Of a stretch of DNA of 64,000 nucleotides, positions 1-64,000 are shown piece by piece. Numbering within the stretch: the first letter of the stretch is position 1; each line of letters starts with the position of its first letter. Made by a program: the position numbers and the translations under genes. The stretch is from a virus (lineage: Duplodnaviria; Heunggongvirae; Uroviricota; Caudoviricetes), in IMG/VR virus record IMGVR_UViG_3300048016_000310; one strand, written 5' to 3'. The notes below the pieces were generated by a model. That model was given only the letters and a program-made list of their open reading frames with translations. It searched no databases and was not told the DNA's origin.

Positions 1-1063
1 ACCTAATACCCCACATAATAGGGAAGCGAGGCAATCCTCCATCTGTGTATTCAAAAAATCTAACTTCAGCAGTTTTTCCAATATAATCCTTTCTGTTTTT
101 TAAAAAATCAATTCTATCTTCGTGGGAATATTTCATTCCAGCTGAAAACTGTTTTCCATTAAGCTCAAAAATAGGTTTACCCCATTCTGGTCTTTGGTCT
201 GCTGGTACTATGTCAATTATAGGTAAGGCAATGTCTTGAAAATCTTTGTATTTCAAAAGGTTAGAACTTCTACCATTTACTTTGTAAGGATTATCTCCCC
301 ACCTAACAATAGTACCTTCGTATCCTTCTGCAATATTTTTTATGTGGAATTGTTTTAAAATTTCTTCACTTTCTATTTTAAAAGTATGGACTAATTTTAA
401 GTATGGAGAATTTATTATTACAGAAATTTTCATAAGTCTAAAAAATCTATCTTTAAAAGAACCTTCTGTTAGACAGTCATACACATTAAAATATATTTGC
501 TCACTTAAACTTTTAGTATATTTTTTTATAGCTTTCATTTGATTTTGAAAACTACCTAAATCTTTATTATAAAGCTCTCCATCTAAAATAAGATTTCCTT
601 GAGTATTTCTAAATAGATTCTTAATGTGTTCCATATTGTGAATTTCTTTACCATCTCTAGACATAAGTCTTACTTCTCCATTGTTAATAAAAGCAAGACA
701 TCTCATCCCATCTAGTTTAGGTTGAGCATAACAGTTATCCCAATCTATTTTCTTTTTCTCATCTTTATAAGATTTTGCAAGCATTGGTAGAATTACTTCT
801 GTAGTTTCTGCTTCTTCTTGAGTTAAGAAATAACCTTCTGTTAGTTTTTCCTTTATTGAAGATTGTACTTCATTTAAAGCTTGCTCAGCTCCTGTAGTTT
901 CATTTGCTTTTCCTACATTTTTAGGAGTAGCTCTTTTTTGATGTGTGACTTCGTTGGGAGTACCTAGTACTCCTGAGGATTGTAAAATGGTATCTCCTAC
1001 TACAGAGAATAGGAGATACCTGATTTTTCCTGACGAATCTTTCTTAAAGAGTTTCTGGGTCAT
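1..1063 (-). CDS. ATP-dependent DNA ligase (T7/chlorella-virus type). Partial: the 3-prime end runs off the window start.
   Basis: Manual minus-strand translation from ATG at 1063 gives an open frame to position 1. It has motif I KLDGMR (KxDGxR), motif III LILDGELY, motif IV EGYEGTIVR and motif V LLKYK. It is absent from the ORF track because it is incomplete. Confidence 0.75.
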   Translation of the reverse strand, partial: MTQKLFKKDSSGKIRYLLFSVVGDTILQSSGVLGTPNEVTHQKRATPKNVGKANETTGAEQALNEVQSSIKEKLTEGYFLTQEEAETTEVILPMLAKSYKDEKKKIDWDNCYAQPKLDGMRCLAFINNGEVRLMSRDGKEIHNMEHIKNLFRNTQGNLILDGELYNKDLGSFQNQMKAIKKYTKSLSEQIYFNVYDCLTEGSFKDRFFRLMKISVIINSPYLKLVHTFKIESEEILKQFHIKNIAEGYEGTIVRWGDNPYKVNGRSSNLLKYKDFQDIALPIIDIVPADQRPEWGKPIFELNGKQFSAGMKYSHEDRIDFLKNRKDYIGKTAEVRFFEYTDGGLPRFPIMWGIR

Positions 1064-1457
1064 TTTTTAGAGCTTCTGTGATTGAAGCATTGTATTGATT
1101 TTCAATTTCTTGAATATTTTCTACAATTCCAAAAAGACCTTTCATTTCTTCAGAAAATTCTTTTTTCTTTTGTACAACAAGTTTCTTCAAGTTTTCTTCA
1201 GCAATTTTGATTTCTTTATCAAATTCTGTTTTCTTCTTTAAGATTGCTCTTGCTTTTTCTTTAAACTGTACGATTACAGCTTCTTTTTGTTCAGCTACAA
1301 GTTCATCTACTAGAGATGCAACTTCTGAATTAGAGACTTTAGGTTTTTTAAAAATAGACTGTCCTCCTAAAAGGGCTACTAGTTTTGAAAAGTTAGCATC
1401 AAACTGTTTTGATACTTTGTCATTGTCATTTTGTTGGTTTTGAACTTCTTCTGTCAT
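1044..1457 (-). CDS. hypothetical coiled-coil protein
   Basis: 137-aa ORF, Lys/Glu-rich with heptad-like pattern. No recognisable catalytic motif. Confidence 0.45.
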   Translation of the reverse strand: MTEEVQNQQNDNDKVSKQFDANFSKLVALLGGQSIFKKPKVSNSEVASLVDELVAEQKEAVIVQFKEKARAILKKKTEFDKEIKIAEENLKKLVVQKKKEFSEEMKGLFGIVENIQEIENQYNASITEALKNDPETL

Positions 1458-1840
1458 TGAAATTTAAAATTTGATAAATTTTTTATATGTTTATTAAAGC
1501 CTTCTAGAGTTTTAACCCTAGTATCTTCAACTTTTGGACTATTAGATATTGCTTCTTCTAAAAATCTATTTATTAGTCTACAACTTTCGAAAGCAGTGTC
1601 TTCACAAGAAAAAAAAGAAAGTTTTTGTAAACCTTCTTCAGTCAACCTTATACTTAACCATCTAGGTTTAAAAAACTTATAGACATGGTGACCTACATGT
1701 AACCTCAAGGGTTGCATAAAATTTAAAATTAAAGCAAAAGCATGTTCTTCAGTTCTTGGTAAACCTTGTTCTGAAATGTAAAAATTCATTTTTTGAACTA
1801 CACTAGAACAAATCCTTCTTATTTTTTCAGTTTCTAACAT
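1454..1840 (-). CDS. Putative C-terminal (body) segment of the tRNA nucleotidyltransferase. May be a split or frameshifted continuation of 1834..2538.
   Basis: 128-aa ORF immediately downstream of the CCA head-domain ORF, overlapping it by 7 nt. Its position is consistent with the missing body domain. No independent motif. Confidence 0.35.
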   Translation of the reverse strand: MLETEKIRRICSSVVQKMNFYISEQGLPRTEEHAFALILNFMQPLRLHVGHHVYKFFKPRWLSIRLTEEGLQKLSFFSCEDTAFESCRLINRFLEEAISNSPKVEDTRVKTLEGFNKHIKNLSNFKFQ

Positions 1841-2538
1841 TCTGTAGTAGGTTTAAGCCAGAGTCCTGTATGGTCAAAAGCATATTTTTGCAAAGCTTCA
1901 AATTTGTAAAGCATTTTTAAAGTTGCCATTGTATTAAACTTAAAACATTTGTAAAGTTCTTCTCTAACTCTTTCAATACTTATTGTAGAATAATCATAAG
2001 AATAATGTAAAGCGTCTGCTACATTATCTGACAAATTAAACTTTTTGGTTATAGAAAATCTTATAGCTCTGAAAATTCTTAGAGGATCATCTTTAAAAGT
2101 TATATAAGCATCTAAAGGAGTATCGATAAGTCTTAATTTTAAATCTTCTATACCTCTACCTGTTAAATCTATGATTTCTCCATCTTTTTCAAATAAAGTG
2201 TTGATTGTAAAGTCTCTTCTCCAAACGTCGTCTGCAATAGTTCCAGGAGCTAAAATAGGCTGCCTTGTATTAGGATAATATCCTAATTCTTTTCTTGCAA
2301 GAACAAAATCAGCTACAAGACCTGCATTTTCATGAATGGTAGGAAACTTAGCCCTAACTGTATAACAAGATTCAGTTGCAAGAAAAATTTGATACCCTTG
2401 TAATTCTAGGTAAGTAGTCATTTCTTTCCAAGCTAAATCTATAGTACTTGCAGTAGGAATTACTACAAAATCCCTATCTTTAGATTGAATCTCAAGTAAT
2501 CTGTCTCTAATAGACCCTCCTATTTCATATATTTCCAT
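1834..2538 (-). CDS. cca: Class II tRNA nucleotidyltransferase (CCA-adding enzyme / polyA polymerase family), head+neck domain
   Basis: Motifs IGGSIRDRLL (GGxVRD), DRDFVV (DxD), RRDFTINTL and DDPLRIFRAIRF are all hallmarks of class II nucleotidyltransferases. Confidence 0.8.
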   Translation of the reverse strand: MEIYEIGGSIRDRLLEIQSKDRDFVVIPTASTIDLAWKEMTTYLELQGYQIFLATESCYTVRAKFPTIHENAGLVADFVLARKELGYYPNTRQPILAPGTIADDVWRRDFTINTLFEKDGEIIDLTGRGIEDLKLRLIDTPLDAYITFKDDPLRIFRAIRFSITKKFNLSDNVADALHYSYDYSTISIERVREELYKCFKFNTMATLKMLYKFEALQKYAFDHTGLWLKPTTEC

Positions 2539-2541
2539 AGT

Positions 2542-3531
2542 TTAATTGTAAATATTCCAGTACTTTTTATTACATGAAGTACATTCTGCAGATAATTTAG
2601 ACAGAGGTGTTAGTTCAGTCAAGCAGGCAGGACATAAATTATAATCTAAAAGACTATCATATGACTTATACTTTGTAACAGGATATACAGGAATTTGTGA
2701 AACATAATGATGCTTTTTATATCCTACTTTTTGGATAACATCATAAAAAAAGTTCAAAGAAAGTCGAACAAAGTCTAATAGAATTATTTCATTATCTCTA
2801 TGTTCCCTATAAGAACCATTTGTAGCATTAAAGGCTGGAATAGTTACTTCTGGATTATATTTCAATTGTCCTACATCTGTAGCTAAACCCCTGGTTATCT
2901 TATATCCGTATTCATTTAGCTCTTTTGTAATCAAATCTGTAAATTTTTCATCACAAGTTTGGATTCCATTAGTAAAGTTAATAAAATCTACAGTGTCAGA
3001 CCTCCTATCTGGTTGTCCTAAAAAAGAACAATCTTTAAAGAAACTTAAATTAACTTCTCTAGCACCAATCATACCTACTTCTTCATCTAGAGTAAAAACA
3101 ATTTTGATTTTATCGCATAATCTTAAAAGTTCTAAACAAATATAAATACCACAATTGTCATCTCCACCAACTCCTGTTTGTTCTCCAGTCAAATTATCAA
3201 ATCCAAACAAAATATTTCCACTCTGACATACTTGAAATAAAGGCCTAATATCATGAACTATATCCAAATGAGATACGATACATGGATATATTTTTGATTT
3301 TCCTTTAGTAACATATAGATTTCCATAAGAATCAATAGATGTTTTTACATTTTCTATGTTTTGTGAAATCCAAGTTTTTAAAAAATTTCTTTTTTCTAAT
3401 TGAGCTTTAGAATAAGAAGGAGATTGTTGCTTACATAAAGTAACTAGTAAAGGAACATCAATATTTAATGCTAATTCTTCTACATTTTTTAGTTTAGGTA
3501 ATTTAACCTTTAAGCGTTTGTAGTAGTCCAT
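2542..3531 (-). CDS. M42/M28-type metallo-aminopeptidase-like protein with C-terminal Zn-ribbon
   Basis: HLDIVHD (HxD), GGDDNCG (DD metal ligands), LDEEVGMIGA (EE). C-terminal CPAC...CTSC cysteine pairs. Confidence 0.55.
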   Translation of the reverse strand: MDYYKRLKVKLPKLKNVEELALNIDVPLLVTLCKQQSPSYSKAQLEKRNFLKTWISQNIENVKTSIDSYGNLYVTKGKSKIYPCIVSHLDIVHDIRPLFQVCQSGNILFGFDNLTGEQTGVGGDDNCGIYICLELLRLCDKIKIVFTLDEEVGMIGAREVNLSFFKDCSFLGQPDRRSDTVDFINFTNGIQTCDEKFTDLITKELNEYGYKITRGLATDVGQLKYNPEVTIPAFNATNGSYREHRDNEIILLDFVRLSLNFFYDVIQKVGYKKHHYVSQIPVYPVTKYKSYDSLLDYNLCPACLTELTPLSKLSAECTSCNKKYWNIYN

Positions 3532-4739
3532 TTTTGATTAATAATTAAATTTAATTTTTCGTGTAAAGGCTTAGAACCATAAATAGTAGCACTTTCTTTT
3601 TGTAACTCATGCAAAAGCTCATCTAAATACATAACATAACCATTAAAGTGAGCTAATTTCTTTGTAGGGTCAATTAAATAATATTTAGCACTATAAGCAC
3701 TTGGGTTATAAAAAAATCCAACTACAGGATCTTTTACATAATAAACACCTGATAAAGTTATTAGAGTATGTTTTTTATTTACTAAAGTTCCTGCATACGC
3801 ACCTAAAGTAACTTTTACTACTTCTGAAGGGTCTTCCCAAGTATTTGTAAGTTTACAATATGTAGTTTCAACTATTGGTTTAAACTGACTGCATCTATTT
3901 TCGTATCCTCCACTAGTTCGGATAAATTCTTTACTTACAAATCCTACACCATTATTTAAAGTTTTAGAATCATTTTCGTAATATTTAAAAGTGTCAAGAT
4001 AAGGATAAAATCGGCATGTAAATTCAACCTGTATTTTTAAAACTTTATGTATTGGAGTACCTTCAGGACTTATCCAATATTGAGTATCACTGTAATTTTG
4101 AGCCCATTTTCTATAAAACTTATTAGTTATTGCATATTTGTAATATTCTTCTAGAATTAAAGGGCTTTCAGCATAAATTCTATCCATATAAGTTTCTCCA
4201 TCAATTTCCCAAATTAAAGCTCTACCTACAAGATCTCCATCTTCATTACATTCTAAAATTGAACATTCTGGAATTTCTTTATAAAAATCAAATAAAGCAG
4301 TGCTTTTATCTTGCATACAACTTCTTTCTAAAACTGTCCCTGATTTTCTTACATTTCTCTGATAGGTATCTGCAAAATCTCTATGTCTTTTGAAAGTTAA
4401 ATCTTGTGCTGAAAAATTAGATTTAAAACAATTATTAAATTGTTCAATATCATCATCATCAAAATTTTCTAAACCTGTTGGACTTAAAAAGCTTCTTATA
4501 ATTTTTCCAGGTTTTCCTGTTTGAAAATTAGAAAAATCTATTTCTCCTGATTCAAAAATTTTTAAAGTTCTATTTTTAGCTAAATAATAAAGTTTTGAAT
4601 CTTTTACCTCAAAATATTTATATTTAGAACTGTCAAAATAGCTACTGCAACCTGAGTCTTTTGCAAAACTAAAGATATATTGTCCAATTTCTGTTGGACA
4701 ATATGTTAAGAAGTCTAAAAAATTTTGACCAAAAATCAT
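3510..4739 (-). CDS. hypothetical protein
   Basis: 409-aa ORF in tight operon spacing. No recognisable motif. Confidence 0.45.
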   Translation of the reverse strand: MIFGQNFLDFLTYCPTEIGQYIFSFAKDSGCSSYFDSSKYKYFEVKDSKLYYLAKNRTLKIFESGEIDFSNFQTGKPGKIIRSFLSPTGLENFDDDDIEQFNNCFKSNFSAQDLTFKRHRDFADTYQRNVRKSGTVLERSCMQDKSTALFDFYKEIPECSILECNEDGDLVGRALIWEIDGETYMDRIYAESPLILEEYYKYAITNKFYRKWAQNYSDTQYWISPEGTPIHKVLKIQVEFTCRFYPYLDTFKYYENDSKTLNNGVGFVSKEFIRTSGGYENRCSQFKPIVETTYCKLTNTWEDPSEVVKVTLGAYAGTLVNKKHTLITLSGVYYVKDPVVGFFYNPSAYSAKYYLIDPTKKLAHFNGYVMYLDELLHELQKESATIYGSKPLHEKLNLIINQKWTTTNA

Positions 4740-4942
4740 AATAGTATAAATCTTACGTTTAAGTTTCCTTTTGTTTTTCTAGAATCTTTCAGAGTAGTTT
4801 CAATTTTGTATTTTACTACAGATTTTTTGTAACGCAGTTCGATTATAGAACCTGAACTTAAATCTTTTTGAAATCTTCTTACTTTTCTTTTTACAGTTTT
4901 AAAAGAATTTCCTACTTTTGTGTTATTTACGTAGATGTTCAT
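4736..4942 (-). CDS. hypothetical small basic protein
   Basis: 68-aa ORF with a 4-nt overlap with flanking genes (translational coupling pattern). Confidence 0.3.
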   Translation of the reverse strand: MNIYVNNTKVGNSFKTVKRKVRRFQKDLSSGSIIELRYKKSVVKYKIETTLKDSRKTKGNLNVRFILL

Positions 4943-5481
4943 AAAAATAAATTGTTTAAATAATTTAACATTTCTGGATATTTTTTTGCATTCACACTTC
5001 TTGTAAAATGTTCATTTTCTTGTCTATACATATCAAACTGCCTTGATTTAGTCATTTTTGAATACTGTACGTTGGCAATTCTATCACAAAGTTTTACAAA
5101 AGTTGCACCTTTTGTGTTTTTTATACCTTTGTAGTATTTTGCATTGGCTCTTTCTGCTCTTGTTTTACCTTTCTCATTAGTACAAGCAAAGATAATATCA
5201 GCAATATCAGAACCTAATTGCATCTTCACGTCGTTGTAAGAAGCTCTTGTATCTTCTATAGAATCGTGTCCATAGCAAGCTAAGTAAATAGTTCTTGCTG
5301 TTATATCTACTCCAGAAAAAGAATCTATAAAAGTGTTTATAGGTAACAAATGCATGAAATCTTCAGCTACTTGTGCTACCATTTGTAAATGAAACTTATA
5401 AGGTAAGTACTTATCATAAAAATGATTAGTCTTTTCATGTAGCCCTATAAGCCAATCAATTTGTTGTTGTAATGGGCTCAT
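4939..5481 (-). CDS. HD-domain metal-dependent phosphohydrolase (small, ~180 aa)
   Basis: H...HD...D pattern with LACYGHDSIEDT (HD motif followed by ED), as in RelA/SpoT-HD, YfbR-like or dNTP/dNMP hydrolases. Its size matches small stand-alone HD hydrolases. Confidence 0.55.
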   Translation of the reverse strand: MSPLQQQIDWLIGLHEKTNHFYDKYLPYKFHLQMVAQVAEDFMHLLPINTFIDSFSGVDITARTIYLACYGHDSIEDTRASYNDVKMQLGSDIADIIFACTNEKGKTRAERANAKYYKGIKNTKGATFVKLCDRIANVQYSKMTKSRQFDMYRQENEHFTRSVNAKKYPEMLNYLNNLFL

Positions 5482-5837
5482 TAATATATGTCTCCTGATA
5501 CTGTTTTAACTGAACCAAAAATTTTCTGGGCTTGAACATCTCCAGATACTGTAGTAACATTTCCTCCAACATCTTTACAATTCACATCTCCAGAAGTAGT
5601 TTTTATATCTCCTTCAACAAGACCTGCTTGAATATCTCCAGAAGTACTGGTAATAGCCTTAGCATTTTCAACAGAAATACTTGCTGCATAGTCTACATGC
5701 AAAGAATTTATTGTATCTATTTTGATATGAATCTCTTTGTCACTTGGTAATGATTGAGACTTTCCATCAATTATAACATTGTTATTGATTATCTGAACAT
5801 TATTGCCCTGATATTTGACTCCGTTTATGATTATCAT
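5481..5837 (-). CDS. repeat protein with reiterated (T/V)SGD(I/V) units (beta-helix / bactofilin-like)
   Basis: 118 aa containing TSGDI, TSGDV, VSGDV and VSGDI repeats at roughly 10-residue spacing. Confidence 0.4.
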   Translation of the reverse strand: MIIINGVKYQGNNVQIINNNVIIDGKSQSLPSDKEIHIKIDTINSLHVDYAASISVENAKAITSTSGDIQAGLVEGDIKTTSGDVNCKDVGGNVTTVSGDVQAQKIFGSVKTVSGDIY

Positions 5838-6219
5838 AATTTTCTAAAAGTTTTTGCATATTTTCTTTCCCAACAGGATTTGCTGTTTGAAAATAATATA
5901 CAGGTAATGGTAAATTGTTTTCTTCGCAGTAGTTTATAAGCCACTTAACACAGTCATATCCAGTCTTTTCTTGGACTTTTGAGTAGTCAAAGTCTTTAAA
6001 GTCCTGCTCTATAGCATGATTCATAGCTTTTTCTCCTAAATCATGGTCAAAGAATATAACTTCTGGTAATCCCAAGGTAGATATATCATGTACAAAGTGT
6101 TCAAAAGATTTCACCCAGCCTATGTCGCTGAGTGAAACTTCTGGAGCAGCTTGAAATATTAATCTAATCCAAGGAGATGTTAAAGGGTCTCTCAAATCAT
6201 CAAGCCACAAAATTCTCAT
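5800..6219 (-). CDS. hypothetical protein (possible Rossmann/receiver-like fold)
   Basis: 139-aa ORF. N-terminal MRILWLDD and VIFFDHDLGE are reminiscent of flavodoxin-like folds. No firm assignment. Confidence 0.4.
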   Translation of the reverse strand: MRILWLDDLRDPLTSPWIRLIFQAAPEVSLSDIGWVKSFEHFVHDISTLGLPEVIFFDHDLGEKAMNHAIEQDFKDFDYSKVQEKTGYDCVKWLINYCEENNLPLPVYYFQTANPVGKENMQKLLENYDNHKRSQISGQ

Positions 6220-7307
6220 AATACATATTGAATGTTCTTGAAGCTTCTTTCTAGATAAAATAAAGCTTCTTCTGTTTTATTTATTTCATCACCAGTTTTA
6301 GAGTCATAGCTTCTGGTAACTTTCATGCCTTTAACTACTTCTCCACCTTCAAAAAAACCCATTCTTTCAAGACCATACAAGTAGATATTTGAATCTTTTT
6401 TACGTTCTTGATGAAAGTAATTACCTTGTTCAAGATTAGAAGAATCTTCAAAATAACTTTCAAAGTTGTAATCAGTGTAATGTTTAGTTCCAATTTTGGC
6501 TCCAAGTTTAAAAGGCTCTTTACTTTCCAAATGATGAATATGATATGTAGCTCTCTCAACAATGTAGTTGAAGAAAGATTTGAACTGACTGTAAGGACAT
6601 CCAGTTAAATTAACTTCTTCTATAATTTTGACAAGTATGTCAATGTTTAAAGTATCTACATCCAAATTTTCAATTAAATCATCTACAAAAGCTTTGTCTT
6701 GTAGCTTGTCATCTATGATTTCTTGAATCACAGCTTGGTCAAGTTTGTAGTAACTACGAACATAACGTAATCTAGAAGGTCTGTTATAGAAATGAGTTTC
6801 AATTTTTGCATTTGAAGTGATGATAAACAACTTCTTTGTATTGCTTTTGTTGTTTCCATCCAAAAAACTCAAAAATTCCATTTGACTTACTTTTTCAGAT
6901 TCATCATGAAAAATTTTTTCAAACTCATCAATGTAAACTACAAAAGGATTCTCAATCTTGTTTAGCAAGTCAAACATACCTGAATGCGTATTTTTTGTAA
7001 TATGCACAATCGGTAGATTTAAAGATTGAGTTAAAACTTTGGCAGTGAAACTCTTACCTAATCCAGGTTTACCATAAAGCATAATGCCTAATGAATCATC
7101 ACTCTTTGAGAATACGTTTTGAACATGCTCAATAAAAAGTTTGTCATTAGAATAAATTTTATCAGGCAAAGTTTGAGGCTCTGATTCTTCTAAAAAAAGT
7201 CTTCCAAAAGCTCCTTCTTGAAGTTTGTATTCTTTGGTAGGAAGTAAGTCAAAAGTCTCAATATTTTCGTAGAAACTGTATTCTTTACCTGTTTTAATAA
7301 TTTGCAT
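6216..7307 (-). CDS. AAA+ ATPase
   Basis: Walker A GKPGLGKSFTAKVL and Walker B-like VVYIDEFEK. Confidence 0.6.
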   Translation of the reverse strand: MQIIKTGKEYSFYENIETFDLLPTKEYKLQEGAFGRLFLEESEPQTLPDKIYSNDKLFIEHVQNVFSKSDDSLGIMLYGKPGLGKSFTAKVLTQSLNLPIVHITKNTHSGMFDLLNKIENPFVVYIDEFEKIFHDESEKVSQMEFLSFLDGNNKSNTKKLFIITSNAKIETHFYNRPSRLRYVRSYYKLDQAVIQEIIDDKLQDKAFVDDLIENLDVDTLNIDILVKIIEEVNLTGCPYSQFKSFFNYIVERATYHIHHLESKEPFKLGAKIGTKHYTDYNFESYFEDSSNLEQGNYFHQERKKDSNIYLYGLERMGFFEGGEVVKGMKVTRSYDSKTGDEINKTEEALFYLERSFKNIQYVL

Positions 7308-7313
7308 AATTAT

Positions 7314-9056
7314 TTATTTGTTTATTTTTGCTCTAATTTGTTCAAATGTCTGCTGGTTGAAGAATTTTCCATCTTCATATATTACTTGTAGTAGACCTTG
7401 AGCCTCTTCTTCTTCAGTACATTCTTGTTTAACAATTAAGGTGTCACCTTCTGGTTCTTCATAATCGTTATGTACAGCACACATTCCTTTCAAAGACTTT
7501 TTAGTCCCATCATCTGTTACTGGGTCTTTGTAGATATTGTAAGAAGTTGTTTCTAAACCAGGATATGTTCCATAACCAGTAGGTTCTTTTACTTCTTGAA
7601 CTTGAAACCAAGCTCCTTTTGCTGCAAAACCTGCTGTATCTCTTGTCATATACACATAAGTGTATGAACCTATGCCAAGAACAATATTTGTGGCAGCAAA
7701 GCCTTTATTTGCAAGTCTAGAGTAAATTTGTACTTGTCTTTCTAAAGTTATTGAATCACCATAGATTGCTCCAATATGCGAGTCTAAGCGTTTATAGCCA
7801 GTAGAAGTCTCAACTGTACCAAAAATATCAGCAAGCAACTCAATTACTCCTTTCTTTTCATTTATAGAGATTTCTTGAGTCATAGCTTCATCTCTAAAGT
7901 AGGTAGTAATACCATCTTTAGTATATTCAGTTCTATTTCCTATTCCACAAGTAATTTCTACAGGGTCTCCAGAGTCAGGTCTAATTACAAGTTTTCCATC
8001 TCTAGCCATAATCAAAGATTTCAATCTAGGCAGAATATGCGTAATCAACTTCCATAAATCCATTGTATCAGAAACTACTGACAAAATGCCTTTAGGAAAT
8101 TTCAATAGCCAATCTCTAAGATTCAAGAGTTCTGCTATAGCAAGATAGTCGGGATTTTCGACTGAACCTTCAGAAGGAGCATCAAAAGCATAATAGTCTT
8201 TAATCTCTTGGTCTAGTTTACCATCTTTTAGCTTAGCTTCATAGTAAAATATTCCAGTACAAGTAACAGAATGTTCTGAAGCCAAAACTGAATTGATAAG
8301 AACTTTATCATCTGCAACATCATAGTAGTAACGAGATGCTGGAATTACATTAAGTGTATCAGAACCAGAATTTGACAAAGCATGACCAAGACCTACTGCT
8401 ATTGAGGTAAATGGATTACCTCCTCTTGAATGAAAATCATGACACATGTAATCTGCAAGCCATAAATTTTCAGGGTCTGTTTTGTTTACCCATTCTACTG
8501 CATTTTTCTTAAATTCAAATCCAAGAGTAGCAGCAATTGGCATTTGCCACGAAAGCTTTGATACCAAAGTCTCAAGGAACAAACCTAACCAAGCATATCC
8601 ATCAACAGTATTGATACCTGTCATATGTGGAATATTTGGAGGAGTAAACATACCTTCTGGCAAAGCTTTGATTTTTACAGGCAAATAACCTAAATCCCAA
8701 AGTGCAGCAAAATGTTCTCCATCGTAAGGCATACCAAAGTAGAAACTTAAATCTTCAGCAAATTTTAAAGCTTGATTTTTATGTTTATGCCAAGCTAAAG
8801 TTTCTTTTCTAAAAGTTTTTCTTTTTTCTGTAAAGAAAAAGCATTCAGAAAAAGCTGAATGAATGTATCTCCAAGTAAATTGTTGACCAGCAGACATGAT
8901 TTTTGTTATGCTTTTTGGCATGTACTTAAGATTTCTTGGAATCCATGTAAAGTACTCTTTGTTTGTTCCAGGAGCAAGCATTTCTTTATGCCCTGGTTTG
9001 TAACCATCTGCTTCATACAAAGGATTTATGCGAAACATTGTTTCTAGTTTTTCCAT
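7314..9056 (-). CDS. nadV: nicotinamide phosphoribosyltransferase-like protein (Nampt/NadV family; alternatively Namat-type nicotinamide ADP-ribose transferase)
   Basis: 580 aa. N-terminal DGYKPGH motif and overall NAPRTase-family signature (YK..H, GxGS, SEHS). Confidence 0.8.
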   Translation of the reverse strand: MEKLETMFRINPLYEADGYKPGHKEMLAPGTNKEYFTWIPRNLKYMPKSITKIMSAGQQFTWRYIHSAFSECFFFTEKRKTFRKETLAWHKHKNQALKFAEDLSFYFGMPYDGEHFAALWDLGYLPVKIKALPEGMFTPPNIPHMTGINTVDGYAWLGLFLETLVSKLSWQMPIAATLGFEFKKNAVEWVNKTDPENLWLADYMCHDFHSRGGNPFTSIAVGLGHALSNSGSDTLNVIPASRYYYDVADDKVLINSVLASEHSVTCTGIFYYEAKLKDGKLDQEIKDYYAFDAPSEGSVENPDYLAIAELLNLRDWLLKFPKGILSVVSDTMDLWKLITHILPRLKSLIMARDGKLVIRPDSGDPVEITCGIGNRTEYTKDGITTYFRDEAMTQEISINEKKGVIELLADIFGTVETSTGYKRLDSHIGAIYGDSITLERQVQIYSRLANKGFAATNIVLGIGSYTYVYMTRDTAGFAAKGAWFQVQEVKEPTGYGTYPGLETTSYNIYKDPVTDDGTKKSLKGMCAVHNDYEEPEGDTLIVKQECTEEEEAQGLLQVIYEDGKFFNQQTFEQIRAKINK

Positions 9057-9086
9057 TATCTTTTGGAATTTTTGTTTTTAAATAAG

Positions 9087-9518
9087 TTAAACATAAGTAT
9101 ATTTATTGAGTAATAGCCAAACTAGTAATTCTAGTTCTGCATATGTTTGTATGAGTCCTCCTCTGTCATCGAGATAAGCATTCGCATATAGCTTTCTAGG
9201 TATTAAAGAACAGTCTGAATTGTATAAAAACTTTAGGCCAGCAGGACTTTCCTCATTTATCGAATGATATGGAATATTATTTTCTGCTAGATATGTTTTT
9301 ATAAACTCTGTATTTTTGTTTGCAGTCCATATAATAATGTGACATCCTATTTTATGTAAATCTCTAACTAGTTGAAACATCATTTCATAGGTTTCTCCTT
9401 TTTTATGAAAATCATATAATGTTGAGTCAAAATCTACAGCTATAATAAGTCCTTTATGTTTATGGTACTCTTCCCACAATCTCTTAAATTGAGCATTTGG
9501 TTTTAAAAATTCATCCAT
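9087..9518 (-). CDS. HAD-superfamily phosphatase (possible nucleotidase)
   Basis: DFDSTL (DxDxT motif I) near the N-terminus. Small cap-less HAD size. Confidence 0.5.
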   Translation of the reverse strand: MDEFLKPNAQFKRLWEEYHKHKGLIIAVDFDSTLYDFHKKGETYEMMFQLVRDLHKIGCHIIIWTANKNTEFIKTYLAENNIPYHSINEESPAGLKFLYNSDCSLIPRKLYANAYLDDRGGLIQTYAELELLVWLLLNKYTYV

Positions 9519-9972
9519 TTAATTCAGTTTTTACGTAAACATGACCTTCTATTAACATACACAAAGTTTCAAGTTCATGAGTATGAACTATACCAAATTT
9601 CTCACAAACTTTTAACACATTTCTGTATCTATAAAATTCTGGTGGGCAACAAACATACAATTTCAAAGAGTTAGCATGTAAACCTAATTCTAACAAACTA
9701 ATTGGACTTTTAGAATCTGGCAAAAAGTTTAAAATGATAATATCACATTTTTGCATAGCTTCTAATTCCCAATCAATCTGCTTGTCTATTTCTTCATCAG
9801 AAGCACTTGAAGCCCATTGCTTTCTTCTTGGATTGTATATGTCAAGATTTAAATCTTTCCATCTTTCTACTAATTTGTCTTGCCAATCTGTAGAATTACC
9901 ATCATCTATTGTACCACCTAAGAATACAGTTAATTTTGGAAATATTGGTTCAGGTGCTGTGAATATGCTCAT
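9511..9972 (-). CDS. nucleoside 2-deoxyribosyltransferase-like protein
   Basis: FLGGTIDDG N-terminal Rossmann-like start and PISLLELGLHA (conserved Glu in a PxxxxELG context), as in NDT/Rcl family. Confidence 0.45.
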   Translation of the reverse strand: MSIFTAPEPIFPKLTVFLGGTIDDGNSTDWQDKLVERWKDLNLDIYNPRRKQWASSASDEEIDKQIDWELEAMQKCDIIILNFLPDSKSPISLLELGLHANSLKLYVCCPPEFYRYRNVLKVCEKFGIVHTHELETLCMLIEGHVYVKTELNG

Positions 9973-10246
9973 TTTTCTGGGTTATATGGTGATTATATTG
10001 AGACAATGCTTGCTCTTTTGAAGGAAATAAATAAGCATCTACTTCATTTCTAAATCTTTCTTTGTATGATAAAATACCACAAATTCTAATAGTATAGAAA
10101 ATAGAATACTGGCTGTACATAACTAAAGATTTTCTATTTAGACTTTGAATTTCTACTATTTCATAGTCTTCATAGTCTGGTTTTATCTGATAATGTGATA
10201 TATACCACATTAAGATAATTAGAGAACCTAAAAATATTAATGGCAT
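9950..10246 (-). CDS. small membrane protein
   Basis: 98-aa ORF with an N-terminal hydrophobic segment. Confidence 0.3.
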   Translation of the reverse strand: MPLIFLGSLIILMWYISHYQIKPDYEDYEIVEIQSLNRKSLVMYSQYSIFYTIRICGILSYKERFRNEVDAYLFPSKEQALSQYNHHITQKNEHIHST

Positions 10247-10626
10247 AAGTAATAATAAGTTAAAAATAATTGTAAATAGTGCAAAACTTGATCCGCCCCT
10301 ATATAAGTAAATGCTCCAAAATTTGGAACAGCAGAACCTAGTTCTTTTTTATCAAACTTTTCTGCAACTAACCGAGAAGTAAAATAATCAGTTATTGTAT
10401 GTGCTACAAAAGTTATAAAAGCAAAAGCAGCTACATCTAAAGGTTTAAATTTACCATTAAACATAAAAGCTAATCCTACCCATAACCATACTGCTGAATA
10501 AACTACTGTATGAGTAATTAAAGGTTCAAATTTTTTTGACTTACCTAAAGCCCACTCTTCATCTTGACATATGAAATCTGCTACAAAATGTATAAAGATT
10601 ATTGAAAAAATCTCTACAAGTGTCAT
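10237..10626 (-). CDS. integral membrane protein
   Basis: 129 aa with several hydrophobic helices. Confidence 0.4.
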   Translation of the reverse strand: MTLVEIFSIIFIHFVADFICQDEEWALGKSKKFEPLITHTVVYSAVWLWVGLAFMFNGKFKPLDVAAFAFITFVAHTITDYFTSRLVAEKFDKKELGSAVPNFGAFTYIGADQVLHYLQLFLTYYYLCH

Positions 10627-11489
10627 AAAATTACAAGTTTATCTTGAAATTGATAAGGAACTACATATTCTAATTGTTTTGAATTTGTAGTAAAAATTTT
10701 GTCATATAGTTCAAACAACAAAGGATTTGGATTAGGGACAGTTAAATGACTTATTGCTAAGTTCAATTTACCTATATTTCTTTCTCTAAAAAGTTTAGCA
10801 AGTCCTATAAATGTTCCTCCATATAAACACATGTCATCTACGATGAGTAAATCTTTACCTTCAAAATTGTCCCTTAAAACTTCTTGTGTAAGTTCAGATT
10901 TTCCATGAACATATTTTCTAGCTTTCAAAGCTGAAAATGTTTCTCCTTTCCAATCAAGTTTGTCACAAAGTTTCTGCAAAGGTTTGTTTCCACCAGCATC
11001 AGAAGACACTAAAATTAAGTTTTTAGTATCTCTAGTAGTATAATCTCCTTCAAACATAGTCAAAGGTACTTTTTTTCCTTCTTCATCATAAGCTTGAGGG
11101 CTGGTAATAATGTCTAATACTTGCTTTATAAACAGCGAGTTATCCAAAATTACTGAGTTATTAGTTAAAGCAGGAGTTACATCTGAATGAGGATGAAAAA
11201 TTATAACTTGACCAAAGTTCAAAGAATTCAAAAAATTTGCAACAATCTTAAGATTGAAACTTTCATTTGGTTCAAACTGTCTGTCTGCTTGTTGGTCTAT
11301 CATGCAATTAATTTTTATGATACTTTTTGAAGCATCAATTAAACTTGCACATTGAGCTAAAAACCATAAGTCTTCGTAGGAGTTTAAATACACATTAAAA
11401 ATCCCATGTGAAATGTCTTCGAGTTTTGTAGCATAAAAAGTACCATCAGGATACTTTGTTTTTTTAAAGACTTCTGTAAGTTCTTTCAT
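10623..11489 (-). CDS. prs: ribose-phosphate pyrophosphokinase-like protein (Prs family; alternatively Adps-type ADP-ribose pyrophosphokinase)
   Basis: LLIVDDMCLYGGTFIGLAKLFRERNIGK closely matches the Prs PRPP-binding loop ([25 protein letters not shown]) at the expected position. Length is 288 aa. Confidence 0.7.
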   Translation of the reverse strand: MKELTEVFKKTKYPDGTFYATKLEDISHGIFNVYLNSYEDLWFLAQCASLIDASKSIIKINCMIDQQADRQFEPNESFNLKIVANFLNSLNFGQVIIFHPHSDVTPALTNNSVILDNSLFIKQVLDIITSPQAYDEEGKKVPLTMFEGDYTTRDTKNLILVSSDAGGNKPLQKLCDKLDWKGETFSALKARKYVHGKSELTQEVLRDNFEGKDLLIVDDMCLYGGTFIGLAKLFRERNIGKLNLAISHLTVPNPNPLLFELYDKIFTTNSKQLEYVVPYQFQDKLVIL

Positions 11490-11959
11490 AGTTCTGTTAA
11501 AAATTGTTTAAATAATCTTTTAATTTTAAATAAATGAGCCTTATTTTCATAGGGATTTATAAAATTCTGAAGAACAAATTCTTCTGGAACTCTATGTAAA
11601 GATATTGTTACAAAAGAAGTTGGAAAAAATCTAGAATCGCAAGGACATAATATACTAGCACAATCTTCTGATGTAGTCAAAGTTAAAGAATAACAAATAC
11701 CATTCTTTTTTTTTATTACTACAGCTGGATGTCTAAATCCTGTAACTGTATAAACATCTCCTACTCTTACTTCTGTTACAACTCTTTCATGTTTAAGTTT
11801 CATAGAAGCTAAAGCCCCTCTTACTTCAGCTTTTGTCCAATTGTCTTTTTCATTAAAAAGTTCTATAAGTTCTTCTCTTGTTTTTGCTTGCATATTTGTA
11901 TTAATTCTGGTAATGTTATAAATTGAGAATCTAATCCTCTTAAACCTATTTGTAACCAA
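11486..11959 (-). CDS. hypothetical protein (true start probably the internal Met near 11893)
   Basis: The ORF overlaps the upstream helicase by ~97 nt. The internal MQAKTREEL start would reduce the overlap. Confidence 0.35.
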   Translation of the reverse strand: MVTNRFKRIRFSIYNITRINTNMQAKTREELIELFNEKDNWTKAEVRGALASMKLKHERVVTEVRVGDVYTVTGFRHPAVVIKKKNGICYSLTLTTSEDCASILCPCDSRFFPTSFVTISLHRVPEEFVLQNFINPYENKAHLFKIKRLFKQFLTEL

Positions 11960-13149
11960 ATGCTGTCACTAGGTATAATTTCATCGAAAGGCTCTATTAC
12001 AAAGTTGATAACCATTGGTGCTTTATCGGGATTATTTGGGTCTACTCTTAAAATTCTACCTAATGACTGAACTGCTGATTGTTTAGTAGAATCAAAAGAT
12101 TCTCTTAAAATACATTCTGCTGTTTCATCATCAAGCCCTGCAATAAGTTTGTAAACTGAAGAAATTTTAGCATTTTCAGATTCTAGAAATGCATTTAGAT
12201 TTTTAGTAGCAACTTTTGCTGATTGTTGTGAATGATATAGTAAACAGGTACTGTCAAGTTTAGCTATTTCTTTAGCTTTTGCAATACTTTTTGAAAATAA
12301 AATAGTTTTTTTGTACAAGTAAGGGTATAATTCTCGTAGATATACGAGCTTATTTTGAGCATTACTTAAAAGCCCAATTCTTTTTGTTCTAGTTCTAAGC
12401 CAGTTGAAGTTTATTCCTACTGCTTGAGGTTCTTGTGTTAAAGCTTTAATTTGTGCAGCACTTACTAAAGGTTTATCTACACCAAAGTTTGAAAAATAAG
12501 TTTTGCATCTGGATTCTTGTTCTGTAACAGCTTTATATAAAAGTTGTTCTTGTTTAGTAAAAGGTACATAAACATTGTATATTTCAAATTCTGGGACAAG
12601 TTCAAGCAAAGAAGCTTCTTGTAAAGAAATATGAAATTCATCTTTAAGTCCTATTGTTTGAAAAAATCGTAATTGTTCATTCTTTAAAGTAGCACTTAAA
12701 AATAACCTAAATTTAGGCTTAAAATTATGAATATTTGCAAAACCTGTTCCTTCTTTAGCTACTCCAATATGACATTCATCGACTATTAATAGTAGAGGAT
12801 TTTGTGGAGGCAGCTTACTATATGTATTTATTATGAAAATTTTAATATTTTCAATACCTTGTGTGTGAGTTTGCCACTGTTCTAACAAAGCATTTGTAGG
12901 CAAGACTATATGAATTTCTCCAAGCGATTGTTTTCGCAGAAGCTTTATAATCTTTAAAGCAAATACAGTCTTACCTGTAGCAGTAGCCCATGTACATAAA
13001 AGTTGTCCTTTAGTTTCAATAAAATACTTTATTCCAATATCTTGAATTAAATCTCTCTTCTTGAACTTATCAGGTTCTTTTTGTATTGCTTCTATATGGA
13101 TTTGTTGTAATTTATACTTCATAATGCACAATATATGTATTAGGTACAT
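11863..13149 (-). CDS. superfamily-2 DEAD/DEAH-box helicase
   Basis: Walker A CTWATATGKT, DEAD-like LLIVDECH, SAT-like motif LSAT. Confidence 0.7.
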   Translation of the reverse strand: MYLIHILCIMKYKLQQIHIEAIQKEPDKFKKRDLIQDIGIKYFIETKGQLLCTWATATGKTVFALKIIKLLRKQSLGEIHIVLPTNALLEQWQTHTQGIENIKIFIINTYSKLPPQNPLLLIVDECHIGVAKEGTGFANIHNFKPKFRLFLSATLKNEQLRFFQTIGLKDEFHISLQEASLLELVPEFEIYNVYVPFTKQEQLLYKAVTEQESRCKTYFSNFGVDKPLVSAAQIKALTQEPQAVGINFNWLRTRTKRIGLLSNAQNKLVYLRELYPYLYKKTILFSKSIAKAKEIAKLDSTCLLYHSQQSAKVATKNLNAFLESENAKISSVYKLIAGLDDETAECILRESFDSTKQSAVQSLGRILRVDPNNPDKAPMVINFVIEPFDEIIPSDSIWLQIGLRGLDSQFITLPELIQICKQKQEKNL

Positions 13150-13660
13150 AATCTGTTAACCATACATTATTTTCAGTAAGAAAAAATTTATAACCATCTT
13201 TATGCATTTCTAAAGCTTTTACTTCTAGTGCAATAGGGTCTCCATGTCTTAATCCTGTAAGTAAAGCTATTTGAAAATTTTCAGTTAAGTGTGCGGCATG
13301 TCTTTTTTGTTTTTTTATACCTTCTACTCTGATTAAATGCTCTACTTCTTTACAAGTACCATGATATAAAATCTTTGGAGGTACTGAAGGCTTTAACTGT
13401 AAATCTACATCAAATGAGTGTCCTTGCAAAGCTCTAATTTTTTTACTATCTTCTGAAAATTCAAATCTTTTTTTGTTGTTTGTAGCAACGATGTGCTTTA
13501 GTTTTTCTTCTGTTATCTGTAACTCCCTACAAATAAAAGAAGCATCAGCCCACCCAGTAGAATCTACTAAATGTGGCTGATGTCTTAAAATGTAACTTAA
13601 CTTAGTCATGAAATTGAACTTCACCGCATCTTTGTAAAGGCTGATACAGTGAAGGGTCAA
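13112..13660 (-). CDS. kptA: RNA 2'-phosphotransferase Tpt1/KptA (NAD-dependent). Likely start is MTKLSYILRH at ~13609.
   Basis: KLSYILRHQP, GWA, IRALQGHS, LYHGT and a GI...R...HVHL-like C-terminal region are all conserved Tpt1/KptA blocks. Confidence 0.75.
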   Translation of the reverse strand: MTLHCISLYKDAVKFNFMTKLSYILRHQPHLVDSTGWADASFICRELQITEEKLKHIVATNNKKRFEFSEDSKKIRALQGHSFDVDLQLKPSVPPKILYHGTCKEVEHLIRVEGIKKQKRHAAHLTENFQIALLTGLRHGDPIALEVKALEMHKDGYKFFLTENNVWLTDYVPNTYIVHYEV

Positions 13661-14657
13661 AAGTTTTTAAATCTTCAGTACAAGTTACATGGATATACGT
13701 AGAACAATCTATATTTAAGCCTTCTTTAATAAGCCTTTTATTTGTTTTTATTGCATACTCACAAAGGTCTAAGTTTATTGGAGCAACTTTAAAGGCTCCT
13801 TGAAACTCATTACTTACATTTGTTTCTCTAAGGTCAGGCTTTAATTCTACAGTTTCTTCAGAAAAAGGCCCAAAACCATGTCTTGTTTGATAAGCTCTGG
13901 TTACACAATGTAATTTTACATCAGAAAGATTATGTCCTCTAATTTTGTACTTTTTTAATAACGATACAGCATTTTTTACTGTTGTTGATGCATGAGTTAC
14001 ATTAGGAAAATAACCAAAATCTTCATCTAAATAAAAACCTTGATTTCCTTCAAATATAATATTAGAATAATAAGTAGGATTTCTATCATAAGTAGCTTTT
14101 ATCATCCATTTAGAAGCATCTAAAAACGCAGAAATTTCATTTTCTAAAAGCTCTGTATTGTTATAATATCTTCTAACAGACTCTAATTTTTGCAAAATAT
14201 GCCATTCAGGAGCAAATAAATCTGCAAAAATAAAACTTACTCCATCATTCATACGTTTTTGAGTAGTATGAATACCTTTTCCAGTAGTTGCACCTAAACT
14301 TTCCGAATTTTCTTGATTGGCTATAACATCAAAAGGAGTTATAATTGGGCAATTTTTATCTACAACCAATTCAGAAGACATATGAAATGTTTTTAAGATA
14401 AGGTCGCATTCTCTTTTTAACATTTCTGGAGATACTAAAACTTTTGGACCTATAAATCCAGCATTTCCAGTAGAAAAATTTGCTGGAATACTAGAACAAA
14501 TATGAGTTTTAGCATTTATTCTAATAGTATGTCCACAATTGGGTCCTCCACCAGTTCTTACAGCTGTACAATCTCTTAATTCATTTGCAAGTTTATTTAC
14601 AATACGACCTTTACCTTCATCTCCAAATCCAATACCAACTACTATATGTCCTACCAT
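13602..14657 (-). CDS. adenylosuccinate synthetase homolog, short archaeal/PurZ-like form (351 aa)
   Basis: GFGDEGKGRIV (P-loop GDEGKGK), RTGGGPNCGHTI (GxNAGHT), GATTGKGI (GTTGRGIGP), EGNQG (EGAQG). About 80 aa shorter than bacterial PurA. Confidence 0.8.
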   Translation of the reverse strand: MVGHIVVGIGFGDEGKGRIVNKLANELRDCTAVRTGGGPNCGHTIRINAKTHICSSIPANFSTGNAGFIGPKVLVSPEMLKRECDLILKTFHMSSELVVDKNCPIITPFDVIANQENSESLGATTGKGIHTTQKRMNDGVSFIFADLFAPEWHILQKLESVRRYYNNTELLENEISAFLDASKWMIKATYDRNPTYYSNIIFEGNQGFYLDEDFGYFPNVTHASTTVKNAVSLLKKYKIRGHNLSDVKLHCVTRAYQTRHGFGPFSEETVELKPDLRETNVSNEFQGAFKVAPINLDLCEYAIKTNKRLIKEGLNIDCSTYIHVTCTEDLKTFDPSLYQPLQRCGEVQFHD

Positions 14658-14658
14658 T

Positions 14659-15507
14659 TTAAAAGTTTATTATTTTGTTTACAACATTTTCTTTAGCAAC
14701 TAATGGATGTTCTATGTCTAAAACTTGATTCTGAATAACAATGTCAGCAATTGTATCTGCTATTGTTTCAAAAGAATCTACTTCAATGCAACGTTGACCT
14801 AGAAGTTCATTCCAATAAGTTTTAGCACCTCTTACAGGTTTAATTAAAATGTGAAATACTTCCCATTTTTCTTGAGCTAATTCTAAAAGTTCCTCATCTG
14901 TATAAGCTTTTTCAGCTCCAGCCATAACTGAATCTAAGACATTCTTAGGATAACTCTTTAGATTAGGCTCATCACCTATTGTAATCAAGAAACCTTTTTT
15001 CTGTCTTTTTTCCCAATGGTCTGTTTGAATTCTAGTAGTAAAAGCCCAAGGAAGCGAATAACTTTCGCCAGCATTTGCACCACCACCTTTTTCAATCCAA
15101 GTTCTTGATAACCAAGTATCAAGTTCTACATCTCCAGATTCAAATTGTCCTACTTGAAAAGGAGCAGAATCAGCCATATGGTCTCCAATAGCTCCAAAAA
15201 GTATTGCAGGAGAAGGGATTCCAGCTTGTATGATTTTGTCAATAATATGAGGCAACCCATCTACAATAATTTGCTTAGGTAATTGTCCCATAGAACCTGT
15301 GACATCCAAATTTAAAAATATTGGAATAGCCAAAGGATGTACTTCAGAATCTCTACATTCTCTTAGTAGGGCTATCTTTGGCTCCATTGATTCATGTAAT
15401 CTTCTCAAAGTGTTTTGAGTAAATATAGAATCTAAGGAAGCTGATTTTGTATAAGTATCTGCTGTTCTAGCAGACCTTGATAACATGTTATAACTAGAAC
15501 CTCCCAT
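14659..15507 (-). CDS. von Willebrand factor A (vWA) domain protein
   Basis: MIDAS motif LDVTGSMG (DxSGSM), plus downstream conserved T and D positions typical of vWA. Confidence 0.55.
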   Translation of the reverse strand: MGGSSYNMLSRSARTADTYTKSASLDSIFTQNTLRRLHESMEPKIALLRECRDSEVHPLAIPIFLNLDVTGSMGQLPKQIIVDGLPHIIDKIIQAGIPSPAILFGAIGDHMADSAPFQVGQFESGDVELDTWLSRTWIEKGGGANAGESYSLPWAFTTRIQTDHWEKRQKKGFLITIGDEPNLKSYPKNVLDSVMAGAEKAYTDEELLELAQEKWEVFHILIKPVRGAKTYWNELLGQRCIEVDSFETIADTIADIVIQNQVLDIEHPLVAKENVVNKIINF

Positions 15508-15842
15508 TATTCTTCTTTTCCGAATAAGTCTACAAATCTTTGTTTAACTACAGCTAGTTTGTCTTCTAACTGTTTAATCTCCAATGATATAAAAATATCA
15601 TCATTGATAAATTTGTCAGAATCAAACTCTTTTGCAGAAATAAAAGAATAACTGTTTGAAGGACTTATATCCAACATTGCAGCTCTTTCTCTTTGTTTTC
15701 TTTTTAATTCTCTTTCCAAGTCTTGCACAATTCTTTCATATGCTATTTCAGCATCTTCTTGAATACTTGCAGCTCTTTCAGCTTTAATTTGATTGTTTGA
15801 ACGATTCAAACTTTCATTAAATAAACCTCCTACTTTGCTCAT
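15507..15842 (-). CDS. hypothetical coiled-coil protein
   Basis: 111-aa ORF with a 1-nt overlap with neighbours. Confidence 0.4.
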   Translation of the reverse strand: MSKVGGLFNESLNRSNNQIKAERAASIQEDAEIAYERIVQDLERELKRKQRERAAMLDISPSNSYSFISAKEFDSDKFINDDIFISLEIKQLEDKLAVVKQRFVDLFGKEE

Positions 15843-16210
15843 TTTGAATTTTGTTTTAATTTTAAGCCTAATGAATAAGGGTCTAATATTTCTTCTACTA
15901 CACGATTACATGAAATGCAACTTGCTTTCCATTTTGTAGTATCTAAATATAGTTCCTTAGATTTTTTTCCTTGCATGTGGTGAATACATTCTGCATTGTA
16001 AGTGCAACCTTGTAATTTCATTTGACACAAAGGGTTTTCTTGTAAGAATTCAGCTCGTAAAGGAGCATATTCTTTTAAAGTTTTTTTATAACTTTCTGCT
16101 ATTTTTTTTATTGGTTGTTGGAACTGTCTAGCACAAGACTTACACATTGGAGGATTTGATTTCCATAAATAATGTGGGTCTTTACAGACTGAGCATATTT
16201 TCTTTTTCAA
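15839..16210 (-). CDS. Zn-ribbon protein
   Basis: Paired CxxC motifs (CSVC...CKSC and C...C...CISC). Confidence 0.4.
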   Translation of the reverse strand: MKKKICSVCKDPHYLWKSNPPMCKSCARQFQQPIKKIAESYKKTLKEYAPLRAEFLQENPLCQMKLQGCTYNAECIHHMQGKKSKELYLDTTKWKASCISCNRVVEEILDPYSLGLKLKQNSK

Positions 16211-16446
16211 AAATACAATATTCTAGAATTAGTAGGAAGAGATAGTACTTCATAATGGTTATCTAAAATTCTAACTAGACCATCTCCATGTCCACCAATT
16301 ATATGTCTTTTACACCATTCTTGTAAAGCAAAATAGAATAATTCTGGTAGGCATATTAACCCTTGTCTAGTTGTATAGTTATACAATAGATTTACTAAAT
16401 CTCCTCCAAAATGATTTCTAAGTTCTATATATTCTTCTCTGCTCAT
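16207..16446 (-). CDS. hypothetical protein
   Basis: 79-aa ORF with 4-nt overlaps. Confidence 0.35.
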   Translation of the reverse strand: MSREEYIELRNHFGGDLVNLLYNYTTRQGLICLPELFYFALQEWCKRHIIGGHGDGLVRILDNHYEVLSLPTNSRILYF

Positions 16447-16670
16447 TTTGTTTTGTTCTGAACATAAACAGGAATTTGTTCTATATCTTTTCCATCAAGA
16501 AATGTTCTTTCTTTTGGTATAGCTTTATATCCTACAACAACACCTTCTTTTTTGAATGGGTTTATTTTTCCACCACCGCTACAAGTTTCTAAAAAAGCAA
16601 CAGCATAGTTTTGTGCTGTTTCTAAAGAACCCTGTATTTCTATACTACACACTTTTAATTTTTTGTCCAT
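16443..16670 (-). CDS. hypothetical protein
   Basis: 75-aa ORF. Confidence 0.35.
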   Translation of the reverse strand: MDKKLKVCSIEIQGSLETAQNYAVAFLETCSGGGKINPFKKEGVVVGYKAIPKERTFLDGKDIEQIPVYVQNKTK

Positions 16671-17133
16671 CTTGTATAAAGGTTTTGAGGAACATGACTA
16701 AATCTTGAGGATTTGCAAATATATATTTATCTGCATAATACAAAGAGATTTCTTCATCTTCAATAGATTGAAATTCTACTCTTTTTTGCCCTTTAGTCAT
16801 TATTACTTTTTTGGAGTTTCTCATAATCAAAAAAGAATCTATTTTTTGCATAATAAATTTTACTCTATTGATTTCAATTTCCAAAGAGGCAATAAAAGCT
16901 TCTGCATTAGCTCTACCTTTGTAGATATAATTAGATTCAAAGGCTTTTGTTTTTAGCTGTTCATTTGCAAGTTCAGCTCTTAATTGCATATCTAGCTTTC
17001 GAAGTACAAATTTTGCTAGAGTTTCTTGAAAAGATTTTATATCATTGAGAGTCATTCTCTCAAGATTATAGGTTCTGGTATTGAATTTTACATTTCTATC
17101 TGAAATGTATTCTGCTGTAATTTGATAAGGCAT
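16645..17133 (-). CDS. hypothetical protein
   Basis: 162-aa ORF. Confidence 0.4.
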   Translation of the reverse strand: MPYQITAEYISDRNVKFNTRTYNLERMTLNDIKSFQETLAKFVLRKLDMQLRAELANEQLKTKAFESNYIYKGRANAEAFIASLEIEINRVKFIMQKIDSFLIMRNSKKVIMTKGQKRVEFQSIEDEEISLYYADKYIFANPQDLVMFLKTFIQDGQKIKSV

Positions 17134-17179
17134 AATAAATAATTAGATAAAAAAGGGAGATTGCTCTCCCTTTTGAGTT

Positions 17180-17863
17180 TTAAGCTTGAAATTCAAATTC
17201 TTCTTCTTTTACTGCTTCAGCAGCATCTGTATCTTCAGGAGTTACAAAAGTTTTATACAACTCATTCAAGTAAGCCTGATATTCTGGAGTTTTACGATTG
17301 TTTGGTCCTCTCATAATTCCAGTATAAACAGTAGGATGAGCACTTTCTTCTGCTGCAGGTTTTGCAAAAGGTACATAGTTTCCAGTAACTCTAGAAACCC
17401 TTCTAAACATTGGAATCAAGTTTGTGTTGTCTCCATCCAAAAACTTGTACAAAAGAACTTCATTTGTACTAACTCTTGGAACAGGTTCCTCAGTTACATT
17501 TCCTAGTTTATCCAAGCCAAACTTAGTAGATAGTTTTGTAATTGGAACATAAGTTTCTCTTAAAGTTTGACCTTCAAGTTCTTGTCCAATTTTTAATCCA
17601 CTTTTAACAAAACCAAGTTTTGCAAAGTTTTCCCAAGCTACCAAAGTTTTCTTTTCTTTTAGTTCACCCCATTTTGCATGTCCTTGCATTCTAAAAGCAT
17701 CTGACCAAACATCAGTAGAGGCTTCAACTGGAACTTCTTGTTTTAATTCTAAGGTGATAGTATCACCATCTTCTAACGTTTCTAAAAACGCTGTTAATTC
17801 TTCTTGTGTCTGACAAATCTGTGCTCTATCTGAAGATAAAGCTCTAAAAATTTTTACTTTCAT
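17180..17863 (-). CDS. hypothetical protein
   Basis: 227-aa ORF. Good coding periodicity. Confidence 0.45.
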   Translation of the reverse strand: MKVKIFRALSSDRAQICQTQEELTAFLETLEDGDTITLELKQEVPVEASTDVWSDAFRMQGHAKWGELKEKKTLVAWENFAKLGFVKSGLKIGQELEGQTLRETYVPITKLSTKFGLDKLGNVTEEPVPRVSTNEVLLYKFLDGDNTNLIPMFRRVSRVTGNYVPFAKPAAEESAHPTVYTGIMRGPNNRKTPEYQAYLNELYKTFVTPEDTDAAEAVKEEEFEFQA

Positions 17864-18039
17864 TCTTGTATAATACCAACTTTTTTGGCCTGTGTTTGAA
17901 ATTCTCTGTAACCATTTAGCACCAACTCTGATGCTTCTTCTGGTGACAAGCTTTGACCATGCACATATTCTTCATACAATGCAGTATAAATTTGTGGTAG
18001 ATCCTTCTGGATTTCTTCGAGTCTTTTTTTATGTGTCAT
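17860..18039 (-). CDS. hypothetical small protein (59 aa)
   Basis: Manual translation MTHKKRLEEIQKDLPQIYTALYEEYVHGQSLSPEEASELVLNGYREFQTQAKKVGIIQE. Its stop overlaps the downstream ATG (ATGA). Below the ORF-track size cutoff. Confidence 0.3.
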   Translation of the reverse strand: MTHKKRLEEIQKDLPQIYTALYEEYVHGQSLSPEEASELVLNGYREFQTQAKKVGIIQE

Positions 18040-18068
18040 AAAATAAGGGAGCCTTCCTCTCCCTTTGT

Positions 18069-18551
18069 TTAAAGTTTTCCTAAAATACTATCGAGTTGTA
18101 GCTCAGTTTTGAAGCTTGGGTCCATAGACACCAATGTTCTTTTGTACTCAGCTAATTCTGCTTTTCTTGAAGCTAATTTCATTTTGGTAACACGAGTTTT
18201 TAAGTCTGTTTTCCAAACTGCAATTGGAGCAGATAACCATTTAGCTTCTGAGGTCAAGCCAAGCTCTTCAGCAGCTTTTACATCATAAGACTCTCTTTGC
18301 AAAAGAAAGCTATAAATTTCTTTAAGCTTTTCTTCTCCTGTAACAGTACGTATATCAACAGGTTGCCCTGTGGTACTAAATCTAAAGATACCATCTGTAG
18401 AGTAGTTTCCTACCTCTGCATTATGAATTTCTTTTTCTAATTCCTCTACTTTTGCGTATGCTGCTCTAATCTTAGCAGCTTGTGATACTGTTTTTGCCAT
18501 GTTATTTGTTATATTAATGTTATAGAAAATCTGATAGGGAAGGACTATCAT
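18069..18551 (-). CDS. hypothetical protein (likely start at internal MAKTV near 18503)
   Basis: 160-aa ORF. Coiled-coil-like middle. Confidence 0.4.
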   Translation of the reverse strand: MIVLPYQIFYNINITNNMAKTVSQAAKIRAAYAKVEELEKEIHNAEVGNYSTDGIFRFSTTGQPVDIRTVTGEEKLKEIYSFLLQRESYDVKAAEELGLTSEAKWLSAPIAVWKTDLKTRVTKMKLASRKAELAEYKRTLVSMDPSFKTELQLDSILGKL

Positions 18552-18553
18552 TG

Positions 18554-18660
18554 TCGGCCTGTTTGGATTCGAACCAAAGCTATAATTGTTCCTAGAAGTA
18601 TCATAGTTATTAAAATTAACTAAGAAATGACAATCGCCTCTACCACTGGGCTACAGGCCG
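18554..18660 (-). tRNA. tRNA-like gene (107 nt). Acceptor, D and T arms are canonical. The anticodon region carries a ~33-nt insertion.
   Basis: Acceptor CGGCCTG/CAGGCCG, D-arm GCCC-AGTGGTAG-AGGC, T-arm TTTGG-TTCGAAT-CCAAA. Putative anticodon stem ATTGT/ACAAT encloses 40 nt, including hairpin TAGTTA-ATTTTAA-TAACTA and the TGATACTTCTAGG tail. No canonical 7-nt anticodon loop could be read. Confidence 0.5.
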
Positions 18661-18664
18661 AATT

Positions 18665-19027
18665 TTACTTTAAGAATAAAGTAATTTTTTGTTTTTTTAT
18701 TAAAATGTTATCAAGATTATATGAGCAAAAATCTGAATCCCACAAAGCTATCCTGATTCCTTGCAAAAACTCATGTGAATCTTCAAATGTTTCTTCAAAT
18801 CTGTATTCAAATACTGGAGGAAGATAAGTTAATGTTAAACGATTTCTATCTTTAGAAAGCTCTTCCCATCTTTGCTGTTGCAGACTTTTGTCTTTTTCAT
18901 TAAACCAAGAGTTTGTTAATCTTCGATGTTTAAAGAAGTCTTGCATAGAAAAATCTTCTTCTCTTAAAGTAGGCATTATTGCTGCTATTTGCTCACCTAC
19001 TTCTAAACCTTTTTCATAGTCTGTCAT
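18665..19027 (-). CDS. hypothetical protein
   Basis: 120-aa ORF ending 4 nt from the tRNA-like gene. Confidence 0.4.
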   Translation of the reverse strand: MTDYEKGLEVGEQIAAIMPTLREEDFSMQDFFKHRRLTNSWFNEKDKSLQQQRWEELSKDRNRLTLTYLPPVFEYRFEETFEDSHEFLQGIRIALWDSDFCSYNLDNILIKKQKITLFLK

Positions 19028-19042
19028 AAATAAAAATTGTTA

Positions 19043-19113
19043 AAATAAAAATGAGATTCGAACTCATATCTCTGAATTCTTAGTTCAGTGTAATACCATT
19101 ATACTATATTCCC
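19043..19113 (-). tRNA. tRNA-like gene (71 nt), possibly degenerate. Clean anticodon arm (loop CTAAGAA, anticodon AAG) but poorly paired acceptor stem.
   Basis: D-arm GTAT-AATGGTA-TTAC, anticodon arm CTGAA-CTAAGAA-TTCAG, T-arm ATGAG-TTCGAAT-CTCAT. 5-prime GGGAATA versus 3-prime TTTTATT pairs at only 5 of 7 positions. No encoded CCA. Confidence 0.4.
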
Positions 19114-19147
19114 AAAGCGGAAAATAGAAGTAATTTTAACATAAAAG

Positions 19148-19258
19148 GGGAGATGATGGGATTCGAACCCACATCTGGTCATTTAACAATTGATAGAAGT
19201 AACTTAGTCATAAAAATTGACCAAGTAATTCCCGCTCTACCATTAAGCTACACCTCCC
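19148..19258 (-). tRNA. tRNA-His-like gene (G-1 / C73) with a ~36-nt insertion in the anticodon region
   Basis: Extra 5-prime G opposite discriminator C. Acceptor GGAGGTG/CATCTCC, D-arm GCTT-AATGGTA-GAGC, T-arm GTGGG-TTCGAAT-CCCAT. Middle 60 nt contain hairpin TTGGTCA-ATTTTTA-TGACTAA followed by GTTACTTCTATC. No GTG anticodon identifiable. Confidence 0.5.
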
Positions 19259-19324
19259 ATAAAGAAATTGACTGTCTAAGTTTTTTATCCACTAAAATTA
19301 GGAGTAAGACAGTCATAAAGATTA

Positions 19325-19873
19325 TTACATTAATAGAAGAAGCCTTCTATCATATGAATGAAATTCGAATTCGAATGTACAACAATACTCTACTATTTTT
19401 GAATCTTCAAGAGTGTCATGCATTTTAACAACTTCTGAAAGCTGCATTAATTGGGAAGGCTTTCCTACTGGTTTTTCAAAAGACATAGCTTTTAAACTAC
19501 TTTGACCTAAAGAGTCATAAGTTTGAGGAACTCCTCTGATATGTGCATTCACAGAAAGATCTGCTTTATACACAGCAAGAGAGTTATTTGTTTGAGTCCT
19601 ATATGCAATATAAATAGATTTGTTTTGAAAAACTGCTTGTTCTAGTTCTGTTTTACACCCTTTTGGAAGACTGGTTCTTACATATTGCCAAGCAAATTCA
19701 GGCAACACTATAACAAAAGCATCACAAGTGTTAATCCAATTTTTCTCTTTATCACCATATGTTGTACCTCTTTCCCAAAATACAGCTGCATTACCAGCAT
19801 CTTGTAGACGTTTTTGAACTAAATCAAGCTGCCATTGTGGAATTGACATCGGACAAGAAATGTAACATTTCAT
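19325..19873 (-). CDS. hypothetical protein
   Basis: 182-aa ORF. Confidence 0.4.
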   Translation of the reverse strand: MKCYISCPMSIPQWQLDLVQKRLQDAGNAAVFWERGTTYGDKEKNWINTCDAFVIVLPEFAWQYVRTSLPKGCKTELEQAVFQNKSIYIAYRTQTNNSLAVYKADLSVNAHIRGVPQTYDSLGQSSLKAMSFEKPVGKPSQLMQLSEVVKMHDTLEDSKIVEYCCTFEFEFHSYDRRLLLLM

Positions 19874-20250
19874 GCTCCAAAGTAAGTTTCAAATGACTTT
19901 ACTTTACATTCTAACTCAAGCTCGGCAAGCTTAAGGTCATATTCTAAGTCTATAATCTCTTTGAACCGAGCTGTGGCATCTTCTCTAGTCATGAGCTTTA
20001 AGCCTAGATTATGGTCAGTTTTTAAAGTAAACTCTTTTTTGTCTGCAATTTTGTCACGAAGACTTTCTACTTTGTCTTGCAAAGGAGAGATTACTGTTTC
20101 AACAAGTTTTCTCTTCACAGATGAAACATACTCTGAAGCCCTTTCTTGAGGGGTTTTGTTATTTACTAACAATTTAAAGGCTTCTGTGCCTTTTAGGTTT
20201 TCTGGTGTTTTGATAGACATAATTTTACAATTTAATAATAAAAAAAACAA
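19870..20250 (-). CDS. hypothetical protein
   Basis: 126-aa ORF. Coiled-coil C-terminus. Confidence 0.4.
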   Translation of the reverse strand: MFFLLLNCKIMSIKTPENLKGTEAFKLLVNNKTPQERASEYVSSVKRKLVETVISPLQDKVESLRDKIADKKEFTLKTDHNLGLKLMTREDATARFKEIIDLEYDLKLAELELECKVKSFETYFGA

Positions 20251-20725
20251 TCATCGGAGACCCCGATTGATATTCTACATAGCTTATAGTTCTAAATCCT
20301 AGATGTTTGAAAAGCAGAGCATAACTCTGAGGTCTGTTGCTTATATCTATAAACTTTTGAATTGTTCTTGATTCTCGTGCAGCTAAAAATGTTAAAACTA
20401 ATTTAGAGTTTGGTTTAACATTTCTTAAAAAATTTAAAAGTTTAAAAGGAAAAGGGCCACAGAAATCTAAGAACATACCATCATACAAAGAAGATTCTGC
20501 ATTTAATACATTCCCACAATTTAATTCTACGTTAAGAGGAGCTACTAATTGTTGCTGTTTAAACACTACTCTATTTTGTTCGAAACAAACTACTTTTGCA
20601 GTTTTTGCTAAAAATTCTTCTAAGTCAAAATAAAGATTAGGTAGTGTTAAAACATTTTTACAACTTTTTAGAAAATTTTTTACAAATTCTCTAATTTGTA
20701 TTTTATGGTCAGTAGGTTGATACAT
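20225..20725 (-). CDS. hypothetical protein (weak resemblance to a SAM-dependent methyltransferase fold)
   Basis: 166 aa. MFLDFCGPF resembles MTase motif I (LDxxCGxG) but is not conclusive. Confidence 0.35.
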   Translation of the reverse strand: MYQPTDHKIQIREFVKNFLKSCKNVLTLPNLYFDLEEFLAKTAKVVCFEQNRVVFKQQQLVAPLNVELNCGNVLNAESSLYDGMFLDFCGPFPFKLLNFLRNVKPNSKLVLTFLAARESRTIQKFIDISNRPQSYALLFKHLGFRTISYVEYQSGSPMIVFFIIKL

Positions 20726-20726
20726 A

Positions 20727-21029
20727 TTACCAAGAAAATTCTATTCCTTGAATAACAGCTCTATTACTTGGAAATTCCATTTTAGTACCATTGACTTTTA
20801 TTTCATTTGGTTCTAAATTTGGCATCATTATCATTTGTAGTGGACTAAAGTCTGGCTGCTTCATAAGCTCTTCAACTTTTTTTGGCTTATGCTTATAATA
20901 TTGATATAAGTTAAAAATAGATTGAGAACCTATATTAAACTTTATTGCAAGTTTAATTCTTTCTTGTTTGTTTTTTGTAGCTAAAAGTTCAGCTAATTGT
21001 TCATCTGTAAGCACTCTCATTCTTGCCAT
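20727..21029 (-). CDS. hypothetical protein
   Basis: 100-aa ORF. Confidence 0.35.
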   Translation of the reverse strand: MARMRVLTDEQLAELLATKNKQERIKLAIKFNIGSQSIFNLYQYYKHKPKKVEELMKQPDFSPLQMIMMPNLEPNEIKVNGTKMEFPSNRAVIQGIEFSW

Positions 21030-21067
21030 GATTTTGAAATAAATTTAATAATTAAAAATAAAAAAAG

Positions 21068-21176
21068 CAGTGGGGCTAGGATTCGAACCTAGGTCTCTCT
21101 CGTGACAGGAGTAGAAGTAGCTAAATTATAAAAATTAATCAAGCAATAAGCGTATTAGCCACTATACGACCCCACT
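21068..21176 (-). tRNA. tRNA-like gene (109 nt) with a ~36-nt insertion in the anticodon region
   Basis: Acceptor AGTGGGG/CCCCACT, D-arm GTAT-AGTGGCTA-ATAC, T-arm CTAGG-TTCGAAT-CCTAG. The middle contains hairpin GATTA-ATTTTTA-TAATT followed by TAGCTACTTCTACTCC. Confidence 0.5.
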
Positions 21177-21252
21177 ATAAAAAATTGACTGTTTAAAGGT
21201 TTTTTCAAATAGAATTTTTAGAAGTAAGATAGTCATTATAAAGTGTTCATTA

Positions 21253-21696
21253 TCAAGAAGTTATGACTAATAATCCTTTATCAAATTCCCAATGACAATT
21301 GGGACATAAAAAGACTAAGTTCTTGATATTGTTAATTTCTCCTATTAAAGTTTCTTTAGAAAAGGTTCCTATTCCTTTAATATGACAACATTCCACATGT
21401 TTGTCATAGCCACAATTGTAGCATTCTTTAACATAATATTCAGATGCAATAGCTCTTGCTTGCATTCTTATTTTCCCATACTTGTTTTGTGGGGAAGAAG
21501 AGCTAGAAGAATTTTCTTCTAATGTTTTTAAATGTGCAATACTTCTTTTAGGATTTTCTTTATTTACACAAACATTACAATACTTTCTTTGAGAAGGAGC
21601 TTCTGCATTACAATTAATACATAAGTATTTTTTACCATCTCTTTTAAAAGTGTTTTTGTATTGTTTCCAATTTGTTCTTTTTACTTTGTCTTTCAT
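21253..21696 (-). CDS. HNH endonuclease
   Basis: ECCHIKGIG...NNIKNLVFLCPNCHWEFDKG (H-N-H core with a flanking Cys pair), plus an N-terminal CxxC...CxxC zinc finger. Confidence 0.65.
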   Translation of the reverse strand: MKDKVKRTNWKQYKNTFKRDGKKYLCINCNAEAPSQRKYCNVCVNKENPKRSIAHLKTLEENSSSSSSPQNKYGKIRMQARAIASEYYVKECYNCGYDKHVECCHIKGIGTFSKETLIGEINNIKNLVFLCPNCHWEFDKGLLVITS

Positions 21697-21753
21697 AGTA
21701 CAAAGATAAAAGAAATATGCCTAACTTACAAATAAATTAAGCATATTTTATAG

Positions 21754-21862
21754 TGGGGATGCCAGGAATCGAACCTGGAACAGCTGCTCCTGATGCTAGA
21801 AGTATCACAGTTATTAGAATTAACTGAGAAAATAAACTGTGTTACCATTACACCACATCCCG
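21754..21862 (-). tRNA. tRNA-like gene (109 nt) with a ~36-nt insertion in the anticodon region. The insertion is near-identical to that in 18554..18660.
   Basis: Acceptor CGGGATG/CATCCCC (C1 mismatch), D-arm GTGT-AATGGTA-ACAC, T-arm CCAGG-TTCGATT-CCTGG. Insert TCAGTTAATTCTAATAACTGTGATACTTCTAGC versus TTAGTTAATTTTAATAACTATGATACTTCTAGG in the first gene, with a compensatory T-A to C-G change in the hairpin stem. Confidence 0.5.
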
Positions 21863-22024
21863 ATGAATAAACAAATTAACTAATCATTTTTACTACAACC
21901 TTTGTTTTTTAGAAGTAGATTAGTTATAAGACAAATTAAGAAATAACATATACCAGCTATTTATAATATAATTTGTTTTTTAATTAGGAACTTATAGAGG
22001 TCACATTATAAGTATAATATAAAG

Positions 22025-22109
22025 TAGAGATAAATGGACTCGAACCACTAACCTTTTTACAGCAAACTAAATAGACTATAAAATGCTCTACCAATTGAGC
22101 TATATCTCC
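22025..22109 (-). tRNA. tRNA-like gene (85 nt) with an enlarged (19-nt) anticodon loop, i.e. a ~12-nt insertion
   Basis: Acceptor GGAGATA/TATCTCT, D-arm GCTC-AATTGGTA-GAGC, anticodon stem TTTTA/TAAAA enclosing TAGTCTATTTAGTTTGCTG, T-arm AGTGG-TTCGAGT-CCATT. Confidence 0.45.
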
Positions 22110-22171
22110 AAGATAAAATTGATTAAGTAAATAATTTTTAATCAAAAATAGAAGTAACTTAATCATAATAG

Positions 22172-22242
22172 TGCAGAACCTAGGATTCGAACCTAAAGTT
22201 TAAAAATTCCCTTTTACGTGTTGCCATTACACCACTTTCTGC
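22172..22242 (-). tRNA. tRNA-like gene (71 nt). Anticodon loop appears 6 nt (GGGAAT). Isotype unresolved.
   Basis: Acceptor GCAGAAA/GTTCTGC (one mismatch), D-loop TAATGGCA with GG, anticodon stem TAAAA/TTTTA, T-arm TTAGG-TTCGAAT-CCTAG. No encoded CCA. Confidence 0.45.
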
Positions 22243-22320
22243 AAAAAAATTGACTACCAATGGTTATTGTAACAGCCTGTGAGGCTGTGGTTTTTAGAAG
22301 TATGGTAGTCATAAAGTTTA

Positions 22321-22554
22321 TTATGCTATGATTTCGCCAATTTTATCAGCTATTCTAGCATTTTTACCAATAAGCTCTTGAGTTTGAACTTTTTGAAGTT
22401 CTAATCTTTCAATTTCAGCAGTAGTTTTTGCTTGTTCTTCAACAAGTTCAGTATTTGCTTCAAGTAAAAGTTTTTGAGCATTTTCAAAACCTGATATAGC
22501 TTCTGATGCTTTTTGTCTAGCTGTTTTAGGTGCTACCTCTTTGTTAAACCACAT
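22321..22554 (-). CDS. hypothetical coiled-coil protein
   Basis: 77-aa ORF. Confidence 0.35.
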   Translation of the reverse strand: MWFNKEVAPKTARQKASEAISGFENAQKLLLEANTELVEEQAKTTAEIERLELQKVQTQELIGKNARIADKIGEIIA

Positions 22555-22581
22555 AATAGAATTTTTTACAAATGTACGAAA

Positions 22582-23547
22582 TTATTTTCTTTGAAGCAAC
22601 ATTCCAGGCATAGAACCAAAAACATTATTAGTACCCCAAGGAGAAGTTTTAGCTTCTGCCCATTTTCTCTCAGTTTCTGCTCTATACAGTTCTAGCATTT
22701 TTGGTTGTGATAAAATATCATTCTTTTTGGCTGTAAGTATAGCTGCATCATAATCACCTTGAGCATTAGCTACTTTAGTTTTGTTAACTGCTAAAGCTTT
22801 TACCTCATTAAGTTCTGCATTCTGAGTCTCTTGAATAGTCTTTATTTTATCTGAGATAATTTTAGCTAAGTCCTCTGAAGGTCTAATATTTGTCTTCATT
22901 TGAGTTACTTCTAAAAATTCTCCAAGATTTTTATTAACTTCTGAATAAATCTCAGCTTCAAACTTTTGCTGGTTATTAAAAATGTAATCAGGCTCATATC
23001 TGTTTGCAACATGATTAGCAGAACCCATTATAGATGTTTTTGCCCAAGTATCTAAAACATGAGGTAACCCTCCTTGTTTAAACATTTGTCTAACTTCTAC
23101 AAAAAATCTATTGGCATTTTTAGGTTTTACTTTAACATTAAATGTAAGATGTATAGGACAAGGATATCCACCTTTTACAGTAAGAGCACTTTCACCATAA
23201 TCAACATTTTTTGCATCAGTTTCAATCTCATGAATATTCTGAGTGTAAGAATTATAAATCTGATAACCAGAAGCAAACTCTACACCTTGAATACCTCTAG
23301 AAGTGCCAGTAAGATTTTCTTTAAGCCCCACTGCACCAGAATCTATTCGTTCAATAGTAAAAGGTTGGAAAGTAATTACAAGAGCTACAACAATAATGCC
23401 AAAGAGATACTTCGAATTAACACTTAAAACTTTTGAAGAATAAGGTTTATCATCTTTTACTTCATAAGAAATAATTCCTTTTTTAAAAAGAATCCAACGT
23501 AGAGCTACAAACAAAACAAGTAAGAATAATAAAATAATAGTAAACAT
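22582..23547 (-). CDS. SPFH/Band-7 (prohibitin/flotillin-like) membrane protein
   Basis: N-terminal TM helix, central beta-rich domain, C-terminal Ala/Glu/Lys-rich coiled coil (EVKALAVNKTKVANAQGDYDAAILTAKKND...RAETERKWAEAK). Confidence 0.4.
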   Translation of the reverse strand: MFTIILLFLLVLFVALRWILFKKGIISYEVKDDKPYSSKVLSVNSKYLFGIIVVALVITFQPFTIERIDSGAVGLKENLTGTSRGIQGVEFASGYQIYNSYTQNIHEIETDAKNVDYGESALTVKGGYPCPIHLTFNVKVKPKNANRFFVEVRQMFKQGGLPHVLDTWAKTSIMGSANHVANRYEPDYIFNNQQKFEAEIYSEVNKNLGEFLEVTQMKTNIRPSEDLAKIISDKIKTIQETQNAELNEVKALAVNKTKVANAQGDYDAAILTAKKNDILSQPKMLELYRAETERKWAEAKTSPWGTNNVFGSMPGMLLQRK

Positions 23548-23564
23548 ATTAATAAAATTTGGTT

Positions 23565-23608
23565 TCTAAAAATGAGGAGCTACTCTCGTAACTCCTCGGT
23601 TTGAAATT
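23565..23608 (-). terminator. hairpin GAGGAG(N12)CTCCTC followed by a TTTT run on the minus strand
   Basis: Seen directly in the 23548-23771 intergenic region, about 18 nt upstream of the 22582..23547 start. Confidence 0.35.
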
Positions 23609-23771
23609 TGTGAACATCCAGTTAGAAAAGAATATCCTTTTCTGCAACCCTTTAAGGAGATATTTCCCATAGTACAATTTTTTAAATTAACTAACAAGCA
23701 TTTGGGGTTACCAGATGATTCGTTACTTGTATTTTGTTAGAAGTATGTTAGTTATGAAAAATTGACAAAAA

Positions 23772-24314
23772 TTATTTCTTTACGTAAAGTCTTTGAAGAA
23801 AATAAATGCTTTTAGGCAATTCTAAAATACTAACTCCTAGCTTGTTTTCAGGATGATAAGGATTTGGTTCTATACTTTTTACAGTACCTAACAATCTTAG
23901 TTTAGAAGGACTTACTTTTTTATAAACCACATCACCAGGTGCTAATTCTTTCTGAATAAATAAAGATTTATGTAGGAAAGTATTATTAGTTGGTCTAAAA
24001 GGTTTATCACCATTTCCTTTATCTTCATTACAAGTTTTACACATTGGTTGTAGATTATCTAAAGTATTTGGTCCTCCTTTAGATTTGGGTAAGATATGAT
24101 CTATAGTAAATGCATTACCTTCATCATCATACAAATCTAAATGTTTACCTCCACGTTTATCTTCTCCTAATGCAAGATGAGTTCCTACTTTTCCACAGGA
24201 AACACAAGTACATCCTTTATAAAAAAATACTTGTAATCTCCTGTGTTTTTTAAAATTTTCTAAAGCAGCTAAAGGTAAAGTTTTTAAAATCTTATACCCA
24301 AAGTTTTGTCTCAT
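23772..24314 (-). CDS. HNH endonuclease
   Basis: CVSCGK...FTIDHILPKSKGGPNTLDNLQPMCKTCNEDKGN (DH...N...C..CN..K HNH core). Confidence 0.7.
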   Translation of the reverse strand: MRQNFGYKILKTLPLAALENFKKHRRLQVFFYKGCTCVSCGKVGTHLALGEDKRGGKHLDLYDDEGNAFTIDHILPKSKGGPNTLDNLQPMCKTCNEDKGNGDKPFRPTNNTFLHKSLFIQKELAPGDVVYKKVSPSKLRLLGTVKSIEPNPYHPENKLGVSILELPKSIYFLQRLYVKK

Positions 24315-26404
24315 CCTATTAGCTCTAAAGTTTTTTGATATGAATATCTAAAGTCTTCCTCTTTGAAGAAAGTTTCAGCTTCATCCAAAGAACTAACTTG
24401 GCCTCTAGCTTCTACATGTAATCGAATTAAATCGTAGACTGAAAGCTTAGGTGGCTCACAATAAGGCTTTAACTCATTTAACAAAGCAGAAGCATCACCA
24501 GAACCAACAGTTCTTTGAAAGATATTCCAGTCTAAGTCTAAATGAATATACTCTCTTGTTTCCAAGTCATACATTCCTACTAAACAATACTGAGCTTCTG
24601 AGTTTAATCTCATTGCATTTGTTACAGAAGAAGGAGTCCATGAAGAGTTTACCAAAGCATCATCTCTTTCCATAAAACCTGTATAGCAATCATTTAAAGA
24701 AGAGAATGGTTTTTGTTGAAAATTATGCAAAACCATGACAAAGTACTTAAATCCAAAAGCAACTGCTTTCTCTACATCAATATCTACATATTCTGCACAA
24801 GCACCTCTTCTACGTCTTACATCTCCTGAATAACAACCATAGTTAGCTCTTTTTTCTCCATTAAATCCAAACTGTGTAGCTCTTTTACCTTCTGCTAAAA
24901 GAAAACCATGCATATCAATATCTTCTGAACCTTGAACATCATTCCAATGAACAAATGGACGAATAACTCTTTTAGTTACACCCATAGCAATTCTTTGCCC
25001 TCTCACAACTGGAACAAGAGATTCTGACATTGACCTCATATTGGTAGGTAGTGGTATGTTTTTAAGATTTTCATCTATCCAACATTTACCCATAGCTGGA
25101 AGTTCAGCATATTTACGAGCTAAAGCATCCCAAATAAATCCACTACAAGTATCAACAACTTCTTGAGACAAAGCTTTCAAATCTGGCAAAGGAGTTCTCT
25201 GCCTAGCACCTTTAATAAAGATACTTCTATTTTGAACAGGCTTAAGTCTTTCTTGAAAATGTCCAAAAGCTTCAAACAAAACTTTAGAAGAAGTCTTATC
25301 TACATTCTTCAAAAGAGCATCAAAGATGATGTTAATCTTCTTAGGGTTCTTACGAACAAGTTCATCAAGTCTACGAATAAATACTCCAGGTCTCTCTGCA
25401 AGTCTTAAAACTCCAGCTTCAAAAGAGGCTTTAAAATCACTCTCTACCAATGATTGCCATGTTCTAACTTTAGGTACACCAGTAGGTTTACTTTTCCGTA
25501 ATTGATTACGAAGAGTAAAGGCAGCTTGGAAAGTCTTAGGATGAGTCTCTTTATGAGCTTGCACAACAAGTACTTCAAATAATCTAATCCATCTTGAGTA
25601 CTTTGAACCTTGTTGCATATCTCTTATATCAAGATTAGAAGACTCAAGCAATTGAAGAACTCTAAGTTTTTGAGCAGAATTAAGCTTAAATCGAAATGCT
25701 TTACGCTCTTCTTCTCTAGCAGCCCATTTAGGTCCTTGTTTCTTTAAAGATTTAGGAACAGCAGGTAATGAAACATCTCCACCAGAAAATCCAACAGCTA
25801 CTCTAAGACAATCAGTTACAGTCTTCACTGTGAAAGTAGGACATAAAGCAGCTATAACAGCTAAGTTTTCTTTGAATGGAATATCTTTAGGATACCTACA
25901 TTCATAGCCTGACTCTACCCACCACTTGATAACTTTAGTATCAGTAGGAGTTAAAGAGTTTCCTACACTAAGTAAGCGAGTGAAAATTGCTAGAAATTCA
26001 TCTTCAGTACAAGGATACACTTCTTTGTAAGAAACATGCTCAAAACCTTCAATCTTTTGTTTACCATAAGGCTTAAAGGTTTTTACACCCCAGTAATGAA
26101 GTAATTGATTCATGTATAATTCCTGCAAGGATTGAGACATTACATCTTGAGGGAAATTTTTGTACAACGATTGAAAATCGAGCTTTCCTCCTGTTTGAAT
26201 CTTGAGCCAATTTACAGTTTCATTATAGAACTTAATGATTTCAGCTTCTTCTGCTTTTTGAAGCATTTCAAATGCCTCCTGCGTTAGGAGAAATCCGTAG
26301 TGCATCAATTGTCCTTGACAAGACATAGCTAAAGCTAGATTATTCTGGCCCGAATCTGTAAAATTGACTAGAAATTTTTGTAATAATATCGTGTTCTTAG
26401 TCAT
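24311..26404 (-). CDS. large protein with C-terminal TerD-like domain
   Basis: 697 aa. C-terminal segment DIDMHGFLL...FGFNGEK...YSGDVRRRRGACAEYVDIDV resembles TerD-family blocks (DLDLSAFLL...VFFNQ...HSGDNxxGxGDGDDExIxID). Confidence 0.4.
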   Translation of the reverse strand: MTKNTILLQKFLVNFTDSGQNNLALAMSCQGQLMHYGFLLTQEAFEMLQKAEEAEIIKFYNETVNWLKIQTGGKLDFQSLYKNFPQDVMSQSLQELYMNQLLHYWGVKTFKPYGKQKIEGFEHVSYKEVYPCTEDEFLAIFTRLLSVGNSLTPTDTKVIKWWVESGYECRYPKDIPFKENLAVIAALCPTFTVKTVTDCLRVAVGFSGGDVSLPAVPKSLKKQGPKWAAREEERKAFRFKLNSAQKLRVLQLLESSNLDIRDMQQGSKYSRWIRLFEVLVVQAHKETHPKTFQAAFTLRNQLRKSKPTGVPKVRTWQSLVESDFKASFEAGVLRLAERPGVFIRRLDELVRKNPKKINIIFDALLKNVDKTSSKVLFEAFGHFQERLKPVQNRSIFIKGARQRTPLPDLKALSQEVVDTCSGFIWDALARKYAELPAMGKCWIDENLKNIPLPTNMRSMSESLVPVVRGQRIAMGVTKRVIRPFVHWNDVQGSEDIDMHGFLLAEGKRATQFGFNGEKRANYGCYSGDVRRRRGACAEYVDIDVEKAVAFGFKYFVMVLHNFQQKPFSSLNDCYTGFMERDDALVNSSWTPSSVTNAMRLNSEAQYCLVGMYDLETREYIHLDLDWNIFQRTVGSGDASALLNELKPYCEPPKLSVYDLIRLHVEARGQVSSLDEAETFFKEEDFRYSYQKTLELIG

Positions 26405-26412
26405 AGTTATTT

Positions 26413-26673
26413 TTAATTGTTAATAATTATTGAATCATGTATTTCATCAAGCATAGAAGAAGCTTTTACTTCTCTAAAATGATAAACATTTTTATGTAGG
26501 TCTTTAGTTAAAATCCAAGCACTACTAGTACTTCTCCAACTGATAGTTATAAATTTTTCTGTTGAAGGTATAATAATAGTACGATTTTTAACAGGCAAAA
26601 ACTCATTAACTTCACTTTTTGAAGTTGAAGTACAAGCTACAAAAAGAAAACAAAAAATTATAAACTTTTTCAT
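26413..26673 (-). CDS. small secreted/lipoprotein-like protein
   Basis: Signal-like N-terminus MKKFIIFCFLFVACTSTS (Cys after a hydrophobic run). Confidence 0.4.
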   Translation of the reverse strand: MKKFIIFCFLFVACTSTSKSEVNEFLPVKNRTIIIPSTEKFITISWRSTSSAWILTKDLHKNVYHFREVKASSMLDEIHDSIIINN

Positions 26674-27041
26674 TTGTATTCTATTAGAAATTTATTTTCT
26701 TCTATTTTATACATTTTATACTTACCATCTGTACCTTCTGTTGCTTGACTAAGAGGTTGGTACAAATCAGAAGCTCTAGAAGAACTATAAATAAGCTTAG
26801 CTCTTCCTTCAGGATTTTCTATCCTAAGCTCTTTAATGTTCTGGTCATATACATACCAAACAAGCAAAACTTCTAAGCCAACAATAAAGATTCTCAAGAA
26901 TCCAGCCCAACCTTCACGATTAAGCCAAAATTGTTTATAAGCTTCCCAATCCAAGAACCAACAAAATACCAAAAAGAAAACTACTAAAGTAGGAAGCATT
27001 AAGTAAGTCATAGATTTTAATAATACTTTATAATTTATCAT
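26670..27041 (-). CDS. small membrane protein
   Basis: Two hydrophobic helices near the N-terminus. Confidence 0.4.
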   Translation of the reverse strand: MINYKVLLKSMTYLMLPTLVVFFLVFCWFLDWEAYKQFWLNREGWAGFLRIFIVGLEVLLVWYVYDQNIKELRIENPEGRAKLIYSSSRASDLYQPLSQATEGTDGKYKMYKIEENKFLIEYK

Positions 27042-27616
27042 TTCACTAAAGTTTTAAGGTTATCAATTATGAACTGAATTGTGTAATATTCAGGATTAAA
27101 AGTTTTTCCTACATTTTCAGAAAAACTTCCTAAATTAGAGCCTAAAGCTCCTACAAGTACAATTACAAATATTAAAGAACATATACCTAAAGGTATGCTA
27201 TAATCTGCATTAGCTAATATTGCATTTTTAAGTCTTTTATACAAAAATTTTACAATAAAGAAAAAAACTATACAATAAGCTAAATTTCCTATTAATCCTA
27301 CAACACCTTCAAGAAAAAACTTCTTCGTCACAACAATGTAGACTTTCTCAGTAGCAATTCCAAGATTAGTAGCAATGGCTTTTACCACATACTTAACATC
27401 ACCATAAATTTGTTTTGATACAGAAGATGTATCCATCGAATGTACAGTTTGTACAGCAAAATCTTTTCCTTCTTTCAAAAACTTTGAAGCAGAAGTCAGA
27501 GATTCTTTTCCCACATCAGAAACTGCTACAGCAGAAGATTTTATATCTTTTTTTACTGAATCATATGTTTGACCTAACAACATAAAAGGTAAAAGTAAAA
27601 ACAAAAGGGTTTTCAT
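27038..27616 (-). CDS. membrane protein
   Basis: Signal/TM at the N-terminus and 2-3 C-terminal TM helices. Confidence 0.4.
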   Translation of the reverse strand: MKTLLFLLLPFMLLGQTYDSVKKDIKSSAVAVSDVGKESLTSASKFLKEGKDFAVQTVHSMDTSSVSKQIYGDVKYVVKAIATNLGIATEKVYIVVTKKFFLEGVVGLIGNLAYCIVFFFIVKFLYKRLKNAILANADYSIPLGICSLIFVIVLVGALGSNLGSFSENVGKTFNPEYYTIQFIIDNLKTLVK

Positions 27617-27619
27617 TTA

Positions 27620-27994
27620 TTAAGTATTTAAATAGTGAACAAAAGGTTTAAAAAAGAATACAATAAGACTTACAATAAAAGCTCCTAAAAAACAGTAAAA
27701 AGCTCCTAAAAAACAGTAAAAAGCTCTTTTATTTACAGACATATAAAATTCTGTATGTGTTTGAGCTGGAGGAACTTGATATTCTGAAGTACAATAATAA
27801 TAAGTACTTTTATCTGGTCTTTGGTATAAGTAAACAAACCCACGATTAGGACCAGTACAATTAGAAGGAGCCTTATTCGAAGAAACTTCTGTTATAAAAG
27901 TTCCTACTTGATCAGTTTGATACTTAGGTGGTTTGCTAAATAAAAATAAAAATACACAAGCAAATACAATATAAGCAAAAATAAATCTTTTCAT
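27620..27994 (-). CDS. small membrane protein carrying an in-frame 21-nt tandem duplication
   Basis: The protein has a duplicated AFYCFLG segment. The DNA has cagtaaaaagctcctaaaaaa repeated twice at 27673-27722. Confidence 0.4.
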   Translation of the reverse strand: MKRFIFAYIVFACVFLFLFSKPPKYQTDQVGTFITEVSSNKAPSNCTGPNRGFVYLYQRPDKSTYYYCTSEYQVPPAQTHTEFYMSVNKRAFYCFLGAFYCFLGAFIVSLIVFFFKPFVHYLNT

Positions 27995-27995
27995 A

Positions 27996-28148
27996 TTATT
28001 CAGAAAATATAAAGCCTAATAACATAAACAAAAGAAATGTACCAACAATTGTCATTAAAACAATTTTAGTAAAAAACCATAGCAAAGCTAGGAAAAGTAG
28101 AACAACTGAGATAATTAAATACCACTTAATAAATATTTTTGGTTTCAT
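27996..28148 (-). CDS. small TM protein (below ORF-track cutoff)
   Basis: Manual translation MKPKIFIKWYLIISVVLLFLALLWFF... . Its ATG overlaps the upstream stop (ATGA). Confidence 0.3.
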   Translation of the reverse strand: MKPKIFIKWYLIISVVLLFLALLWFFTKIVLMTIVGTFLLFMLLGFIFSE

Positions 28149-28309
28149 ATTTTAATTTTTTTTTTATCTAAGAAATATGCAAAATACAACACACTGAGAG
28201 TATGAATAATTACAGCAAGCAAATCTACAAACTCAGAATCAACATGTTGTACAATATACCACATAAATATATTTAACCAACACAATAAGTATAATCTAAT
28301 CCATTTCAT
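28145..28309 (-). CDS. small TM protein, paralog of 28306..28473
   Basis: MKWIRLYLLCWLNIFMWYIV... . The N-terminal MKWI(R/K)xY..CLNIF.W motif is shared with the next ORF. Confidence 0.3.
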   Translation of the reverse strand: MKWIRLYLLCWLNIFMWYIVQHVDSEFVDLLAVIIHTLSVLYFAYFLDKKKIKI

Positions 28310-28473
28310 TTTAGTTTTTTAAATATAAATAAGAGTATTAAAAAACTTACACTAGCAAAAACAATTGCGATTACCATACCTACAAAAAAATCTGCTGGAT
28401 TATTCATGTCACAAATCCAAATCCATACAAAAATATTTAGACATACAATAATATAAGTTTTAATCCATTTCAT
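28306..28473 (-). CDS. small TM protein, paralog of 28145..28309
   Basis: MKWIKTYIIVCLNIFVWIWICD... . Overlapping ATGA junctions. Confidence 0.3.
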   Translation of the reverse strand: MKWIKTYIIVCLNIFVWIWICDMNNPADFFVGMVIAIVFASVSFLILLFIFKKLK

Positions 28474-28627
28474 GTTTTCTAAAGGTTAAAAGCCACAATT
28501 CTCCTGTTGTAAGATAAAATTGCAACCCATTTATTGTAAGTTCAAGAGTATCAAAATCTACTTCTTCTAACTTGAAAGAAGGATTAAATTGCTTAAATAA
28601 AGCAAGAAAGAAATCTTTTAAAGGCAT
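28460..28627 (-). CDS. small hypothetical protein
   Basis: Manual translation MPLKDFFLALFKQFNPSFKLEEVDFDTLELTINGLQFYLTTGELWLLTFRKHEMD. Overlaps the next ORF by 14 nt. Confidence 0.25.
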   Translation of the reverse strand: MPLKDFFLALFKQFNPSFKLEEVDFDTLELTINGLQFYLTTGELWLLTFRKHEMD

Positions 28628-29172
28628 AAGTTTTATTGTTTAATTTTTAAAAGTCACCTACCACCACAAGTGATAGGTGAACTTAACCATTAGTTTAAGA
28701 ACCCTGACCAACACCCTTTACTCATTGGTTTAGAATGGTCAGGATTTAAAACCCTAATAGTTTAGCATTAACATGAGTCATAGTAATCATAACTCTGTTT
28801 TTGCTTCCTAATCGATAATTAAAATCAATAGATTCTCTATTGAAAATAATCAACAATCGTAAAAATTCAGAAAGTTTAACAACAAAAGTCTTCATCTTTT
28901 AGGTAAAGGAACATTTAGAGGTACAACAACTTTCATACCATATTTCATTTGTACTGAAATAGGCATAATTCTTGGTCTTTTATCAGACCCAGCAACTCTA
29001 ACTTTTGGAGTATCTGCAAATAACATAGATAGGTGAAGCATAAAAACAAAATTTTAAGGTGAAGTTTGGTAAAAATTGTGAACTTTATTCATTAGTTACC
29101 ACATCTAATGAGTTGTACTCAAGAAAGATAAAATCTCTCTCAAGTATCAACTTCAACCCTAACAAGTACCTA

Positions 29173-29250
29173 AGTACTAAGCTCATCCAAAGAGACTCGA
29201 ACTCTTAATCTTCCTATCACCAGGATAGGTGTTTTACCAATTAAACTATG
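29173..29250 (-). tRNA. tRNA-like element with non-canonical anticodon loop (CCTGGTG; TGG, Pro-like?)
   Basis: D-arm GTTT-AATTGGTA-AAAC, anticodon stem CCTAT/ATAGG, T-arm AAGAG-TTCGAGT-CTCTT, acceptor TCTTCCA/TGGATGA (one mismatch). No CCA. Confidence 0.3.
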
Positions 29251-29293
29251 GAAGAAGATAGGGATTCTAAGCGAATCCCTCTTTAACACAACA

Positions 29294-30154
29294 CTACTTC
29301 TTGAAATTAATTGTAGCTGTTTCAGCTTTAAACTCTTTTACAAGTCTTTCACCTTCAGCCTCATTAATAGCTTTTTCAGTAGACATCTGTGCCACAATAG
29401 GCTTTACTTTAACTTCAAATGCCTCAATTGAAGCAATGAAAGTTGTTACCTCACTTTCAAGTTGAGTGAGACTTTCTTGATAAATCTTATACTCCGTAGA
29501 GTTATTTTCAATTAAAGAACTTGCCGAATTGGTAGCACTATCTACCTCTTTGAGGAGTTTATACTCCTCTGCTTTAGAATCTAAAGTGTATTTCAATTGT
29601 TCAGCTTGTAAGCTGGTCATGTCATACATCTCTTTCAAAGCTTTTTCTTGTCTTTTGACCATTTCTAGTCTAGGTTTTAAAACCTCAATTTGCTTGGAAT
29701 CTACAGCAACTTTAGAAGAAAAAGATGTTGTAGCAATTGTATTGCCTTGGTCTTCTGCTACTATAGCTTTTGCTTTATTGTTCTTAACTAAAAGCTCTAA
29801 TTCATTTATCTTTCTTTCTAAAGTAACTCTCATTGCTGAGACAGACTTCAAATTATCATAAATTTTTACAGTTTTCTCAACTATATAATCATGGTAACGA
29901 TATAAATAACCAAGTTTATCTTTAGAAATAAGCCATTTAGTCATATTCCAAGACAAAGTTTTAAAAGTCATCCATATAATAGAATAATTCCATATTACTA
30001 AAAGAACACAACCCACCAAAAACCCAAAGTAAAAAAGATTTTCTAAGAAAAAGATCATAGGTGGCAAAAGCCATTTTAAAAGAAAAAGTAAAGCAATAAT
30101 TAATACTAAAGCAAAACCTTTTTGGCCAGATGTTGTTAAATCTACTTTGTTCAT
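29294..30154 (-). CDS. membrane-anchored coiled-coil protein
   Basis: Two N-terminal TM helices, then a long heptad-rich region. Confidence 0.4.
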   Translation of the reverse strand: MNKVDLTTSGQKGFALVLIIALLFLLKWLLPPMIFFLENLFYFGFLVGCVLLVIWNYSIIWMTFKTLSWNMTKWLISKDKLGYLYRYHDYIVEKTVKIYDNLKSVSAMRVTLERKINELELLVKNNKAKAIVAEDQGNTIATTSFSSKVAVDSKQIEVLKPRLEMVKRQEKALKEMYDMTSLQAEQLKYTLDSKAEEYKLLKEVDSATNSASSLIENNSTEYKIYQESLTQLESEVTTFIASIEAFEVKVKPIVAQMSTEKAINEAEGERLVKEFKAETATINFKK

Positions 30155-31113
30155 TAGTTAAGAGTTAATAGAAAGCCAATTGTAAAGTTGGCATCCCAGT
30201 CAAAAATGTATTTTGTAGGTATCTCTTGCACCATTGCTGAATAAATGTTTAAGCCAGATTTAAGCTTTACATCATCACCAAAAGAATATTCTTCTGGAGC
30301 TTTTAGAAGCGTAAAACGCTCTTCTGCATTTCTAGATTCTTTTGCAAGTTTAAATGGAACTCCACCAATGATAAAGCAATTCTCCCTTTGAGAAGTAGGA
30401 ATTGTTTTTAAAGCAACTTTTATAGCTGTAGCAACTTCATCATCTGTTTTTCCATCTTGATAATATTTAGCACCTGGAGCTTCTACTGAAAATGGATTAC
30501 CATTTTTATATGAAGTAATCTTAGTATTTCCAGAACCAATATCTACAACAAATGAATTAGAACGATAAGACTTAGGCAGTAAAGCTTTTAATGCATACTT
30601 AGCCTCTTGGTCAGCAGTAACTCTATTTACTACATAACCCATATCTTCTATAGCTTTAGCAATTAATTCAGTCTTTTTATTCTTTAAAGCACCTGATGAC
30701 ATAACGAAATGTGCATTACGACCTGCTACACCTCTTTCAAACATCTTGGCAAGATACTTTTTTATTCCTGTTTGTACATCAAGAGTAGTAATAAACCCTT
30801 CATAAGCTAAAGATTCACCAAACTCTTTTGATATTAATTCCCAATTATCTTGTTTATCAACTTCTACTACAAATGAGTTGAATCCTGAAGCACCAACTTC
30901 AATTACTCCAAGTTTTTTACCGTTAATAGGTCTTTCTGTTTGAATGTTAATTGAAGAGGCTGTAGATGAAGGGATTAGATCAATATTCTCTATTGTAAGA
31001 ACTTTCTCTGGCTCAGAAGGCAAGACATCTGGATGTTTATAAGTATAATACTTAAATCCAGCTAGTGCTAAGACTAGCAATACTACGATTCCTAAAACGA
31101 TTTTCTGTTTCAT
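30154..31113 (-). CDS. ASKHA-superfamily (actin/Ppx-GppA-like) ATPase-fold protein with N-terminal TM anchor
   Basis: Phosphate-1/2-like motifs GVIEVGASGFNSF and VVDIGSGNTKIT. N-terminal hydrophobic helix. Confidence 0.4.
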   Translation of the reverse strand: MKQKIVLGIVVLLVLALAGFKYYTYKHPDVLPSEPEKVLTIENIDLIPSSTASSINIQTERPINGKKLGVIEVGASGFNSFVVEVDKQDNWELISKEFGESLAYEGFITTLDVQTGIKKYLAKMFERGVAGRNAHFVMSSGALKNKKTELIAKAIEDMGYVVNRVTADQEAKYALKALLPKSYRSNSFVVDIGSGNTKITSYKNGNPFSVEAPGAKYYQDGKTDDEVATAIKVALKTIPTSQRENCFIIGGVPFKLAKESRNAEERFTLLKAPEEYSFGDDVKLKSGLNIYSAMVQEIPTKYIFDWDANFTIGFLLTLN

Positions 31114-31553
31114 AATTCTGATCTGATTTTCATTAATAATAAACCTAATTTATTTTCACCAACATTATCGTAAATTGAGACTCCCCAAATTTTATCATTC
31201 CAATTATTCCACTCAATGATTTGTGAATCACCTGTGGCTTTTAACTGAGATTTCCAAGGGTCTCTCGAAAACTTAATACGTAGAGCTTTTTCCATTACAG
31301 ATTCTTTAACCTGTTCCCAATCTTGTCTTAATAGGACACTTCTTCCAAGTCTTTTTGATTCTGAAGGAGTTACTTTTCTAAAAGAATATTGTACTGTAGG
31401 TTCTATACTTTTTTGAGCTTGAAAATAATTCTCTACTGAAGGCCATTGTACACCATCAATTATTAAAGGTGTAATTTCCATGTTTGAGAACCAATTATAA
31501 ATCCATTTTCCTCTGTACGAAAATTCTTCTGGTTTATGTTCTTGCCAATTCAT
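31110..31553 (-). CDS. NADAR-domain protein (YbiA-like)
   Basis: GKWIYNWFSNMEITPLIIDGVQWPSVENYFQAQK...SKRLGR matches the NADAR signature (FSNF...PF..DG..Y.S.EHYFQA.K...AK.LGR). Confidence 0.65.
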   Translation of the reverse strand: MNWQEHKPEEFSYRGKWIYNWFSNMEITPLIIDGVQWPSVENYFQAQKSIEPTVQYSFRKVTPSESKRLGRSVLLRQDWEQVKESVMEKALRIKFSRDPWKSQLKATGDSQIIEWNNWNDKIWGVSIYDNVGENKLGLLLMKIRSEL

Positions 31554-31807
31554 AAATATTTTTTAGCTTTTGTTTTAGTGTAAAATAAAATGTTTCTTGT
31601 AAAATGAAAAGTTTCTTTATCTTTAAAGAAATCTCTTATTACAAAAGGCCAAAAAACTAACACTATAGAAAACATATAAAAATCTAACTCATTATAAGTT
31701 TTATGATTTCTATAATATTTATAGTGAGCACATTTATCTCCTAAGATATAAACATACAAACTAAAGACAGAACCAATAAGGTAAGAAATTAATAAAAACT
31801 TAAGCAT
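31550..31807 (-). CDS. small membrane protein
   Basis: 85 aa, two hydrophobic helices. Confidence 0.35.
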   Translation of the reverse strand: MLKFLLISYLIGSVFSLYVYILGDKCAHYKYYRNHKTYNELDFYMFSIVLVFWPFVIRDFFKDKETFHFTRNILFYTKTKAKKYL

Positions 31808-31991
31808 AATGCACAGCTTTTAAATTTTGTATTCTTTCTTCTTCCTCTTTCTCAATTTTTTTAGCTGCCTTAGCTATAAGAGCTTTTAAAGCTAACTCTT
31901 TATTACAATTAGGTCTTCTAATGTAATCTGCATCTGTTAAAGGTACATGCACACCTTGTAAAGCTTGAAGTGTTCTTGGTACTGGGTTCAT
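31800..31991 (-). CDS. hypothetical small protein
   Basis: 63-aa ORF. Confidence 0.3.
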   Translation of the reverse strand: MNPVPRTLQALQGVHVPLTDADYIRRPNCNKELALKALIAKAAKKIEKEEEERIQNLKAVHYA

Positions 31992-32287
31992 AATTTAATT
32001 CCTTTTTTTTGTACAACAATAAAACAATGCTGACCATTGAAAGTCTCTACAGACTTTAAAAGAAGATAATCTTTACCATTAAAAATTTGTCTTTCAACAA
32101 TAGTAAATTTATAATTCTTATACAAAGGTGTTCTTTCATCCTCCCAATGGTAATTAGATTCTTCTCTAACACCAATATGAGTATTCCATCTTATCTTACC
32201 AATTCTTTTAGAATGGTTTTGATAAATTTCTTTTTCTTTATAACTAAAATCAATTATCATTAAAGTAAAAGTTAAAAAAAGCCCCAC
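31988..32287 (-). CDS. hypothetical protein
   Basis: 99-aa ORF. Confidence 0.35.
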   Translation of the reverse strand: MGLFLTFTLMIIDFSYKEKEIYQNHSKRIGKIRWNTHIGVREESNYHWEDERTPLYKNYKFTIVERQIFNGKDYLLLKSVETFNGQHCFIVVQKKGIKL

Positions 32288-32302
32288 TTGGAGGCTTTTT
32301 AA

Positions 32303-32575
32303 TTAAAAAAACTTAGTTTGATAGCCTTCTAAAGCTTTCACTCCTCTTTGGATACTGGCAAGCTCTTCTTCAAGTTCTGCTAATTTCTTAAAAGACAAAG
32401 GATTTTCAAGCACACAAGCATCAATTTCTTTTTGTTTAGCTGACAATGACTTCTTGGTTGCTAAGAGGTCTGATTGTAACTGTAACTTGGCACTTTCTAC
32501 CCTGTACTGTATGTCCTCTGATTTCTGCTCCTCTGGTGATTTTTGCAACAGGTCTACTAATTTTGAATTCTTCAT
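32303..32575 (-). CDS. hypothetical coiled-coil protein (overlaps the 32436..33074 C-terminus in another frame; one of the two calls may be wrong)
   Basis: 90-aa ORF. Confidence 0.3.
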   Translation of the reverse strand: MKNSKLVDLLQKSPEEQKSEDIQYRVESAKLQLQSDLLATKKSLSAKQKEIDACVLENPLSFKKLAELEEELASIQRGVKALEGYQTKFF

Positions 32576-33074
32576 CTGTACTTTGTTTTTGGTTTAAAAA
32601 TTGATTTTTATATTCTTCTAGTGTGTAGATGTTATTAAAAAAATAGTTCTTAGCAGAACTTGAATCTGAAAAATAATCCCATACAAGAGTTCTATCAAAA
32701 CCCATGTATTTAGGTATAAAATTTTCGCTATAAGAATCTTTAGTCCATCTTGGATTAGGAAATAATTCTAGAAATTCTAAAAAATCTGAGTATGTTTTTA
32801 TATACATTCCAAAAATAGGAAACACTATATCTTCTTCAAAATTATTACTAAAAACTCCAGTATAATTAACCATAACTCTAGATGCAAGTTCATAAATTCT
32901 TTCCCAAAACTTAGAAGAATTATCTTTAAGGCTTTTGTAAATATTTGGAAACTCTTTTAAATCTTCTAAAGCTAAAGGTTTTCCTGTTTTTGCATAAACT
33001 TCTACCCACTCTGTACCTCTACTTCCAGAAGGTTTATTTCTAGTATAGTCTTGTTTAGTTATATCGTAGTACAT
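32436..33074 (-). CDS. hypothetical protein
   Basis: 212-aa ORF. Confidence 0.4.
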   Translation of the reverse strand: MYYDITKQDYTRNKPSGSRGTEWVEVYAKTGKPLALEDLKEFPNIYKSLKDNSSKFWERIYELASRVMVNYTGVFSNNFEEDIVFPIFGMYIKTYSDFLEFLELFPNPRWTKDSYSENFIPKYMGFDRTLVWDYFSDSSSAKNYFFNNIYTLEEYKNQFLNQKQSTDEEFKISRPVAKITRGAEIRGHTVQGRKCQVTVTIRPLSNQEVIVS

Positions 33075-33085
33075 TGTAATTTAGT

Positions 33086-33286
33086 TTAATGGTAACAAGT
33101 TGAATCACACTTTATTGCAAAAACGTACTCATAAGTCTCAATCTCATCATCAGTAGTTATTCTATGCTTTTCTTTGTATCTCTGCTCAATATCTCTAATT
33201 TGAGCTTGATATTCAATACCAACAATCGAAACTAAAACAAAAACTACAATCATATATGGGATTGCTCTTTTAAATCCTGCTTTCAT
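33086..33286 (-). CDS. small membrane protein
   Basis: 66 aa with a TM helix. Confidence 0.3.
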   Translation of the reverse strand: MKAGFKRAIPYMIVVFVLVSIVGIEYQAQIRDIEQRYKEKHRITTDDEIETYEYVFAIKCDSTCYH

Positions 33287-33573
33287 AACATAAGGGAGTA
33301 ATATTCAACAATAAACTTTTCTGAATAATTAGTAAGAACTTCAAAATCTTTAAAGATATGTAGTAAGTTCATACAGTCTGCTTCTTCACCTAATTCAGTT
33401 TGAAAACAGAACCCATCTCCTTCTGGAAATGGTGAGACATACGAGAAATGAACAAGAACTTTTTCTACATACCCTAAGAGTTCTTCTCTTGGTAAAGGCT
33501 CTTTCCATATAACATTACCAAACACAGCATGGTCTAGATGCTTAAAAGGCTTAAGAATTTTAATTGTTTTCAT
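33283..33573 (-). CDS. hypothetical protein
   Basis: 96-aa ORF. Confidence 0.35.
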   Translation of the reverse strand: MKTIKILKPFKHLDHAVFGNVIWKEPLPREELLGYVEKVLVHFSYVSPFPEGDGFCFQTELGEEADCMNLLHIFKDFEVLTNYSEKFIVEYYSLML

Positions 33574-33919
33574 ATCTTGGGGTTTTTATCACCTGTTGCC
33601 AGGCCGCACAATTACTACTTTTTAAAACAACTTTGAACAGGTTATTAATAAATACTTGTAGTATAAGACTTGGTGTTTCTACCAAGAATGCAATAAATAT
33701 GACTTCTAATTTACCAAGGTAAACACTTGCATTGACCAAGTTGTAGTTTCATCTTACGTACTGCTGCCTCCCCATCATTTGCAACTGATGGTTCATATCA
33801 TTATCTTTTAATTAACTTTTAAAACCAAGTCAGCTGGTCTGCATTATGGAATTAATGTATTTGTCAATCAGTCAAATATGAATATCTAGTTGTTAAGCAC
33901 AACTATAAGCTTTTAATAT

Positions 33920-34444
33920 TTACCTACAGAACTTTAGTTTAAGTTCATCGTAAGAAAAATCTTCTATTACTTGACCTTGATTCTTAAAGGTGTATCGAGT
34001 TAAGTCAACCATTTGGAATACTGACCAATTTTTTAAGCCAGAACAATGTTTACCAAGAAATACATCTCGAAATGTTTCTTTGGTAGTCATGCTCTGTAAA
34101 GTTACATAAGCATGTTTTGGTGGATTAATCTCTAAAACCTGATAAGTATCTTGCTGTTTAGAAACAAATTGTTCTTGTCTTGCAGCACATCCAAACAGAA
34201 TAAAAGGTATTAATAAAAACTTTACAGTTTTTTTAAACCAATCTTGTAATTCTTTTGGAGTCATTTTAGGCAAAAATTCCATACAGAATAAACCTAATAT
34301 AGAATACATCAAAGCTTTGTCTTTTACTTTAGTTTCTACTTTCCACTCAAAATGCTTTGAATGCAAGAGCATTACAATATTTGGAGCAAGTAAACAAAAT
34401 AATAACAAAGCATTTACAAATAAAGACCAATGTAATGCATTCAT
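33920..34444 (-). CDS. membrane protein
   Basis: 174 aa. N-terminal TM helices. Confidence 0.4.
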   Translation of the reverse strand: MNALHWSLFVNALLLFCLLAPNIVMLLHSKHFEWKVETKVKDKALMYSILGLFCMEFLPKMTPKELQDWFKKTVKFLLIPFILFGCAARQEQFVSKQQDTYQVLEINPPKHAYVTLQSMTTKETFRDVFLGKHCSGLKNWSVFQMVDLTRYTFKNQGQVIEDFSYDELKLKFCR

Positions 34445-34692
34445 AATGGCTTACAAGTTACTATAGTATATAACTCATACTTACCAAGTACTTTTGCATT
34501 ACCAGAAAACTGTTCTTCTAGTTCTTGAGCAGTCTTTGGAGAATAAAATTCTCTTACAGTTCTGCCTGTTTGTATTAGGACACCTTCTTCATACTTCTTG
34601 TAATTAAATTCACAAGAAACAGAAAAATTTAATTCTTTTGGTTCGCAGCTCATACATAGTATGCCTACAAACAATGTTAGGAGTTTTTTCAT
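34441..34692 (-). CDS. lipoprotein-like small protein
   Basis: MKKLLTLFVGILCMSC signal with Cys. Confidence 0.35.
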   Translation of the reverse strand: MKKLLTLFVGILCMSCEPKELNFSVSCEFNYKKYEEGVLIQTGRTVREFYSPKTAQELEEQFSGNAKVLGKYELYTIVTCKPL

Positions 34693-34991
34693 TGTTGTTC
34701 AATTAAATATTTAATAAATTCTTTACGTTGTTCAGTACTATCTTTTGTACCTTTTTGCCACCAAAAATTATTCCAAAAAGACTTATTATATGTTGAATGA
34801 GAATAGAATTGAGGATGTTTACCCACAGAAGGTCTTTGTTCAATAAAATGAGATGATAATATTTTATACTCTTCTTGTGATATTTTTCCATAATGTGCAA
34901 GAGTAGAAATAGCCCAACACAAACTAGATACAACATCATCATAAACAATATGTTCATATAGAATCTGATATAATTCTTTAAGAGTTCTCAT
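34689..34991 (-). CDS. hypothetical protein
   Basis: 100-aa ORF. Confidence 0.35.
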   Translation of the reverse strand: MRTLKELYQILYEHIVYDDVVSSLCWAISTLAHYGKISQEEYKILSSHFIEQRPSVGKHPQFYSHSTYNKSFWNNFWWQKGTKDSTEQRKEFIKYLIEQQ

Positions 34992-35251
34992 CTTAGTTCA
35001 GGGGAAAAGGATTCAACAACTTTAGGATTCAAAGTATATGGCAACACAGCATTAAAATAAAGCAATTCCCACTCATCAAATTCTTGGTCTTTCAAACGCT
35101 CCTCTTGATATTCTTCCCAAGAAAGTTTTCTCCAAGCATTTTGAGTTCTATACAAAATAGTAAGAATGTTCTTAAATATAAGCTCATGATCGTATTTTCT
35201 AAAAATGCTAGCCATTGGCATAATTCTGTAGTAATCTTCAGGTAATTTCAT
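34988..35251 (-). CDS. hypothetical protein
   Basis: 87-aa ORF. Confidence 0.35.
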   Translation of the reverse strand: MKLPEDYYRIMPMASIFRKYDHELIFKNILTILYRTQNAWRKLSWEEYQEERLKDQEFDEWELLYFNAVLPYTLNPKVVESFSPELR

Positions 35252-35604
35252 TTTAAAAAGGTTTAAGTTTTAATTACATCATAGCTACTACACGTTGTCT
35301 ATTAGATTTTTCAAGACATTAAGCTACCAACCCACCTAAGTAGGTATTTGTACAATCCAATTTCCATCATCAGCATCAAATATAGATGCTTCATAAGTGC
35401 TTTTGGTATTTTTATCATACACTAAATCACCAATTTTTGTATCTTGGTAAATAATAGTATAGATTACACCTTCAATTTCTACTTCTTCTTTCACAATTAT
35501 GATATTTAAAATGGAAAGAGTCCAGCATCAAAAGACACTGGACTCATGAAAGGTGATAAGCTATTTTAAGCAAACCAATTCTTACTATCCCTACTGTTGT
35601 TTTC

Positions 35605-35958
35605 TTAGAACAACTCTTCTTGTAGGATTACAAGATAAGCTTTAAGCTCATCTATTTCTTTGGCAGCTTCTTTTTTAGACTCTAAGTCAAACTCAGCTTT
35701 TGTGACTGCTTGTTTTGCATCAACAATTTTCTGAACATAGTTATCAGGCCCACCACCTTTTGCTGCTTCCAAAGCTGCTTTAGCTTTTCCAAGAGTTACC
35801 TCTGCTTGAGAAGTCTCTTTTTTAGCATTGAGTATGTTAGACTCAATGGATAGTAATCCATGAGCATACTCAATTTTGACCTGCTCAATTTGCAAGTCTT
35901 GTTGCTCTTGATTTACTTCTTCTACTGATTTACTGATTAACTCTTTGTACTTTGACAT
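35605..35958 (-). CDS. hypothetical coiled-coil protein
   Basis: 117-aa ORF. Confidence 0.4.
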   Translation of the reverse strand: MSKYKELISKSVEEVNQEQQDLQIEQVKIEYAHGLLSIESNILNAKKETSQAEVTLGKAKAALEAAKGGGPDNYVQKIVDAKQAVTKAEFDLESKKEAAKEIDELKAYLVILQEELF

Positions 35959-37102
35959 TTGATTGTTTGATTATGATTTGAACTTGTTTAAACTCTTTTT
36001 TCTTTAACTCTAGTCTTAATGGTAGAGTTCTTCTGATTTTAAAATCAGGCTGAACAGGCTGCTTTTTGATAACTTCTACATGAATTCCCTGCTTGTAACC
36101 TATAATCTTAAGCATTTCATCAAGAGTTATTACTAAATTAGTTTGACTATTGTTATCTTGAGAATAAACATACTCTGTACCTTTAAGGTTAGAAGATACC
36201 CAAAAACAAGAATATCTTCCATCTACAAAATTATCCCAGCTTACAATAACATCTTTACGTTTATATGGTCCATACTTCTTCTCACAATACGTAAGCATTG
36301 CATAAAACATAGGCTTAGTAAACTTTGGAGAATATTCTACACACCAAGATTCTTTTTCTGGTTTTTTGTAGTTAATTAGTTGAAGCATATCTAATAAACT
36401 TAGTAAAGGGTTATCTAGTCTTGAATTATCTTGAGAAAACTTTACATCTTTTTCAGAATCTACCCAAAACCAACCATACATATCATTTTTAAAATTATCC
36501 CAAGATAACTTTACAACAGATCGTTTATATGGTCCATGTTTATCAGTTAAATATTTAACCATTGCAATGAACATCTCTTCAGTAAAACTAGATGAATATC
36601 GAACACTCCAACATTCTCTTTCTGACTTAGATAAAACTTCTTCAAATTGTAAAGGTTCAAGCATATCCTCTTTGTAACCAAGCTGAGTTACTAAATCTCC
36701 ATGTTGATTTATAACTTTAACAATATACAAATCTCCATGATAACCTACTATTTCAAAAGTACAATATGATGCATCACATGAACCATGTTTTATAAAATCT
36801 TTTGGAATAGCTGCAGAATAATTAGATATATGCTGATTACCATTTAACTTAAGTCTAATAGGTCCAAGAGGATACTTATACTTTCTTAATAGTGCAAACA
36901 ACTCAGGTTTCATGTTTTCGGCATCATCAAATTCACCTTGATCTATTGCTTCCCAAAAAACTAGTCCTTCAGGTGTTTCATCCCAAGAAAAGGCAAGATC
37001 CAAATCATTCTCATTAGGTGTATTCCAATCAGAATCTGCTCTATTTTTTACAGCAGCAGCATAAACTAAAGGATAATCTTGTTGTAAATCTGAAATAGTC
37101 AT
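35930..37102 (-). CDS. hypothetical protein with an internal tandem duplication of a ~95-aa domain
   Basis: Repeats ECWSVRYSSSFTEEMFIAMVKYLTDKHGPYKRSVVKLSWDNF...FWVDS...SQDN and ESWCVEYSPKFTKPMFYAMLTYCEKKYGPYKRKDVIVSWDNF...FWVSS...SQDN. Confidence 0.45.
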   Translation of the reverse strand: MTISDLQQDYPLVYAAAVKNRADSDWNTPNENDLDLAFSWDETPEGLVFWEAIDQGEFDDAENMKPELFALLRKYKYPLGPIRLKLNGNQHISNYSAAIPKDFIKHGSCDASYCTFEIVGYHGDLYIVKVINQHGDLVTQLGYKEDMLEPLQFEEVLSKSERECWSVRYSSSFTEEMFIAMVKYLTDKHGPYKRSVVKLSWDNFKNDMYGWFWVDSEKDVKFSQDNSRLDNPLLSLLDMLQLINYKKPEKESWCVEYSPKFTKPMFYAMLTYCEKKYGPYKRKDVIVSWDNFVDGRYSCFWVSSNLKGTEYVYSQDNNSQTNLVITLDEMLKIIGYKQGIHVEVIKKQPVQPDFKIRRTLPLRLELKKKEFKQVQIIIKQSNVKVQRVNQ

Positions 37103-37506
37103 GACCCAAGAATTTTACGATATAAAAATCCTACATGCTTATAGATAAACTCCCAAGCTAAGCGAAACAGGTCCCTAAATATCCATACAAGCAAAGATAC
37201 AGGCCAATAAAACAACCACCTAAAAACAAACTCTTCTAGGTCTATATGTTTTTTTTGTTCAGGTGTAAGCAAGCCTCTTAAATTCCAAGTCTTTACTAAC
37301 GAGTAAATGAAGCCCACAAACAAGTACATACCTACATTGAACCAAGTAATGTATTGTACTATAGGATAATGTATCCAAAAGTAATTAACACCACAAAATA
37401 ATAATGTAGCAACAACTAACGTAGCTATACTCTCTTCTACTTCTCCCCATATAAGAGAGATAAAGAACAAGAGTAAACCAATGTTTAAAAATGTGAAATA
37501 TTCCAT
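37099..37506 (-). CDS. integral membrane protein
   Basis: 135 aa with 3-4 TM helices. Confidence 0.4.
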   Translation of the reverse strand: MEYFTFLNIGLLLFFISLIWGEVEESIATLVVATLLFCGVNYFWIHYPIVQYITWFNVGMYLFVGFIYSLVKTWNLRGLLTPEQKKHIDLEEFVFRWLFYWPVSLLVWIFRDLFRLAWEFIYKHVGFLYRKILGS

Positions 37507-37522
37507 ATTTAATGTTTTAAAA

Positions 37523-37933
37523 TTATTCTGTTAAACGTGATTGAACTTCTACCCAATGGTCTATGATGTGCTGAAGGTTTTGAGCTCCTCCTGGTCTAGA
37601 CTCTGACATAAATGCAACTTTATCTACAAACATGTATGCTCCATTAGAATTTCCCCAAATTTGAGGATTCTCCTTTGCCCAAAGCCTTAACTGCATGTTA
37701 TCTATAAAACCTAAGTGATAAGCTAACTTATTTGCACCATGTACAAATATTATAGGTTTTAAAGTATCACAAGCAGCAATTGCATACCAGCCACCATGAC
37801 AGTGAATAGTTCCACATTTATATCCATCTGTATTCACAGCACCTTGATGCATAGCCAAATGGTTTTCTTGTACAGTTAGTGGTAACACCTTACGGAAGTT
37901 ATCTATGACTGTTTGTACTTGTGCCTTTGTCAT
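37523..37933 (-). CDS. hypothetical protein
   Basis: 136-aa ORF. Confidence 0.4.
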   Translation of the reverse strand: MTKAQVQTVIDNFRKVLPLTVQENHLAMHQGAVNTDGYKCGTIHCHGGWYAIAACDTLKPIIFVHGANKLAYHLGFIDNMQLRLWAKENPQIWGNSNGAYMFVDKVAFMSESRPGGAQNLQHIIDHWVEVQSRLTE

Positions 37934-38241
37934 GAGTTCATGAGTTTATCAAAGAAATCTTTTAAATCTACAGGAATATCTCCCTTTAAAATAGCAGCAT
38001 TTTTTCTTGCAGAATCTAAAAACTCTTTATCTTTCTTCTGTTTCAATGCAGCTTTGGCTAAAAGCTCTTCAAGTTCTTGAAACAATTCTACTAAAGATTT
38101 TTTCTTAGCTTCTTGTTTTTTAAACTTGATTAAAACTGATTTGGTCTCTGCTTCGTAATGAGCTTCTATTACTTCTTTTGGAAGACTATTGAAGAAGTCT
38201 TTTACACTTTGAGCTATTTGTTGTTTTTGTACTAAGTCCAT
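37930..38241 (-). CDS. hypothetical protein
   Basis: 103-aa ORF, Lys-rich. Confidence 0.35.
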   Translation of the reverse strand: MDLVQKQQIAQSVKDFFNSLPKEVIEAHYEAETKSVLIKFKKQEAKKKSLVELFQELEELLAKAALKQKKDKEFLDSARKNAAILKGDIPVDLKDFFDKLMNS

Positions 38242-38404
38242 TTGTTTGGTTGTTTACTTAATTATACAATATCGTACTTTTACTTCTATCTCTTCTGTAA
38301 TCATATCTTTTACCTCTTCATCCCAAACATTATAGACAACTCTAGGAAAAGATATAATATTAGGAATGACACTAATTTCTATAGTGCCATCCTCTAAGTG
38401 GTAC

Positions 38405-39217
38405 TCATACATTACCACCTGCTAAAATTGCTTCTTTTTGTGTTGCATACACAGCCATGAATCCAGAATTATGTCTAAATGTCTGATTGTCTGATGCAGC
38501 AATAGGATAGTTCTCTGAATCTCTTGAAATAAGGTTAAAGCCTCCTCTTGGATTAGGAGTAACCAAAAAGATAAGACCTTTTGCTTCTGCAAACTCCTTC
38601 CAACCAAGTAAGATGTTAGAGTCTTTGTTTATTGCTACTACACCTTCTACAGGTAATTTATTAAACAAAAGCTCATCCTTAAAGTACTTCTCAATATCAC
38701 TAATCATACGAGATATGATAGCTATGGAAAGCTCTAAAGCTTGAGCAAAATCATCACATCCTCTGATAATAGAGTTAAACTCCCAGGAATCCCCACCTCC
38801 AGGCACAATACCTGTATCAATGTGCGATATTCTATTGAAAAGCAACTCTTGAAGTTTCCCAAAGAGCCTTTCATCCTTCTGCAAATCCCACAAGTAGTTC
38901 ATCATTAGAAGATTAGAAGCCCCTAGAAGAGCATCCTGATGATGGTCAAGGTTAGATTTACCATAATCAAGACTCCTACCTATGTCAAGAACTAAAATTG
39001 AAGGGTCTATAAGTTCTTCTGGAGTGATAACAAACTTCCTTTCTACAGAAATGTCAATATCTCCTCTCAAAATAACCTTTCTATCCTCCTTGGGATTTGA
39101 AAGGTTAGAAGAGATTACAAGCTCTAGTTTATGCACAATTGCAAATAAAGCAATAGCTGATACTTCATCAGCATGCCATGCTCCTGCATGAGTTATAATT
39201 TTTTTAATCTGTGTCAT
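38405..39217 (-). CDS. MYG1/UPF0160-family metal-dependent hydrolase (putative 3'-5' RNA exonuclease)
   Basis: N-terminal IITHAGAWHADEVSAIALF matches the MYG1 signature THxGxFHADEalA. Length is 270 aa. Confidence 0.5.
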   Translation of the reverse strand: MTQIKKIITHAGAWHADEVSAIALFAIVHKLELVISSNLSNPKEDRKVILRGDIDISVERKFVITPEELIDPSILVLDIGRSLDYGKSNLDHHQDALLGASNLLMMNYLWDLQKDERLFGKLQELLFNRISHIDTGIVPGGGDSWEFNSIIRGCDDFAQALELSIAIISRMISDIEKYFKDELLFNKLPVEGVVAINKDSNILLGWKEFAEAKGLIFLVTPNPRGGFNLISRDSENYPIAASDNQTFRHNSGFMAVYATQKEAILAGGNV

Positions 39218-39580
39218 GGTCTTAATGTTTTGGGTTGGAAAATACCTAAGATTTCTTTGCTTCCATGTGTAGGAGAAATCAGTAAAAACTTAAACACATC
39301 ATGCTACGTTCTAACTCTTAATCATTGCTAACCAATCAGCATAAAGAGTTAATACACCATTCACGAAGATAAACTTATGTTGAAATGTATTGAAGATGCA
39401 GCAAGCATTTACCTAACCAATGCTCAAAGGATAATATTAAGACTTGTATAATTTATATAATCCCCAAAACTTACCATATATTACAGCAACTATCAAAAGG
39501 TTTGGCCAATTGAAGTTGTATAGTAATACACAAAACAAGGAAGAGACATGCCATGAATGCTGTAAGAGCTATAAACTGCT

Positions 39581-39832
39581 TCATATATTAGAATCTAATA
39601 ATTTAAAGCCTCTGCCACATACCATATAAACTTTTTCCTCTTCTTGAATAACATCTCCTACTGATGTCGACCGAACATCTTTCTCAAGATTCCAAGACTC
39701 ATCTATGTTTTGTGATGCAACAAATGCACCTTGTAAAGAATCTGCTTCTACTGTTCCAACAAATTCTCTTGGTTGGTCTTCTGTTTCAGTGAAAGCATTT
39801 TCACCTGTTGAATGATAGATATGATATGTCAT
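39581..39832 (-). CDS. hypothetical protein
   Basis: 83-aa ORF. Confidence 0.3.
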   Translation of the reverse strand: MTYHIYHSTGENAFTETEDQPREFVGTVEADSLQGAFVASQNIDESWNLEKDVRSTSVGDVIQEEEKVYMVCGRGFKLLDSNI

Positions 39833-39963
39833 TATTAAAGCTATTAAAATTTAATAAATATTGTAAAATTTAAGTCGAACCAAGGAGTGAAAATGGACTA
39901 TATATGTATCCAACAGTCTCATTTTCAATCACTTAGCTCTTTTAATTAAACAAATTACACAAT

Positions 39964-40362
39964 TTAAATACCATCTGTTAATGCTTCATGTGTTCTCCTA
40001 AAAGGATCATCAAGATTAATCTTTCCAATGACTTTTACACCTTCCTTCAAAGGCTCATCAACAGAAGATTTTTCTTCTACAGCAGGCTTAACAGCATACA
40101 CATCCCAATTGTTAGTAGAGATATTATGAATGAGAGCTCTTTCGTCAACCCATTCTTTTGCTACATTGATTGTATGAGCCAAACCATCTTTCTTAGCATC
40201 TCTTAAGTCATCTATAAAATTACCTACTATTGTATCAATAGAAGCTAATGATAAAGATTCAGCATAGTTTGCTAATAACTTTTGTGCTAAATGTGCTGGC
40301 ATTACAGCCACTTCTACTTGTTTCACTCCTTGAGTGAAATCAAATTTAATTACTTGATTCAT
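39964..40362 (-). CDS. hypothetical protein
   Basis: 132-aa ORF. Confidence 0.4.
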   Translation of the reverse strand: MNQVIKFDFTQGVKQVEVAVMPAHLAQKLLANYAESLSLASIDTIVGNFIDDLRDAKKDGLAHTINVAKEWVDERALIHNISTNNWDVYAVKPAVEEKSSVDEPLKEGVKVIGKINLDDPFRRTHEALTDGI

Positions 40363-40990
40363 ACTTGTTAAGTTTATTTGTTTTTTGGTTTACCATCATC
40401 AGCCATGCAAGAACCACTTGCATAGGACTCACCTCTCTTTCTAATCTCAAGAGGTGAGTTTCGGTAATTTGTTGCCTCCATGTAACTGGACACATTTTCT
40501 ACTTGTCTTTGGAGACAACAGAATTGAGCTTGTAATAATAAATTGAAAGGAGCTTAAACTCACCTCTCTATAATACATCCTACATTATCTCTTTTGAGTT
40601 TAATAAGAACATATTGAATTTTACGGTAGTAATTTATCAGGCTGAACCTCCCAACATTAGTGTATCAATAGACCACTGACTTAATGAGTTGCTAAACTCT
40701 CTGGTGGTGTTACATCCCCTAGCTTTACGAGGAAACCCTTTTTGTGATTACATAATTCTACTGAATTTCACAGCAAATCTCTTAATACTAGTTAAACAGG
40801 ACAGAGATTTTCCCAGTCCCAATATAAAGAGCTTGAGGTTACCTATAATAAGGAATGCTCTTGCCCTTTCTTTATCAACCTCTTGGCCTTCGAGGTCAAT
40901 GTCTTAATAAGTAAGGAAAAGACCAAAGGAACAAATGTCCCAATGGTCTCCAAATTCAACCTTAACCTATGAATATAAAGTCTTTGGAAG

Positions 40991-41018
40991 AGCAAAAAAA
41001 GAGGGCAAAGCCCTCTTA
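40991..41018 (-). terminator. rho-independent terminator on the minus strand (AAGAGGGC-TTT-GCCCTCTT followed by a T7 run)
   Basis: Perfect 8-bp GC-rich stem overlapping the stop of 41016..41507, followed by TTTTTTT on the minus strand. Confidence 0.6.
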
Positions 41019-41507
41019 GTTATCCGCATGGATTCTGTTCATCCTTCTCTGTAGCATGAACTCCATTGTCTTTTCACTTTCCTTCGCAGCTAATGCCTCC
41101 ATGCCTCTCAAGGATGAGATTGTAGCCAATCTTAGTTGAGGCTGTCCTGTCTGCACCACACCATTGGATTCTGCTCCTTTGATGATAGTTACAGTCTTAC
41201 CTTCTAAGCCTAGAGCTGAACCAATGTAGAACTCCATAGCATTCCTCACTGGTATAAGGAACTGGTTGTTCACAATATATGCTCGGCCTGTTCTAGTCTC
41301 CCTAGCCTTAGTAACTGTGATAGTCACCTCATTTGGGTCTCTTGGCGTAGCCACTTCTGGCGAAGCCTCATCAAGTGCATCCTTCAAAATCTCAAGCTGG
41401 TCAAGTGCAGCATCAAGTTCTTTTTGAATAAGTGTTTTCTTTGCAGCAACTGTTTCAGCTTCTAGTTTAAGTCTAAGGTCTGCGATTAACAATTCTAACT
41501 CTTCCAT
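41016..41507 (-). CDS. hypothetical protein, first gene of the minus-strand arm next to the control region
   Basis: 163-aa ORF with noticeably higher GC than neighbours. N-terminal coiled coil. Confidence 0.45.
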   Translation of the reverse strand: MEELELLIADLRLKLEAETVAAKKTLIQKELDAALDQLEILKDALDEASPEVATPRDPNEVTITVTKARETRTGRAYIVNNQFLIPVRNAMEFYIGSALGLEGKTVTIIKGAESNGVVQTGQPQLRLATISSLRGMEALAAKESEKTMEFMLQRRMNRIHADN

Positions 41508-42161
41508 GATTTTAATAAAATTTAATAATTTAAGATATTGTAGATAGGGGTCACCCCCCGTTTGCCAAAGTAGATAGGGTATTGGTTCTAACTACCCACC
41601 ATAATCTGTACCTATAAATAATTTTTGTGTAAAAATAAAAAAGATAATTTATCTAGGAGGGGGCCTTTTTGTAGATAATTTATCTACTGGGGCTTTTTAA
41701 AAAAGTTAATTTCTCTTTTCTGCATATCTGAGAAGAAAAATTTTCTACATTAGTAGGAGTACCTAGAAAAATATTCTACTAAAGTTCTAAGAGGCCAGCA
41801 AAATATTCTATAAAAGATAATTTATCTAGAAAGTGCCAAATCTTTAGAGAATTTATCTCTTGACAAAGGTAGAAATTGTGACTATCTTTGCAGAGACAAT
41901 GGTAATTCAAGTCCAAACTTTCATGGAGACATGATTGGAACAGGCACTCAAAGTCCCATCAATAAGTCCTTTCGAATTTTGTAATTTTTCTTGGACCCTA
42001 GAAAGATAACTGTTGATTGGCATTGCTCTTAAATTTAAAATTACAGGGGGTCCCCTCCTTAATCCTCCCCTTCTGGGAGGAGTTGCACAAAAAAATAATT
42101 TATTTTATTAGGTTTATATACTTTTATAAAGTATATTTGTACTACATTTAAACAATTACAT
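41508..42161. promoter_or_regulatory. divergent control region with four copies of near-palindrome AGATAATTTATCT and several GC-rich hairpins
   Basis: Near-palindrome copies at ~41643, 41674, 41816 and 41848. aatattcta appears twice. GC-rich palindromes GGGGTCACCCC (41562), CAGGGGGTCCCCTCC (42044), CCTCCCCTTCTGGGAGG (42062). Confidence 0.5.
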
Positions 42162-42383
42162 ATGGAAGTACATTTAATGAGTCAAAGTCCTGTTGAGCCT
42201 TTACCAGCTCCAGAGGGTATTTATCAAGCAAAAGAAGGAGATTGGGAAAAGCTTATCAGTCAAGCAGCTGGGCAAGTTCAGACTAAGATGTTAAAGATGT
42301 TTGAAGTCAAAGCTAAAGAGATGGCAAACAGAGTTAAGAAGAGACGCACAAAAAGAGCTTTAAACAAGAAATACACAAAATGA
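42162..42383 (+). CDS. hypothetical small basic protein
   Basis: 73-aa ORF. First plus-strand gene. Confidence 0.4.
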   Translation: MEVHLMSQSPVEPLPAPEGIYQAKEGDWEKLISQAAGQVQTKMLKMFEVKAKEMANRVKKRRTKRALNKKYTK

Positions 42384-42886
42384 AATATTTTAGAATTGAT
42401 GGTGAGCTTACAGATGAGATTACAGATAAGTTGGTAGAGTTTTTCAACATATACTCAGAGGATCAGAAAACTGTATATCTATCTTCTTCAGGAGGTAGTG
42501 TATATCATGCTGAAGTAATAACTGACATATTAAACTTAAACAAGTTAAAAACTACTTTGGTTTTAGGAGAATATTTGTATAGTTCTGCAGTTTGTTTAGC
42601 TTTTGATTTTCAGGGAAACAAAAGATTTTTACCACAAGGAACATTAAGTATGTTGCACTTTACTAATGTAGATGTTTCTGCAAGGGATTTACACGACGAA
42701 AATTCACTTTCTTCTGTACAAGTAAAAGAAGTTGCAATACTTAATGCACATCTCCTAGAAAAGTACTTTAAGTTTTTAACTCATGCAGAACTTGAGATAG
42801 TGCAGAAAGGAAAAGAGGTTTGGTTAGGGTCAGAGAGAACTAAAAAACTAATATTAAATGAGTTACCAGAAATGTCCAGTATGTGA
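42380..42886 (+). CDS. ClpP/S14-like serine protease-fold protein (possible prohead protease)
   Basis: LSSSGGSVYHAEVITDIL resembles the ClpP INSPGGSVTAGLAIYDTM block. Confidence 0.4.
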   Translation: MKYFRIDGELTDEITDKLVEFFNIYSEDQKTVYLSSSGGSVYHAEVITDILNLNKLKTTLVLGEYLYSSAVCLAFDFQGNKRFLPQGTLSMLHFTNVDVSARDLHDENSLSSVQVKEVAILNAHLLEKYFKFLTHAELEIVQKGKEVWLGSERTKKLILNELPEMSSM

Positions 42887-43070
42887 GGGTTTAGGTCAAT
42901 TTATAGATTTGACACAACCACTAGCTAACTTTTCTAATCCTGTAACATGTCCTACATGTAAAGGAACAAGGATTATAAGTACTTTAACAGGAGAACCCCC
43001 ACTAAAACAAAAGAATACAAAGAGTCAGAATCAAAAAGACTTTGAAAAAATGTTAAAAAGCAAACTATGA
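42858..43070 (+). CDS. Zn-ribbon protein
   Basis: CPVC...CPTC. Confidence 0.35.
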   Translation: MSYQKCPVCEGLGQFIDLTQPLANFSNPVTCPTCKGTRIISTLTGEPPLKQKNTKSQNQKDFEKMLKSKL

Positions 43071-43486
43071 ACAAGAGACAGATAAAAGCTAAGCTACGTA
43101 ATTTAAAATTCTATGACCATACTTTGACAGCAAAAGATTCTGCTGTTAATGATTTGATGCTCAAGACCAAGAACATAGAAGGAACAGATTTAGTAGATTT
43201 TTCTAAACTTCCTAAAGGAATACAGAAAGAATTAAGGAGATTTCAAGTAGAGACTGAATTAGTTACCAAATTATTTCAGGCACACATTCTACATACTTTG
43301 CCTGAGAGTTATGATATTTTGACTAACCCTAAGCAGATTATAACTAAAAAGGAAGCCGAGATTATTATCACATCAGATAATACTAAAAGTGAGGGTGGTG
43401 TTTTAAAAGGAGGATACTTCTTTATACATCTACCAAAAGAGGAGTTAAAAATATTAAAAGAAATATACAAAGAACTAAGATTATGA
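43067..43486 (+). CDS. hypothetical protein
   Basis: 139-aa ORF. Confidence 0.4.
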   Translation: MNKRQIKAKLRNLKFYDHTLTAKDSAVNDLMLKTKNIEGTDLVDFSKLPKGIQKELRRFQVETELVTKLFQAHILHTLPESYDILTNPKQIITKKEAEIIITSDNTKSEGGVLKGGYFFIHLPKEELKILKEIYKELRL

Positions 43487-43728
43487 TGTTACTTACATTA
43501 ACAAACTGTCCTCCATGTAATTTGGTTAAGCAGTATTTAAACGCTCAACAAAAGGTAATCCCTTCTTTATTATATGAAAGAGGTAGGGATTCTTGGACTG
43601 AAGAGCAATTAGACTACGTAAATCGCTATAAAGTTATGAGTTTTCCTACATTAGTCACTGAAGAAGATGGAGTTATTGTAGGTTCACAAAACATTATAAA
43701 TTACATAAGTACACATGATTCAATTTGA
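43483..43728 (+). CDS. glutaredoxin/NrdH-like thioredoxin-fold protein
   Basis: CPPC active-site motif near the N-terminus in an 81-aa protein. Confidence 0.55.
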   Translation: MMLLTLTNCPPCNLVKQYLNAQQKVIPSLLYERGRDSWTEEQLDYVNRYKVMSFPTLVTEEDGVIVGSQNIINYISTHDSI

Positions 43729-44623
43729 AGAAAAAGCACATAGGTATTTTGATGAACAAAATAATACATATACCTCTGCTACACAGTTTATAGAGAAGTT
43801 TTGTCATAAGTTTGAAGATCAAGAGGAATTTTGGTTGATGTACAAAGCTTTACAATATTGTTCTTTGATAGATAAGCCTACCAAGATTAAAAAATATAAT
43901 CTTGAACTAGACCAGCGTATTAATACGCTTATCTTTTCTGAGGAACAATACAATGATTCAGTAGCATATGCTTTAAGAGCATGTAACAAAAATGTTGAGA
44001 AGTTTAAATCTATTTTTGAAGAAGACCAGTTATTTGCTTTGGAGCTTGCTGCTAAACATATTAAAGCACATTGGCTTAGTGAGAATGAGATTTCAAAAGT
44101 AAAAGGAACTACCTTTCACAATTGGAAAGAGGATGAGCAGTTTAAGGACAAGCAGTTTCAATTTAGGAATACTCTTTTAAATGTAGTAGATTCTCAAATA
44201 AAGAACTTAGAGAATTTAGAAGAAGGAGTACATCCTGAACTACGTTTATGGAACAAGAAGTTTTTCTTAGCTGGAACATCAGACCAGATTATAATTTTAC
44301 CCCATAGAAAGGCAATTATAAGAGACTGGAAGACCAACAAAGAGTTTGTACTTACAAATAAGTATCAGAAGTTAAAAGCTCCTGTAGACCATTTAGAGGA
44401 TACTCATTATAATCATTATGCCTTACAATTAAGTTTGTATGCTTGGATGCTTGAACAGTTCGATTATGAAGTGATTCACTGTGAAGTAGAGCATTTCGAT
44501 TTACAACCAGTAGGTCCAAACTGGAAGATTGTGAACAATAGGGTTTTTGAGTTACCATACTTGAAGAAAGAAATAGAAAACATGTTAGATTATGCATATA
44601 TACAAAAAAACATTTCTGTATAA
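43715..44623 (+). CDS. PD-(D/E)XK nuclease (RecB/YqaJ-like)
   Basis: AGTSDQIIIL...IRDWKT (D...D/ExK) and LQLSLYAWML (QxxxY motif typical of RecB-family nucleases). Confidence 0.45.
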   Translation: MIQFEEKAHRYFDEQNNTYTSATQFIEKFCHKFEDQEEFWLMYKALQYCSLIDKPTKIKKYNLELDQRINTLIFSEEQYNDSVAYALRACNKNVEKFKSIFEEDQLFALELAAKHIKAHWLSENEISKVKGTTFHNWKEDEQFKDKQFQFRNTLLNVVDSQIKNLENLEEGVHPELRLWNKKFFLAGTSDQIIILPHRKAIIRDWKTNKEFVLTNKYQKLKAPVDHLEDTHYNHYALQLSLYAWMLEQFDYEVIHCEVEHFDLQPVGPNWKIVNNRVFELPYLKKEIENMLDYAYIQKNISV

Positions 44624-44933
44624 TTCAGAATACAGTTTATGGGAAATCTTAGTAAAGATACATTTAGTCTTTAAAAAGATAAGCTTACAACAACAACAAT
44701 TAAATATTTTGGTATATTTTTGTATGTATGGTGTAAGTCAAGAGACTATGGATTTACTTTTAGATGATAAGATTGTACCTAACAAACAAGCTATTTACAA
44801 CACGAGAACTGTGTTAAAAGAACTTGGTTTAATCTCTAAGGGTAAAAAGGGTAGATGGATTTTAGCTCCAGTTTTAGAGGAGTTAAAGATTAAAGACACT
44901 TTAAATATTATGGTACAGTGCAAGACTCAATAA
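44592..44933 (+). CDS. hypothetical protein
   Basis: 113-aa ORF. Confidence 0.35.
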   Translation: MHIYKKTFLYNSEYSLWEILVKIHLVFKKISLQQQQLNILVYFCMYGVSQETMDLLLDDKIVPNKQAIYNTRTVLKELGLISKGKKGRWILAPVLEELKIKDTLNIMVQCKTQ

Positions 44934-45253
44934 TAGAACAAGTAGGAAAAGAGTTTGGCTTAGATAAGAGGCAAGCAAAGGAGTTATATGAGCAGTACTG
45001 GATGGAATTCGTAATCCGTTCATTATATGAGCTCAAGCATGATTATATTTTTGTAGAAGGTTTAGGAACTTTTTCAATAAAGCTACGAAAACTTTTAAGA
45101 CAAAAACATTTACTTAATGCTAAGCTTAAAGTTATTTCCTCAGATTCTAGTCTTAGGCCAGCTGCTGAACAAAAATTATTACAAATACAAAAATTAATAG
45201 ATTATGTTGAAATGGCAAACACTCGTAGAAACTACAAAAAGTATTATGGATGA
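44918..45253 (+). CDS. hypothetical protein
   Basis: 111-aa ORF. Confidence 0.35.
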   Translation: MQDSIIEQVGKEFGLDKRQAKELYEQYWMEFVIRSLYELKHDYIFVEGLGTFSIKLRKLLRQKHLLNAKLKVISSDSSLRPAAEQKLLQIQKLIDYVEMANTRRNYKKYYG

Positions 45254-45554
45254 CCCTAAAAATGTGTGGTATTTTATACAAGGTACAGTTCGAATGTATT
45301 TATATAAAAATTATCCTATGTTTTTAAGAAGTCACATAATAGAACAGTTTGAATGGAGAAAAAAGAAAGCTTTAAAATGCTCTAAAAACAAAAAATGCCT
45401 TGCTTGTGGCTGTAAAACTGATGATTTATTTTTTGCAGATAAAGCTTGCAGCTTGTCGAAAATAGATTCAGAAGATACAAGAATATTTTTAGCAAATAGA
45501 AAAACTGTTTGCTATCCAAAAATGATGTCAAATAAAAAATGGAATAACAAATGA
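45204..45554 (+). CDS. hypothetical Cys-rich protein
   Basis: CLACGC...C cluster. Confidence 0.35.
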   Translation: MLKWQTLVETTKSIMDDPKNVWYFIQGTVRMYLYKNYPMFLRSHIIEQFEWRKKKALKCSKNKKCLACGCKTDDLFFADKACSLSKIDSEDTRIFLANRKTVCYPKMMSNKKWNNK

Positions 45555-45805
45555 TTTGGAACAAACAACAACATGACTTTGGTAAAGTCAAAGTGGGAGA
45601 AAAACTGGAAACAACTTTTCAGTATTTTGGAGAGGAAGCTTTAGTAGCTTCTGACTTTCATAAAATGTGTACTTGTACAGGGTTTACCTGGGACAGAGCA
45701 AGAGGAATACTTACAGTAGGACTTAAAAACGATACCACAGGATATAAGTCAAGTTTTATAAAAGTAAAAGGAGTAGAATTATCATTTAAAGCCATAGCAG
45801 AATGA
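45551..45805 (+). CDS. hypothetical protein
   Basis: 84-aa ORF. Confidence 0.35.
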   Translation: MIWNKQQHDFGKVKVGEKLETTFQYFGEEALVASDFHKMCTCTGFTWDRARGILTVGLKNDTTGYKSSFIKVKGVELSFKAIAE

Positions 45806-46182
45806 AGTATTATATTAATGAAGAAGCTTTAAAAAACATTTTCTCCAAGAAAATGGAAGCCTACAGAAAAGAAGCAGGAATTAGATTTGCTGAGCAGAAT
45901 CGCTATACAAATCCTTTACAGGATTTAACAGAAGAAGACAAGGAATATTTGTCTAAATTTTATGCAGGAGAGTTAGAATTTAAAGATTTGCCTGAATCGT
46001 TTAGACAAAAAGCAGAGTTGATGGTAGAAGAGGTAAAAAGCATTGATGCAAAAATTCAGGAAGGACTTTACTCTGCACATCTATTTACAGAGGAGGAACT
46101 AAAAAATGTTTTAAACTTCTCTGAAACTGAACTAAAAGAAATATTAAATGGCAAAGAAGAAGAATCCATTTCAAAACCTTGA
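45802..46182 (+). CDS. hypothetical acidic protein
   Basis: 126-aa ORF. Confidence 0.35.
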   Translation: MKYYINEEALKNIFSKKMEAYRKEAGIRFAEQNRYTNPLQDLTEEDKEYLSKFYAGELEFKDLPESFRQKAELMVEEVKSIDAKIQEGLYSAHLFTEEELKNVLNFSETELKEILNGKEEESISKP

Positions 46183-46720
46183 TTTACAACAAGTAAAAAT
46201 AGAGTTAACTCGTAATGTTGACTATCTAGCTTCTATTCAAGTGGAAGAACTTCAGGATGATATAACAGATAATGTTACTGCCCAAGGTGGTGTCATACCA
46301 ATAGTAGAGACTTCAATAGAGCAAAAGTTAGACAGTTATATTGTTTTGATAAAAGATTCTGTAGACCAATTAAAGTATATCACAGACATAGAACAAGAGG
46401 TTTCTGTGTTCGTAGATACTCTTTTACAAAAACTAAAAAAACACATGAAAGAGATTCAGGATTACTTTGAAAAGAGACCTCCTGAGTCTCTTTGTGTTAG
46501 AAATTGGGTTATGGAAAAAACAAACAAAAAAACTGGTTACACTTATCAGATAAAAAAATTAGTGGCAAACGTGCCCACACAAATAAAAACAAGGTCAAGA
46601 ATACTCAAGATTATTTTAGAACTACAACCTAAAGTTGCTACTATTGAGGAAGCAAAAGGAGAAGAGTTATCTATTAGAGGGGGTAAAGAGGTGCCTTGGT
46701 TAATGAGAGCAAGATTATGA
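46148..46720 (+). CDS. hypothetical protein (candidate terminase small subunit by position)
   Basis: 190-aa ORF immediately upstream of, and overlapping, the terminase large subunit. No motif. Confidence 0.3.
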   Translation: MAKKKNPFQNLDLQQVKIELTRNVDYLASIQVEELQDDITDNVTAQGGVIPIVETSIEQKLDSYIVLIKDSVDQLKYITDIEQEVSVFVDTLLQKLKKHMKEIQDYFEKRPPESLCVRNWVMEKTNKKTGYTYQIKKLVANVPTQIKTRSRILKIILELQPKVATIEEAKGEELSIRGGKEVPWLMRARL

Positions 46721-48762
46721 AACACATATTATTTTATAGAAATCACTTTCCAAGAGAGAAAGGCGAATCTAGACCAAAACTCCTACCAAAAGAAGGGACT
46801 GCGGAGTTTGAAGAGATAGCTCAATGGGAAGTGGAAAAATGTTTACAAGGTATCACAATACCAGATGTAAAGTATAAAGATGGAACTGTAAAAGATTTAT
46901 ATATTCCTGGCCGTCTCTACTACTTCTTAAACCATCACTATATAGGATTTGACAAGGAGCTACCTAATGGTGAGATAGAAGTTACAATCTCTTTACCAAA
47001 CTTAAGAGATATAGATTGGTTATGGCACAACTATTATGCAGAGTGTTTGCGTGAAAACGTAGGACTTGTAATAGGTGGAACAAGACAGTTAGGAAAATCT
47101 GAGTTTATTGTAGCTATGGCTATGTATGATTTAATGTTTAAGCAAAACTCAGAAGGACTAGCTTTATTTTCTACTGCTGCTGATAAGCAGACCTTTACAA
47201 AGAAGCTTGATATAGCTTTAAAAAACAATACAGACTTCCTTACTATTCCATCGTTAGATAATGACTTTAGCAAAACTTTAATTAGATTTGGTATAAAGCA
47301 GACTTCAAATGAAGATATAATTCAATCTAAGTTATATATCTACTTGACTGAGGAAGGAAACAATACTGAGGTAGCTGCTGGTAAGACTCCTACATTTTAT
47401 ATAATTGATGAGATTGCTAAGTATAAGTTCTTAAGAGTAAATGAGGCCGTAATCCCTGCGATTAGGTCTACTCTTGCAGGTAAAACAAGACTTAGATGTA
47501 GTCCAATTTATTTATTTACAGGAGGTAATGTGGAGAGAGGTCAGGATGCTAAAAAGATGTTCAACAATCCTAAAGCCTACCATTGTAAGGAGTTCGACGA
47601 CGATAAAACTGGTTTATTCATGCCTGGAGAGTATAGGTCTGACTTCAAGAAACCTATCTTATTTCAAGATTATCTTGGTTGTGACCTAAGTCATACAGAG
47701 CTTAAGGATTTAATAATAATGTCTACAGACTTCGCCTTTGCAAAAGAAGTCCTAGACCAAGAAGAGCTTGATGCTAAAAAAGAGTCTTTGCAAGCTTTTA
47801 ATGCCAGAAAAATGTATGCTCCTCGCAAGAAGACTGATATGTTTATGTCTGGAAAAGATAATCCATTTGCCCACTTGTATAGTGACTTCGAAAAGCATCT
47901 ACATTACATTGAAAGGAATTCAGAGTATATTAAACCAATAGAACTTAAGATAAAAGATTCTATTCTATACGCACAACCTTCAGAAAAACCTTTGCTTAAT
48001 GAATACCCTGCTTCTAATTTAGAATCTTGGCAGACAGATACAGCAATCTGTATGACCATAGATAAGCCTATTATTTCTAGAGGAACAAAATTATATGTTG
48101 CAGGACTTGATCCCTTCAACGTAAACAAAACAGACTCATCTGCTTCACTAGCTTCTATGTACATAATGCAGAGAGAAACTACAGATTACACAGATGCACA
48201 CAATGAAAAGATTGTTGCTTGGTGGAATGGTAGGGTTAATCTAAAGCACATGAAAGAGACTGTTTTAAATATGCTTTTATACTTTGGTGCAGAAGTAGGA
48301 GGTGTTACGCTTCTTCATGAAGCTGCTGATGATAACTTGACACAATGGTTTGATGAGCAAAATAAAATTTATCTTTTGGAAGACACATACAATCTTGCAA
48401 GAGAAATAAATCCTAACACTCGCTCTCACAACGTAAAGGGTTTAAAACCTACTATAAAGAATCAAGACTACTACATATCAAAAGTAGTAGAGTATTGTGA
48501 GGAGGAACTACCTGATGGTAGATTAGGGTTATATAGGATACCAGACCCTTACTTAATCAAACAAATAATGAACTATGAAGGAGATTTAGGTCCTCTAGAT
48601 GCTTTGGTAGCATTTGGACATACTTTAACACACCTACATAAAGAACGTAAGTACGCTCTGCAAAAACCACCAGAGGAAGAAACTCAGACTCAAACAAGAA
48701 CACAAGCTTCTGCTTTTGGATTAGGAAGAAGGTCAAGTAGACAAAAGAATATATTAATGTAA
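46696..48762 (+). CDS. terminase large subunit
   Basis: Walker A VIGGTRQLGKSEF, Walker B FYIIDEIA, large C-terminal nuclease-sized domain. 688 aa. Confidence 0.7.
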   Translation: MVNESKIMKHILFYRNHFPREKGESRPKLLPKEGTAEFEEIAQWEVEKCLQGITIPDVKYKDGTVKDLYIPGRLYYFLNHHYIGFDKELPNGEIEVTISLPNLRDIDWLWHNYYAECLRENVGLVIGGTRQLGKSEFIVAMAMYDLMFKQNSEGLALFSTAADKQTFTKKLDIALKNNTDFLTIPSLDNDFSKTLIRFGIKQTSNEDIIQSKLYIYLTEEGNNTEVAAGKTPTFYIIDEIAKYKFLRVNEAVIPAIRSTLAGKTRLRCSPIYLFTGGNVERGQDAKKMFNNPKAYHCKEFDDDKTGLFMPGEYRSDFKKPILFQDYLGCDLSHTELKDLIIMSTDFAFAKEVLDQEELDAKKESLQAFNARKMYAPRKKTDMFMSGKDNPFAHLYSDFEKHLHYIERNSEYIKPIELKIKDSILYAQPSEKPLLNEYPASNLESWQTDTAICMTIDKPIISRGTKLYVAGLDPFNVNKTDSSASLASMYIMQRETTDYTDAHNEKIVAWWNGRVNLKHMKETVLNMLLYFGAEVGGVTLLHEAADDNLTQWFDEQNKIYLLEDTYNLAREINPNTRSHNVKGLKPTIKNQDYYISKVVEYCEEELPDGRLGLYRIPDPYLIKQIMNYEGDLGPLDALVAFGHTLTHLHKERKYALQKPPEEETQTQTRTQASAFGLGRRSSRQKNILM

Positions 48763-48866
48763 TAAAGTAGTATATCTAAGCTAAAAAAGTAAAATTTGGA
48801 TATTAATCTTTTTTTATATTATTTTGCAGTGATATACACTTTAAGCTTTTAAACAAAAACAAGCCA

Positions 48867-51599
48867 ATGACGCTAGATGTGCATCCATTTATAAAATCAT
48901 TTATGGGTTCAGGGTTTTACAATACCTTGCCTCCACAGATGATTACTTATAAAGAAAAAGTAAAAGGTATAGACAAGAGGGGAATATCTCCTTGGATGAG
49001 AAGAAACATGGATACTTTCGAAATGATTGGAAGAGTCCAGTATCAACAAAATCTAAAATTAGTAGAGAATGAGAGGTTAGTAAATGGTGAATTTATACCT
49101 CAAGATTACATGGAAGATTGTGAAGATTGTGATGAAGCTTTCTTTGACCCTTTACAAGAGCTTACAAAAGATGGTGGATTACCAAAATTTATAAAACACT
49201 ATGATATAATTTCTACTATTATTAAAACTCAAGTCCAAGAGTTTACACAATTACCTGACACTTTTCATGTTGAAGGACATGGAGAATACATTCAGAATGA
49301 TAGAATGCAGGTACAGAAGGACGAATTAATGAAATGGGTTAATGGTTCATTAGAAAAAACATTTAATACTTTCTTAAAAGAGAGTGAGCTTTTAAAGACT
49401 GAATTTGCTTCAGAAGAAGAACAACAACAGTATCAGCAACAAATAGCTCAATTAAAAGAAGAAAGGACTCCAGAAGAGATTGGTAAGATGATGAAGTATC
49501 ATTATAGACACTTTGCAGAAGAGTGGGCTGAACATGAACTTCAAGACCAAAAAGACAGATTTAATCTTAATAAACTAAGAAGAAAAGAATTTTTGAATTA
49601 CTTGACAGTAGGGCGTAGATTTCGTCACTTAAGAGTTTCTTCTAAAGGGTTAAATGTTGAATATGAAAATTATGTAAATATCTTCTATCATAAAGCTCCT
49701 AATACAGAATATGTACAAAATGGAGATTATGCTGGTAAAATTTACGTAGATACAGCAGCAGGTATCATAAATAGATTTGCTGAAAATATGACAGAAGACG
49801 AGATTAAATCGTTTGAATACTTCTCTAATCTATCATATAATCAAGAGAGTGCTACAAAAGACTTATTTGGTAACACAATAAACTATACAGCTACAGATGG
49901 TAATCCTTACAACACTTGGATGCCTTCATACTCCCCTATTTTAAACCAGCTTGCTCCAAACTTAGGAATGAACTGGATTTCTTCTAACCCAATTGTAGGA
50001 GCTCCAGCAGGACTACAAGATAATAATGGTTACAACAACAGGTTATTCGTAGTTACAGAAGCTTACTGGAAAGGGTTTAGAAGAAAGGGTAGACTTTGTT
50101 GGATTAATCCTGTAACTCAAATGTATGAGGTTACAGTGGTAGATGAATCCTTCATCGTACCAGATTACATAAAGACCCTAAAAGATGCTACCTTTGTTGA
50201 TGAGCCTGAAGTTAATACAATTGTTTGGGCTTGGGAAGAGCAAATTTGGCAAGGGAAAAAAGTAAATAACTACAACATCCAGAGAGACAGAGCTCCTATA
50301 TATTTTGACATTAAACCATGTGAGTATCAAGGAGTTTCTAAATATCAGATGTATAACAAGAAACTACCTATAGTAGGCCAAATCGCCAACAACTTAAATA
50401 CAAGGTCTACTAATCAGGTAGATATGATTAAGCCATATCAGTTCTTGTTTAACATAGCAATGAACAAAGCATTTAAATATATGCAGAAATCTCTAGCTGC
50501 ATTCTTAGCAATGGAGATTAAAAACTTACCTAATCAAAAAGGTTGGGGTGGAGAAGATGCTTTGGTAAAGTGGGTAAATGCTACAGAAGAAACACAAATT
50601 GGTTTACTAGATACTTCTCCTTCTAACACATTAGGAGCAAATTCAGGTGGAGTTTTACCTAAAGTTATTGATGTGGATAACACTCCAAAAGTAGTAGCAC
50701 ATATGAACATTGCCAACTCGATTAGACAATTAGCTATGGCTCAACTAGGATTTAGTCCACAAAGACTTGGAGATGTAGAGGGTATTGATACAGCAACAGG
50801 TTTAAATATGTCAGTTGCTAAATCTTATAATGCTACAGGCTCATGGTTTACAGAGTTCTGGGAATGTGAAGGAGAAATTTTAAAACAACAGTTAGATGCT
50901 GCTCAATGGCTACAAGCCAATAATAAAGACTTTACAGCTTTATTATCTAAAGGAATTATCTCAGATTCTTTCTTAAGAATCAACAACTCCGAATTCGATT
51001 TATATGACCTTAGAATCTACATCACAAACTCTCAAGAAGAGTTAAGACAACTAGAAATTTTTAAGAAACTAGCCATAGAACTAAATACGCAGAATACTTC
51101 AATGTCTTCTAGAATGCAAATGGCAGGGTTAAATAATGCTCAGCTAATCTTACAGATAGTAAAAGATGAAGAAGACAAGGCTTTAAAACTACAAAGAGAA
51201 ATGCAAGCTTTGGAACAACAAAGAGCTCAAACTCAAGATCAACTTGAATATGAGAAACTTGCTTGGGAGAAAGAAGCTTTGTCTTTAGAACTAGAAAACA
51301 ATTTAGAAGAAGCTTGGATTAGAGCTTTAGGTCATTCTCAATTAGCTACTTCAGATGAAGATACTAATAAGATACCAGATGCTTTTGAATACGAAAAATT
51401 CAATTCTCAAGCAGAACATTCAAGAGAACAACTTGGAGTACAAAAAGACAAGTTAGCTCTAGACAGAGATAAGGAAAGAAACAGAAGATTGGAGCGTCAA
51501 CAAGAGCTACAATTGAAAATTCAAGACTTAGATTTGAAGAGAAGACAAATAGAACAAACAGCTAGAAATGTAAAAATTCTAGGAGATAAATCTAAATAA
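48867..51599 (+). CDS. putative portal protein with extended Q/E-rich coiled-coil C-terminus
   Basis: 910 aa directly after the terminase. Assigned by position and size only. Confidence 0.45.
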   Translation: MTLDVHPFIKSFMGSGFYNTLPPQMITYKEKVKGIDKRGISPWMRRNMDTFEMIGRVQYQQNLKLVENERLVNGEFIPQDYMEDCEDCDEAFFDPLQELTKDGGLPKFIKHYDIISTIIKTQVQEFTQLPDTFHVEGHGEYIQNDRMQVQKDELMKWVNGSLEKTFNTFLKESELLKTEFASEEEQQQYQQQIAQLKEERTPEEIGKMMKYHYRHFAEEWAEHELQDQKDRFNLNKLRRKEFLNYLTVGRRFRHLRVSSKGLNVEYENYVNIFYHKAPNTEYVQNGDYAGKIYVDTAAGIINRFAENMTEDEIKSFEYFSNLSYNQESATKDLFGNTINYTATDGNPYNTWMPSYSPILNQLAPNLGMNWISSNPIVGAPAGLQDNNGYNNRLFVVTEAYWKGFRRKGRLCWINPVTQMYEVTVVDESFIVPDYIKTLKDATFVDEPEVNTIVWAWEEQIWQGKKVNNYNIQRDRAPIYFDIKPCEYQGVSKYQMYNKKLPIVGQIANNLNTRSTNQVDMIKPYQFLFNIAMNKAFKYMQKSLAAFLAMEIKNLPNQKGWGGEDALVKWVNATEETQIGLLDTSPSNTLGANSGGVLPKVIDVDNTPKVVAHMNIANSIRQLAMAQLGFSPQRLGDVEGIDTATGLNMSVAKSYNATGSWFTEFWECEGEILKQQLDAAQWLQANNKDFTALLSKGIISDSFLRINNSEFDLYDLRIYITNSQEELRQLEIFKKLAIELNTQNTSMSSRMQMAGLNNAQLILQIVKDEEDKALKLQREMQALEQQRAQTQDQLEYEKLAWEKEALSLELENNLEEAWIRALGHSQLATSDEDTNKIPDAFEYEKFNSQAEHSREQLGVQKDKLALDRDKERNRRLERQQELQLKIQDLDLKRRQIEQTARNVKILGDKSK

Positions 51600-51668
51600 A
51601 GCTATAAGGGCTTTTAAGATAAACAAGAAATTACTTTTAAAACGAACATAAATAATTATAACTTTGAA

Positions 51669-52766
51669 TTGCAGATGGAACAAGTAAAAAATTTAGACTT
51701 TACAAACAATGGTGGTGTGACTTTAGAAGACATCGATTTTGGAGATGCAGAAATTATAGAGCCTACAGTAGTAGAACCTTTAGTACCTGAAGAAACAGTA
51801 GATGTACCAGTAGTAGAAACCAAAGAAGATGTAAAGTTAGAAGACTTAGATTTTGAAGGAGATGACCCTGAACAGGTTGAAGATAAACCTAAGAGAATAA
51901 CTAAAGACCTGAGAGTAGAAGCTGTGAAAGCAGTTTTGAAGAAAAAACTAGATAGATATGACATCGAAGCAGATGTAGATTTAGATAGTATGGATGAAGA
52001 AACATTAGCTGAGTTTGAGGAACAATTAGACCAAGCAGTGTTAGAAACAAAATGGAATGGAATAAAAGGTCAATCTAAGAATTTAGAGAAACTTTTGTCA
52101 TTTATTGAGAATGGTGGCGACCCACAGAAAATTCTAAGTTTGTTTCAGGAACAACAAGAGGTAGCAAAAATAGATTTAACAGGCTCAGAAGGGCAAGCTA
52201 AACTTGTAAAAAGCTATTATACTGATGTTCTAGGTTGGAGTCCAGAAAAAGTAGAAAATAGAGTTGAGAGGCTTTTGGCTTCAGGACAACTTGAAGATGA
52301 GGTTAAGGATGTTAAGGACGCTTATGACCAACATTTTGAGGAAACTCAGAATAAAAAAATTCAAGCACAAGAAGAGAAGTCTTTAAGAGAACAACAATTA
52401 CAACAACAAAAAAGATTAATGTTTGAAAAAACATTATCTGATTCAAAGATTCCAAAGAAACTGCAGGATGAATATAAAACTGTAGCATTTGGAAAAGGAG
52501 TTCTAAAAGGAACTGAAGAGAAGATAGATATTTTGGATTACAAGATTTTGCAGATGCAAGCTAATCCAGAAATGTTTTTAAAATTAGTTCAGTTTGTTAC
52601 AGACCCAGCATCATATGACCAAGTAGTTTTACAGAATCAAAAGAATGCTACAGTGGTAAGAGAGACAAAAAAGGGATTCCAATTTGAAAGAGGTGAAAAA
52701 CAATCTGATAATGTTGCTGTACAAAGAGCAGAATCAAAGAAGAAATTTGAATTTCAATTTAATTAA
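51669..52766 (+). CDS. acidic scaffolding-like protein
   Basis: Very acidic N-terminus (DLDFEGDDPEQVEDK) and coiled-coil content. Sits between the portal and the capsid candidate. Confidence 0.4.
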   Translation: MQMEQVKNLDFTNNGGVTLEDIDFGDAEIIEPTVVEPLVPEETVDVPVVETKEDVKLEDLDFEGDDPEQVEDKPKRITKDLRVEAVKAVLKKKLDRYDIEADVDLDSMDEETLAEFEEQLDQAVLETKWNGIKGQSKNLEKLLSFIENGGDPQKILSLFQEQQEVAKIDLTGSEGQAKLVKSYYTDVLGWSPEKVENRVERLLASGQLEDEVKDVKDAYDQHFEETQNKKIQAQEEKSLREQQLQQQKRLMFEKTLSDSKIPKKLQDEYKTVAFGKGVLKGTEEKIDILDYKILQMQANPEMFLKLVQFVTDPASYDQVVLQNQKNATVVRETKKGFQFERGEKQSDNVAVQRAESKKKFEFQFN

Positions 52767-52780
52767 TAAACAAATAAAAC

Positions 52781-54514
52781 ATGGTACAAAGTACTTTTAA
52801 CACAGGATACACTAACATTGGAGGTATCCCTATGGGAGACCCAATTAGTTCTCCATTCGATCCAAGGAAACATTTGGAGTCCAACAGTTATTCTAGAGTT
52901 TTAGGACAAGAGAATACTTGGTTAGGAATTCTAAATGTGTTGGATAAATATAACAAGATGAAGATTCCATTCATCTCAATGACAGAACTTTCTAAGAACG
53001 TTGTTGAAGTAGATGGTCCAGGTTCTAAATTCACATTTGGTGTACCTTTTGTAAAAGGATGTCCATTTATTTTAGAAAATCTTTGTGCAGACAATCCTAA
53101 GCCTGGATATGGTAATCAGCCTTTCTTCATCGTTCTTTCGGAAAATGCTTTCACATATGGTGATGTGTTGACTACAGACTACAGAAATGGAAAGCAACTA
53201 AGAATCCAAACTATCAAAGATAGAGGTCCAGAAGCAGAAATTACACCTTACCTTAATGGTTGGAAGTACATGGTAGCTCTTGATACTTGGGATGATGAAA
53301 ATTACTACCCACATGAATTTCTTGAAGTAGGAACTCCATACATGAAATTATTCTCTATTGAGGGTGGTGAGTTTGGTTCTACTATGTCAGGTCTTTCAGG
53401 AACAATGGATGGTGATGGTAAAACAGGTCTACAGTTGTATCAATACACAGTAGGTAACTCAATGCAATCAATTCATGCTTGGATTACAGCTGATGCAACA
53501 TACAGACAATTCAATTTAGAAAACAAAACTCACCCAGCTGTTGCACACTTAAATGGTGCTTCTACTGATATTCTTACATATTGGACAGGAACAGACAGTG
53601 GTAAAAAAGGTGTATTCTGGATTCCTTCATTTGTTCAAAGAATGATGGGTGAACTAGCGAAGATGAAAGAGAACTTCCTAGTTTGGTCACAAGGGAATTC
53701 AATCATCTCAAATGGTAGAGAAAAAATTGTTACAGGTCTTGGTTGGTATCAACAAATCAAACAAAGAGGTAACTACGATACTTATTCAGATTTCAGACAA
53801 TTGTTAAACATTGTTTTGAACTTCTCTGAGAAATTGTTCACAGTACACAATCAAGTTCCACCTATTGAAAGAGTAGTTAAACTAAGAGCAGGTAAGTTAG
53901 CTTATGCTGAACTAAGAAAACAATTCTCTCAATACTTTAAAACTGATAATCCATTTACAGTATTTGCAGACCACCCAGCTCTTATTAAAGCAGGTCTTTT
54001 GACAAATGATGCAAAAGGTGGATTGATTTACAAACCAGTTCAGTTCAATGGAGTATTCTTCCCAGAACAAGGACTATTGTTAGTAGAGCATGACCCTACT
54101 TTAGACCAACTAGATGACTACTTAGAAACTCCACAGTTGAGTTCATATCTAAGTAACTCTTCAGGTATGGTATTCGTAGAAGACATCACAGATGGAAACT
54201 TCACTAATGCAATCCCTAATGAAATTAAACAAAGTGGTAAAAACTACAAAAACACCACAATGATTAAGAGAAAAGGATACAAAGATAAAGTAGAATGGAG
54301 ACCTCACTCTGACTGTTCTCAAGAACTACTTTCAATGCTTGGTGTATTTGGTGCAGGACAAACTCCTATGTCATGGGATAAAGGTTTGGAAGTTAGAATG
54401 TCAACAGAAGGTGAAGTATGGGTACAAGACCCATCAAGAGCTTGGATTATAGAATATGACCCATATGGTGTTATCTCTAAAAACACAAGTGCTTACACAA
54501 ACAGAATTATATAA
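52781..54514 (+). CDS. putative major capsid protein
   Basis: 577 aa. Its position follows the scaffold. A strong intrinsic terminator lies immediately downstream. Confidence 0.45.
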   Translation: MVQSTFNTGYTNIGGIPMGDPISSPFDPRKHLESNSYSRVLGQENTWLGILNVLDKYNKMKIPFISMTELSKNVVEVDGPGSKFTFGVPFVKGCPFILENLCADNPKPGYGNQPFFIVLSENAFTYGDVLTTDYRNGKQLRIQTIKDRGPEAEITPYLNGWKYMVALDTWDDENYYPHEFLEVGTPYMKLFSIEGGEFGSTMSGLSGTMDGDGKTGLQLYQYTVGNSMQSIHAWITADATYRQFNLENKTHPAVAHLNGASTDILTYWTGTDSGKKGVFWIPSFVQRMMGELAKMKENFLVWSQGNSIISNGREKIVTGLGWYQQIKQRGNYDTYSDFRQLLNIVLNFSEKLFTVHNQVPPIERVVKLRAGKLAYAELRKQFSQYFKTDNPFTVFADHPALIKAGLLTNDAKGGLIYKPVQFNGVFFPEQGLLLVEHDPTLDQLDDYLETPQLSSYLSNSSGMVFVEDITDGNFTNAIPNEIKQSGKNYKNTTMIKRKGYKDKVEWRPHSDCSQELLSMLGVFGAGQTPMSWDKGLEVRMSTEGEVWVQDPSRAWIIEYDPYGVISKNTSAYTNRII

Positions 54515-54516
54515 TT

Positions 54517-54542
54517 GAGGGAGGAGAAATCCTCCCCTTTTA
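54517..54542 (+). terminator. rho-independent terminator (GGGAGGA-GAAA-TCCTCCC followed by TTTT)
   Basis: Seen directly downstream of the 52781..54514 stop. Confidence 0.6.
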
Positions 54543-54562
54543 AATCTTTAAACTAAAAAACA

Positions 54563-55465
54563 ATGCAGGTTATTATAAAATCAAAAATTACTGACGAAAC
54601 TAGAACTTTAGATACTGAAAGAGTTGCAATTAGAAATGCTTGGCCTATGGCTGAACAGAATGTATCTCTAAGAAAAAGTCCTACTACTGAAAAGTTTATT
54701 ACAGGGTATGACTTAGAATATGGTGAATCTAAAGAGAAAATTTTAGGAGACAAGAAACACGCCAAGTATGCTTTAATGCAAGAATTGGATGAAATAGAAA
54801 AAGCTCTTGGAGTTTCTCTAGATGGAGACAAAGACAATGAGTTTCTTTTAAATCTAAGATTACCTTTGTGTTTGAGAAATGGTGGAGAGGTGAAACTTAA
54901 CTTAACCAAGCCTAGAGACAAGTTTTATTACAAAGCTTTAATTGCTTCAGGTTATGTTGCACCAGACAAAGAATCATTATATGAACCTAAATATACTGGT
55001 TCATTATATTTCTTCTCTAAGCCAAAAGCTGATGAGAGTTCAAGACAACTTGTAAGTAAACTTAAAAATGAAATAGGAGCTAAACTTACGGTTTATTCTG
55101 AGAACAAAGTTTGGTTACTAGCAATAAGTTTAAAACTAGGATTACCTACTGGTTCTGAACTTTCAAAAAACTTATTGTATATTCAAATTGATGACTACAA
55201 AAACAAGTTGACGAAACTTACAGATGCTGAAAAATTAGTAAAAATAATGAATACAGCTCCAGAAGATTTAGAATATGACTTCATCACAGAAGTAGGAAAT
55301 AAATTTGGAATCATCACAATAACTCCAGACAAAGCAAGAATGCTAGATGGAGTAGTTTTAGGAGGAAGTATAGATGAGGTAAAAAATAATTTAAAATTAG
55401 ATAGATACGTAGATAGCTACGTAGCCTTGAGACTAAAAGTTTATCAAAAGTATAACATACAATAA
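54563..55465 (+). CDS. hypothetical structural-module protein
   Basis: 300-aa ORF. Confidence 0.4.
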   Translation: MQVIIKSKITDETRTLDTERVAIRNAWPMAEQNVSLRKSPTTEKFITGYDLEYGESKEKILGDKKHAKYALMQELDEIEKALGVSLDGDKDNEFLLNLRLPLCLRNGGEVKLNLTKPRDKFYYKALIASGYVAPDKESLYEPKYTGSLYFFSKPKADESSRQLVSKLKNEIGAKLTVYSENKVWLLAISLKLGLPTGSELSKNLLYIQIDDYKNKLTKLTDAEKLVKIMNTAPEDLEYDFITEVGNKFGIITITPDKARMLDGVVLGGSIDEVKNNLKLDRYVDSYVALRLKVYQKYNIQ

Positions 55466-56136
55466 TGACCAGTCAAGAATTATATTACGATTTTCATCTT
55501 CTTCTAAACAAGAGTAATGAGCAAAAATCAGTTAATATAGAGAAAGGTAATTTTGTAAGATTATATAACAGAGAAGCATCAAGATGGTTATCTGATTACA
55601 TAGAAAAAAACAATACTTCTGACAATATCTTAACTATAAACGATTTAATTGTTCGTGATTATGATTTAGTAGAAGTAGAGTCAAATACAGAGTTTGCTGT
55701 ATATAAAATACCAGACAATTATTTCAACCTGTTGCATGGAGATTTTTATTCAATAGTAGATGCAAACAAGTGTAAAGGCATAGTTTACAATCAAGTGGCA
55801 AAGCCCAATGACTTGAATGCTCTCAGAGATGATAAGTTTAGCACACCTTCATTTCATTGGGAAAGAGGTCTTGCAAAAGTCTCAGATAATGAAATAGTAG
55901 TTTTTAAAAACAATTTTGATATTATTTCTTCTTACATTTCGTACTATAAAAACATTTCTGAAATAGATTTGCAAGGTTATGAAAGGTTAGATGGAACAAC
56001 ATCAGAAGACAAGAACCCACAAGAATCGGACTATATATGTCAAATGATTTTAGACAGAGTAGTTCTGGAAGTACAAAGACAGCAAGAAAACCAAATAGGT
56101 TTTCAAGTCTCTAAAGAAAGAGACAGACAATATTAA
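55465..56136 (+). CDS. hypothetical structural-module protein
   Basis: 223-aa ORF. Confidence 0.4.
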   Translation: MTSQELYYDFHLLLNKSNEQKSVNIEKGNFVRLYNREASRWLSDYIEKNNTSDNILTINDLIVRDYDLVEVESNTEFAVYKIPDNYFNLLHGDFYSIVDANKCKGIVYNQVAKPNDLNALRDDKFSTPSFHWERGLAKVSDNEIVVFKNNFDIISSYISYYKNISEIDLQGYERLDGTTSEDKNPQESDYICQMILDRVVLEVQRQQENQIGFQVSKERDRQY

Positions 56137-56218
56137 GGTTCCCATACACCTTTGAGCATGGGCGATGAATGGGCAGGTACATCTCAGTAGTTGAAACAAT
56201 AAGTACATTAAACAAAAC

Positions 56219-58537
56219 ATGAACGGAATTTTTGGACAATTAGACCAAAGTTTTAAAGCAGTCTGGGTTTCAAACTCAGGTTCAGTAGCTAGAGGGATTC
56301 TTCACAGTCATTTAGGACCAGAGCAGATTGCAATCTTTGCAGCTGATAACTACTGTGCTTTGGATGAGCAAGTATCTTTATCTGCTCCTAACTTTAAAAC
56401 CAACAAAAGACTTATTATTAAGCAAGGTTTGCATCCTTTTGCAGGACAGACAAACACTTTCCTTTCAAGACAAGATTCTAAGCCAAGACAAACTTTCGAG
56501 TTTGAAGCTTCAGATATTATTTCTTGGAAAGGAGAAAAAGCAAGAAAAGGTGCTAGACCTGAAATGGTAGCAATTGGTTATGATGGTTTAGATGCTTCAA
56601 GAACTCTTGGAGGAACTTTAGATGCAAAACCTTTGCACGTAAACATTAGATTATCAGGAGAGCCTATCAAAAGATTCTTCCACAGAAATTTTATTGACCA
56701 CAGATTTGTAATCGACAAAAACTTGTGCCTTGGTGCTTGTGACTGTTTTGATGCTTGTGGTAATGTTCCAGCAGACTTAATTGCTGATGCTGTTATTAAA
56801 CACTTCGAAACTCAAGAACTATTTGTTCCAGGTGGAAATGGTGGATTCTACAGAGCTCCTCTAAGACAATTTGTTAAGGCAAATAAAATCAAAAAATGTA
56901 CAGATGCTTTGGTATCTCCTACATTGATTGAAGTGAAAAAATGGACTATCTCTATTCCTGATGATGGAAAAACTACAATTGCTTTATTGCAAGCTGAGTA
57001 TCCTGCATATAAAATTACGCTAGAGTCTAGAATTGATGGTGTTTCTACTTATGCTTTCTGGATGCAAGAAGGTGCTGTAATTAACGAAGTTTCTACTTTG
57101 ACAGTTACAACAGGTGTAACTACTACTACTGCAACTATTACAGTTAACGTAAATGGTACTGCTTACACAACTGCAAGTATCACTTCAGGTGCAGACCAAA
57201 ATGCGGTAGCTCTTGCTATTAAAACTGCAATTGGTTCATCAGCAGCAAACGTAGGTGGTGTAGTGACAATAACTGGTGTTGGTGCAGATACAGATACGTC
57301 TGTTACTACAAATACAACAGGTTTAGCAGTTACAGCAGCTACTACAACTCAAGGGGATAACAGTGGCTTTATTGCTCCAGCTGATTTCACAATCACTAAC
57401 CACGTACAACCTATTTGCGATACATGTCCTACATGTCCAGAGGCTTATACTGAAGTAGTAGGTTTAAGAGTTGTACAAGTAAGAAAAGCATTTGGAGCAG
57501 CAGCACCTACTATCACTGGTAGTGTATCATCTGTGAAAATGTCATCTTCACTTGCAAATGGAGATGTTTACATCATCAAAGTTCCTTTGGCTACTTCTGA
57601 TACAACTATCTCAACTGACTTAGGTGTTTCAGCAGAATATCAAATTTTAGGAACAGAATCAAAAAGTTGTGTAGGTTCTACAGCAACATTTGAGTGGGCT
57701 AACTGTGATGAAAGTAGATTCAAAACTACTAAGAAATTCATGATTACTCTACCTGACACAGATTGTGAGCAAGGTGAGTCAAGATTGGCTGAATTACAAG
57801 CTGCATATCCTACTTTGGTTATTGCTGACTTGGCAGAAGGTTCATGTTTACACTCATACGAGACAACAGTAGAATCTGACATGGTAGCACCAGAAGACTG
57901 TGACAGACTTGTAACATATAAATTCAAGCAACCAGCTGGATTTGAAGGATACCAATGGGTAGATTTCGTAACTCCAGTAACAGAGGTTGATTGTACTGTA
58001 CCAACAGCACCAACAGTGCCTTGTTGTGTAGCAGGTGTTATCTTGGAGACTGCATGGTGGGATTCTAAAACAGGAGAATGTACTTACGGATGGAGTAACT
58101 GGCATCCAAATAACAAAAAGCCAGTAAGAATTCAAGTAAATATTCACTCTTTGGATTATTCAAACAATCCTTGTGATGAAACTAAATACTACTCTACTAT
58201 TATTCAGAAGCTTGCTATGGATATGGGAACTAGTGGTGAAGTGGTTCAAGAATATGAAAGAAACTTTTTACTATATGAAAACAAATATTGGTCTTCAAAT
58301 CCATATGTTAATGACATTGATGGTTTTGTAATGACTGCTAAAGCTCACTTGTTGTACGACCAGTACACTTTGAGACTGAAAAGAAGACAATATGGAAACT
58401 CTTATATGTTGAAAGACCAAGGAGCAGTAGACTACATATTCTACGTTCCAACAGGAGAAGGAAAAGACCTAGAGGGATTAATCAACGAGTTGGTTCTTTC
58501 AGCAGGAAATCCTGACCTAACAGCAGTGTATCTGTAA
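56219..58537 (+). CDS. large structural protein (possible tail sheath or fiber) with a Thr/Val/Ala-rich beta segment
   Basis: 772 aa. Central TTGVTTTTATITVNVNGTAYTTASITSG... low-complexity beta-rich insert. Followed by a terminator. Confidence 0.35.
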   Translation: MNGIFGQLDQSFKAVWVSNSGSVARGILHSHLGPEQIAIFAADNYCALDEQVSLSAPNFKTNKRLIIKQGLHPFAGQTNTFLSRQDSKPRQTFEFEASDIISWKGEKARKGARPEMVAIGYDGLDASRTLGGTLDAKPLHVNIRLSGEPIKRFFHRNFIDHRFVIDKNLCLGACDCFDACGNVPADLIADAVIKHFETQELFVPGGNGGFYRAPLRQFVKANKIKKCTDALVSPTLIEVKKWTISIPDDGKTTIALLQAEYPAYKITLESRIDGVSTYAFWMQEGAVINEVSTLTVTTGVTTTTATITVNVNGTAYTTASITSGADQNAVALAIKTAIGSSAANVGGVVTITGVGADTDTSVTTNTTGLAVTAATTTQGDNSGFIAPADFTITNHVQPICDTCPTCPEAYTEVVGLRVVQVRKAFGAAAPTITGSVSSVKMSSSLANGDVYIIKVPLATSDTTISTDLGVSAEYQILGTESKSCVGSTATFEWANCDESRFKTTKKFMITLPDTDCEQGESRLAELQAAYPTLVIADLAEGSCLHSYETTVESDMVAPEDCDRLVTYKFKQPAGFEGYQWVDFVTPVTEVDCTVPTAPTVPCCVAGVILETAWWDSKTGECTYGWSNWHPNNKKPVRIQVNIHSLDYSNNPCDETKYYSTIIQKLAMDMGTSGEVVQEYERNFLLYENKYWSSNPYVNDIDGFVMTAKAHLLYDQYTLRLKRRQYGNSYMLKDQGAVDYIFYVPTGEGKDLEGLINELVLSAGNPDLTAVYL

Positions 58538-58559
58538 TAGTTTAAAGTGTATATCAATT

Positions 58560-58592
58560 AAGGGTGGGGTATTACCCTGCCCTTTAATTTTT
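58560..58592 (+). terminator. GC-rich hairpin followed by TAATTTTT
   Basis: AAGGGTGGGG-TATTA-CCCTGCCCTT then a T-run. Confidence 0.45.
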
Positions 58593-58599
58593 AAAATAT

Positions 58600-59088
58600 A
58601 TGAAACATGTAATAGATTTTGACATTTATACTAGAGGTGTAGAGAATACGCTAATAGTCATAGATACTTCAAGCTACTTTGAAAGACCTTCAAATCCAAT
58701 TATTGAAGTTACCTTTCCAAACTCACAGCAAGTTTATGCTACTTATTTTACTCCTAAAAGTTTAAATGTACTTAATACAAAATTGTTAAATTATTCAGAA
58801 GATGTTATAGATTTTCCAGATGGTTTATACAATATTAGAATGTCTGTAGGCCCAAATGAACATGTATTCTTATGTAAAAATTATCTAAAATTGGATAAAC
58901 TCAGAAAAAGATTTTTGGATTTATTACCTGCTGATTGTGAAAATCTCGATAAAATAGACTTTATTTATGACATTGAAAAGATGATTACAGCAGCTTTAAT
59001 TAATGAAAACACTAATCCTACAAAAGCACTAGAATTTTACAAAGAAACATTAAAAAGAATATCTAAATTAGAATGTAATGGCTTGTAA
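58600..59088 (+). CDS. hypothetical protein
   Basis: 162-aa ORF. Confidence 0.4.
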   Translation: MKHVIDFDIYTRGVENTLIVIDTSSYFERPSNPIIEVTFPNSQQVYATYFTPKSLNVLNTKLLNYSEDVIDFPDGLYNIRMSVGPNEHVFLCKNYLKLDKLRKRFLDLLPADCENLDKIDFIYDIEKMITAALINENTNPTKALEFYKETLKRISKLECNGL

Positions 59089-59338
59089 CACATGCAAACA
59101 AAAAAACTTATCTGAAATATATTTTCAGATGGCTGCACCAAAATTCTACGGAGATTGTGATGTAACCCAAGAACAAGTAGCTGCTATAAAAGACAGACTT
59201 ATTTGTCTTAAACCAAAAATAAAATACGTAGATTATAATAGAGCTATGGGTATAGTAATATCTTTACTTAATACTCAGAATTACTGTAAATATAATCTTC
59301 AACCTTTAATTACTTTATTAGATGAATTTGACTGCTGA
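59078..59338 (+). CDS. hypothetical Cys-containing protein
   Basis: 86-aa ORF. Confidence 0.35.
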   Translation: MACNTCKQKNLSEIYFQMAAPKFYGDCDVTQEQVAAIKDRLICLKPKIKYVDYNRAMGIVISLLNTQNYCKYNLQPLITLLDEFDC

Positions 59339-59436
59339 AATTGAAGCTTTAATACAAAGCAAGAGGCTTGACATACGTCATAAAGAAAAAGTAAAAGAAA
59401 TCAAATTAGAGATTTTAAGAGAAAAATATAAAAAGT

Positions 59437-59814
59437 ATGTCTAAATGTAGGGAATGCCTTGGGGAGAGTACTACTCCAGAATGTATCGAACTTGAAGGAA
59501 AGTATGATAATCTTGGTAAACTTCTACCAAGCCTTATCGCTTTAGTAGCCAAAGATGAAGCTCCTTTGAAAATAGATACAAAAACTCTGACTTCTAAAAA
59601 GTTGACCAGAGATGAAATTATTCAGCTTCTAATAAATGAAGTAATTATTTTAAAAAAAAAGCTGAATGAAACACAAACTGTTATAAACACAAATGGCTTA
59701 TGTCCAAATGTCAATTGGGATATGTTAAATCAATGTATGCCAGGAGATGCTTCATTTTGTGATAAATTGCAGAATTTAATTAACATCGTATATCAAATAA
59801 ACAACAATGTGTAA
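59437..59814 (+). CDS. hypothetical Cys-rich protein
   Basis: 125 aa with 8 Cys. Confidence 0.35.
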   Translation: MSKCRECLGESTTPECIELEGKYDNLGKLLPSLIALVAKDEAPLKIDTKTLTSKKLTRDEIIQLLINEVIILKKKLNETQTVINTNGLCPNVNWDMLNQCMPGDASFCDKLQNLINIVYQINNNV

Positions 59815-60295
59815 CTGCAAAAAACCTTGTGGCAACTGCCACTCACATAAACCTCAACCTTCTTTAGATTGTTTTGAACCTTGTGATTTAGAATTGTATG
59901 ATGCAAAAGATGTCAGATATAAAACAAAACCAGATGAAGTATCACAGCTTTTAAATTTGGGGATACATAAAGGAGAACATCTTGAATACATTCTTGAATT
60001 GTTTGGTCAGATGTTATATAATGTCAAGTATATTGAATCTCCTAGAGTTGCAGGACATGACCTTTTAAATACTTATGAAAAAATCATTCATTATTTATTT
60101 CAAAAGAATTCTGATTTAGAAGATTTACTAGAAGCTCAAAGTTCTAACATTGAAGATTTAACAGCAGAGCTAGTTATAATCAAAGCAAATATAGAAAAAT
60201 TAAAGTATCCAGAAGTAACAGACGACACCAATATTGGTTTCTTATCTGGTGACTCTCTAGAAACAATTTTACAAACAATTATAAATAATCAATAA
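59807..60295 (+). CDS. hypothetical Cys-rich protein
   Basis: 162 aa. [12 protein letters not shown]-terminus. Confidence 0.35.
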
Positions 60296-60297
60296 AA

Positions 60298-61680
60298 ATG
60301 AGTCATGGATGTCAAAAATGTATGAGGAAACCCAAATGTACTTGTAAAAGAGTATGGGAACCTGAATATGAAGTTGGTTGCACAGAAAAGATAGACTCTA
60401 AATGTGTAATATACAGACCCGAAGGTGGGTCGTCCCTAATAAAAGATTTTATTGGGATTAATACTAGAACTTCTATAGAAGTAATTTTAGAAACATTTGA
60501 CTCTAAATTAGCTTCTCTATTCCTTTTAGAACTTACTCAATGTTCTAGAGATTTATTAGATTTACCTCAAGTAACTAATGTTAAGTTGGCGTTGTCAAAA
60601 CTCTTAGACCATGTGTGTGTTCTACAAGATAAATATGTGAAAGTAACTAGCTCAGATACAGCAGCTGGATTTCTTTACAACAAGATTACAACAGGAGAAT
60701 GTGTTCAAAAAAGAACTGTAACTGATCTTACAGGAACACAAACTTTAGAGATTTATCTTGACTATGAATGTATAGCTGCGAAATTACCTACTGTAATTGA
60801 AGTTAACTGTTGCAACCAAGGATTTACTATTGAGACATCTACAAATGAAATTTGTAACTCTACTCTAGCTACTCTTACTGCATACAACTGTTCTGATACT
60901 GTAGTATGGTATAAAAATGGAATGATTATTGGAACTGGAAATACTTATACTGGTGGAGTTGGTAACTATTATGCTAAATGTGGAAGCATTCAGTCTAATA
61001 CAATTACTGTATCTGCTTGTAGCTGTGAGCCAGTATGGTCTGATAAAATTCCAGTAGAGATTTATTGTGGAGCTGTTATAGACCTAGACCCTTGTAAACT
61101 ATGGATAAAACAAAGTAATCAATGTAATAACCTTACTCAATGGGTTGAATACACAGGTTCTGGTTCTATCAATGCTTCACAATGTGATGGTTGTGTACAA
61201 ACACCAACTCCAGTCCCTGTACCTGTTCCAGTACCAACACCTACACCTACTCCAACTCCGACACCTGTTCCAACACCTGTCCCAGTTCCAGTACCTGTAG
61301 GTAGTCCAACACCAGTACCTGTACCAGTGCCTACACCAACACCTGTGCCTACTCCAGTGCCAGTTCCTGTTCCTGTTCCCACTCCTGTACCAGTGCCTGT
61401 ACCTACTCCTACACCTACCCCTGTTCCAGTTCCTGTAACTTTGGTTACTTATTGGGAGATTCAATCTTGTCCTACAAGTGGTAATGGAATGGATAGTGGA
61501 ACCAAAACTACTGACACTGATTTAACTGGAGAGATTACCAACCAAAGAGTAACAATAGGTTCTAATGAGTATCACTACTTAGGAACTACAGTTAGCTCTG
61601 GAACTATCCCAGGAAACTTTGTAGCTGGAACTGCAACTATAGTATCAGGTCAAACAGGATGTAGTGAAATTATACCTTAA
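60298..61680 (+). CDS. Cys-rich structural/adhesin-like protein with a ~80-residue (P-T/P-V)n linker
   Basis: [31 protein letters not shown]... encoded by imperfect tandem DNA repeats at 61195-61440. N-terminal domain has more than 20 Cys. Confidence 0.5.
61195..61440 (+). repeat. imperfect short tandem repeats encoding a Pro-Thr/Pro-Val linker
   Basis: Reiterated cc(a/t)gt(a/g)cc(t/a)(g/a)(t/c)(a/t)cc units visible in the sequence. Confidence 0.6.
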
Positions 61681-63215
61681 TGAAAACTTTACATTTTGAC
61701 TTATATCAAAATCAAAAAGTAGGAATGTCAAACGTAGTGATGAGTGCTGAGAATGCACTCATCATTGCTTTTTTGACAAAAAGAGACAAGATTATATTCT
61801 ATGGAAATGAGTTTTTATTTAACTCTCAAACCAAAAGAATACAAGATTTATATACCATCCTATTTGATGTAGAATTTAAAGAAGCTTCTGAGAAGCCTAG
61901 CGTAGATTCTCTCCCTTCAAACTTCTATGATACTGTCTTTTATTATCAGCAAGAACCTAATGCGAATTTTATAAATAAAAGAAAGTCTTGTATAGATTTA
62001 AAAAAGTGGGAAGATAAAGAAGAATTTTCTACTTTAAATAATGAAACTCTTGGGTATTATTCTTACTTGTTTTATCTTGACCAAGAGCGTATCCCAATCT
62101 TAAATAGACTAAAAGAAACATTCTTTCCAAAGCTAGAATATCAACAAAAAGCCAAAGATATAGTAGATAGTATAAATAGCTTATATGCAGGATTTAATTC
62201 TGTACATGTTCGTAGAGGGGATTATCTTCACACTTCTGCTGAAAATAAAAACATCACAGCTCAAGATTTTCTACCAGTTTTAGAGGAACATTTAGAACAA
62301 GACAAACTTTTGTTAGTACATACTGATGAACAAGATTTATCTTACTTTCAGGTAGTAAAAGAAAAGTATCCTAATATTTGGTTTATAGATTCTGTAATCA
62401 CAGGAGATACTGCTGAAAGAGGATTAATTTCAATGCTTGTAGCTTCTTTCAGTGATAAGTTTATAGGAACAATGAAATCTACTTTTACTGGTTTAATTCA
62501 ACGTTATCGAATTTATAATGGAAAGTTAGAAGATTTTATATTCTTGTACTCTCAGCTTGCTAACATTAGCTTGGAAAGAGGTATGTTTAAAAAAGAATCT
62601 TTTGCTCAATATGCTTGGAATTATTCTTATCTTACTCCAGAATTTAAACAAATTGCTTTTTGGATAAGAGAGTTTGAAAGCTGCTATCCTCAAGAGAGAT
62701 ACCCAGTTCAGGCTTTAAGAATTTATCCTAACTTTATTACAACAGAAGAATCTTCATACATTATAGAAAAAGCAAAAGCAAACACATCAGAGTATTACGA
62801 AAGAGAAACTAGAAATAGATTTATTCTTGGTAGGACTGACCCTGTAGCTAAAGCAATTATGGAACGTTCTTGTGAAGCCTTGGGTTATGATGTAAATAAA
62901 ATTGAATCTTCTATACAAGTATTTACACAATATAAAGATGGTCAGACTTTCTGGCATATGGATTCTCTAGCTCCTGATTACCAAGGGTTAAGAATAGCAA
63001 GCATCTTGTTTTATCTGAATGAGGATTTTAGAGGTTCTAAAATTGAATTCCCTTTTCTGGGTGTAACTTGGCAACCAAAGAAAAACACAATGCTTTCCTA
63101 TCCTCTTGTAAATGAGTTTGGAGAGATGAATAAGTTAACAAGTCATTCAGCAAGTATAATAACAGAGGGCACTAAATATATGTGCTACTTTGACATAAAA
63201 GAAAAAAATTACTAA
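61680..63215 (+). CDS. fusion protein: N-terminal GT11/GT23-like fucosyltransferase-type domain plus C-terminal prolyl-4-hydroxylase-like 2OG-Fe(II) oxygenase domain
   Basis: N-terminal HVRRGDY, the signature motif of alpha-1,2-fucosyltransferase / O-FucT families. C-terminal WHMDS (HxD) ... RIASILFYLNEDFRGSKIEFP (P4H-type R/S/YLN/F.GG.I.F block). Confidence 0.55.
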   Translation: MKTLHFDLYQNQKVGMSNVVMSAENALIIAFLTKRDKIIFYGNEFLFNSQTKRIQDLYTILFDVEFKEASEKPSVDSLPSNFYDTVFYYQQEPNANFINKRKSCIDLKKWEDKEEFSTLNNETLGYYSYLFYLDQERIPILNRLKETFFPKLEYQQKAKDIVDSINSLYAGFNSVHVRRGDYLHTSAENKNITAQDFLPVLEEHLEQDKLLLVHTDEQDLSYFQVVKEKYPNIWFIDSVITGDTAERGLISMLVASFSDKFIGTMKSTFTGLIQRYRIYNGKLEDFIFLYSQLANISLERGMFKKESFAQYAWNYSYLTPEFKQIAFWIREFESCYPQERYPVQALRIYPNFITTEESSYIIEKAKANTSEYYERETRNRFILGRTDPVAKAIMERSCEALGYDVNKIESSIQVFTQYKDGQTFWHMDSLAPDYQGLRIASILFYLNEDFRGSKIEFPFLGVTWQPKKNTMLSYPLVNEFGEMNKLTSHSASIITEGTKYMCYFDIKEKNY

Positions 63216-63216
63216 T

Positions 63217-63867
63217 ATGACAATAAAAGATGTTGTATCAACTATAAAGAATAATCTGAACTTATTAAATTTAGATTCAAAGATTTCTAATCAATTCGTC
63301 TATTCACTTGCTGTGAATATAGCAAGCTTTTTGATAAAAAGAGAAGCAGAGTATAAAAGACTATTTAAAAATACTTCTGTATTTAAGAAACTAGATTGTG
63401 TAGAAATGGAAGAAAGATCTCTACTAGAATGTGGTGTAAACCTTGGATGTAGGACTATTATGAGAAGCAAAAAGCCTTTACCTAAAACGTTCTTGTCAAA
63501 CTTTGGTTCTGTTATACAAATATTTAATATACTAAGAGATAAAGATTATAAAGAGATTTCTGCTACAGGATATAAGACTATGATGCAGCAAAAATTTAAA
63601 TCTAGAAATACTAAGTATTTTTGGATAGAAAATGATTATCTTTACGTCCCAGATTCAGAAGTAGAAATTTTGATTGTTTTGGGGTTATTTTCAAACCCAG
63701 AAGAAGTTATAGCATTTAATGGTGGTTGTGATAAACTTTTAGACTTTCCCTTCCCAGCTCCAGATTATTTACTACAACCAATCATCGAACAGACACTTAA
63801 ACAACTAAGTATCAAACTTCAGATTCCAGAAGATGAAAATAGTAATTTAAATTCCAATTTAAAATAA
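63217..63867 (+). CDS. hypothetical protein
   Basis: 216-aa ORF. Confidence 0.4.
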   Translation: MTIKDVVSTIKNNLNLLNLDSKISNQFVYSLAVNIASFLIKREAEYKRLFKNTSVFKKLDCVEMEERSLLECGVNLGCRTIMRSKKPLPKTFLSNFGSVIQIFNILRDKDYKEISATGYKTMMQQKFKSRNTKYFWIENDYLYVPDSEVEILIVLGLFSNPEEVIAFNGGCDKLLDFPFPAPDYLLQPIIEQTLKQLSIKLQIPEDENSNLNSNLK

Positions 63868-64000
63868 TGGGTAGAGTTTGCGAGAATGGTGCTATCTTCT
63901 TTACAAAAGAAGAATATGCTGAATTAAAATATCAGCACTTACCAAGAACAGAGTATAGAAAGTTCATAGATAGGATTCATGGCAGAGTTGCAGAAGAAGA
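63866..64000 (+). CDS. hypothetical protein (partial; runs off the window end)
   Basis: ATG overlapping the previous stop (TAATG). Open frame MGRVCENGAIFFTKEEYAELKYQHLPRTEYRKFIDRIHGRVAEE... to the window end. Confidence 0.35.

What the first reader, a model, noticed from the sequence alone, without database searches (positions are those of the whole stretch)
7314..11489. NAD-centred accessory cluster (Nampt/NadV-like + Prs-like + HAD phosphatase + deoxyribosyltransferase-like, with NADAR and NAD-dependent Tpt1 nearby), without a recognisable NMNAT
A Nampt-family protein (7314..9056) and a Prs-family pyrophosphokinase (10623..11489) lie 1.5 kb apart, with a HAD phosphatase and an NDT-like protein between them. 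A NADAR-domain protein lies at 31110..31553.

No NMN adenylyltransferase (NadM/NadD-like) is apparent in the window. Classical phage NAD salvage pairs NadV with NMNAT.

A Prs-like plus Nampt-like pair without NMNAT matches the recently described NAD-reconstitution pathway NARP1 (Adps + Namat). That pathway rebuilds NAD+ from ADP-ribose to counter NAD-depleting defences (TIR/Thoeris, DSR/SIR2, some CBASS). NADAR domains hydrolyse ADP-ribose adducts, including DarT-type guanine ADP-ribosylation of DNA, and so may be another counter-defence component.

Alternatively the cluster simply boosts PRPP/NMN supply.
Basis: partly seen in the sequence, partly recalled or inferred. Interest (0 to 1): 0.7.

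Follow-up and report, generated by a model that had tools for sequence, protein, structure and literature searches.

The report
Phage NAD-rebuilding operon with extra phosphatase
An uncultured crAss-like phage carries the known two-enzyme NARP1 pathway, which rebuilds NAD+ from ADP-ribose and nicotinamide to defeat NAD-depleting bacterial immunity, and here four extra genes sit between the two enzymes, one of them a small HAD phosphatase that across many phages is found almost only beside this pathway.

Summary
Six overlapping or nearly abutting minus-strand genes span 7314-11489: Adps-like (Prs fold), DUF3307 membrane protein, a 98-aa ORF, a PF15891 deoxyribosyltransferase-like protein, a capless HAD phosphatase, and Namat-like (Nampt fold).

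The NARP1 reading is supported.
- The Nampt-like protein has the Namat adenine-clamp motif (GSYTYVYMTRD). It matches Bas63 Namat at 19 of 20 ligand-contact positions and groups with Adps-linked Namats, apart from NMNAT-linked Nampts (100% bootstrap).
- The Prs-like protein scores far below every Prs cut-off. It keeps the catalytic Lys and Adps-type positions and nests among validated Adps proteins.
- No NMNAT, Nudix or Macro domain was found in the 64 kb.

The core is therefore a new member of a known system.

The HAD gene goes beyond published work.
- In 49 related loci, 14 carry it, always inside the Adps-Namat pair.
- Of 79 HAD-seeded loci, 84% have Adps or Namat within 500 nt.
- The literature searches here found no report linking a HAD phosphatase to NARP1.

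I propose the HAD is a non-homologous counterpart of the Macro phosphatase of NARP1-AP. This is inferred, not shown.

The NADAR protein resembles YbiA, so a DarT-reversal role is poorly supported.

The parts
10623..11489 (-). Adps-like protein (ADP-ribose pyrophosphokinase, Prs fold), 288 aa. It is the first gene of the module.
   Evidence: Family scores: PF00156 27 bits; PHROG 619 E 9e-37; TIGR01251 44 bits against a cut-off of 113.

Phylogeny: in the NJ tree it nests among phage Adps proteins, between the validated Bas63 and SPbetaL1 Adps. Seven cellular Prs split off with 77% bootstrap.

Conserved residues: K189 aligns with SPbetaL1 K162 and ICP1 K185. H101, D164, R191, D218, D219, C221 and F227 are also conserved.

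Changes specific to its sub-clade: R87->Q67, D216->L222 and G217->Y223.
10237..10626 (-). DUF3307 membrane protein, 129 aa, predicted as four helices.
   Evidence: PF11750 E 1.6e-9. His, Asp and Gln residues are invariant across homologs. The AF2 model has pLDDT 84, and no PDB fold match is better than E=1. It lies next to Adps or Namat in 6 of 49 related loci. Its function is unknown.
9950..10246 (-). 98-aa ORF with a hydrophobic N-terminus and no homologs found.
   Evidence: JGI also calls this gene. No Pfam, PHROG or NCBIfam hit. Found in 0 of 49 related loci.
9511..9972 (-). PF15891 nucleoside 2-deoxyribosyltransferase-like (DrHyd superfamily) protein, 153 aa.
   Evidence: PF15891 E 6e-28. 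The best PDB match is 4mcj, an uncharacterised protein, at E 1.5e-27. Conserved motifs are FLaG, PRR, WEL and sPIxLlElG, the last holding the family's candidate catalytic Glu. It lies inside the Adps-Namat pair in 5 of 49 related loci (L037, L054, L055, L063, L077); L030 is the same contig as L077.
9087..9518 (-). Capless HAD-type phosphatase, 143 aa. It is a candidate third enzyme of the pathway.
   Evidence: Family and fold:
- PHROG 1238 E 8e-25; weak match to the NCBIfam BT0820 family; no Pfam family.
- Motifs DxDxT, T, K and DD are invariant.
- The AF2 model has pLDDT 91. Its nearest PDB folds are BT_0820, T4 PNKP phosphatase and the phage arabinose-1,5-bisphosphate phosphatase AfhF.

Gene context:
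- 14 of 49 Adps-seeded loci carry it, and all 14 copies lie inside the Adps-Namat pair.
- 66 of 79 HAD-seeded loci have Adps or Namat within 500 nt.
- It also abuts NARP1 in Bacillus phages Tomato and W.Ph., in Lak-C1 and in PTm1.
7314..9056 (-). Namat-like protein (nicotinamide ADP-ribose transferase, Nampt fold), 580 aa.
   Evidence: The best PDB matches are 9w5w/9w5x, whose sequence and numbering match SPbetaL1 Namat, at 279 bits. Human Nampt scores 99 bits.

The SCH motif GSYTYVYMTRD fits the consensus GSX.X.X.TRD. The SCL has K44-Y45.

Of 20 ligand-contact positions, 16 are identical to SPbetaL1 and 19 to Bas63. The catalytic His, F208, D233 and R359 are kept.

The split from NMNAT-linked Nampts has 100% bootstrap.
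31110..31553 (-). NADAR-domain protein, YbiA-like, 147 aa. It lies 20 kb from the cluster and is only loosely connected to it.
   Evidence: PF08719 E 2.5e-22. TIGR02464 scores 77.4 bits, above its 73.7 cut-off. It is closest to E. coli YbiA 2b3w. A NADAR gene lies between Adps and Namat in L005 and L030/L077, and near Namat in L003.
13112..13609 (-). Tpt1/KptA RNA 2'-phosphotransferase. It consumes NAD+ and yields ADPR-1'',2''-cyclic phosphate. It is a neighbour, not a conserved part of the module.
   Evidence: PF01885 E 7.6e-34. JGI calls a 165-aa gene. Found in 0 of 49 related loci.
5800..6219 (-). cREC_REC domain protein, a predicted cyclic-phosphate-processing enzyme. It lies two genes downstream of Namat. 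It is a neighbour, not a conserved part of the module.
   Evidence: PF20274 E 7.8e-17. Found in 0 of 49 related loci. The predicted role is taken from PMC9503650.

Best explanation
The cluster is a NARP1 NAD+ reconstitution operon of an uncultured crAss-like phage, probably infecting Bacteroidota.

Proposed mechanism:
- A host defence (SIR2, TIR, SEFIR and similar) cleaves NAD+ into ADP-ribose and nicotinamide.
- The Adps-like enzyme (10623-11489) uses ATP to pyrophosphorylate the 1'' position of ADP-ribose, giving ADPR-PP.
- The Namat-like enzyme (7314-9056) replaces the pyrophosphate with nicotinamide, giving NAD+ directly. No NMNAT is needed.

These two steps are inferred from homology, clade membership and conserved active-site and specificity residues. 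They are not shown biochemically for this sub-clade.

Four extra genes lie between the two core genes. The capless HAD phosphatase (9087-9518) most likely acts as a feeder or recycling enzyme. It would remove a phosphate from a phosphorylated ADP-ribose species so that the product re-enters the pathway as ADP-ribose. Candidate substrates are ADPR-1''-phosphate made by aRES-type defences, decay products of ADPR-PP, and 2'-phospho-ADPR from NADP. On this view it is a non-homologous counterpart of the Macro phosphatase Adpp of NARP1-AP.

The PF15891 protein may be a glycosidase that releases ADP-ribose, or a ribosyl phosphate, from a modified precursor. This is more speculative.

The roles of DUF3307 and the 98-aa ORF are unknown.
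For: Namat identity:
- It matches the SPbetaL1 Namat structures at 279 bits, against 99 bits for human Nampt.
- Its SCH motif GSYTYVYMTRD and SCL K44-Y45 fit the published selectivity-clamp rule. NMNAT-linked Nampts of nt-1, BcepSauron and RpAliso have GGGLLQ-type loops instead.
- Its 20 ligand-contact residues read DYKFHRDARDGDSGSYYTRD, against Bas63 DYKFARDARDGDSGSYYTRD.
- The NJ split between Namat and Nampt has 100% bootstrap.

Adps identity:
- It falls below all seven NCBIfam Prs cut-offs.
- It shares PHSDVTPAL, the catalytic K189 and R191, and the DD motif. It has Adps-type C at ICP1 position 215 and F at 221, where Prs has I/A and L/I.
- It nests inside the phage Adps radiation.

Linkage:
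- Namat lies within the fetched flanks (up to 10 kb each side) in 47 of 49 loci carrying this Adps sub-clade. NMNAT homologs appear in none.
- No NMNAT, Nudix or Macro domain is present in the window.
- The genes overlap.

HAD as a pathway component:
- All 14 HAD copies in the Adps-seeded loci lie inside the Adps-Namat pair, in both gene orders. Median HAD pairwise identity is only 31%.
- 66 of 79 HAD-seeded loci have Adps or Namat within 500 nt.
- The same linkage occurs in Bacillus phages Tomato and W.Ph., in Lak-C1 and in PTm1.
- The catalytic motifs are invariant.
- The window's other neighbours are essentially absent from the related loci: helicase, Tpt1, AdSS and cREC in 0 of 49, AAA in 2 of 49. 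Shared synteny therefore does not explain the HAD link.

Precedents for feeder enzymes embedded in NARP1 are Adpp and RyDEP.
Against: - No enzyme of this Adps sub-clade has been assayed.
- The sub-clade has invariant substitutions at positions that contact ADPR or ATP in the ICP1 Adps structure: R87->Q, D216->L and G217->Y.
- The split between cellular Prs and phage Adps has only 77% support. It comes from a small NJ tree with seven Prs sequences.
- The window is 64 kb of a larger genome, so an NMNAT elsewhere cannot be excluded.
- The substrate of the HAD is unknown. Its nearest folds include nucleic-acid 3'-phosphatases of the PNKP type.
- In Listeria phage AG20 no HAD gene lies within 4 kb of NARP1, although a HAD homolog occurs in 53 Listeria phage records.
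- Many of the HAD-seeded loci come from a single sample and may be related phages.
Confidence: 0.8

Rival explanations
1. Classical salvage reading. The Prs-like enzyme makes PRPP and the Nampt-like enzyme makes NMN. A host NMNAT (NadD or NadR), or a phage NMNAT outside the window, completes NAD+. This would be a NARP2-like or plain PRPP/NMN booster.
For: Public annotations and PHROG names call these genes ribose-phosphate pyrophosphokinase and nicotinamide phosphoribosyltransferase. SPbetaL1 Namat can still make NMN from PRPP in vitro. Only 64 kb of the genome was examined.
Against: - The Prs-like protein reaches 44 bits against a cut-off of 113 for TIGR01251. It groups with Adps proteins, not with Prs.
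- The Nampt-like protein carries the adenine clamp and groups with Adps-linked Namats, 100% apart from NMNAT-linked Nampts.
- None of 49 related loci has an NMNAT homolog.
- Published data say NARP1 and NARP2 never co-occur and that Adps does not use ribose-5-phosphate.
Confidence: 0.1
2. The core is NARP1, but the intervening genes are unrelated passengers. On this view the HAD is a nucleic-acid 3'-phosphatase or nucleotidase and PF15891 is a dNMP/nucleoside N-glycosidase, both serving nucleotide scavenging or RNA/DNA repair. They would sit there only because phage auxiliary genes cluster together.
For: - The nearest folds of the HAD include T4 PNKP and Pnkp1 phosphatase domains.
- Mycobacteriophage GuuelaD has a kinase plus HAD_PNKP protein directly after Namat.
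- The window neighbourhood holds RNA-repair-type genes: Tpt1, cREC and a PolyA_pol-head enzyme.
- PF15891 is named after deoxyribosyltransferases.
- Homing endonucleases also lie between Adps and Namat in some loci, so the spacer tolerates passengers.
Against: - 66 of 79 HAD-seeded loci have Adps or Namat within 500 nt.
- All 14 HADs in the Adps-seeded set lie inside the gene pair, often with overlapping stop and start codons, in both gene orders and at a median identity of 31%.
- The RNA-repair neighbours of the window are absent from those loci.
- The other embedded genes are mostly ADP-ribose-processing or phosphoesterase families: ADP-ribosylglycohydrolase, NADAR, DrHyd-like and Metallophos.
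Confidence: 0.25
3. The module closes an NAD+ loop for phage RNA repair rather than serving mainly as counter-defence. Tpt1 consumes NAD+ and releases ADPR-1'',2''-cyclic phosphate. cREC opens the cyclic phosphate. The HAD removes the phosphate. Adps and Namat then regenerate NAD+.
For: All five activities are encoded on one strand within 8 kb. The predicted chemistry of KptA and cREC comes from PMC9503650.
Against: Tpt1 and cREC are absent from all 49 related NARP1 loci, whereas the HAD is retained. Any such loop would therefore be a peculiarity of this phage and not the reason for the HAD-NARP1 link. No RNA ligase was identified in the window; only an ATP-dependent ligase runs off its start.
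Confidence: 0.1

Closest known systems
NARP1 (Adps + Namat) of Bacillus phage SPbetaL1, Escherichia phage Bas63 and Vibrio phage ICP1 (Osterman et al. 2024, bioRxiv 10.1101/2024.02.11.579819; PMC12774641; PMC13586617)
   Same: - Both have a Prs-fold and a Nampt-fold gene on one strand, with Adps upstream.
- Both carry the Namat adenine clamp and catalytic core.
- Both keep the Adps catalytic Lys/Arg, the DD motif and the Adps-type PP-loop positions.
- Neither has an NMNAT.
   Different: - The two genes are separated by four other genes (1.57 kb) instead of being adjacent.
- The Adps belongs to a metagenome-only sub-clade. It is about 28-37% identical to Adps proteins of cultured and MAG phages, over partial to full length.
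- That sub-clade has the substitutions R87Q, D216L and G217Y.
- The Namat is 580 aa, with insertions relative to the 491-aa SPbetaL1 enzyme.
NARP1-AP (Adps - Macro phosphatase Adpp - Namat) of Vibrio phage Gary (bioRxiv 10.64898/2026.01.28.702374)
   Same: A phosphatase gene is embedded in the NARP1 operon. The architecture Adps-phosphatase-Namat recurs in many related loci.
   Different: The phosphatase here has a capless HAD fold, not a Macro domain. No Macro domain is present in the window or in the spacers of the related loci. Its substrate is unknown, and activity against aRES is untested.
RyDEP + NARP1 of mycobacteriophage DyoEdafos (bioRxiv 10.64898/2026.05.28.727677)
   Same: The concept is shared: a glycosidase encoded next to NARP1 turns an ADP-ribose derivative into ADP-ribose, which feeds the pathway. 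PF15891 has an N-glycosidase/transferase fold and sits inside the operon.
   Different: PF15891 is unrelated to the RyR-domain fold. No activity is known for it, and its link to NARP1 is weaker (5 of 49 loci).
NARP2 (Nampt + NMNAT/Nudix, Vibrio phage KVP40) and NARP3 (PnuC + NadR, Bas30; PMC13464706)
   Same: All are phage NAD+ restoration pathways that counter NAD-depleting defences.
   Different: The window has no NMNAT, Nudix, PnuC or NadR. Its Nampt-fold protein falls outside the NMNAT-linked clade.

Membership tests
NARP1 | A Nampt-fold protein that belongs to the Adps-associated Namat clade, not the NMNAT-associated Nampt clade. | tested here: met
   In the NJ tree of 18 sequences, the split between the nt-1, BcepSauron and RpAliso Nampts and all Adps-linked proteins has 100% bootstrap. 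The window protein falls on the Namat side.
NARP1 | [quoted passage not shown] | tested here: met
   The window has GSYTYVYMTRD, with Y465 and Y469. The NMNAT-linked Nampts have GGGLLQxxDRD.
NARP1 | A stacking residue in the Namat selectivity-clamp loop: Arg, or Lys/Tyr followed by the stacking residue. | tested here: met
   The window has PRNLK44-Y45, the Lys-then-aromatic variant also seen in Bas63.
NARP1 | The Namat catalytic core: SPbetaL1 F189, R192, D215, R306, D308 and the catalytic His. | tested here: met
   The window has F208, R211, D233, R359 and D361, plus the His in ASEHS.
NARP1 | A Prs-fold protein in the Adps clade, separate from cellular Prs. | tested here: met
   It nests between the Bas63 and SPbetaL1 Adps proteins. 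Seven cellular Prs split off with 77% bootstrap. It scores below all NCBIfam Prs cut-offs. The tree is small and NJ only.
NARP1 | The Adps catalytic Lys and the ADPR/ATP-contact residues of the ICP1 Adps structure (PMC13586617). | tested here: inconclusive
   Conserved: K185->K189, R187->R191, H121, D161, D212, D213, F92, C215 and F221. Changed: F18->Y. Not conserved: R87->Q67, D216->L222 and G217->Y223. SPbetaL1 also lacks D216 and G217.
NARP1 | Adps and Namat lie within 10 genes of each other. | tested here: met
   Four genes lie between them on the same strand. 47 of 49 loci with this Adps sub-clade have a Namat in the fetched flanks.
NARP1 | No NMNAT in the same genome (NARP1 and NARP2 do not co-occur). 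| tested here: inconclusive
   None was found in the 64-kb window or in the 49 related loci. The genome is incomplete.
NARP1 | The enzymatic activities: ADPR + ATP -> ADPR-PP, and ADPR-PP + nicotinamide -> NAD+. | not testable with these tools
   This needs purified proteins and LC-MS.
NARP1-AP | A Macro-domain ADPR-1''P phosphatase (Adpp; PF14519, PF01661 or PF20016) within two genes of NARP1. | tested here: not met
   No Macro hit in the window ORFs or in 54 ORFs lying between Adps and Namat in related loci. A HAD phosphatase occupies the equivalent position.
NARP2 | A PRPP-preferring Nampt plus an NMNAT (NadM-Nudix type). | tested here: not met
   The Nampt-fold protein lies outside the NMNAT-linked clade, and no NMNAT was found.
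NARP3 | A PnuC-like transporter plus a NadR-like bifunctional enzyme. | tested here: not met
   No such Pfam hits in the window. The DUF3307 model has no PnuC or SWEET-like fold match.
Bona fide ribose-phosphate pyrophosphokinase (Prs) | A score above the curated cut-off of TIGR01251 or the NF-series Prs models. | tested here: not met
   It scores 44.1 bits against 113 for TIGR01251, and 21-38 bits against cut-offs of 296-518 for the other models.

The most novel reading that the evidence does not exclude
The window-type capless HAD is PHROG 1238, mis-annotated as 'phosphoheptose isomerase'. It may be a dedicated third enzyme of NARP1, found from Bacillus phages and Lak megaphages to aquatic crAss-like phages. 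It would dephosphorylate a phosphorylated ADP-ribose species back to ADP-ribose, for example ADPR-1''P from aRES-type defences or from ADPR-PP/ADPR-cP decay, or 2'-phospho-ADPR. That would make it an independently evolved, non-Macro equivalent of Adpp, and it would extend the range of NAD-depleting defences that NARP1 can beat. The co-embedded PF15891 and DUF3307 genes would be further feeder or transport components of an expanded NARP1 toolkit.
Probability: 0.4. Interest if true: 0.7.

Novelty: new variant of a known kind. Interest (0 to 1): 0.5.

Why it matters
NAD+ depletion is one of the commonest bacterial anti-phage strategies, and NARP1 is the main known phage answer to it.

The core result extends NARP1 to an uncultured crAss-like lineage and to a large, divergent, metagenome-only Adps sub-clade. 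This is useful for annotation but not surprising.

The more useful result is comparative. A small HAD phosphatase with no Pfam family and a misleading public name is tied to NARP1 in both directions: 14 of 14 copies lie inside the gene pair, and 84% of HAD-seeded loci abut NARP1. The tie holds across very different phages.

The only NARP1-associated phosphatase described so far is a Macro-domain enzyme that defeats the aRES defence. A second, unrelated phosphatase in the same position would imply one of two things. Either evolution converged on the same counter-counter-defence, or a second phosphorylated ADP-ribose product of bacterial immunity or of pathway leakage remains unrecognised.

Both possibilities can be tested directly with a three-gene construct. 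The census of other embedded genes (ADP-ribosylglycohydrolase, NADAR, DrHyd-like, Metallophos) suggests that NARP1 operons are a good place to look for enzymes that process immune ADP-ribose derivatives.

Tried and rejected
- **Nucleotide search:** megablast of 7000-12000 against the phage collection found nothing.
- **First locus search:** The search for related loci with the single Adps protein found nothing in IMG/VR. An alignment-based query was needed.
- **Promoter and terminator scan of 5000-14500:** counts did not exceed the shuffled expectation, so no operon boundaries could be drawn. The host is probably Bacteroidota, whose promoters the scan does not cover.
- **DUF3307:** I tested the idea that it is a PnuC/SWEET-like nicotinamide or NR transporter. 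The AF2 model is confident enough (pLDDT 84), but no PDB match is better than E=1. The idea is neither supported nor excluded.
- **PDB sequence searches:** searches with the HAD and DUF3307 sequences gave nothing meaningful.
- **HAD fusion proteins:** P0128, P0132, P0133 and P0138 were examined for an informative fused domain. The extra ~110 aa has no Pfam match and no similarity to other window proteins.
- **Marginal NMNAT hit:** a tblastn hit of the RpAliso NMNAT at 43444-43698 (E 0.02) turned out to be an 81-aa CPPC thioredoxin-like ORF and was rejected.
- **First bootstrap attempt:** the Biopython distance calculator timed out. It was replaced by a numpy Kimura-distance NJ.
- **NADAR as a DarT antidote:** rejected as the leading reading, because the protein is far closer to YbiA.
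- **Literature:** searches for a HAD-NARP1 link, PF15891 or DUF3307 found nothing relevant.

Full report
**Observation**

The window encodes a run of co-directional minus-strand genes. Between 11489 and 7314 they are:
- a 288-aa Prs-fold protein (10623-11489);
- a 129-aa DUF3307 membrane protein (10237-10626);
- a 98-aa ORF (9950-10246);
- a 153-aa PF15891 nucleoside-2-deoxyribosyltransferase-like protein (9511-9972);
- a 143-aa HAD-like protein (9087-9518);
- a 580-aa Nampt-fold protein (7314-9056).

Consecutive genes overlap by 4-23 nt or are separated by at most 30 nt. Independent JGI gene calls on contigs of the same phage from four samples give the same genes.

**Is there an NMNAT?**

Pfam scans of every ORF of 90 aa or more in the window found no CTP_transf_like, Nudix or Macro domain. 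tblastn with the NMNATs of Burkholderia phage BcepSauron and Ruegeria phage RpAliso gave only one marginal hit. That hit proved to be an 81-aa CPPC thioredoxin-like ORF. The window is only part of the genome, so absence is shown for 64 kb and not for the whole phage.

**The Nampt-fold protein is a Namat**

- Against all PDB sequences, the best matches are 9w5w and 9w5x, whose sequence and numbering match SPbetaL1 Namat, at 279 bits. A bacterial Nampt scores 116 bits and human Nampt 99 bits.
- The structural study of Namat defines an ADPR-PP selectivity clamp. [quoted passage not shown]
- The window protein has GSYTYVYMTRD and PRNLK44-Y45. Three Nampts that sit next to an annotated NMNAT or belong to the KVP40 group have GGGLLQ-type sequences instead.
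- Across the 20 residues that contact NAD+ in the SPbetaL1 structure, the window protein is identical to SPbetaL1 at 16 and to Bas63 Namat at 19. These include the mutationally validated F189, D215 and R306 equivalents and the catalytic His.
- A neighbour-joining tree (489 columns, 500 bootstraps) separates the NMNAT-linked Nampts from all Adps-linked proteins in 100% of replicates. The window protein falls in a 100%-supported group with three IMG/VR phages, Tenacibaculum phage PTm1 and Leptolyngbya phage Lbo-JY46.

**The Prs-fold protein is an Adps, from a divergent sub-clade**

- It reaches only 44 bits on TIGR01251 (cut-off 113) and 21-38 bits on six other Prs models (cut-offs 296-518).
- It scores 128 bits on PHROG 619, the phage 'Prs' family.
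- tblastn finds 1248 phage records. The strongest matches are Vibrio phage SJSY21 (33% over 82% of the query, E 1e-22) and phi92-like phages (37% over 70%). The most complete, full-length matches are the Lak megaphages (27-28%). phi92 and Lak appear as Namat-associated in the original NARP1 tables.
- I built a tree with seven cellular Prs (E. coli, B. subtilis, Rhodococcus, Nostoc, Azospirillum, Rhizorhabdus, Monoglobus). All phage proteins separate from the cellular ones in 77% of bootstraps.
- In that tree the window protein sits in a 99%-supported metagenome-only clade. The clade nests between the validated Bas63 and SPbetaL1 Adps proteins.
- The alignment shows the shared PHSDVTPAL segment and the catalytic Lys (window K189 = SPbetaL1 K162 = ICP1 K185). 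It also shows R191, H101, D164 and D218-D219.
- The window has C221 and F227 at ICP1 positions 215 and 221. There Adps proteins have C/S and F, while Prs has I/A and L/I.
- Against the 2026 ICP1 Adps structures, three contact positions differ in this sub-clade: R87->Q67 (invariant Q), D216->L222 and G217->Y223. SPbetaL1 also lacks D216 and G217. I therefore score this test as inconclusive rather than failed.

**Linkage**

An alignment-seeded search of IMG/VR returned 49 loci that encode this Adps sub-clade.
- A Namat-family ORF lies within the fetched flanks in 47 of them. The two exceptions are truncated loci.
- None has an NMNAT homolog.
- Three further metagenome contigs (179-314 kb) show the same pairing.

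This matches the published defining property of the Adps clade, 97% of which has a Namat within 10 genes.

**Verdict on the core**

The pair is a NARP1 module. NARP1 was described in 2024 and occurs in about 4% of sequenced phages. In that respect this is a new member of a known kind.

**The intervening genes: the HAD**

Published NARP1 operons sometimes include a feeder enzyme. One is the Macro phosphatase Adpp, which converts ADPR-1''P to ADPR and counters the aRES defence. The other is the RyR-domain glycosidase RyDEP, which converts 2'/3'cADPR to ADPR. I asked whether the window's extra genes behave like these.

Starting from Adps:
- In the 49 Adps-seeded loci, the window-type HAD occurs in 14. 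In all 14 it lies inside the Adps-Namat pair, usually with overlapping ORFs.
- Both gene orders occur: Namat-HAD-Adps in five loci and Adps-HAD-Namat in eight, plus one Namat-HAD-NDT-Adps.
- Median pairwise HAD identity is only 31%.
- The window's other neighbours are essentially absent from these loci. Helicase, Tpt1, adenylosuccinate synthetase and cREC occur in 0 of 49, and the AAA ATPase in 2 of 49. Shared synteny therefore does not explain the HAD.

Starting from the HAD:
- Seeding IMG/VR with the HAD alignment gave 306 relatives.
- Of the 79 best loci analysed, 66 (84%) have Adps or Namat within 500 nt of the HAD. Both genes are present in 65, and nine have neither.

The same adjacency occurs in cultured and MAG phages:
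- Bacillus phages Tomato and W.Ph. have Adps-Namat-HAD, where the HAD is annotated 'hydrolase' or 'phosphoheptose isomerase'.
- Prevotella megaphage Lak-C1 has HAD-Adps.
- Tenacibaculum phage PTm1 has HAD-Namat.
- IMG/VR locus L004 has Namat-Adps-HAD.

Properties of the protein:
- It has all four HAD catalytic motifs invariant (DxDxT, T, K, DD).
- It has no Pfam family.
- It gives a confident capless HAD model (pLDDT 91).
- Its nearest solved folds are BT_0820, a V. cholerae structural-genomics protein, PNKP-type phosphatase domains, and the phage arabinose-1,5-bisphosphate phosphatase AfhF. All of these matches are at modest scores.

The literature searches here found no paper connecting a HAD phosphatase with NARP1.

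**The intervening genes: the others**

- PF15891 lies inside the Adps-Namat pair in 5 of 49 loci, and it also occurs in several HAD-seeded loci.
- It conserves an FLaG loop, a PRR pair and an ElG motif. The nearest structure, 4mcj, is uncharacterised.
- DUF3307 abuts Adps or Namat in 6 of 49 loci. It has invariant His, Asp and Gln residues in a four-helix membrane bundle, and no informative fold match.
- A Pfam census of 54 other ORFs lying between Adps and Namat found ADP-ribosylglycohydrolase, DUF1937/DUF4406 (also DrHyd-like) and calcineurin-like phosphoesterase, two members each. It also found NADAR neighbours and homing endonucleases, but no Macro, RyR or Nudix domains.
- The picture is that NARP1 spacers recurrently recruit ADP-ribose-processing glycosidases and phosphoesterases. 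This fits the division of labour predicted for such domains by Iyer et al. 2022.

**Mechanism proposed**

- Inferred from homology and from published work on homologs: Adps makes ADPR-PP from ADP-ribose and ATP. Namat then joins nicotinamide to it, giving NAD+.
- Inferred from gene context only: the HAD returns a phosphorylated ADP-ribose species to the ADP-ribose pool, by analogy with Adpp. Candidates are aRES-derived ADPR-1''P, the ADPR-P/ADPR-cP decay products of ADPR-PP noted in the original study, and 2'-phospho-ADPR from NADP.
- In this particular phage, Tpt1 (13112-13609) and a cREC protein (5800-6219) could also generate ADPR-1''P from NAD+ during RNA repair. They are not conserved with NARP1, so this is at most a local addition.

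**Side claims**

- The NADAR protein (31110-31553) passes the TIGR02464 cut-off and is closest to E. coli YbiA (84.6 bits). The guanine de-ADP-ribosylating NADAR 8bau scores 28 bits.
- NADAR genes do sit between Adps and Namat in L005 and L030/L077. A small-molecule N-glycosidase role in ADP-ribose metabolism is therefore more plausible than reversal of DarT.
- The phage has a crAss-type capsid and tail ring proteins. Its terminase is nearest to Lbo-JY46 (31%) and Cellulophaga phi4:1 (27%). GC content is about 31%. These features suggest a Bacteroidota host.

**Unexplained**

The window Namat is 62-65% identical to those of L003-L005. The Adps genes beside those Namats, however, are only about 29% identical to the window Adps and belong to another sub-clade. 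The two genes have evidently been re-paired during evolution.

**Limits**

- The trees are small and NJ only.
- The loci from IMG/VR are not phylogenetically independent, and many HAD-seeded loci come from one sample.
- ORFs were called mechanically.
- No biochemical evidence exists for this Adps sub-clade, the HAD, PF15891 or DUF3307.

**Scores**

The core finding is ordinary: a known system in a new lineage. The HAD association is a solid and, as far as the literature searches here show, unreported comparative result with a clear experiment attached. Overall interest is 0.5, and the novelty class is new variant of a known kind.

Noticed in passing
window 1834-2538, 4939-5481, 5800-6219, 13112-13609 (minus strand); L026 20427-20867: An RNA-repair-looking gene set surrounds the NARP1 block. 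It comprises a PolyA_pol-head (CCA-adding type) nucleotidyltransferase, an HD-like protein, a cREC_REC cyclic-phosphate-processing domain and Tpt1/KptA. An ATP-dependent ligase runs off the window start.
   Followed up: partly
window 13602-14657 (minus strand): A phage-encoded adenylosuccinate synthetase (PF00709, E 5e-37) overlaps the start of Tpt1.
   Followed up: no
window 7314-9056 versus 10623-11489; loci L003-L005, L001: The partners appear to have been swapped. The window Namat is 55-65% identical to those of four related phages. The Adps genes beside those Namats, however, are only about 29% identical to the window Adps and fall in a different sub-clade.
   Followed up: partly
P0128, P0132, P0133, P0138 (metagenome proteins): Close homologs of the HAD (56-61% identity) are fused to an extra C-terminal domain of about 110 aa. 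That domain has no Pfam match and no similarity to other window proteins.
   Followed up: partly
L009 5578-6504 (Mycobacterium phage GuuelaD gp74): A P-loop kinase plus HAD_PNKP phosphatase protein lies directly downstream of Adps-Namat. This is another phosphatase-bearing gene abutting NARP1 in an unrelated phage lineage.
   Followed up: partly
window 44918-63867 (plus strand): The late region encodes a crAss-type major capsid protein and tail ring protein 2. Unspecified late ORFs also hit O-fucosyltransferase and 2OG-Fe(II) oxygenase families. ORF 60298-61680 contains a long Pro/Thr/Val low-complexity stretch.
   Followed up: no
window 43483-43728 (plus strand): An 81-aa ORF with a CPPC motif looks thioredoxin- or glutaredoxin-like. 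It produced a spurious weak tblastn hit to an NMNAT query.
   Followed up: yes
window 6216-7307 (minus strand): An AAA/nSTAND3-like ATPase (PHROG 2376) lies directly downstream of Namat. A homolog sits between Adps and Namat in L069 and L070.
   Followed up: no
L030 / L077 (310-kb contig, JGI 3300017917): This jumbo-phage locus has an 8.5-kb Adps-to-Namat spacer. The spacer holds DUF1937/DUF4406, DUF5662, DUF7666, NADAR and PF15891 genes. An unusually rich set of candidate ADP-ribose-processing genes is thus embedded in one NARP1 locus.
   Followed up: partly

Follow-up and report, generated by a model that had tools for sequence, protein, structure and literature searches.

A gene predicted to encode an RNA 2′-phosphotransferase (Tpt1/KptA) lies in a 64,000-nt stretch of viral DNA (IMG/VR record IMGVR_UViG_3300048016_000310), here called the window, and raises the question of what such an enzyme does for a phage. 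We know of no 2′-phosphate-generating pathway in bacteria or their viruses, and the role of Tpt1/KptA there is therefore unsettled. The source virus is a crAss-like phage, as indicated by the terminase, portal, and capsid genes of the window, matches to CrAss_Ring_1/2, and a weak match to Crass_capsid.

Phage-encoded Tpt1 is already known from database records, a PHROG family, and published reviews, and the gene itself is unsurprising. It is annotated in 97 GenBank phage records and found in 334 IMG/VR contigs (PHROG family 5470), its carriers including Erwinia, Dickeya, Klebsiella, and Serratia jumbo phages and the C. difficile phage phiCD211, and the idea that phage KptA takes part in NAD+-dependent RNA repair has been published (PMC9503650). 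The gene described here belongs to this same family, yet shares at most 42% identity with these known members. The annotated neighborhoods of the phiCD211 and Dickeya JA29 genes are uninformative, and an RtcB or Rnl-type RNA ligase is present among the four nearest genes in about 4 of 37 non-redundant viral Tpt1 loci. What this locus adds is a crAss-like example of Tpt1, conserved inside an island of putative NARP1 and ADP-ribose-processing genes.

A Tpt1/KptA gene with an intact catalytic tetrad

Judged by its sequence, the reading frame at 13112..13660 (Table 1) is a clear Tpt1/KptA with an intact catalytic tetrad, bearing out the original prediction. It matches PF01885 (PTS_2-RNA) across positions 9–176 of the 177-position profile (E=7.6e-34, 117.7 bits; Pfam cut-off 26 bits) and phrog_5470 ('RNA 2′-phosphotransferase') at 7.6e-49; the best NCBIfam RNA 2′-phosphotransferase model matches at 1.1e-51 but the equivalog cut-offs are missed (175 vs 239 bits). 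Solved structures from Runella (7KW8, 1.2e-40) and Clostridium thermocellum (6E3A, 1.2e-24) both align near end-to-end, and this, together with conserved IRAxQGHS and YHGT motifs, makes it likely that the phage protein adopts the two-lobe fold, with an N-terminal RNA-binding lobe and a C-terminal ART-like NAD+-binding lobe.

The Runella enzyme, RslTpt1 (PDB 7KW8/7KW9), is the best structure match (query residues 21–177 aligned to chain residues 11–176), and its tetrad is Arg16-His17-Arg64-Arg119 (PMC6097658). The corresponding phage residues are R26, H27, R65, and R120 in the numbering of the 182-aa product, and the four positions are invariant in an alignment of 19 Tpt1 sequences; absence of this tetrad had been named in advance as evidence against the assignment. 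RslTpt1 is also of the same length class as the phage protein, and its source belongs to the Bacteroidota, the phylum expected as host of crAss-like phages. The phage gene probably originated in a Bacteroidota-type host lineage. Compared with RslTpt1, it lacks ligase or end-healing neighbors and lies instead in an apparent NAD+-salvage island.

The longest version of the reading frame (182 aa) starts at a TTG codon at 13660, with alternative in-frame starts at GTG 13624 (170 aa, the length as called in relatives) and ATG 13609 (165 aa); one of the two shorter forms is probably the true product. The ATG at 13609 and the stop of the upstream PurA-like gene overlap by 8 nt (ATGACTAA), and at the other end the start of the helicase gene overlaps the Tpt1 stop.

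Table 1. Features of the window discussed in the text
Feature	Coordinates	Strand	Evidence or remark
ATP-dependent DNA ligase	2..1063	minus	PF01068 6.3e-20; PF14743 8.7e-9; phrog_114 2.7e-75
Short CCA-adding-type tRNA nucleotidyltransferase, 234 aa	1834..2538	minus	PF01743 4.7e-14; phrog_24229 1.2e-48, full profile length
HD-domain phosphohydrolase-like	4939..5481	minus	phrog_990 2e-21; HD_4 and SpoT matches weak
cREC domain protein	5800..6219	minus	PF20274 3e-17
Nampt-family protein, candidate Namat (nicotinamide ADP-ribose transferase of NARP1)	7314..9056	minus	phrog_448 1.4e-130
HAD-type phosphatase-like	9087..9518	minus	phrog_1238 2.9e-23; DxDxT motif 'VDFDSTL' in translation
Nucleoside 2-deoxyribosyltransferase-like (DrHyd-class)	9511..9972	minus	PF15891 1.2e-26
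PRPP-synthetase-like, candidate Adps (ADP-ribose pyrophosphokinase of NARP1)	10623..11489	minus	phrog_619 4.7e-36
SF2 helicase (ResIII/DEAD/Helicase_C)	11863..13149	minus	immediately downstream of Tpt1
Tpt1/KptA RNA 2′-phosphotransferase	13112..13660	minus	PF01885, 7KW8, phrog_5470
PurA-like protein, short, divergent, 351 aa	13602..14657	minus	PF00709 5.3e-39, profile 1-286/416
tRNA region	18560..22241	minus	Rfam RF00005 matches, repeat-element analysis
~110-nt tRNA-like genes with 37-39-nt inserts	~18560-18660, 19148-19257, 21068-21176, 21754-21862	minus	
Normal tRNA	19043-19113	minus	
85-nt tRNA-like gene, 12 extra nt	22025-22109	minus	
Weak tRNA match	22173-22241	minus	
NADAR domain protein (ADP-ribose-processing family)	31110..31553	minus	PF08719 2.1e-22

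Conservation of the Tpt1 locus in related phages

Two relatives (contigs L001 and L002), whose Tpt1 proteins are 84% and 68% identical to that of the window, carry the gene within a syntenic block that reads vWA, PurA-like, Tpt1, helicase, Adps, Namat, AAA, and cREC. The pairing of the PurA-like gene with Tpt1, whose conservation the original prediction proposed to check, is kept in both. The PurA-like protein was considered as a PurZ, the marker of Z-genomes, and rejected (NF038379, 59 bits vs a cut-off of 300; no PurZ among the PDB matches). Beyond these relatives, a nucleotide search of positions 10000–18000 against GenBank phages gave no match, nor did an exact 41-mer from Tpt1 in IMG/VR, and no relative of the helicase protein was found in IMG/VR.

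Tpt1 changes faster than the genes around it. In this comparison its identity to the copies in relatives is 67–83% and its dN/dS 0.38–0.56, a range that indicates purifying selection; flanking genes are ~90% identical with dN/dS of 0.06–0.16 (the helicase has 91–94% amino-acid identity). The C-lobe HGT and RHG motifs are altered in the L002 protein, and the G of the HGT motif is lost both there and in a further copy, P0004. Such divergence, with dN/dS above and identity below those of its neighbors and a motif glycine gone from two copies, is what one might see in a recently captured host gene drifting as a passenger with little or no phage role. We regard that as highly improbable, as dN/dS stays well below 1, all three phages compared have an uninterrupted frame and the full tetrad, and the Tpt1 start overlaps the upstream gene, as in a coupled operon gene.

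An NAD+/ADP-ribose gene island

Tpt1 lies in one tight co-directional array that appears rich in enzymes of NAD+ and ADP-ribose metabolism, a context missing from the original prediction. Two members resemble the core of NARP1. The Nampt-family protein has as its best structure matches the phage Namat entries 9W5W and 9W5X (~8e-82 vs ~1e-27 for true Nampt), and measured against the published reference residues (the catalytic Arg, the aromatics F392/Y396 of the selectivity-clamp helix, and R40; PMC12774641, which also describes these entries) it has the catalytic Arg in RPDSGDP, Y/Y in place of F392/Y396, and K in place of R40. With catalytic Arg and clamp-helix aromatics both in place, it is a good candidate for a Namat-type enzyme. 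Its PRPS-like partner, the candidate Adps, is in the same gene array; it matches true Prs weakly (PDB, 7e-5; TIGR01251, 44 bits vs a cut-off of 113) and is homologous to a phage 'Prs' family of 629 phage records that includes those of ICP1 and phi92-like phages. The HAD-like gene (9087..9518) has no Pfam match. Just beyond the window, on a contig 98.9% identical to it, is a PARP catalytic domain (2.6e-22).

The arrangement resembles NARP1 and NARP1-AP in that 1.6 kb lies between the Adps-like and Namat-like genes, a phosphatase-like gene falls within this interval, and the clamp-helix aromatics are present. It differs in that four genes separate the two core genes and the intervening phosphatase is of the HAD type, whereas NARP1-AP has the Macro-domain Adpp. 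NARP1 operons with an added Poa1p-like ADP-ribose-1″-phosphate phosphatase have been described (bioRxiv 10.64898/2026.01.28.702374), and the cREC, 2H, Macro, and NADAR domains are predicted to process ADP-ribose by-products of phage KptA (PMC9503650). The NARP1 and NARP1-AP literature that we found makes no mention of Tpt1 as an associated gene. Among the best 80 IMG/VR viral Tpt1 loci only three have a Nampt-family gene within 10 kb, so the link between Tpt1 and NARP1 is lineage-specific; the 80 include neither a crAss-like locus nor one with this gene block. In a long co-directional phage gene array, being neighbors says little. Even so, the conserved island (Adps and Namat, cREC, HAD, deoxyribosyltransferase-like, PARP-like, and NADAR) would explain the placement of Tpt1 better than an RNA-end-processing toolkit does.

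On balance we favor a functional NAD+-dependent Tpt1/KptA of a crAss-like phage, clearing 2′-phosphates from RNA within an NAD+-recycling island. From its close homology to characterized enzymes, the chemistry should be attack of the RNA 2′-phosphate on NAD+ with departure of nicotinamide, and the gene context and published comparative genomics suggest that the phosphates removed are those at RNA ends or junctions. Host metal-independent RNases such as anticodon nucleases could be their source, leaving 2′,3′-cyclic ends that are subsequently opened, and the neighboring cREC protein is a candidate opener, although opening of cyclic phosphates by cREC is a prediction by its describers (PMC9503650). 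The NARP1 pair would rebuild NAD+ from ADP-ribose and nicotinamide and thereby both safeguard the co-substrate of Tpt1 and keep it supplied. More speculatively, cREC and the HAD or HD phosphatases might return the Tpt1 by-product to ADP-ribose, closing an NAD+ loop. The setting suggests more generally that the phage protects and recycles NAD+ used by its own RNA-repair or ADP-ribosylation enzymes.

This scheme applies the logic of the yeast route, in which Tpt1 is followed by Cpd1 (2H) and Poa1p (Macro) and the by-product passes from ADP-ribose cyclic phosphate to ADP-ribose phosphate to ADP-ribose. The first enzyme is common to both, and a predicted cyclic-phosphate opener and phosphatases are encoded near the phage gene. 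The candidate downstream enzymes are non-homologous, with cREC in place of 2H and HAD or HD in place of Macro, and the phage locus is without a Trl1-type ligase or splicing endonuclease.

Ligase and end-healing partners

Pfam searches covered the window ORFs of 59 aa or more that no longer ORF overlaps, and PHROG searches those lying within the first 54.5 kb; the whole-window scans were run on concatenated ORF translations. Neither RNA_ligase, RNA_lig_T4_1, RtcB, tRNA_lig_CPD, 2H/LigT, nor polynucleotide kinase was detected in these ORFs, and Pfam found none of the same ligase, 2H, and kinase families on ~18 kb of flanking sequence from near-identical contigs (L005 and L008). The statement in the original prediction that no Rnl1/Rnl2/RtcB/Trl1-type ligase is recognizable in the window thus extends to the flanks. 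The Trl1-type ligase, CPDase, and kinase that accompany Tpt1 in fungal/plant-type healing and sealing were not found in window or flanks, and because RNA ligase, 2H, and polynucleotide kinase all went undetected there, an RNA-repair pathway is incomplete as seen. In the favored scheme the sealing step, absent from the 82 kb examined, would be left to a host ligase or an unrecognized protein.

The proposed RNA-end-processing toolkit therefore stands in part: Tpt1, a CCA-type enzyme, and odd tRNA-like genes are present, without RNA ligase, 2H, or kinase partners. The CCA-type enzyme, first placed at 1454..2538, occupies only 1834..2538 of that interval, 1454..1840 being a separate ORF without a family match. 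The ligase-type nucleotidyltransferase first placed at 1..1063 is an ordinary ATP-dependent DNA ligase that lends no support to an RNA toolkit; its final two residues are lost at the window edge, and the complete 356-aa protein is on L005. The gene at 38405..39217, proposed as a MYG1-like exonuclease, matches MYG1 over its first ~90 residues (profile 1–65/318, 28.4 bits) and nothing beyond the N-terminus.

Two uncharacterized neighbors were also considered and rejected. The product of orf409 (3510..4739; 409 aa), the largest conserved hypothetical, has no Pfam, NCBIfam, or PDB-profile match as a hidden RNA ligase; its AlphaFold model (pLDDT 70) gives weak matches to GNAT acetyltransferases (E=4e-3), and no nucleotidyltransferase fold is seen in it. 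A 'VGDVY...HPAVVI' motif prompted consideration of orf135 (11486..11893) as a MazF/PemK-like endoRNase, which is unsupported: an exhaustive HMMER search yields a family of 175 members of unknown function with no consistent Pfam family, the family profile has no PDB match, and the single-sequence model (pLDDT 39) is unusable.

Other possible activities of Tpt1

The lack of any visible 2′-phosphate-generating pathway in the window scans, together with the PARP-domain and NADAR proteins encoded by the same phage, would also fit a Tpt1 that acts mainly as a nucleic-acid ADP-ribosyltransferase, capping 5′-monophosphate RNA or DNA ends with a PARP-like protein as writer and NADAR as eraser. Two reports document 5′-phosphate ADP-ribosylation by bacterial and mammalian Tpt1 (PMC12678800, PMC10415124). 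The phage protein nonetheless retains every residue that the complete two-step phosphotransferase reaction requires, and Runella Tpt1, its nearest relative of solved structure, has been proven to be a 2′-phosphotransferase (PMC6097658), so that we think a primarily ADP-ribosylating role unlikely, with the caveat that the two activities are not separable by sequence alone.

Tpt1 might otherwise erase internal 2′-phosphate modifications, either from tRNAs of the host or from the tRNA-like RNAs of the phage. A study of RNA 2′-phosphorylation reportedly identifies KptA as the eraser of 2′-phosphouridine at tRNA position 47, and the phage enzyme is intact. Known occurrences of this modification are in thermophilic archaea and a few bacteria, though, nothing points to it in the host of this phage, and no ArkI-like kinase is seen in the window; there is little chance that erasure is the main role. 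Clearance of 2′-phosphates from RNA ends or junctions remains our preferred reading.

Interrupted tRNA-like genes

Rfam RF00005 confirms the cluster of insert-containing tRNA-like genes noted in the original prediction (Table 1), and these interrupted genes are conserved together with Tpt1 in L001 and L002. Each insert interrupts the anticodon stem in its 5′ strand and consists of a 9-bp hairpin followed by TACTTCTA, a copy of a repeated hairpin element of the same kind as that upstream of each tRNA gene. Enumeration of single deletions shows that families A–C regain a canonical anticodon arm once the insert is taken out, with the 3′ boundary exactly at the TACTTCTA end, and in family D two base pairs of the anticodon stem differ between relatives by compensatory changes. 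The introns called by ARAGORN (intron mode) were inconsistent; the single-deletion enumeration is more consistent. Bulge-helix-bulge introns were considered and rejected on the structure of the inserts, and no tRNA_int_endo family protein was found in the window.

Four ~110-nt genes with anticodon-stem inserts 5–9 kb from Tpt1, conserved with it in both relatives and accompanied by a CCA-type enzyme, could suggest that Tpt1 performs the final maturation step: an endonuclease would excise the insert, ligation would be of the fungal/plant type, and the 2′-phosphate would then be removed. The restored anticodon arms and the family D compensatory changes are consistent with this. We nevertheless consider it very unlikely. 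The scans of the window found no splicing endonuclease, Trl1-type ligase, cyclic phosphodiesterase, or kinase; the inserts are a repeated hairpin element that precedes every tRNA gene rather than bulge-helix-bulge introns; the anticodon loops differ between orthologues, odd for decoding tRNAs; and a host RtcB-type ligase would leave no 2′-phosphate. The tRNA-like cluster is present in all three phages with this Tpt1, and a ligase within 10 kb is seen in none of them, but with just three close relatives such co-occurrence does not discriminate, and nothing ties the interrupted genes to Tpt1. That the lineage has retained Tpt1 because it matures the four hairpin-split RNAs of these phages by protein-catalyzed cutting and joining that leaves a 2′-phosphate junction is more doubtful still; if true, it would bring eukaryote- or archaeon-style enzymatic tRNA splicing, with an as yet unrecognized endonuclease and ligase, into a bacterial virus.

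In IMG/VR, the 20-nt pattern of the element gives chance single matches, and the sole locus with two (L117) is unrelated coding DNA. A plain sigma-type (host-type) promoter is an unlikely explanation of TACTTCTA, since its spacing to the upstream conserved block is ~4 nt and X and X′ covary as a stem. Tpt1 itself is less unusual than these tRNA-like genes, with their interruptions and variable anticodons, and than the hairpin element that recurs with them.

Identity of the Tpt1 gene

The ORF originally predicted to encode Tpt1 (KptA), an NAD+-using RNA 2'-phosphotransferase, matches Pfam PF01885 almost in full (7.6e-34), phrog_5470 'RNA 2'-phosphotransferase' of PHROGs (7.6e-49), and four NCBIfam RNA 2'-phosphotransferase models (down to 1.1e-51, below the strict equivalog cut-offs). 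Among solved structures it matches Tpt1 entries, the best being that of Runella slithyformis (7KW8, 1.2e-40), and in this alignment R26, H27, R65, and R120 correspond to Runella Arg16, His17, Arg64, and Arg119, where alanine substitution causes loss of function (PMC6097658). Aligned with 18 homologues, the protein shares with all of them the four residues of this catalytic R-H-R-R tetrad, and the IRAxQGHS and H(G)T motifs are likewise invariant. The database matches and the conserved tetrad confirm the predicted Tpt1 identity far beyond chance, and homology shows the protein to be a putative two-step NAD+-dependent 2'-phosphotransferase. Translation probably starts at ATG 13609 or GTG 13624, the former overlapping the stop codon of the upstream PurA-like gene (ATGACTAA).

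Features of the window and of a contig of the same phage (L005)
Feature	Coordinates	Strand	Remarks
DNA ligase	1..1063		ATP-dependent
CCA-type enzyme	1834..2538		
Conserved hypothetical	3510-4739	-	409 aa; largest of the block
Nampt-family (Namat-like)	7314..9056	-	580 aa; structure match 9W5W/9W5X
PRPP-synthetase-like (Adps-like)	10623..11489	-	phage 'Prs' family
cREC, 'cyclic-phosphate processing receiver'	between AAA ATPase and HD phosphohydrolase genes	-	
Tpt1/KptA	13112..13660	-	182 aa from TTG start
PurA-like	13602-14657	-	351 aa; truncated, divergent; stop overlaps Tpt1 start
HNH endonuclease ORFs	15839-16210; 21253-21696; 23772-24314	-	
Insert-bearing tRNA-like genes	18560-22302	-	L001 1-5100; L002 250-5100
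~110-nt tRNA-like genes	19148-19257; 21068-21176; 21754-21862; near 18560-18660	-	~37-39 extra nt in anticodon arm
85-nt tRNA-like gene			12 extra nt in anticodon loop
20-nt motif	18593-23738	-	11 occurrences
Ordinary tRNAs	19043-19113; 29182-29255		Rfam
Weak tRNA match	22173-22241		Rfam
NADAR	31110..31553		family scan
MYG1-like	38405..39217		N-terminal metal-binding region
Terminase, portal, capsid genes	46.7-54.5 kb		
511-aa ORF	61680-63215	+	structural module
CrAss_Ring_2	63217..63867		family scan
PARP-domain protein	L005 15017-16084		355 aa; PF00644, 2.6e-22

An NAD+ and ADP-ribose gene island

Downstream of Tpt1 is a series of overlapping or almost abutting genes on the same strand, in the order SF2 helicase, a 135-aa unknown, PRPP-synthetase-like, DUF3307 membrane protein, a small ORF, deoxyribosyltransferase-like, HAD phosphatase-like, Nampt-family, AAA ATPase, cREC, and HD phosphohydrolase. 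Among solved structures the Nampt-family protein best matches the phage Namat entries 9W5W and 9W5X (~8e-82; genuine Nampt ~1e-27), Namat being the nicotinamide ADP-ribose transferase of the phage NAD+ reconstitution pathway NARP1. It carries the catalytic RPDSGDP arginine and has aromatic residues at both 'selectivity-clamp helix' positions of Namat; Nampt has Gly and Lys there (PMC12774641). The PRPP-synthetase-like protein has faint similarity to real Prs and belongs to the phage 'Prs' family of ICP1 and phi92-type phages. Because of these two proteins the window is predicted to encode a NARP1-type pair, in which the PRPP-synthetase-like protein resembles the ADP-ribose pyrophosphokinase Adps.

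The two genes are separated by the DUF3307, small ORF, deoxyribosyltransferase-like, and HAD phosphatase-like genes. The by-product route of yeast Tpt1 includes the enzyme Poa1p. Some NARP1 operons recruit a Poa1p-like ADP-ribose-1''-phosphate phosphatase (bioRxiv 10.64898/2026.01.28.702374), whereas the intervening phosphatase here is HAD-type, and the segment from 7314 to 11489 may represent an 'extended NARP1' variant whose phosphatase is not of the Macro type. A PARP-domain gene lies ~2.5-3.5 kb beyond window position 1, on a contig (98.9% identical) of the same phage; together with NADAR and Tpt1 this gives the phage three predicted ADP-ribose-related enzymes besides NARP1.

Tpt1 is present in two related phages with 84% and 68% identity (ENA contigs L001, 115.5 kb, and L002, 160 kb), and both keep the order vWA-like, PurA-like, Tpt1, helicase, 135-aa ORF, Adps-like, DUF3307 ... 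Namat-like, AAA, cREC, HD, including the PurA-like/Tpt1 overlap. L001 has LAGLIDADG and GIY-YIG ORFs as insertions in the interval from DUF3307 to the Nampt-family gene. The dN/dS values indicate that Tpt1 (0.38-0.56), PurA-like (0.33-0.42), and cREC (0.26-0.29) evolve faster than their neighbours (helicase, Adps-like, and AAA, 0.06-0.13; vWA-like, 0.14-0.31), with all still under purifying selection. The fast-evolving PurA-like protein is 59% identical to its relatives, whose neighbouring genes are ~90% identical, and similar proteins are present in mycobacteriophages (cluster-C-type) and some jumbo phages; comparison with a PurZ model rejects its assignment as PurZ.

RNA-end processing functions

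The original prediction placed Tpt1 in an RNA-end-processing toolkit and overlooked the NAD+/ADP-ribose island including NARP1, which is the better supported context. Tpt1 and a CCA-type enzyme are indeed present, but the toolkit framing is overstated, as no RNA ligase or end-healing family was found in the sequences scanned. We scanned the translations of all non-overlapping window ORFs of at least 59 aa with Pfam, adding PHROGs for ORFs up to 54.5 kb, and, in agreement with the earlier failure to recognise an Rnl1/Rnl2/RtcB/Trl1-type ligase, found no RNA ligase, RtcB, 2H/LigT, polynucleotide kinase, or splicing endonuclease family. Nor were these families found by Pfam in the flanks added by two contigs that derive from practically the same phage (8.2 kb from L005, 98.9% identical; 9.9 kb from L008, 100% identical), using precomputed matches and our own scan of six hypothetical L005 ORFs. 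Other proposed members stand in part: the nucleotidyltransferase proves to be a DNA ligase of the ordinary ATP-dependent kind, the CCA-adding enzyme does not extend back to 1454, and the MYG1-like match covers the N-terminal metal-binding part only.

The 409-aa hypothetical was considered as a ligase and rejected; the central domain of its predicted model is weakly GNAT acetyltransferase-like. It has an invariant motif set, SCM...RALxW...DRIY, and its homologues are 400-600 aa proteins without assigned function. An exhaustive HMMER search and profile comparisons gave no function for the 135-aa ORF.

Tpt1 in other phages and a possible role

Tpt1, correctly recognised and genuine here, belongs to a gene family ordinary in phages, with homologues annotated in 97 GenBank phage records and present in 334 IMG/VR contigs. 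Of the best 80 IMG/VR loci, only three place Tpt1 within 10 kb of a Nampt-family gene, and none shares the gene block of the window. The four nearest ORFs at 37 non-redundant viral Tpt1 loci include RtcB, Rnl-type RNA ligase, NADAR, Nudix, and DUF3307 (two each) and Nampt (one). An RNA-ligase neighbour at about one locus in ten thus supports a general association with repair, whereas the rarity of Nampt neighbours shows that the Tpt1-NARP1 linkage is specific to the lineage of this phage.

Phage KptA has been interpreted as an NAD+-dependent clean-up of RNA 2'-phosphates, with cREC, 2H, Macro, and NADAR proteins processing its ADP-ribose by-products (comparative genomics, PMC9503650). From context and literature, Tpt1 would remove 2'-phosphates arising when cyclic-phosphate RNA ends are opened, cREC being a candidate for the opening, and NARP1 would maintain the NAD+ supply. 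More speculatively, cREC might act on the by-product ADP-ribose cyclic phosphate, HAD or HD next, and Adps and Namat last, returning it to NAD+. The scheme would span 2'-phosphate removal and NAD+ supply, with sealing falling outside it.

Genome organization

The window is AT-rich (G+C ~30%), and its long ORFs are almost all on the minus strand to ~41.5 kb and on the plus strand beyond. A weak Crass_capsid match, CrAss_Ring_2, and CrAss_Ring_1 just outside the window (on the 100%-identical contig) mark this as a crAss-like phage. No nucleotide similarity to GenBank phages was found with positions 10000-18000. The 511-aa ORF has weak GDP-fucose O-fucosyltransferase and 2OG-Fe(II) oxygenase matches, both below Pfam cut-offs.

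tRNA-like genes and a repeated hairpin element

The previously noted cluster of insert-containing tRNA-like genes includes four ~110-nt genes, whose orthologues in L001 and L002 carry the same inserts. Insert boundaries were sought by enumerating all single deletions per gene. In three families a canonical anticodon arm (5-bp stem, 7-nt loop) results only if the insert is cut from the anticodon stem's 5' strand, ending exactly after the octamer TACTTCTA, such that its final A is the last nucleotide removed; the fourth family has two compensatory pair changes in the anticodon stem between relatives.

The 20-nt motif TTATRAYTNNNN-TACTTCTA occurs in the tRNA region only. Every tRNA gene is preceded by TTTA-X'(9 nt)-TACTTCTA-spacer(25-45 nt)-X(9 nt)-ATTTTTT, in which X' is the reverse complement of X and the two covary among copies (e.g. 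TGACTACCA/TGGTAGTCA and TGACTGTCT/AGACAGTCA). The inserts contain the same parts reordered (X-ATTTTTA-X'-TACTTCTA, a 9-bp hairpin plus octamer), which rules out ordinary introns. Candidate identities for the repeated element are a stem for RNA processing, a hairpin cassette of single-strand DNA, and a regulatory unit.

Orthologues of the genes at 19043-19113, 21068-21176, and 21754-21862 in L001 and L002 keep the tRNA body and differ in the anticodon loop (AAG vs CAT, GTC vs TCC, CAG vs CCA), and L001 187-265 has an extra small hairpin in its place. Variation of this kind would be unusual in tRNAs used for decoding; the genes may serve as decoys or be caught in an arms race with anticodon nucleases. 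Apart from their proximity, and their joint conservation in three close relatives, nothing was found to link Tpt1 to these genes or the element. Three HNH ORFs occur within or close to the tRNA region, where homing endonuclease traffic appears high.

Follow-up and report, generated by a model that had tools for sequence, protein, structure and literature searches.

The cluster of seven tRNA-like genes on the minus strand (18554-22242) of a 64,000-nt stretch of viral DNA, hereafter the window, would supply the RNAs of a cryptic phage Ro60/Y-RNA locus in which YrlA-type modules were grafted onto tRNAs of normal order. We give this reading a probability of about 0.6. Y RNAs are the partners of the RNA-binding protein Ro60 and are marked by a module in which a helix is joined to UACUUCUA. 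Since the inserts found in four of the seven genes share this module and adjoin a Ro60-like gene, we lean towards an unusual tRNA/Y-RNA hybrid system, neither a simple new type of intron nor a set of pseudogenes, in which a Ro60-like protein probably binds the inserts.

Anatomy of the RNA cluster

All seven genes lie where the original prediction had placed them, and the four inserts that it described are homologous; they measure 33-38 nt and consist of a 9-bp hairpin with a 7-nt loop (ATTTTAA, ATTTTTA, ATTTTTA, and ATTCTAA) followed each time by TACTTCTA. The compensatory change from T-A to C-G that it reported between the first and the fourth of these genes is also there (TAGTTA/TAACTA versus CAGTTA/TAACTG). 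Its claim that canonical anticodon arms are missing throughout does not hold for three genes. In these, the module interrupts the anticodon stem on its 5' strand, outside an intact 7-nt loop, and removal of the insert through the end of TACTTCTA yields a canonical arm (Asn-GTT, Asp-GTC, and anticodon CAG). The insert-bearing genes are:

E1, 18554..18660, minus strand: tRNA-like gene in normal order (C1-G72, A73); module 18593-18625 and linkers replace the anticodon loop
E2, 19148..19257, minus strand: tRNA-Asn(GTT)-like; 38-nt insert 19194-19231 at tRNA positions 27/28
E3, 21068..21176, minus strand: tRNA-Asp(GTC), discriminator G73; 37-nt insert 21112-21148 at positions 28/29
E4, 21754..21862, minus strand: normal-order tRNA, anticodon CAG, loop AUCAGGA; 38-nt insert 21797-21834 at positions 29/30

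The E1 anticodon stem is ATTGT/ACAAT, a register set by two compensatory pairs relative to the relatives L127 and L132 (CCTGT/ACAGG), and in this register no deletion yields a loop containing U33; the best canonical ARAGORN product of its deletion scan (Pro-AGG, 114.8) uses a different stem register. For E2, whose insert forms the 9-bp hairpin ACTTGGTCA/TGACTAAGT, the deletion ending at the end of the motif has the unique top ARAGORN score (114.4), as it has for E3 (118.4; product CTCTC-CTGTCAC-GAGAG), and for E4 a 3' exon starting directly after TACTTCTA ties for the top score (113.7). The E3 orthologs carry the loops CTGTTAC (L131) and ATTCCAA (L132) on an unchanged scaffold, and in the E4 ortholog of L127 the anticodon is CCA and the motif is followed by 3 additional nt. 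The remaining genes of the cluster are:

22172..22242, minus strand: tRNA-like; acceptor, D, and T arms normal; stem of 5-6 bp capped by a 6-nt loop, GGGAAU (MFE fold); 'tRNA-???' in ARAGORN
22025..22109, minus strand: tRNA-like, its 'anticodon loop' enlarged to 19 nt; 18 nt in the Rfam tRNA alignment where 6 are expected
19043..19113, minus strand: 71-nt tRNA with loop CUAAGAA, anticodon AAG, and a weak acceptor stem

The short loop of the first, the enlarged loop of the second (RF00005 alignment and fold), and the weak acceptor stem of the third had all been described correctly. The first therefore has no usable anticodon loop. The MFE fold of the second has an extended 9-bp stem with a cap that is not an anticodon. 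The third has no long variable arm, and its ortholog in L132 has the loop TGCATAA on the same scaffold. The gathering score of the Rfam tRNA family (RF00005) is reached by 19043-19113 (56.6 bits), 22025-22109 (56.0), E2 (45.5), and E4 (41.2), all reported with a large insertion replacing the anticodon region, and ARAGORN with default settings detects only 19043-19113 and 22171-22242 within the cluster.

The motif of the inserts also occurs in spacers upstream of tRNA genes, which the original prediction missed:

Module A, 23688..23754, minus strand, spacer type: TAACTAACA-TACTTCTA-41 nt-TGTTAGTTA-ATTTAAAA; perfect 9-bp partner
Module B, 22251..22311, minus strand, spacer type: TGACTACCA-TACTTCTA-35 nt-TGGTAGTCA-ATTTTTTT; perfect 9-bp helix
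Module C, 22120..22165, minus strand, spacer type: TGATTAAGT-TACTTCTA-20 nt-ACTTAATCA-ATTTTATC; perfect 9-bp helix
Module D, 21877..21926, minus strand, spacer type: TAACTAATC-TACTTCTA-24 nt-GATTAGTTA-ATTTGTTT; perfect 9-bp helix
Module E, 21186..21235, minus strand, spacer type: TGACTATCT-TACTTCTA-24 nt-AAACAGTCA-ATTTTTTA; 7/9 pairs in the window
Module F, 19269..19315, minus strand, spacer type, motif variant TACTCCTA: TGACTGTCT-TACTCCTA-21 nt-AGACAGTCA-ATTTCTTT; perfect 9-bp helix
Module G, 19125..19141, minus strand: TACTTCTA, with the next tRNA 11 nt downstream

Module A, which precedes some 130 nt of conserved non-coding sequence and a terminator (to about 23560), is conserved in L127 and L132, terminator hairpin included; Module B lies immediately upstream of the tRNA-like gene 22172-22242; the helix of Module E is perfectly paired in its orthologs in L127 and L131; and no convincing helix partner was found for Module G (best partner score 8). 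The locus has 11 copies of the module in total, the four inserts and those upstream of tRNAs, all flanked by the genes of a 697-aa protein (P697) and a ~143-aa protein (P160). The window contains 17 occurrences of TACTTCTA against 5.2 expected, an enrichment of about 3-fold that none of 100 shuffles reached, and ten of these fall within 18593-23745 on the minus strand.

Across the window and six related contigs, the 9 nt abutting TACTTCTA pair perfectly or almost perfectly with a partner strand in about 40 of 50 instances. The module helix must be real, because this partnership is kept with more than 15 different sequences and with double compensatory changes even within the 'TGACT/AGTCA' part. 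Related phages carry such inserts too, with covarying helices. It is very improbable that TACTTCTA and the sequence upstream of it are a promoter and the partner strand with its T-run a terminator, the inserts being terminator-promoter cassettes between split tRNA halves: the 9 nt would then covary with a partner in a different transcript or in untranscribed DNA, and such covariation is sensible only if one RNA holds both strands. Each tRNA gene and each 3' half does have the motif ahead of it, with a T-rich run after the partner strand, and in three genes of the window the 3' exon begins directly after the motif. But the same 8-mer is found across phages of very different lineage and GC, also beside canonical Ro60 genes, which is not expected of a promoter; in the arrays of relatives, variable hairpins separate the motif from the block upstream of it, and the distance from motif to exon varies.

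The interrupted genes could also be decaying pseudogenes without RNA function, hit by a small mobile repeat (MITE-like or homing-associated), in line with the HNH genes of the locus, the 11-fold repetition of the module, and the poor acceptor stem of one neighbouring tRNA and aberrant loops of two. We hold this to be highly unlikely. The acceptor, D, and T arms are intact, as are the split anticodon stems, and compensatory changes preserve all of these in four related genomes. The anticodon loops remain canonical, and the helices of the module differ by covariation rather than being exact repeats. Moreover, the arrangement is kept beside the same protein family in distant phages, and random decay of arms or loops is not seen in the related genomes.

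A Ro60-like neighbour and the spread of the motif

The protein genes of the locus are:

P697, 24311..26404, minus strand: 697 aa; predicted Ro60-like alpha-helical ring (~residues 1-430) and C-terminal TerD-like beta-sandwich
P160, 18069..18500, minus strand: ~143-aa helical protein, the end of the locus in all relatives
HNH endonuclease gene, 21253..21696, minus strand: within the RNA locus (Pfam HNH_2, E 5e-9)

The predicted fold of P697 (AF2 model, pLDDT 82.6) matches Ro60, and the RNA cluster lies directly downstream of it on the same strand; at the sequence level, Pfam gives no match to TROVE and hhalign a probability of 0.09. P697 is the putative protein partner of the RNA modules and, going by the model, its gene is a previously unrecognised Ro60-like gene. 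The HNH gene is probably a mobile-element passenger, outside the mechanism.

A scan of IMG/VR for the motif followed by a T-arm (TACTTCTA-N10-32-GGTTCGAWTCC) retrieved 106 loci. A canonical TROVE(+vWA)/Ro60 protein is encoded at 21 of them (E-values of 9e-17 to 1.8e-20 for the six run in Pfam), a member of the P697 family at 18, and a P160 homolog at 14, each time on the same strand and downstream of the RNA array. At the TROVE loci, a (U)GCG(A/U)AG element precedes the motif, which is followed by the T arm, acceptor hairpin, and D arm, an order that agrees with YrlA as published: GNCGAAN0-1G, then YUAY (PMC4201824; bioRxiv 10.1101/312249). More than 12 metagenomic contigs share the gene order P697, module array, P160. 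The P697 homologs of two cultured phages, Weasels2 and RcXuper, are likewise flanked by TTACTTC/TACTTCTA modules and tRNAs, with RtcB 3 kb away in Weasels2.

Relatives at 82-94% identity keep the tRNA scaffolds and swap the anticodon loops (GTC/GTT/TCC, CAG/CCA, and AAG/CAU-like). Identity elements of the tagged tRNAs do not track the anticodon, and L129 has both a tagged Lys(TTT) and a separate uninterrupted tRNA-Lys(TTT) elsewhere on the contig. For these reasons, and given the two neighbours that lack an anticodon loop, the module-tagged tRNAs are, judged from their sequences, not ordinary decoders.

Retained module or removable intron

It is possible, though in our view unlikely, that the inserts are a new kind of true tRNA intron, the helix/UACUUCUA module being recognised, possibly with the aid of P697, and cut on both sides. 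The tRNA fold would hold the exons, the nick in the anticodon stem would be sealed to give Asn-GTT, Asp-GTC, and CAG tRNAs, Tpt1 would clear the 2'-phosphate at the junction, and the spacer copies would be the same processing signal, releasing leader RNAs. Deletion of the insert gives the best canonical tRNA of ~700 deletions for E2 and E3 (tied best for E4), and likewise for Arg-TCT, Met-CAT, Phe-GAA, Lys-TTT, and Pro-TGG of the relatives L097, L095, L090, L129, and L057. The stem segments sum to 5 bp every time (1+4, 2+3, 3+2, 5+0), and U33 and a purine 37 matching the anticodon type are kept even after anticodon swaps. This constancy, with an insertion point ranging from 27/28 to 31/32 across phages, is expected of an intron that gets removed and speaks against the Y-RNA reading. 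The Tpt1 (13112-13660) and the CCA-adding enzyme (PolyA_pol head domain, 1834-2538) of the window, listed in the original prediction with a MYG1-type protein (38405-39217) and two HNH genes, are all supported by Pfam, and RtcB lies near the homologous locus of Weasels2.

Several observations argue against removal. In place of bulge-helix-bulge geometry there is a three-way junction with single-stranded linkers of 4-5 nt and 8-13 nt, the inferred 3' junction lies at varying distances from the motif in relatives (-4, -3, 0, +2, +3, +5 nt), and no tRNA-splicing endonuclease or RNA ligase was found among ~40 window ORFs scanned in this incomplete genome. E1 is not spliceable into a normal tRNA, the anticodons mismatch the identity elements of their scaffolds, and the elements occur only in the Ro60-like locus, ordinary tRNAs elsewhere in related genomes being uninterrupted. 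The short-intron explanation offered in the original prediction keeps some probability, conceptual removal always giving a 5-bp stem and a 7-nt loop.

Known introns differ too. Group I introns, self-splicing ribozymes of >200 nt with conserved P/Q/R/S cores, also interrupt the anticodon region of bacterial and phage tRNAs, in the loop, whereas the inserts described here are 33-38 nt long and have no Rfam match. Protein-spliced tRNA introns, split tRNAs, and permuted tRNA genes of archaea and eukaryotes use the bulge-helix-bulge system (PMC4090602). Our inserts resemble these introns in being short, in their non-canonical anticodon-arm positions, and in that removal would restore a normal tRNA, and the motif occurs in three topologies (insert, payload-flanking, and permuted tRNA-like units), as in the archaeal system. 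Unlike there, the window has no bulge-helix-bulge motif and no EndA/Sen homolog was found in it, the motif-junction distance is not fixed, the host is bacterial, and a Ro60-like gene is linked. The 'enigmatic' tRNA introns of Lak megaphages (Devoto et al. 2019, PMC6784885) are likewise phage tRNA inserts of tens of nucleotides with no Rfam family match and unexplained processing, but they sit at 37/38, measure 79-114 nt, form a T-arm/acceptor minihelix, and lack TACTTCTA, and no Ro60 link is reported for them.

A proposed variant Ro60/Y-RNA system

YrlA-type Y RNAs and Ro60 (Rsr/TROVE) are known from bacteria and phages (Chen et al. 2014, PMC4201824; Wang et al. 2018, bioRxiv 10.1101/312249), with a Ro60 in Thermus phage phiLo (PMC12135203). 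As there, the locus has several tRNA-derived RNAs, encoded no more than a few kb from a Ro60-type gene and on its strand, distant segments form a helix continued by a conserved UUAC/UACUUC junction motif (YUAY) into the T arm, and tRNA clusters, a CCA-adding enzyme, and RNA-repair genes are associated. Unlike there, the protein is not a recognisable TROVE and has TerD where vWA would be. The modules lack GNCGAA, the Ro60-binding motif of YrlA, which counts against the Y-RNA reading, as does E1, which gives no sensible anticodon loop in any reading. Whereas YrlA is permuted, with a closed acceptor end and without an anticodon loop, the four RNAs have normal tRNA order and free acceptor ends, and three keep a canonical loop. 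The YrlA-like mimic of the original prediction is the closest of its candidates as regards the junction motif, common to YrlA RNAs beside TROVE/Ro60, and the neighbour with a Ro60-like fold; a module in place of the anticodon loop fits only 18554-18660.

The anatomy, helix covariation, motif shared with YrlA, synteny, and fold prediction are direct observations. The module is a free-sequence 9-bp helix with U-rich flanks, its 3' strand continuing into single-stranded UACUUCUA, the YrlA-type Y RNA junction motif. In the spacer type (6-7 copies) the helix closes a 20-41 nt loop starting with UACUUCUA, which would give mini Y-like RNAs immediately upstream of each tRNA gene. In the insert type (4 copies) it is capped by AUUUUUA and the entire unit is grafted into a normal-order tRNA, in three cases into the anticodon stem, on its 5' strand, alongside an intact canonical loop, and in one as a substitute for the loop. 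In the mechanism that we propose, RNase P would cut the precursors and the phage enzyme add CCA, P697 may bind the helix/UACUUCUA module, and the module would stay in the mature RNA.

So read, the system is a novel variant of the phage Ro60/Y-RNA system. The tRNA body and the exposed anticodon loop may be the effector or bait of the RNP, and the swapping of loops on unchanged scaffolds in close relatives fits a decoy or repair role. The targets of such a bait could be host anticodon nucleases or, as proposed for YrlA, RNA-repair and tRNA-binding factors.

tRNA-like genes and their inserts

The window (GC content about 30%) has the appearance of a distant crAss-like phage, with a portal (phrog_6547), a large terminase (phrog_6681) and a weak Crass_capsid match as markers; the genome, of which it represents only a part, measures at least 115 kb, and blastn found no nucleotide match to the region among 50,697 phage records. 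The seven tRNA-like genes described in the original prediction are indeed present on the minus strand between 18554 and 22242, and the inserts of the four long ones (E1-E4) are homologous, each being composed of a short linker and a hairpin (7-nt A/U loop), followed by TACTTCTA. The compensatory T-A/C-G difference between the hairpin stems of E1 and E4 is real, and the genes reported nearby (Tpt1, a CCA-adding-type nucleotidyltransferase, a MYG1-like protein and two HNH genes) were all recovered. In E1-E4 the parts of the tRNA are in normal order, and the acceptor strands are free and complementary. The Rfam tRNA model (RF00005) reaches its gathering score in four of the seven genes, three of which have a large insertion in the anticodon region or an enlarged loop there (the exception being 19043-19113), and default ARAGORN accepts two of the seven. 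A lone tRNA-Pro(TGG) at 29181-29255 (minus strand) lies 7 kb from the cluster, beyond the stretch bounded by the P697 and P160 genes (see below), and carries no insert module.

The intron detection of ARAGORN gave five mutually inconsistent placements and was replaced by an exhaustive deletion scan, in which every possible segment was removed (about 700 per gene) and each product was scored with ARAGORN.

Long tRNA-like elements with an insert, and their best products in the deletion scan
E1: 18554-18660, minus strand; no deletion yields a loop containing U33 when the stem register is ATTGT/ACAAT
E2: 19148-19257, minus strand; Asn-GTT product, score 114.4, unique best; insert at 27/28
E3: 21068-21176, minus strand; Asp-GTC product with G73 and stem CTCTC/GAGAG, score 118.4, unique best; insert at 28/29
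E4: 21754-21862, minus strand; product with anticodon CAG, score 113.7, tied best; insert at 29/30

The 3' exon begins exactly after TACTTCTA in the best products of E2, E3 and E4, which places the insert within the 5' strand of the anticodon stem. The assertion that no gene has a canonical anticodon arm is thus wrong for these three, whose 7-nt loop, with U33 and a purine at position 37, is intact 3' of the insert; they form a canonical RF00005-type cloverleaf only once the insert is conceptually removed. The other non-canonical genes, E1, 22025-22109 and 22172-22242, depart from canonical arm sizes, and the last two, together with one gene in the related contig L132, have closed stems and no anticodon loop. 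The stem of E1 is fixed as ATTGT/ACAAT by two compensatory pairs relative to its orthologs (CCTGT/ACAGG), and the place of the loop is filled by the module and its linkers. An alternative register for this stem (GATTG/CAATT, with Pro-AGG or a GGAA tetraloop as the outcome) is refuted by the compensatory changes of the orthologs.

The main rival to the interpretation developed below is that the inserts are spliced out as true introns. Their conceptual removal always leaves five stem pairs (1+4, 2+3, 3+2, 5+0) and a canonical loop, at an insertion point that varies as it does for archaeal introns. However, inspection of E2-E4 and their orthologs led us to reject a bulge-helix-bulge on geometry: the boundaries of E2-E4 lie in a three-way junction whose linkers measure 4-5 nt and 8-11 nt, the longer one reaching 13 nt in E1 orthologs, and none of the boundaries, in the window or in the orthologs, has a 3-4-3 bulge-helix-bulge. 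Nor is the distance from the motif to the junction constant, since it is 0 in the window, +2/+3 for E4 in the related contig L127, +3, +5 and +2 in E1 orthologs, and -3/-4 elsewhere. Moreover, E1 yields no normal tRNA, and scans with Pfam or PHROGs of about 40 ORFs of the window, which is part of a larger genome, identified Tpt1 but no splicing endonuclease or RNA ligase. On balance, we consider splicing doubtful. A group I intron has a ribozyme core of more than 200 nt with conserved paired regions, whereas the insert has 33-38 nt, and Rfam intron families have no match in the window or in 16 related loci. The only Rfam families found in these sequences were tRNA and tmRNA (gathering threshold; E<=5 for L038), with no ribozyme, intron or Y-RNA family. 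A ribozyme was also dismissed, as no hammerhead, twister, pistol or hatchet core was apparent by eye and the insert is too small. The non-group-I inserts of Lak megaphage tRNAs differ from the present ones in position, size and content (PMC6784885), and they are the sole report that we found in the literature on permuted, split or intron-containing phage tRNAs.

A junction module shared with Y RNAs

The motif TACTTCTA occurs 17 times in the window where 5.2 are expected, a count reached in 0 of 100 shuffles, and it is also found in spacers upstream of tRNA genes. In the spacer copies, the partner of the 9 nt that abut TACTTCTA is a segment 20-41 nt further downstream, itself followed by a U-rich run, and in the insert copies the helix partner is 7 nt upstream; the two arrangements amount to circularly permuted versions of a single motif. 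All eleven copies of this module, i.e., a 9-bp helix and the motif (fuller form UACUUCUA), lie between the genes of P697, a 697-aa protein (24311-26404), and P160, a helical protein of about 143 aa (18069-18500). The partner is perfect over 9 bp in six of the eleven, and perfect or nearly so in about 40 of 50 copies from the window and six related contigs. Within the window the helix is of free sequence (TRAYTnnnn), and more generally its sequences are highly diverse (TGACTACCA, TGATTAAGT, TGCTTGTCT, TGTGCAACT, TGATCGATT, TGGCCGGGC and others) while pairing is kept, which shows that the helix is conserved as a structure and not as a sequence; conservation at the sequence level is limited to UACUUCUA and the U-rich flanks. 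One spacer-type copy, module A (23688-23754, minus strand), is followed by a non-coding stretch of about 130 nt with two hairpins and an intrinsic terminator (GAGGAGTTACGAGAGTAGCTCCTC and a T-run), the whole covering 23560-23754; L127 and L132 have nearly the same stretch, which with module A probably constitutes a longer Y-like RNA directly after the P697 and HNH genes.

To search IMG/VR we used the pattern TACTTCTA-N10-32-GGTTCGAWTCC, which retrieved 106 loci. A scan with the exact hairpin loop and motif of the window (ATTYTWATRAYTNNNNTACTTCTA) returned only AT-rich coding sequence, so the exact hairpin is lineage-specific. Seven uninterrupted tRNAs were scored among the 106 loci, six of them Arg-TCT; TACTTCTA can be read as the anticodon loop of tRNA-Arg(UCU) (CUUCUAA), and this confound, which explains at least 6 of the 106 matches, was set aside. 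Interrupted tRNAs of like architecture and junction are present in four loci (Arg-TCT in L097, Met-CAT in L095, Phe-GAA in L090 and Pro-TGG in L057). Many others contain permuted tRNA-like RNAs, with (U)GCG(A/U)AG, the motif, a T arm, an acceptor hairpin and a D arm in succession. Permuted units were likewise seen in relatives, namely in L038, in phage Weasels2 and in unit 5 of the L023 type. In six tested loci, the proteins of about 540 aa adjoining the motif are canonical Ro60 proteins by Pfam (TROVE, with or without vWA). BLAST found a TROVE-type gene in 21 of the 106 loci, and in total 39 have a Ro60-type protein within their short flanks. An all-against-all protein comparison identified homologs of P697 in 18 loci and of P160 in 14, in the fixed order P697, RNA array, P160, even though retrieval was by DNA pattern alone. 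Where P697 is about 40% identical, the interval between the two genes is an array of 5-8 units (GGCTAY-N9-TACTTCTA-payload-partner-TCTTTCC) that ends in an interrupted tRNA-Asn, the insert of which is built of the same parts as the units.

Several features of these loci were noted in passing. Several module-bearing tRNA-like RNAs have in common one bulged nucleotide on the 5' side of the T stem (e.g., GCG(T)GG...CCCGC), which occurs at the equivalent place in unrelated phages (L025 at about 8400-8435, L038 at about 1000-985 and L040 at about 1400, both reverse complement, and L023 at about 3070). An element of the form GATACGATACAAAATGGAGAAA-TACTTCTA-AGCTGTGGGTC-T arm recurs in sample 3300045988 and others (L006, L011, L016, L021, L033, L036, L047, L058, L065, L072, L076, L079 and L088), with no Ro60-type gene in the flanks fetched. 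The 182-aa ORF located within the cluster retrieved no related locus, and the SPFH gene retrieved only 30%-identical loci with different odd tRNAs. Two loci that have only the SPFH gene in common with the window (L001, 10105-10600; L004, 12945-13130) contain tRNA-like genes whose anticodon region is enlarged or odd, as well as lone T arms missed by ARAGORN.

In bacteria and phages, YrlA-type Y RNAs are encoded no more than 4 kb from the Ro60 gene and on its strand; their stem has a 5' Ro60-binding motif (GNCGAAN0-1G), the tRNA-like domain is entered through a conserved YUAY with its U23A24 kink, and this domain comprises a T arm, an acceptor stem that is closed, and a D arm (PMC4201824; bioRxiv 10.1101/312249). 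These features match those of the TROVE-adjacent units, which identifies UACUUCUA as the junction motif of YrlA-type Y RNAs. It directly follows the helix in all 11 window copies, just as YUAY does at the YrlA junction, and it occupies the border between stem and tRNA-like domain in RNAs adjoining the 21 canonical TROVE genes. In contrast, the window modules have no CGAA and thus lack the GNCGAAN0-1G motif, for which the TROVE-associated relatives have (U)GCG(A/U)AG. The domain of YrlA is permuted and without anticodon loop, whereas E1-E4 are open at the acceptor end, have the Ro stem closed, and in three cases (E2-E4) retain a real 7-nt anticodon loop.

The best-supported reading of the cluster is that it is the RNA half of a cryptic Ro60/Y-RNA system. 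We put at roughly 0.6 the probability that the module is retained and that these RNAs are Y-RNA chimeras. The helix and UACUUCUA would be the protein-binding part, possibly bound by P697, the spacer copies would be mini Y-like RNAs, and E1-E4 would be normal-order tRNAs with the module grafted on. To see in the motif a promoter or terminator, or in the interrupted genes mere pseudogenes, is in both cases very improbable, because the helix covaries across the motif and the latter is conserved in unrelated phages.

The proteins bounding the RNA locus

P697 has more than 380 homologs, all unannotated, and neither it nor the 120 homologs listed match any Pfam family, including the TROVE domain (PF05731). 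Its predicted structure contains a ring of HEAT-like helical repeats; in the fold comparison the next helical-repeat protein scores 7.6. The C-terminal vWA domain with MIDAS site typical of Ro60 is not present. A profile-profile comparison by hhalign with the TROVE alignment found no sequence relationship (probability 0.09), and Foldseek recovered only a TerD domain and not Ro60, so the assignment of P697 as a Ro60-like protein, which we consider quite likely, is structural and contextual. Remote homologs were found in cultured phages. That of Rhodococcus phage Weasels2 lies within a tRNA cluster and is followed by four N9-TTACTTC units, one of which is a permuted tRNA-like RNA; RtcB is 3 kb downstream. 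The homolog of Rhodobacter phage RcXuper comes after at least three CATACTTCTA modules and is adjacent to a nucleotidyltransferase and tRNAs. P160 has neither a recognisable catalytic motif nor a PDB match.

Phage Ro60 homologs with Y-like RNAs are a known kind of system, described in mycobacteriophages, CcrColossus, Bacillus phage G and phiLo (PMC4201824, PMC12135203, PMC7824862). We found no paper on the present arrangement, within an incomplete coverage of the literature, and three aspects appear to be new: 1) a Ro60-like family with a TerD domain, which escapes sequence-level detection and is widespread among crAss-like and other phages; 2) the presence of the Y-RNA junction module within normal-order tRNA genes that keep their anticodon loops; and 3) the swapping of anticodon cassettes among close relatives.

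Anticodon exchange and possible functions

The contigs L127, L131 and L132 encode flanking proteins 80-99% identical to those of the window, and their orthologs of E1-E4 keep the insert in place. Among these phages (82-94% identical) the scaffolds are conserved and the anticodon loops exchanged, while the stems and the remaining tRNA are unchanged. Position 37 tracks the anticodon type; the identity elements of the acceptor stem do not.

Anticodon loops on conserved scaffolds in the window and close relatives
E3 scaffold: CTGTCAC (GTC), CTGTTAC (GTT), ATTCCAA (TCC)
E4 scaffold: ATCAGGA (CAG), ATCCAAA (CCA)
19043-19113 scaffold: CTAAGAA, TGCATAA
Orthologs of E4, E3 and 19043-19113: L127 14400-14513 and 15671-15783; L131 about 265-360; L132 about 5343-5455 and 9243-9313

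Another related locus, L129, has an ordinary tRNA-Lys(TTT) in a normal tRNA cluster and a module-bearing Lys(TTT) downstream of P697.

The close relatives show further peculiarities. Where the window has other tRNA-like genes, L127, its closest relative, encodes an uninterrupted suppressor tRNA with anticodon CTA (14578-14651), which hints at TAG recoding in this phage lineage. L127 and L132 also contain a permuted or split tRNA pair absent from the window, in which a 3' half (T arm and CACCCAC) is upstream of the matching 5' half (GTGGGTG, then D arm) and a terminator-like hairpin parts the two (L127 about 16755-16790 and 16848-16900; L132 about 6990-7015 and 7088-7140). In L132 the P697 gene is called as two ORFs (781-1560 and 1664-2971; 259 and 435 aa), which could reflect a frameshift, an intron or an assembly error.

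A number of arguments suggest that the tRNA part of the module-bearing RNAs does not decode but is a bait or adaptor, whose targets would be anticodon nucleases or else tRNA-binding and repair factors. First, loops are rapidly exchanged on fixed scaffolds. Second, anticodons and identity elements are mismatched. Third, the module genes are restricted to this locus. Fourth, they have anticodon-less neighbours in the same cluster. The window also groups, on the minus strand, genes for a nicotinamide/nicotinate phosphoribosyltransferase, a PRPP-synthetase-like protein, Tpt1 and a NADAR domain protein (7314-9056, 10623-11489, 13112-13660 and 31110-31553), a set that resembles NAD-salvage and ADP-ribose genes and possibly acts in anti-defence rather than in tRNA splicing.

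As a speculative proposal, the module tRNAs would be both programmable baits or repair adaptors and living intermediates between tRNAs and Y RNAs. The P697 ring would be tethered through the Y module right beside an exchangeable anticodon stem-loop cassette, which related phages would swap to match the host tRNA attacked by anticodon nucleases. Y RNAs would then have arisen from a normal-order tRNA that received a Ro-binding graft, followed by loss of the anticodon loop and finally by permutation. In a sharper variant, the module would be a Ro60-dependent, protein-assisted tRNA intron, which, if true, would represent a new bacterial splicing pathway.

Ro60/Y-RNA particles are conserved from bacteria to humans, and their effector side is poorly understood; to our knowledge, the origin of Y RNAs from tRNAs has so far been merely a proposal. 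The more than 380 Ro60-like homologs would constitute a hidden family, invisible to Pfam, in crAss-like and other phages, and its presence in the cultured phages Weasels2, RcXuper and XacN1 makes the hypothesis testable at the bench. The Y-RNA junction module on otherwise complete tRNAs with real anticodon loops would be a new RNA architecture, and the finding could account for some of the "interrupted" or unclassifiable tRNAs so often predicted in large phage genomes. Finally, the swapping of loops on fixed scaffolds among nearly identical phages is the pattern expected of an arms race, in which the partners would be host defence systems that cleave tRNA.
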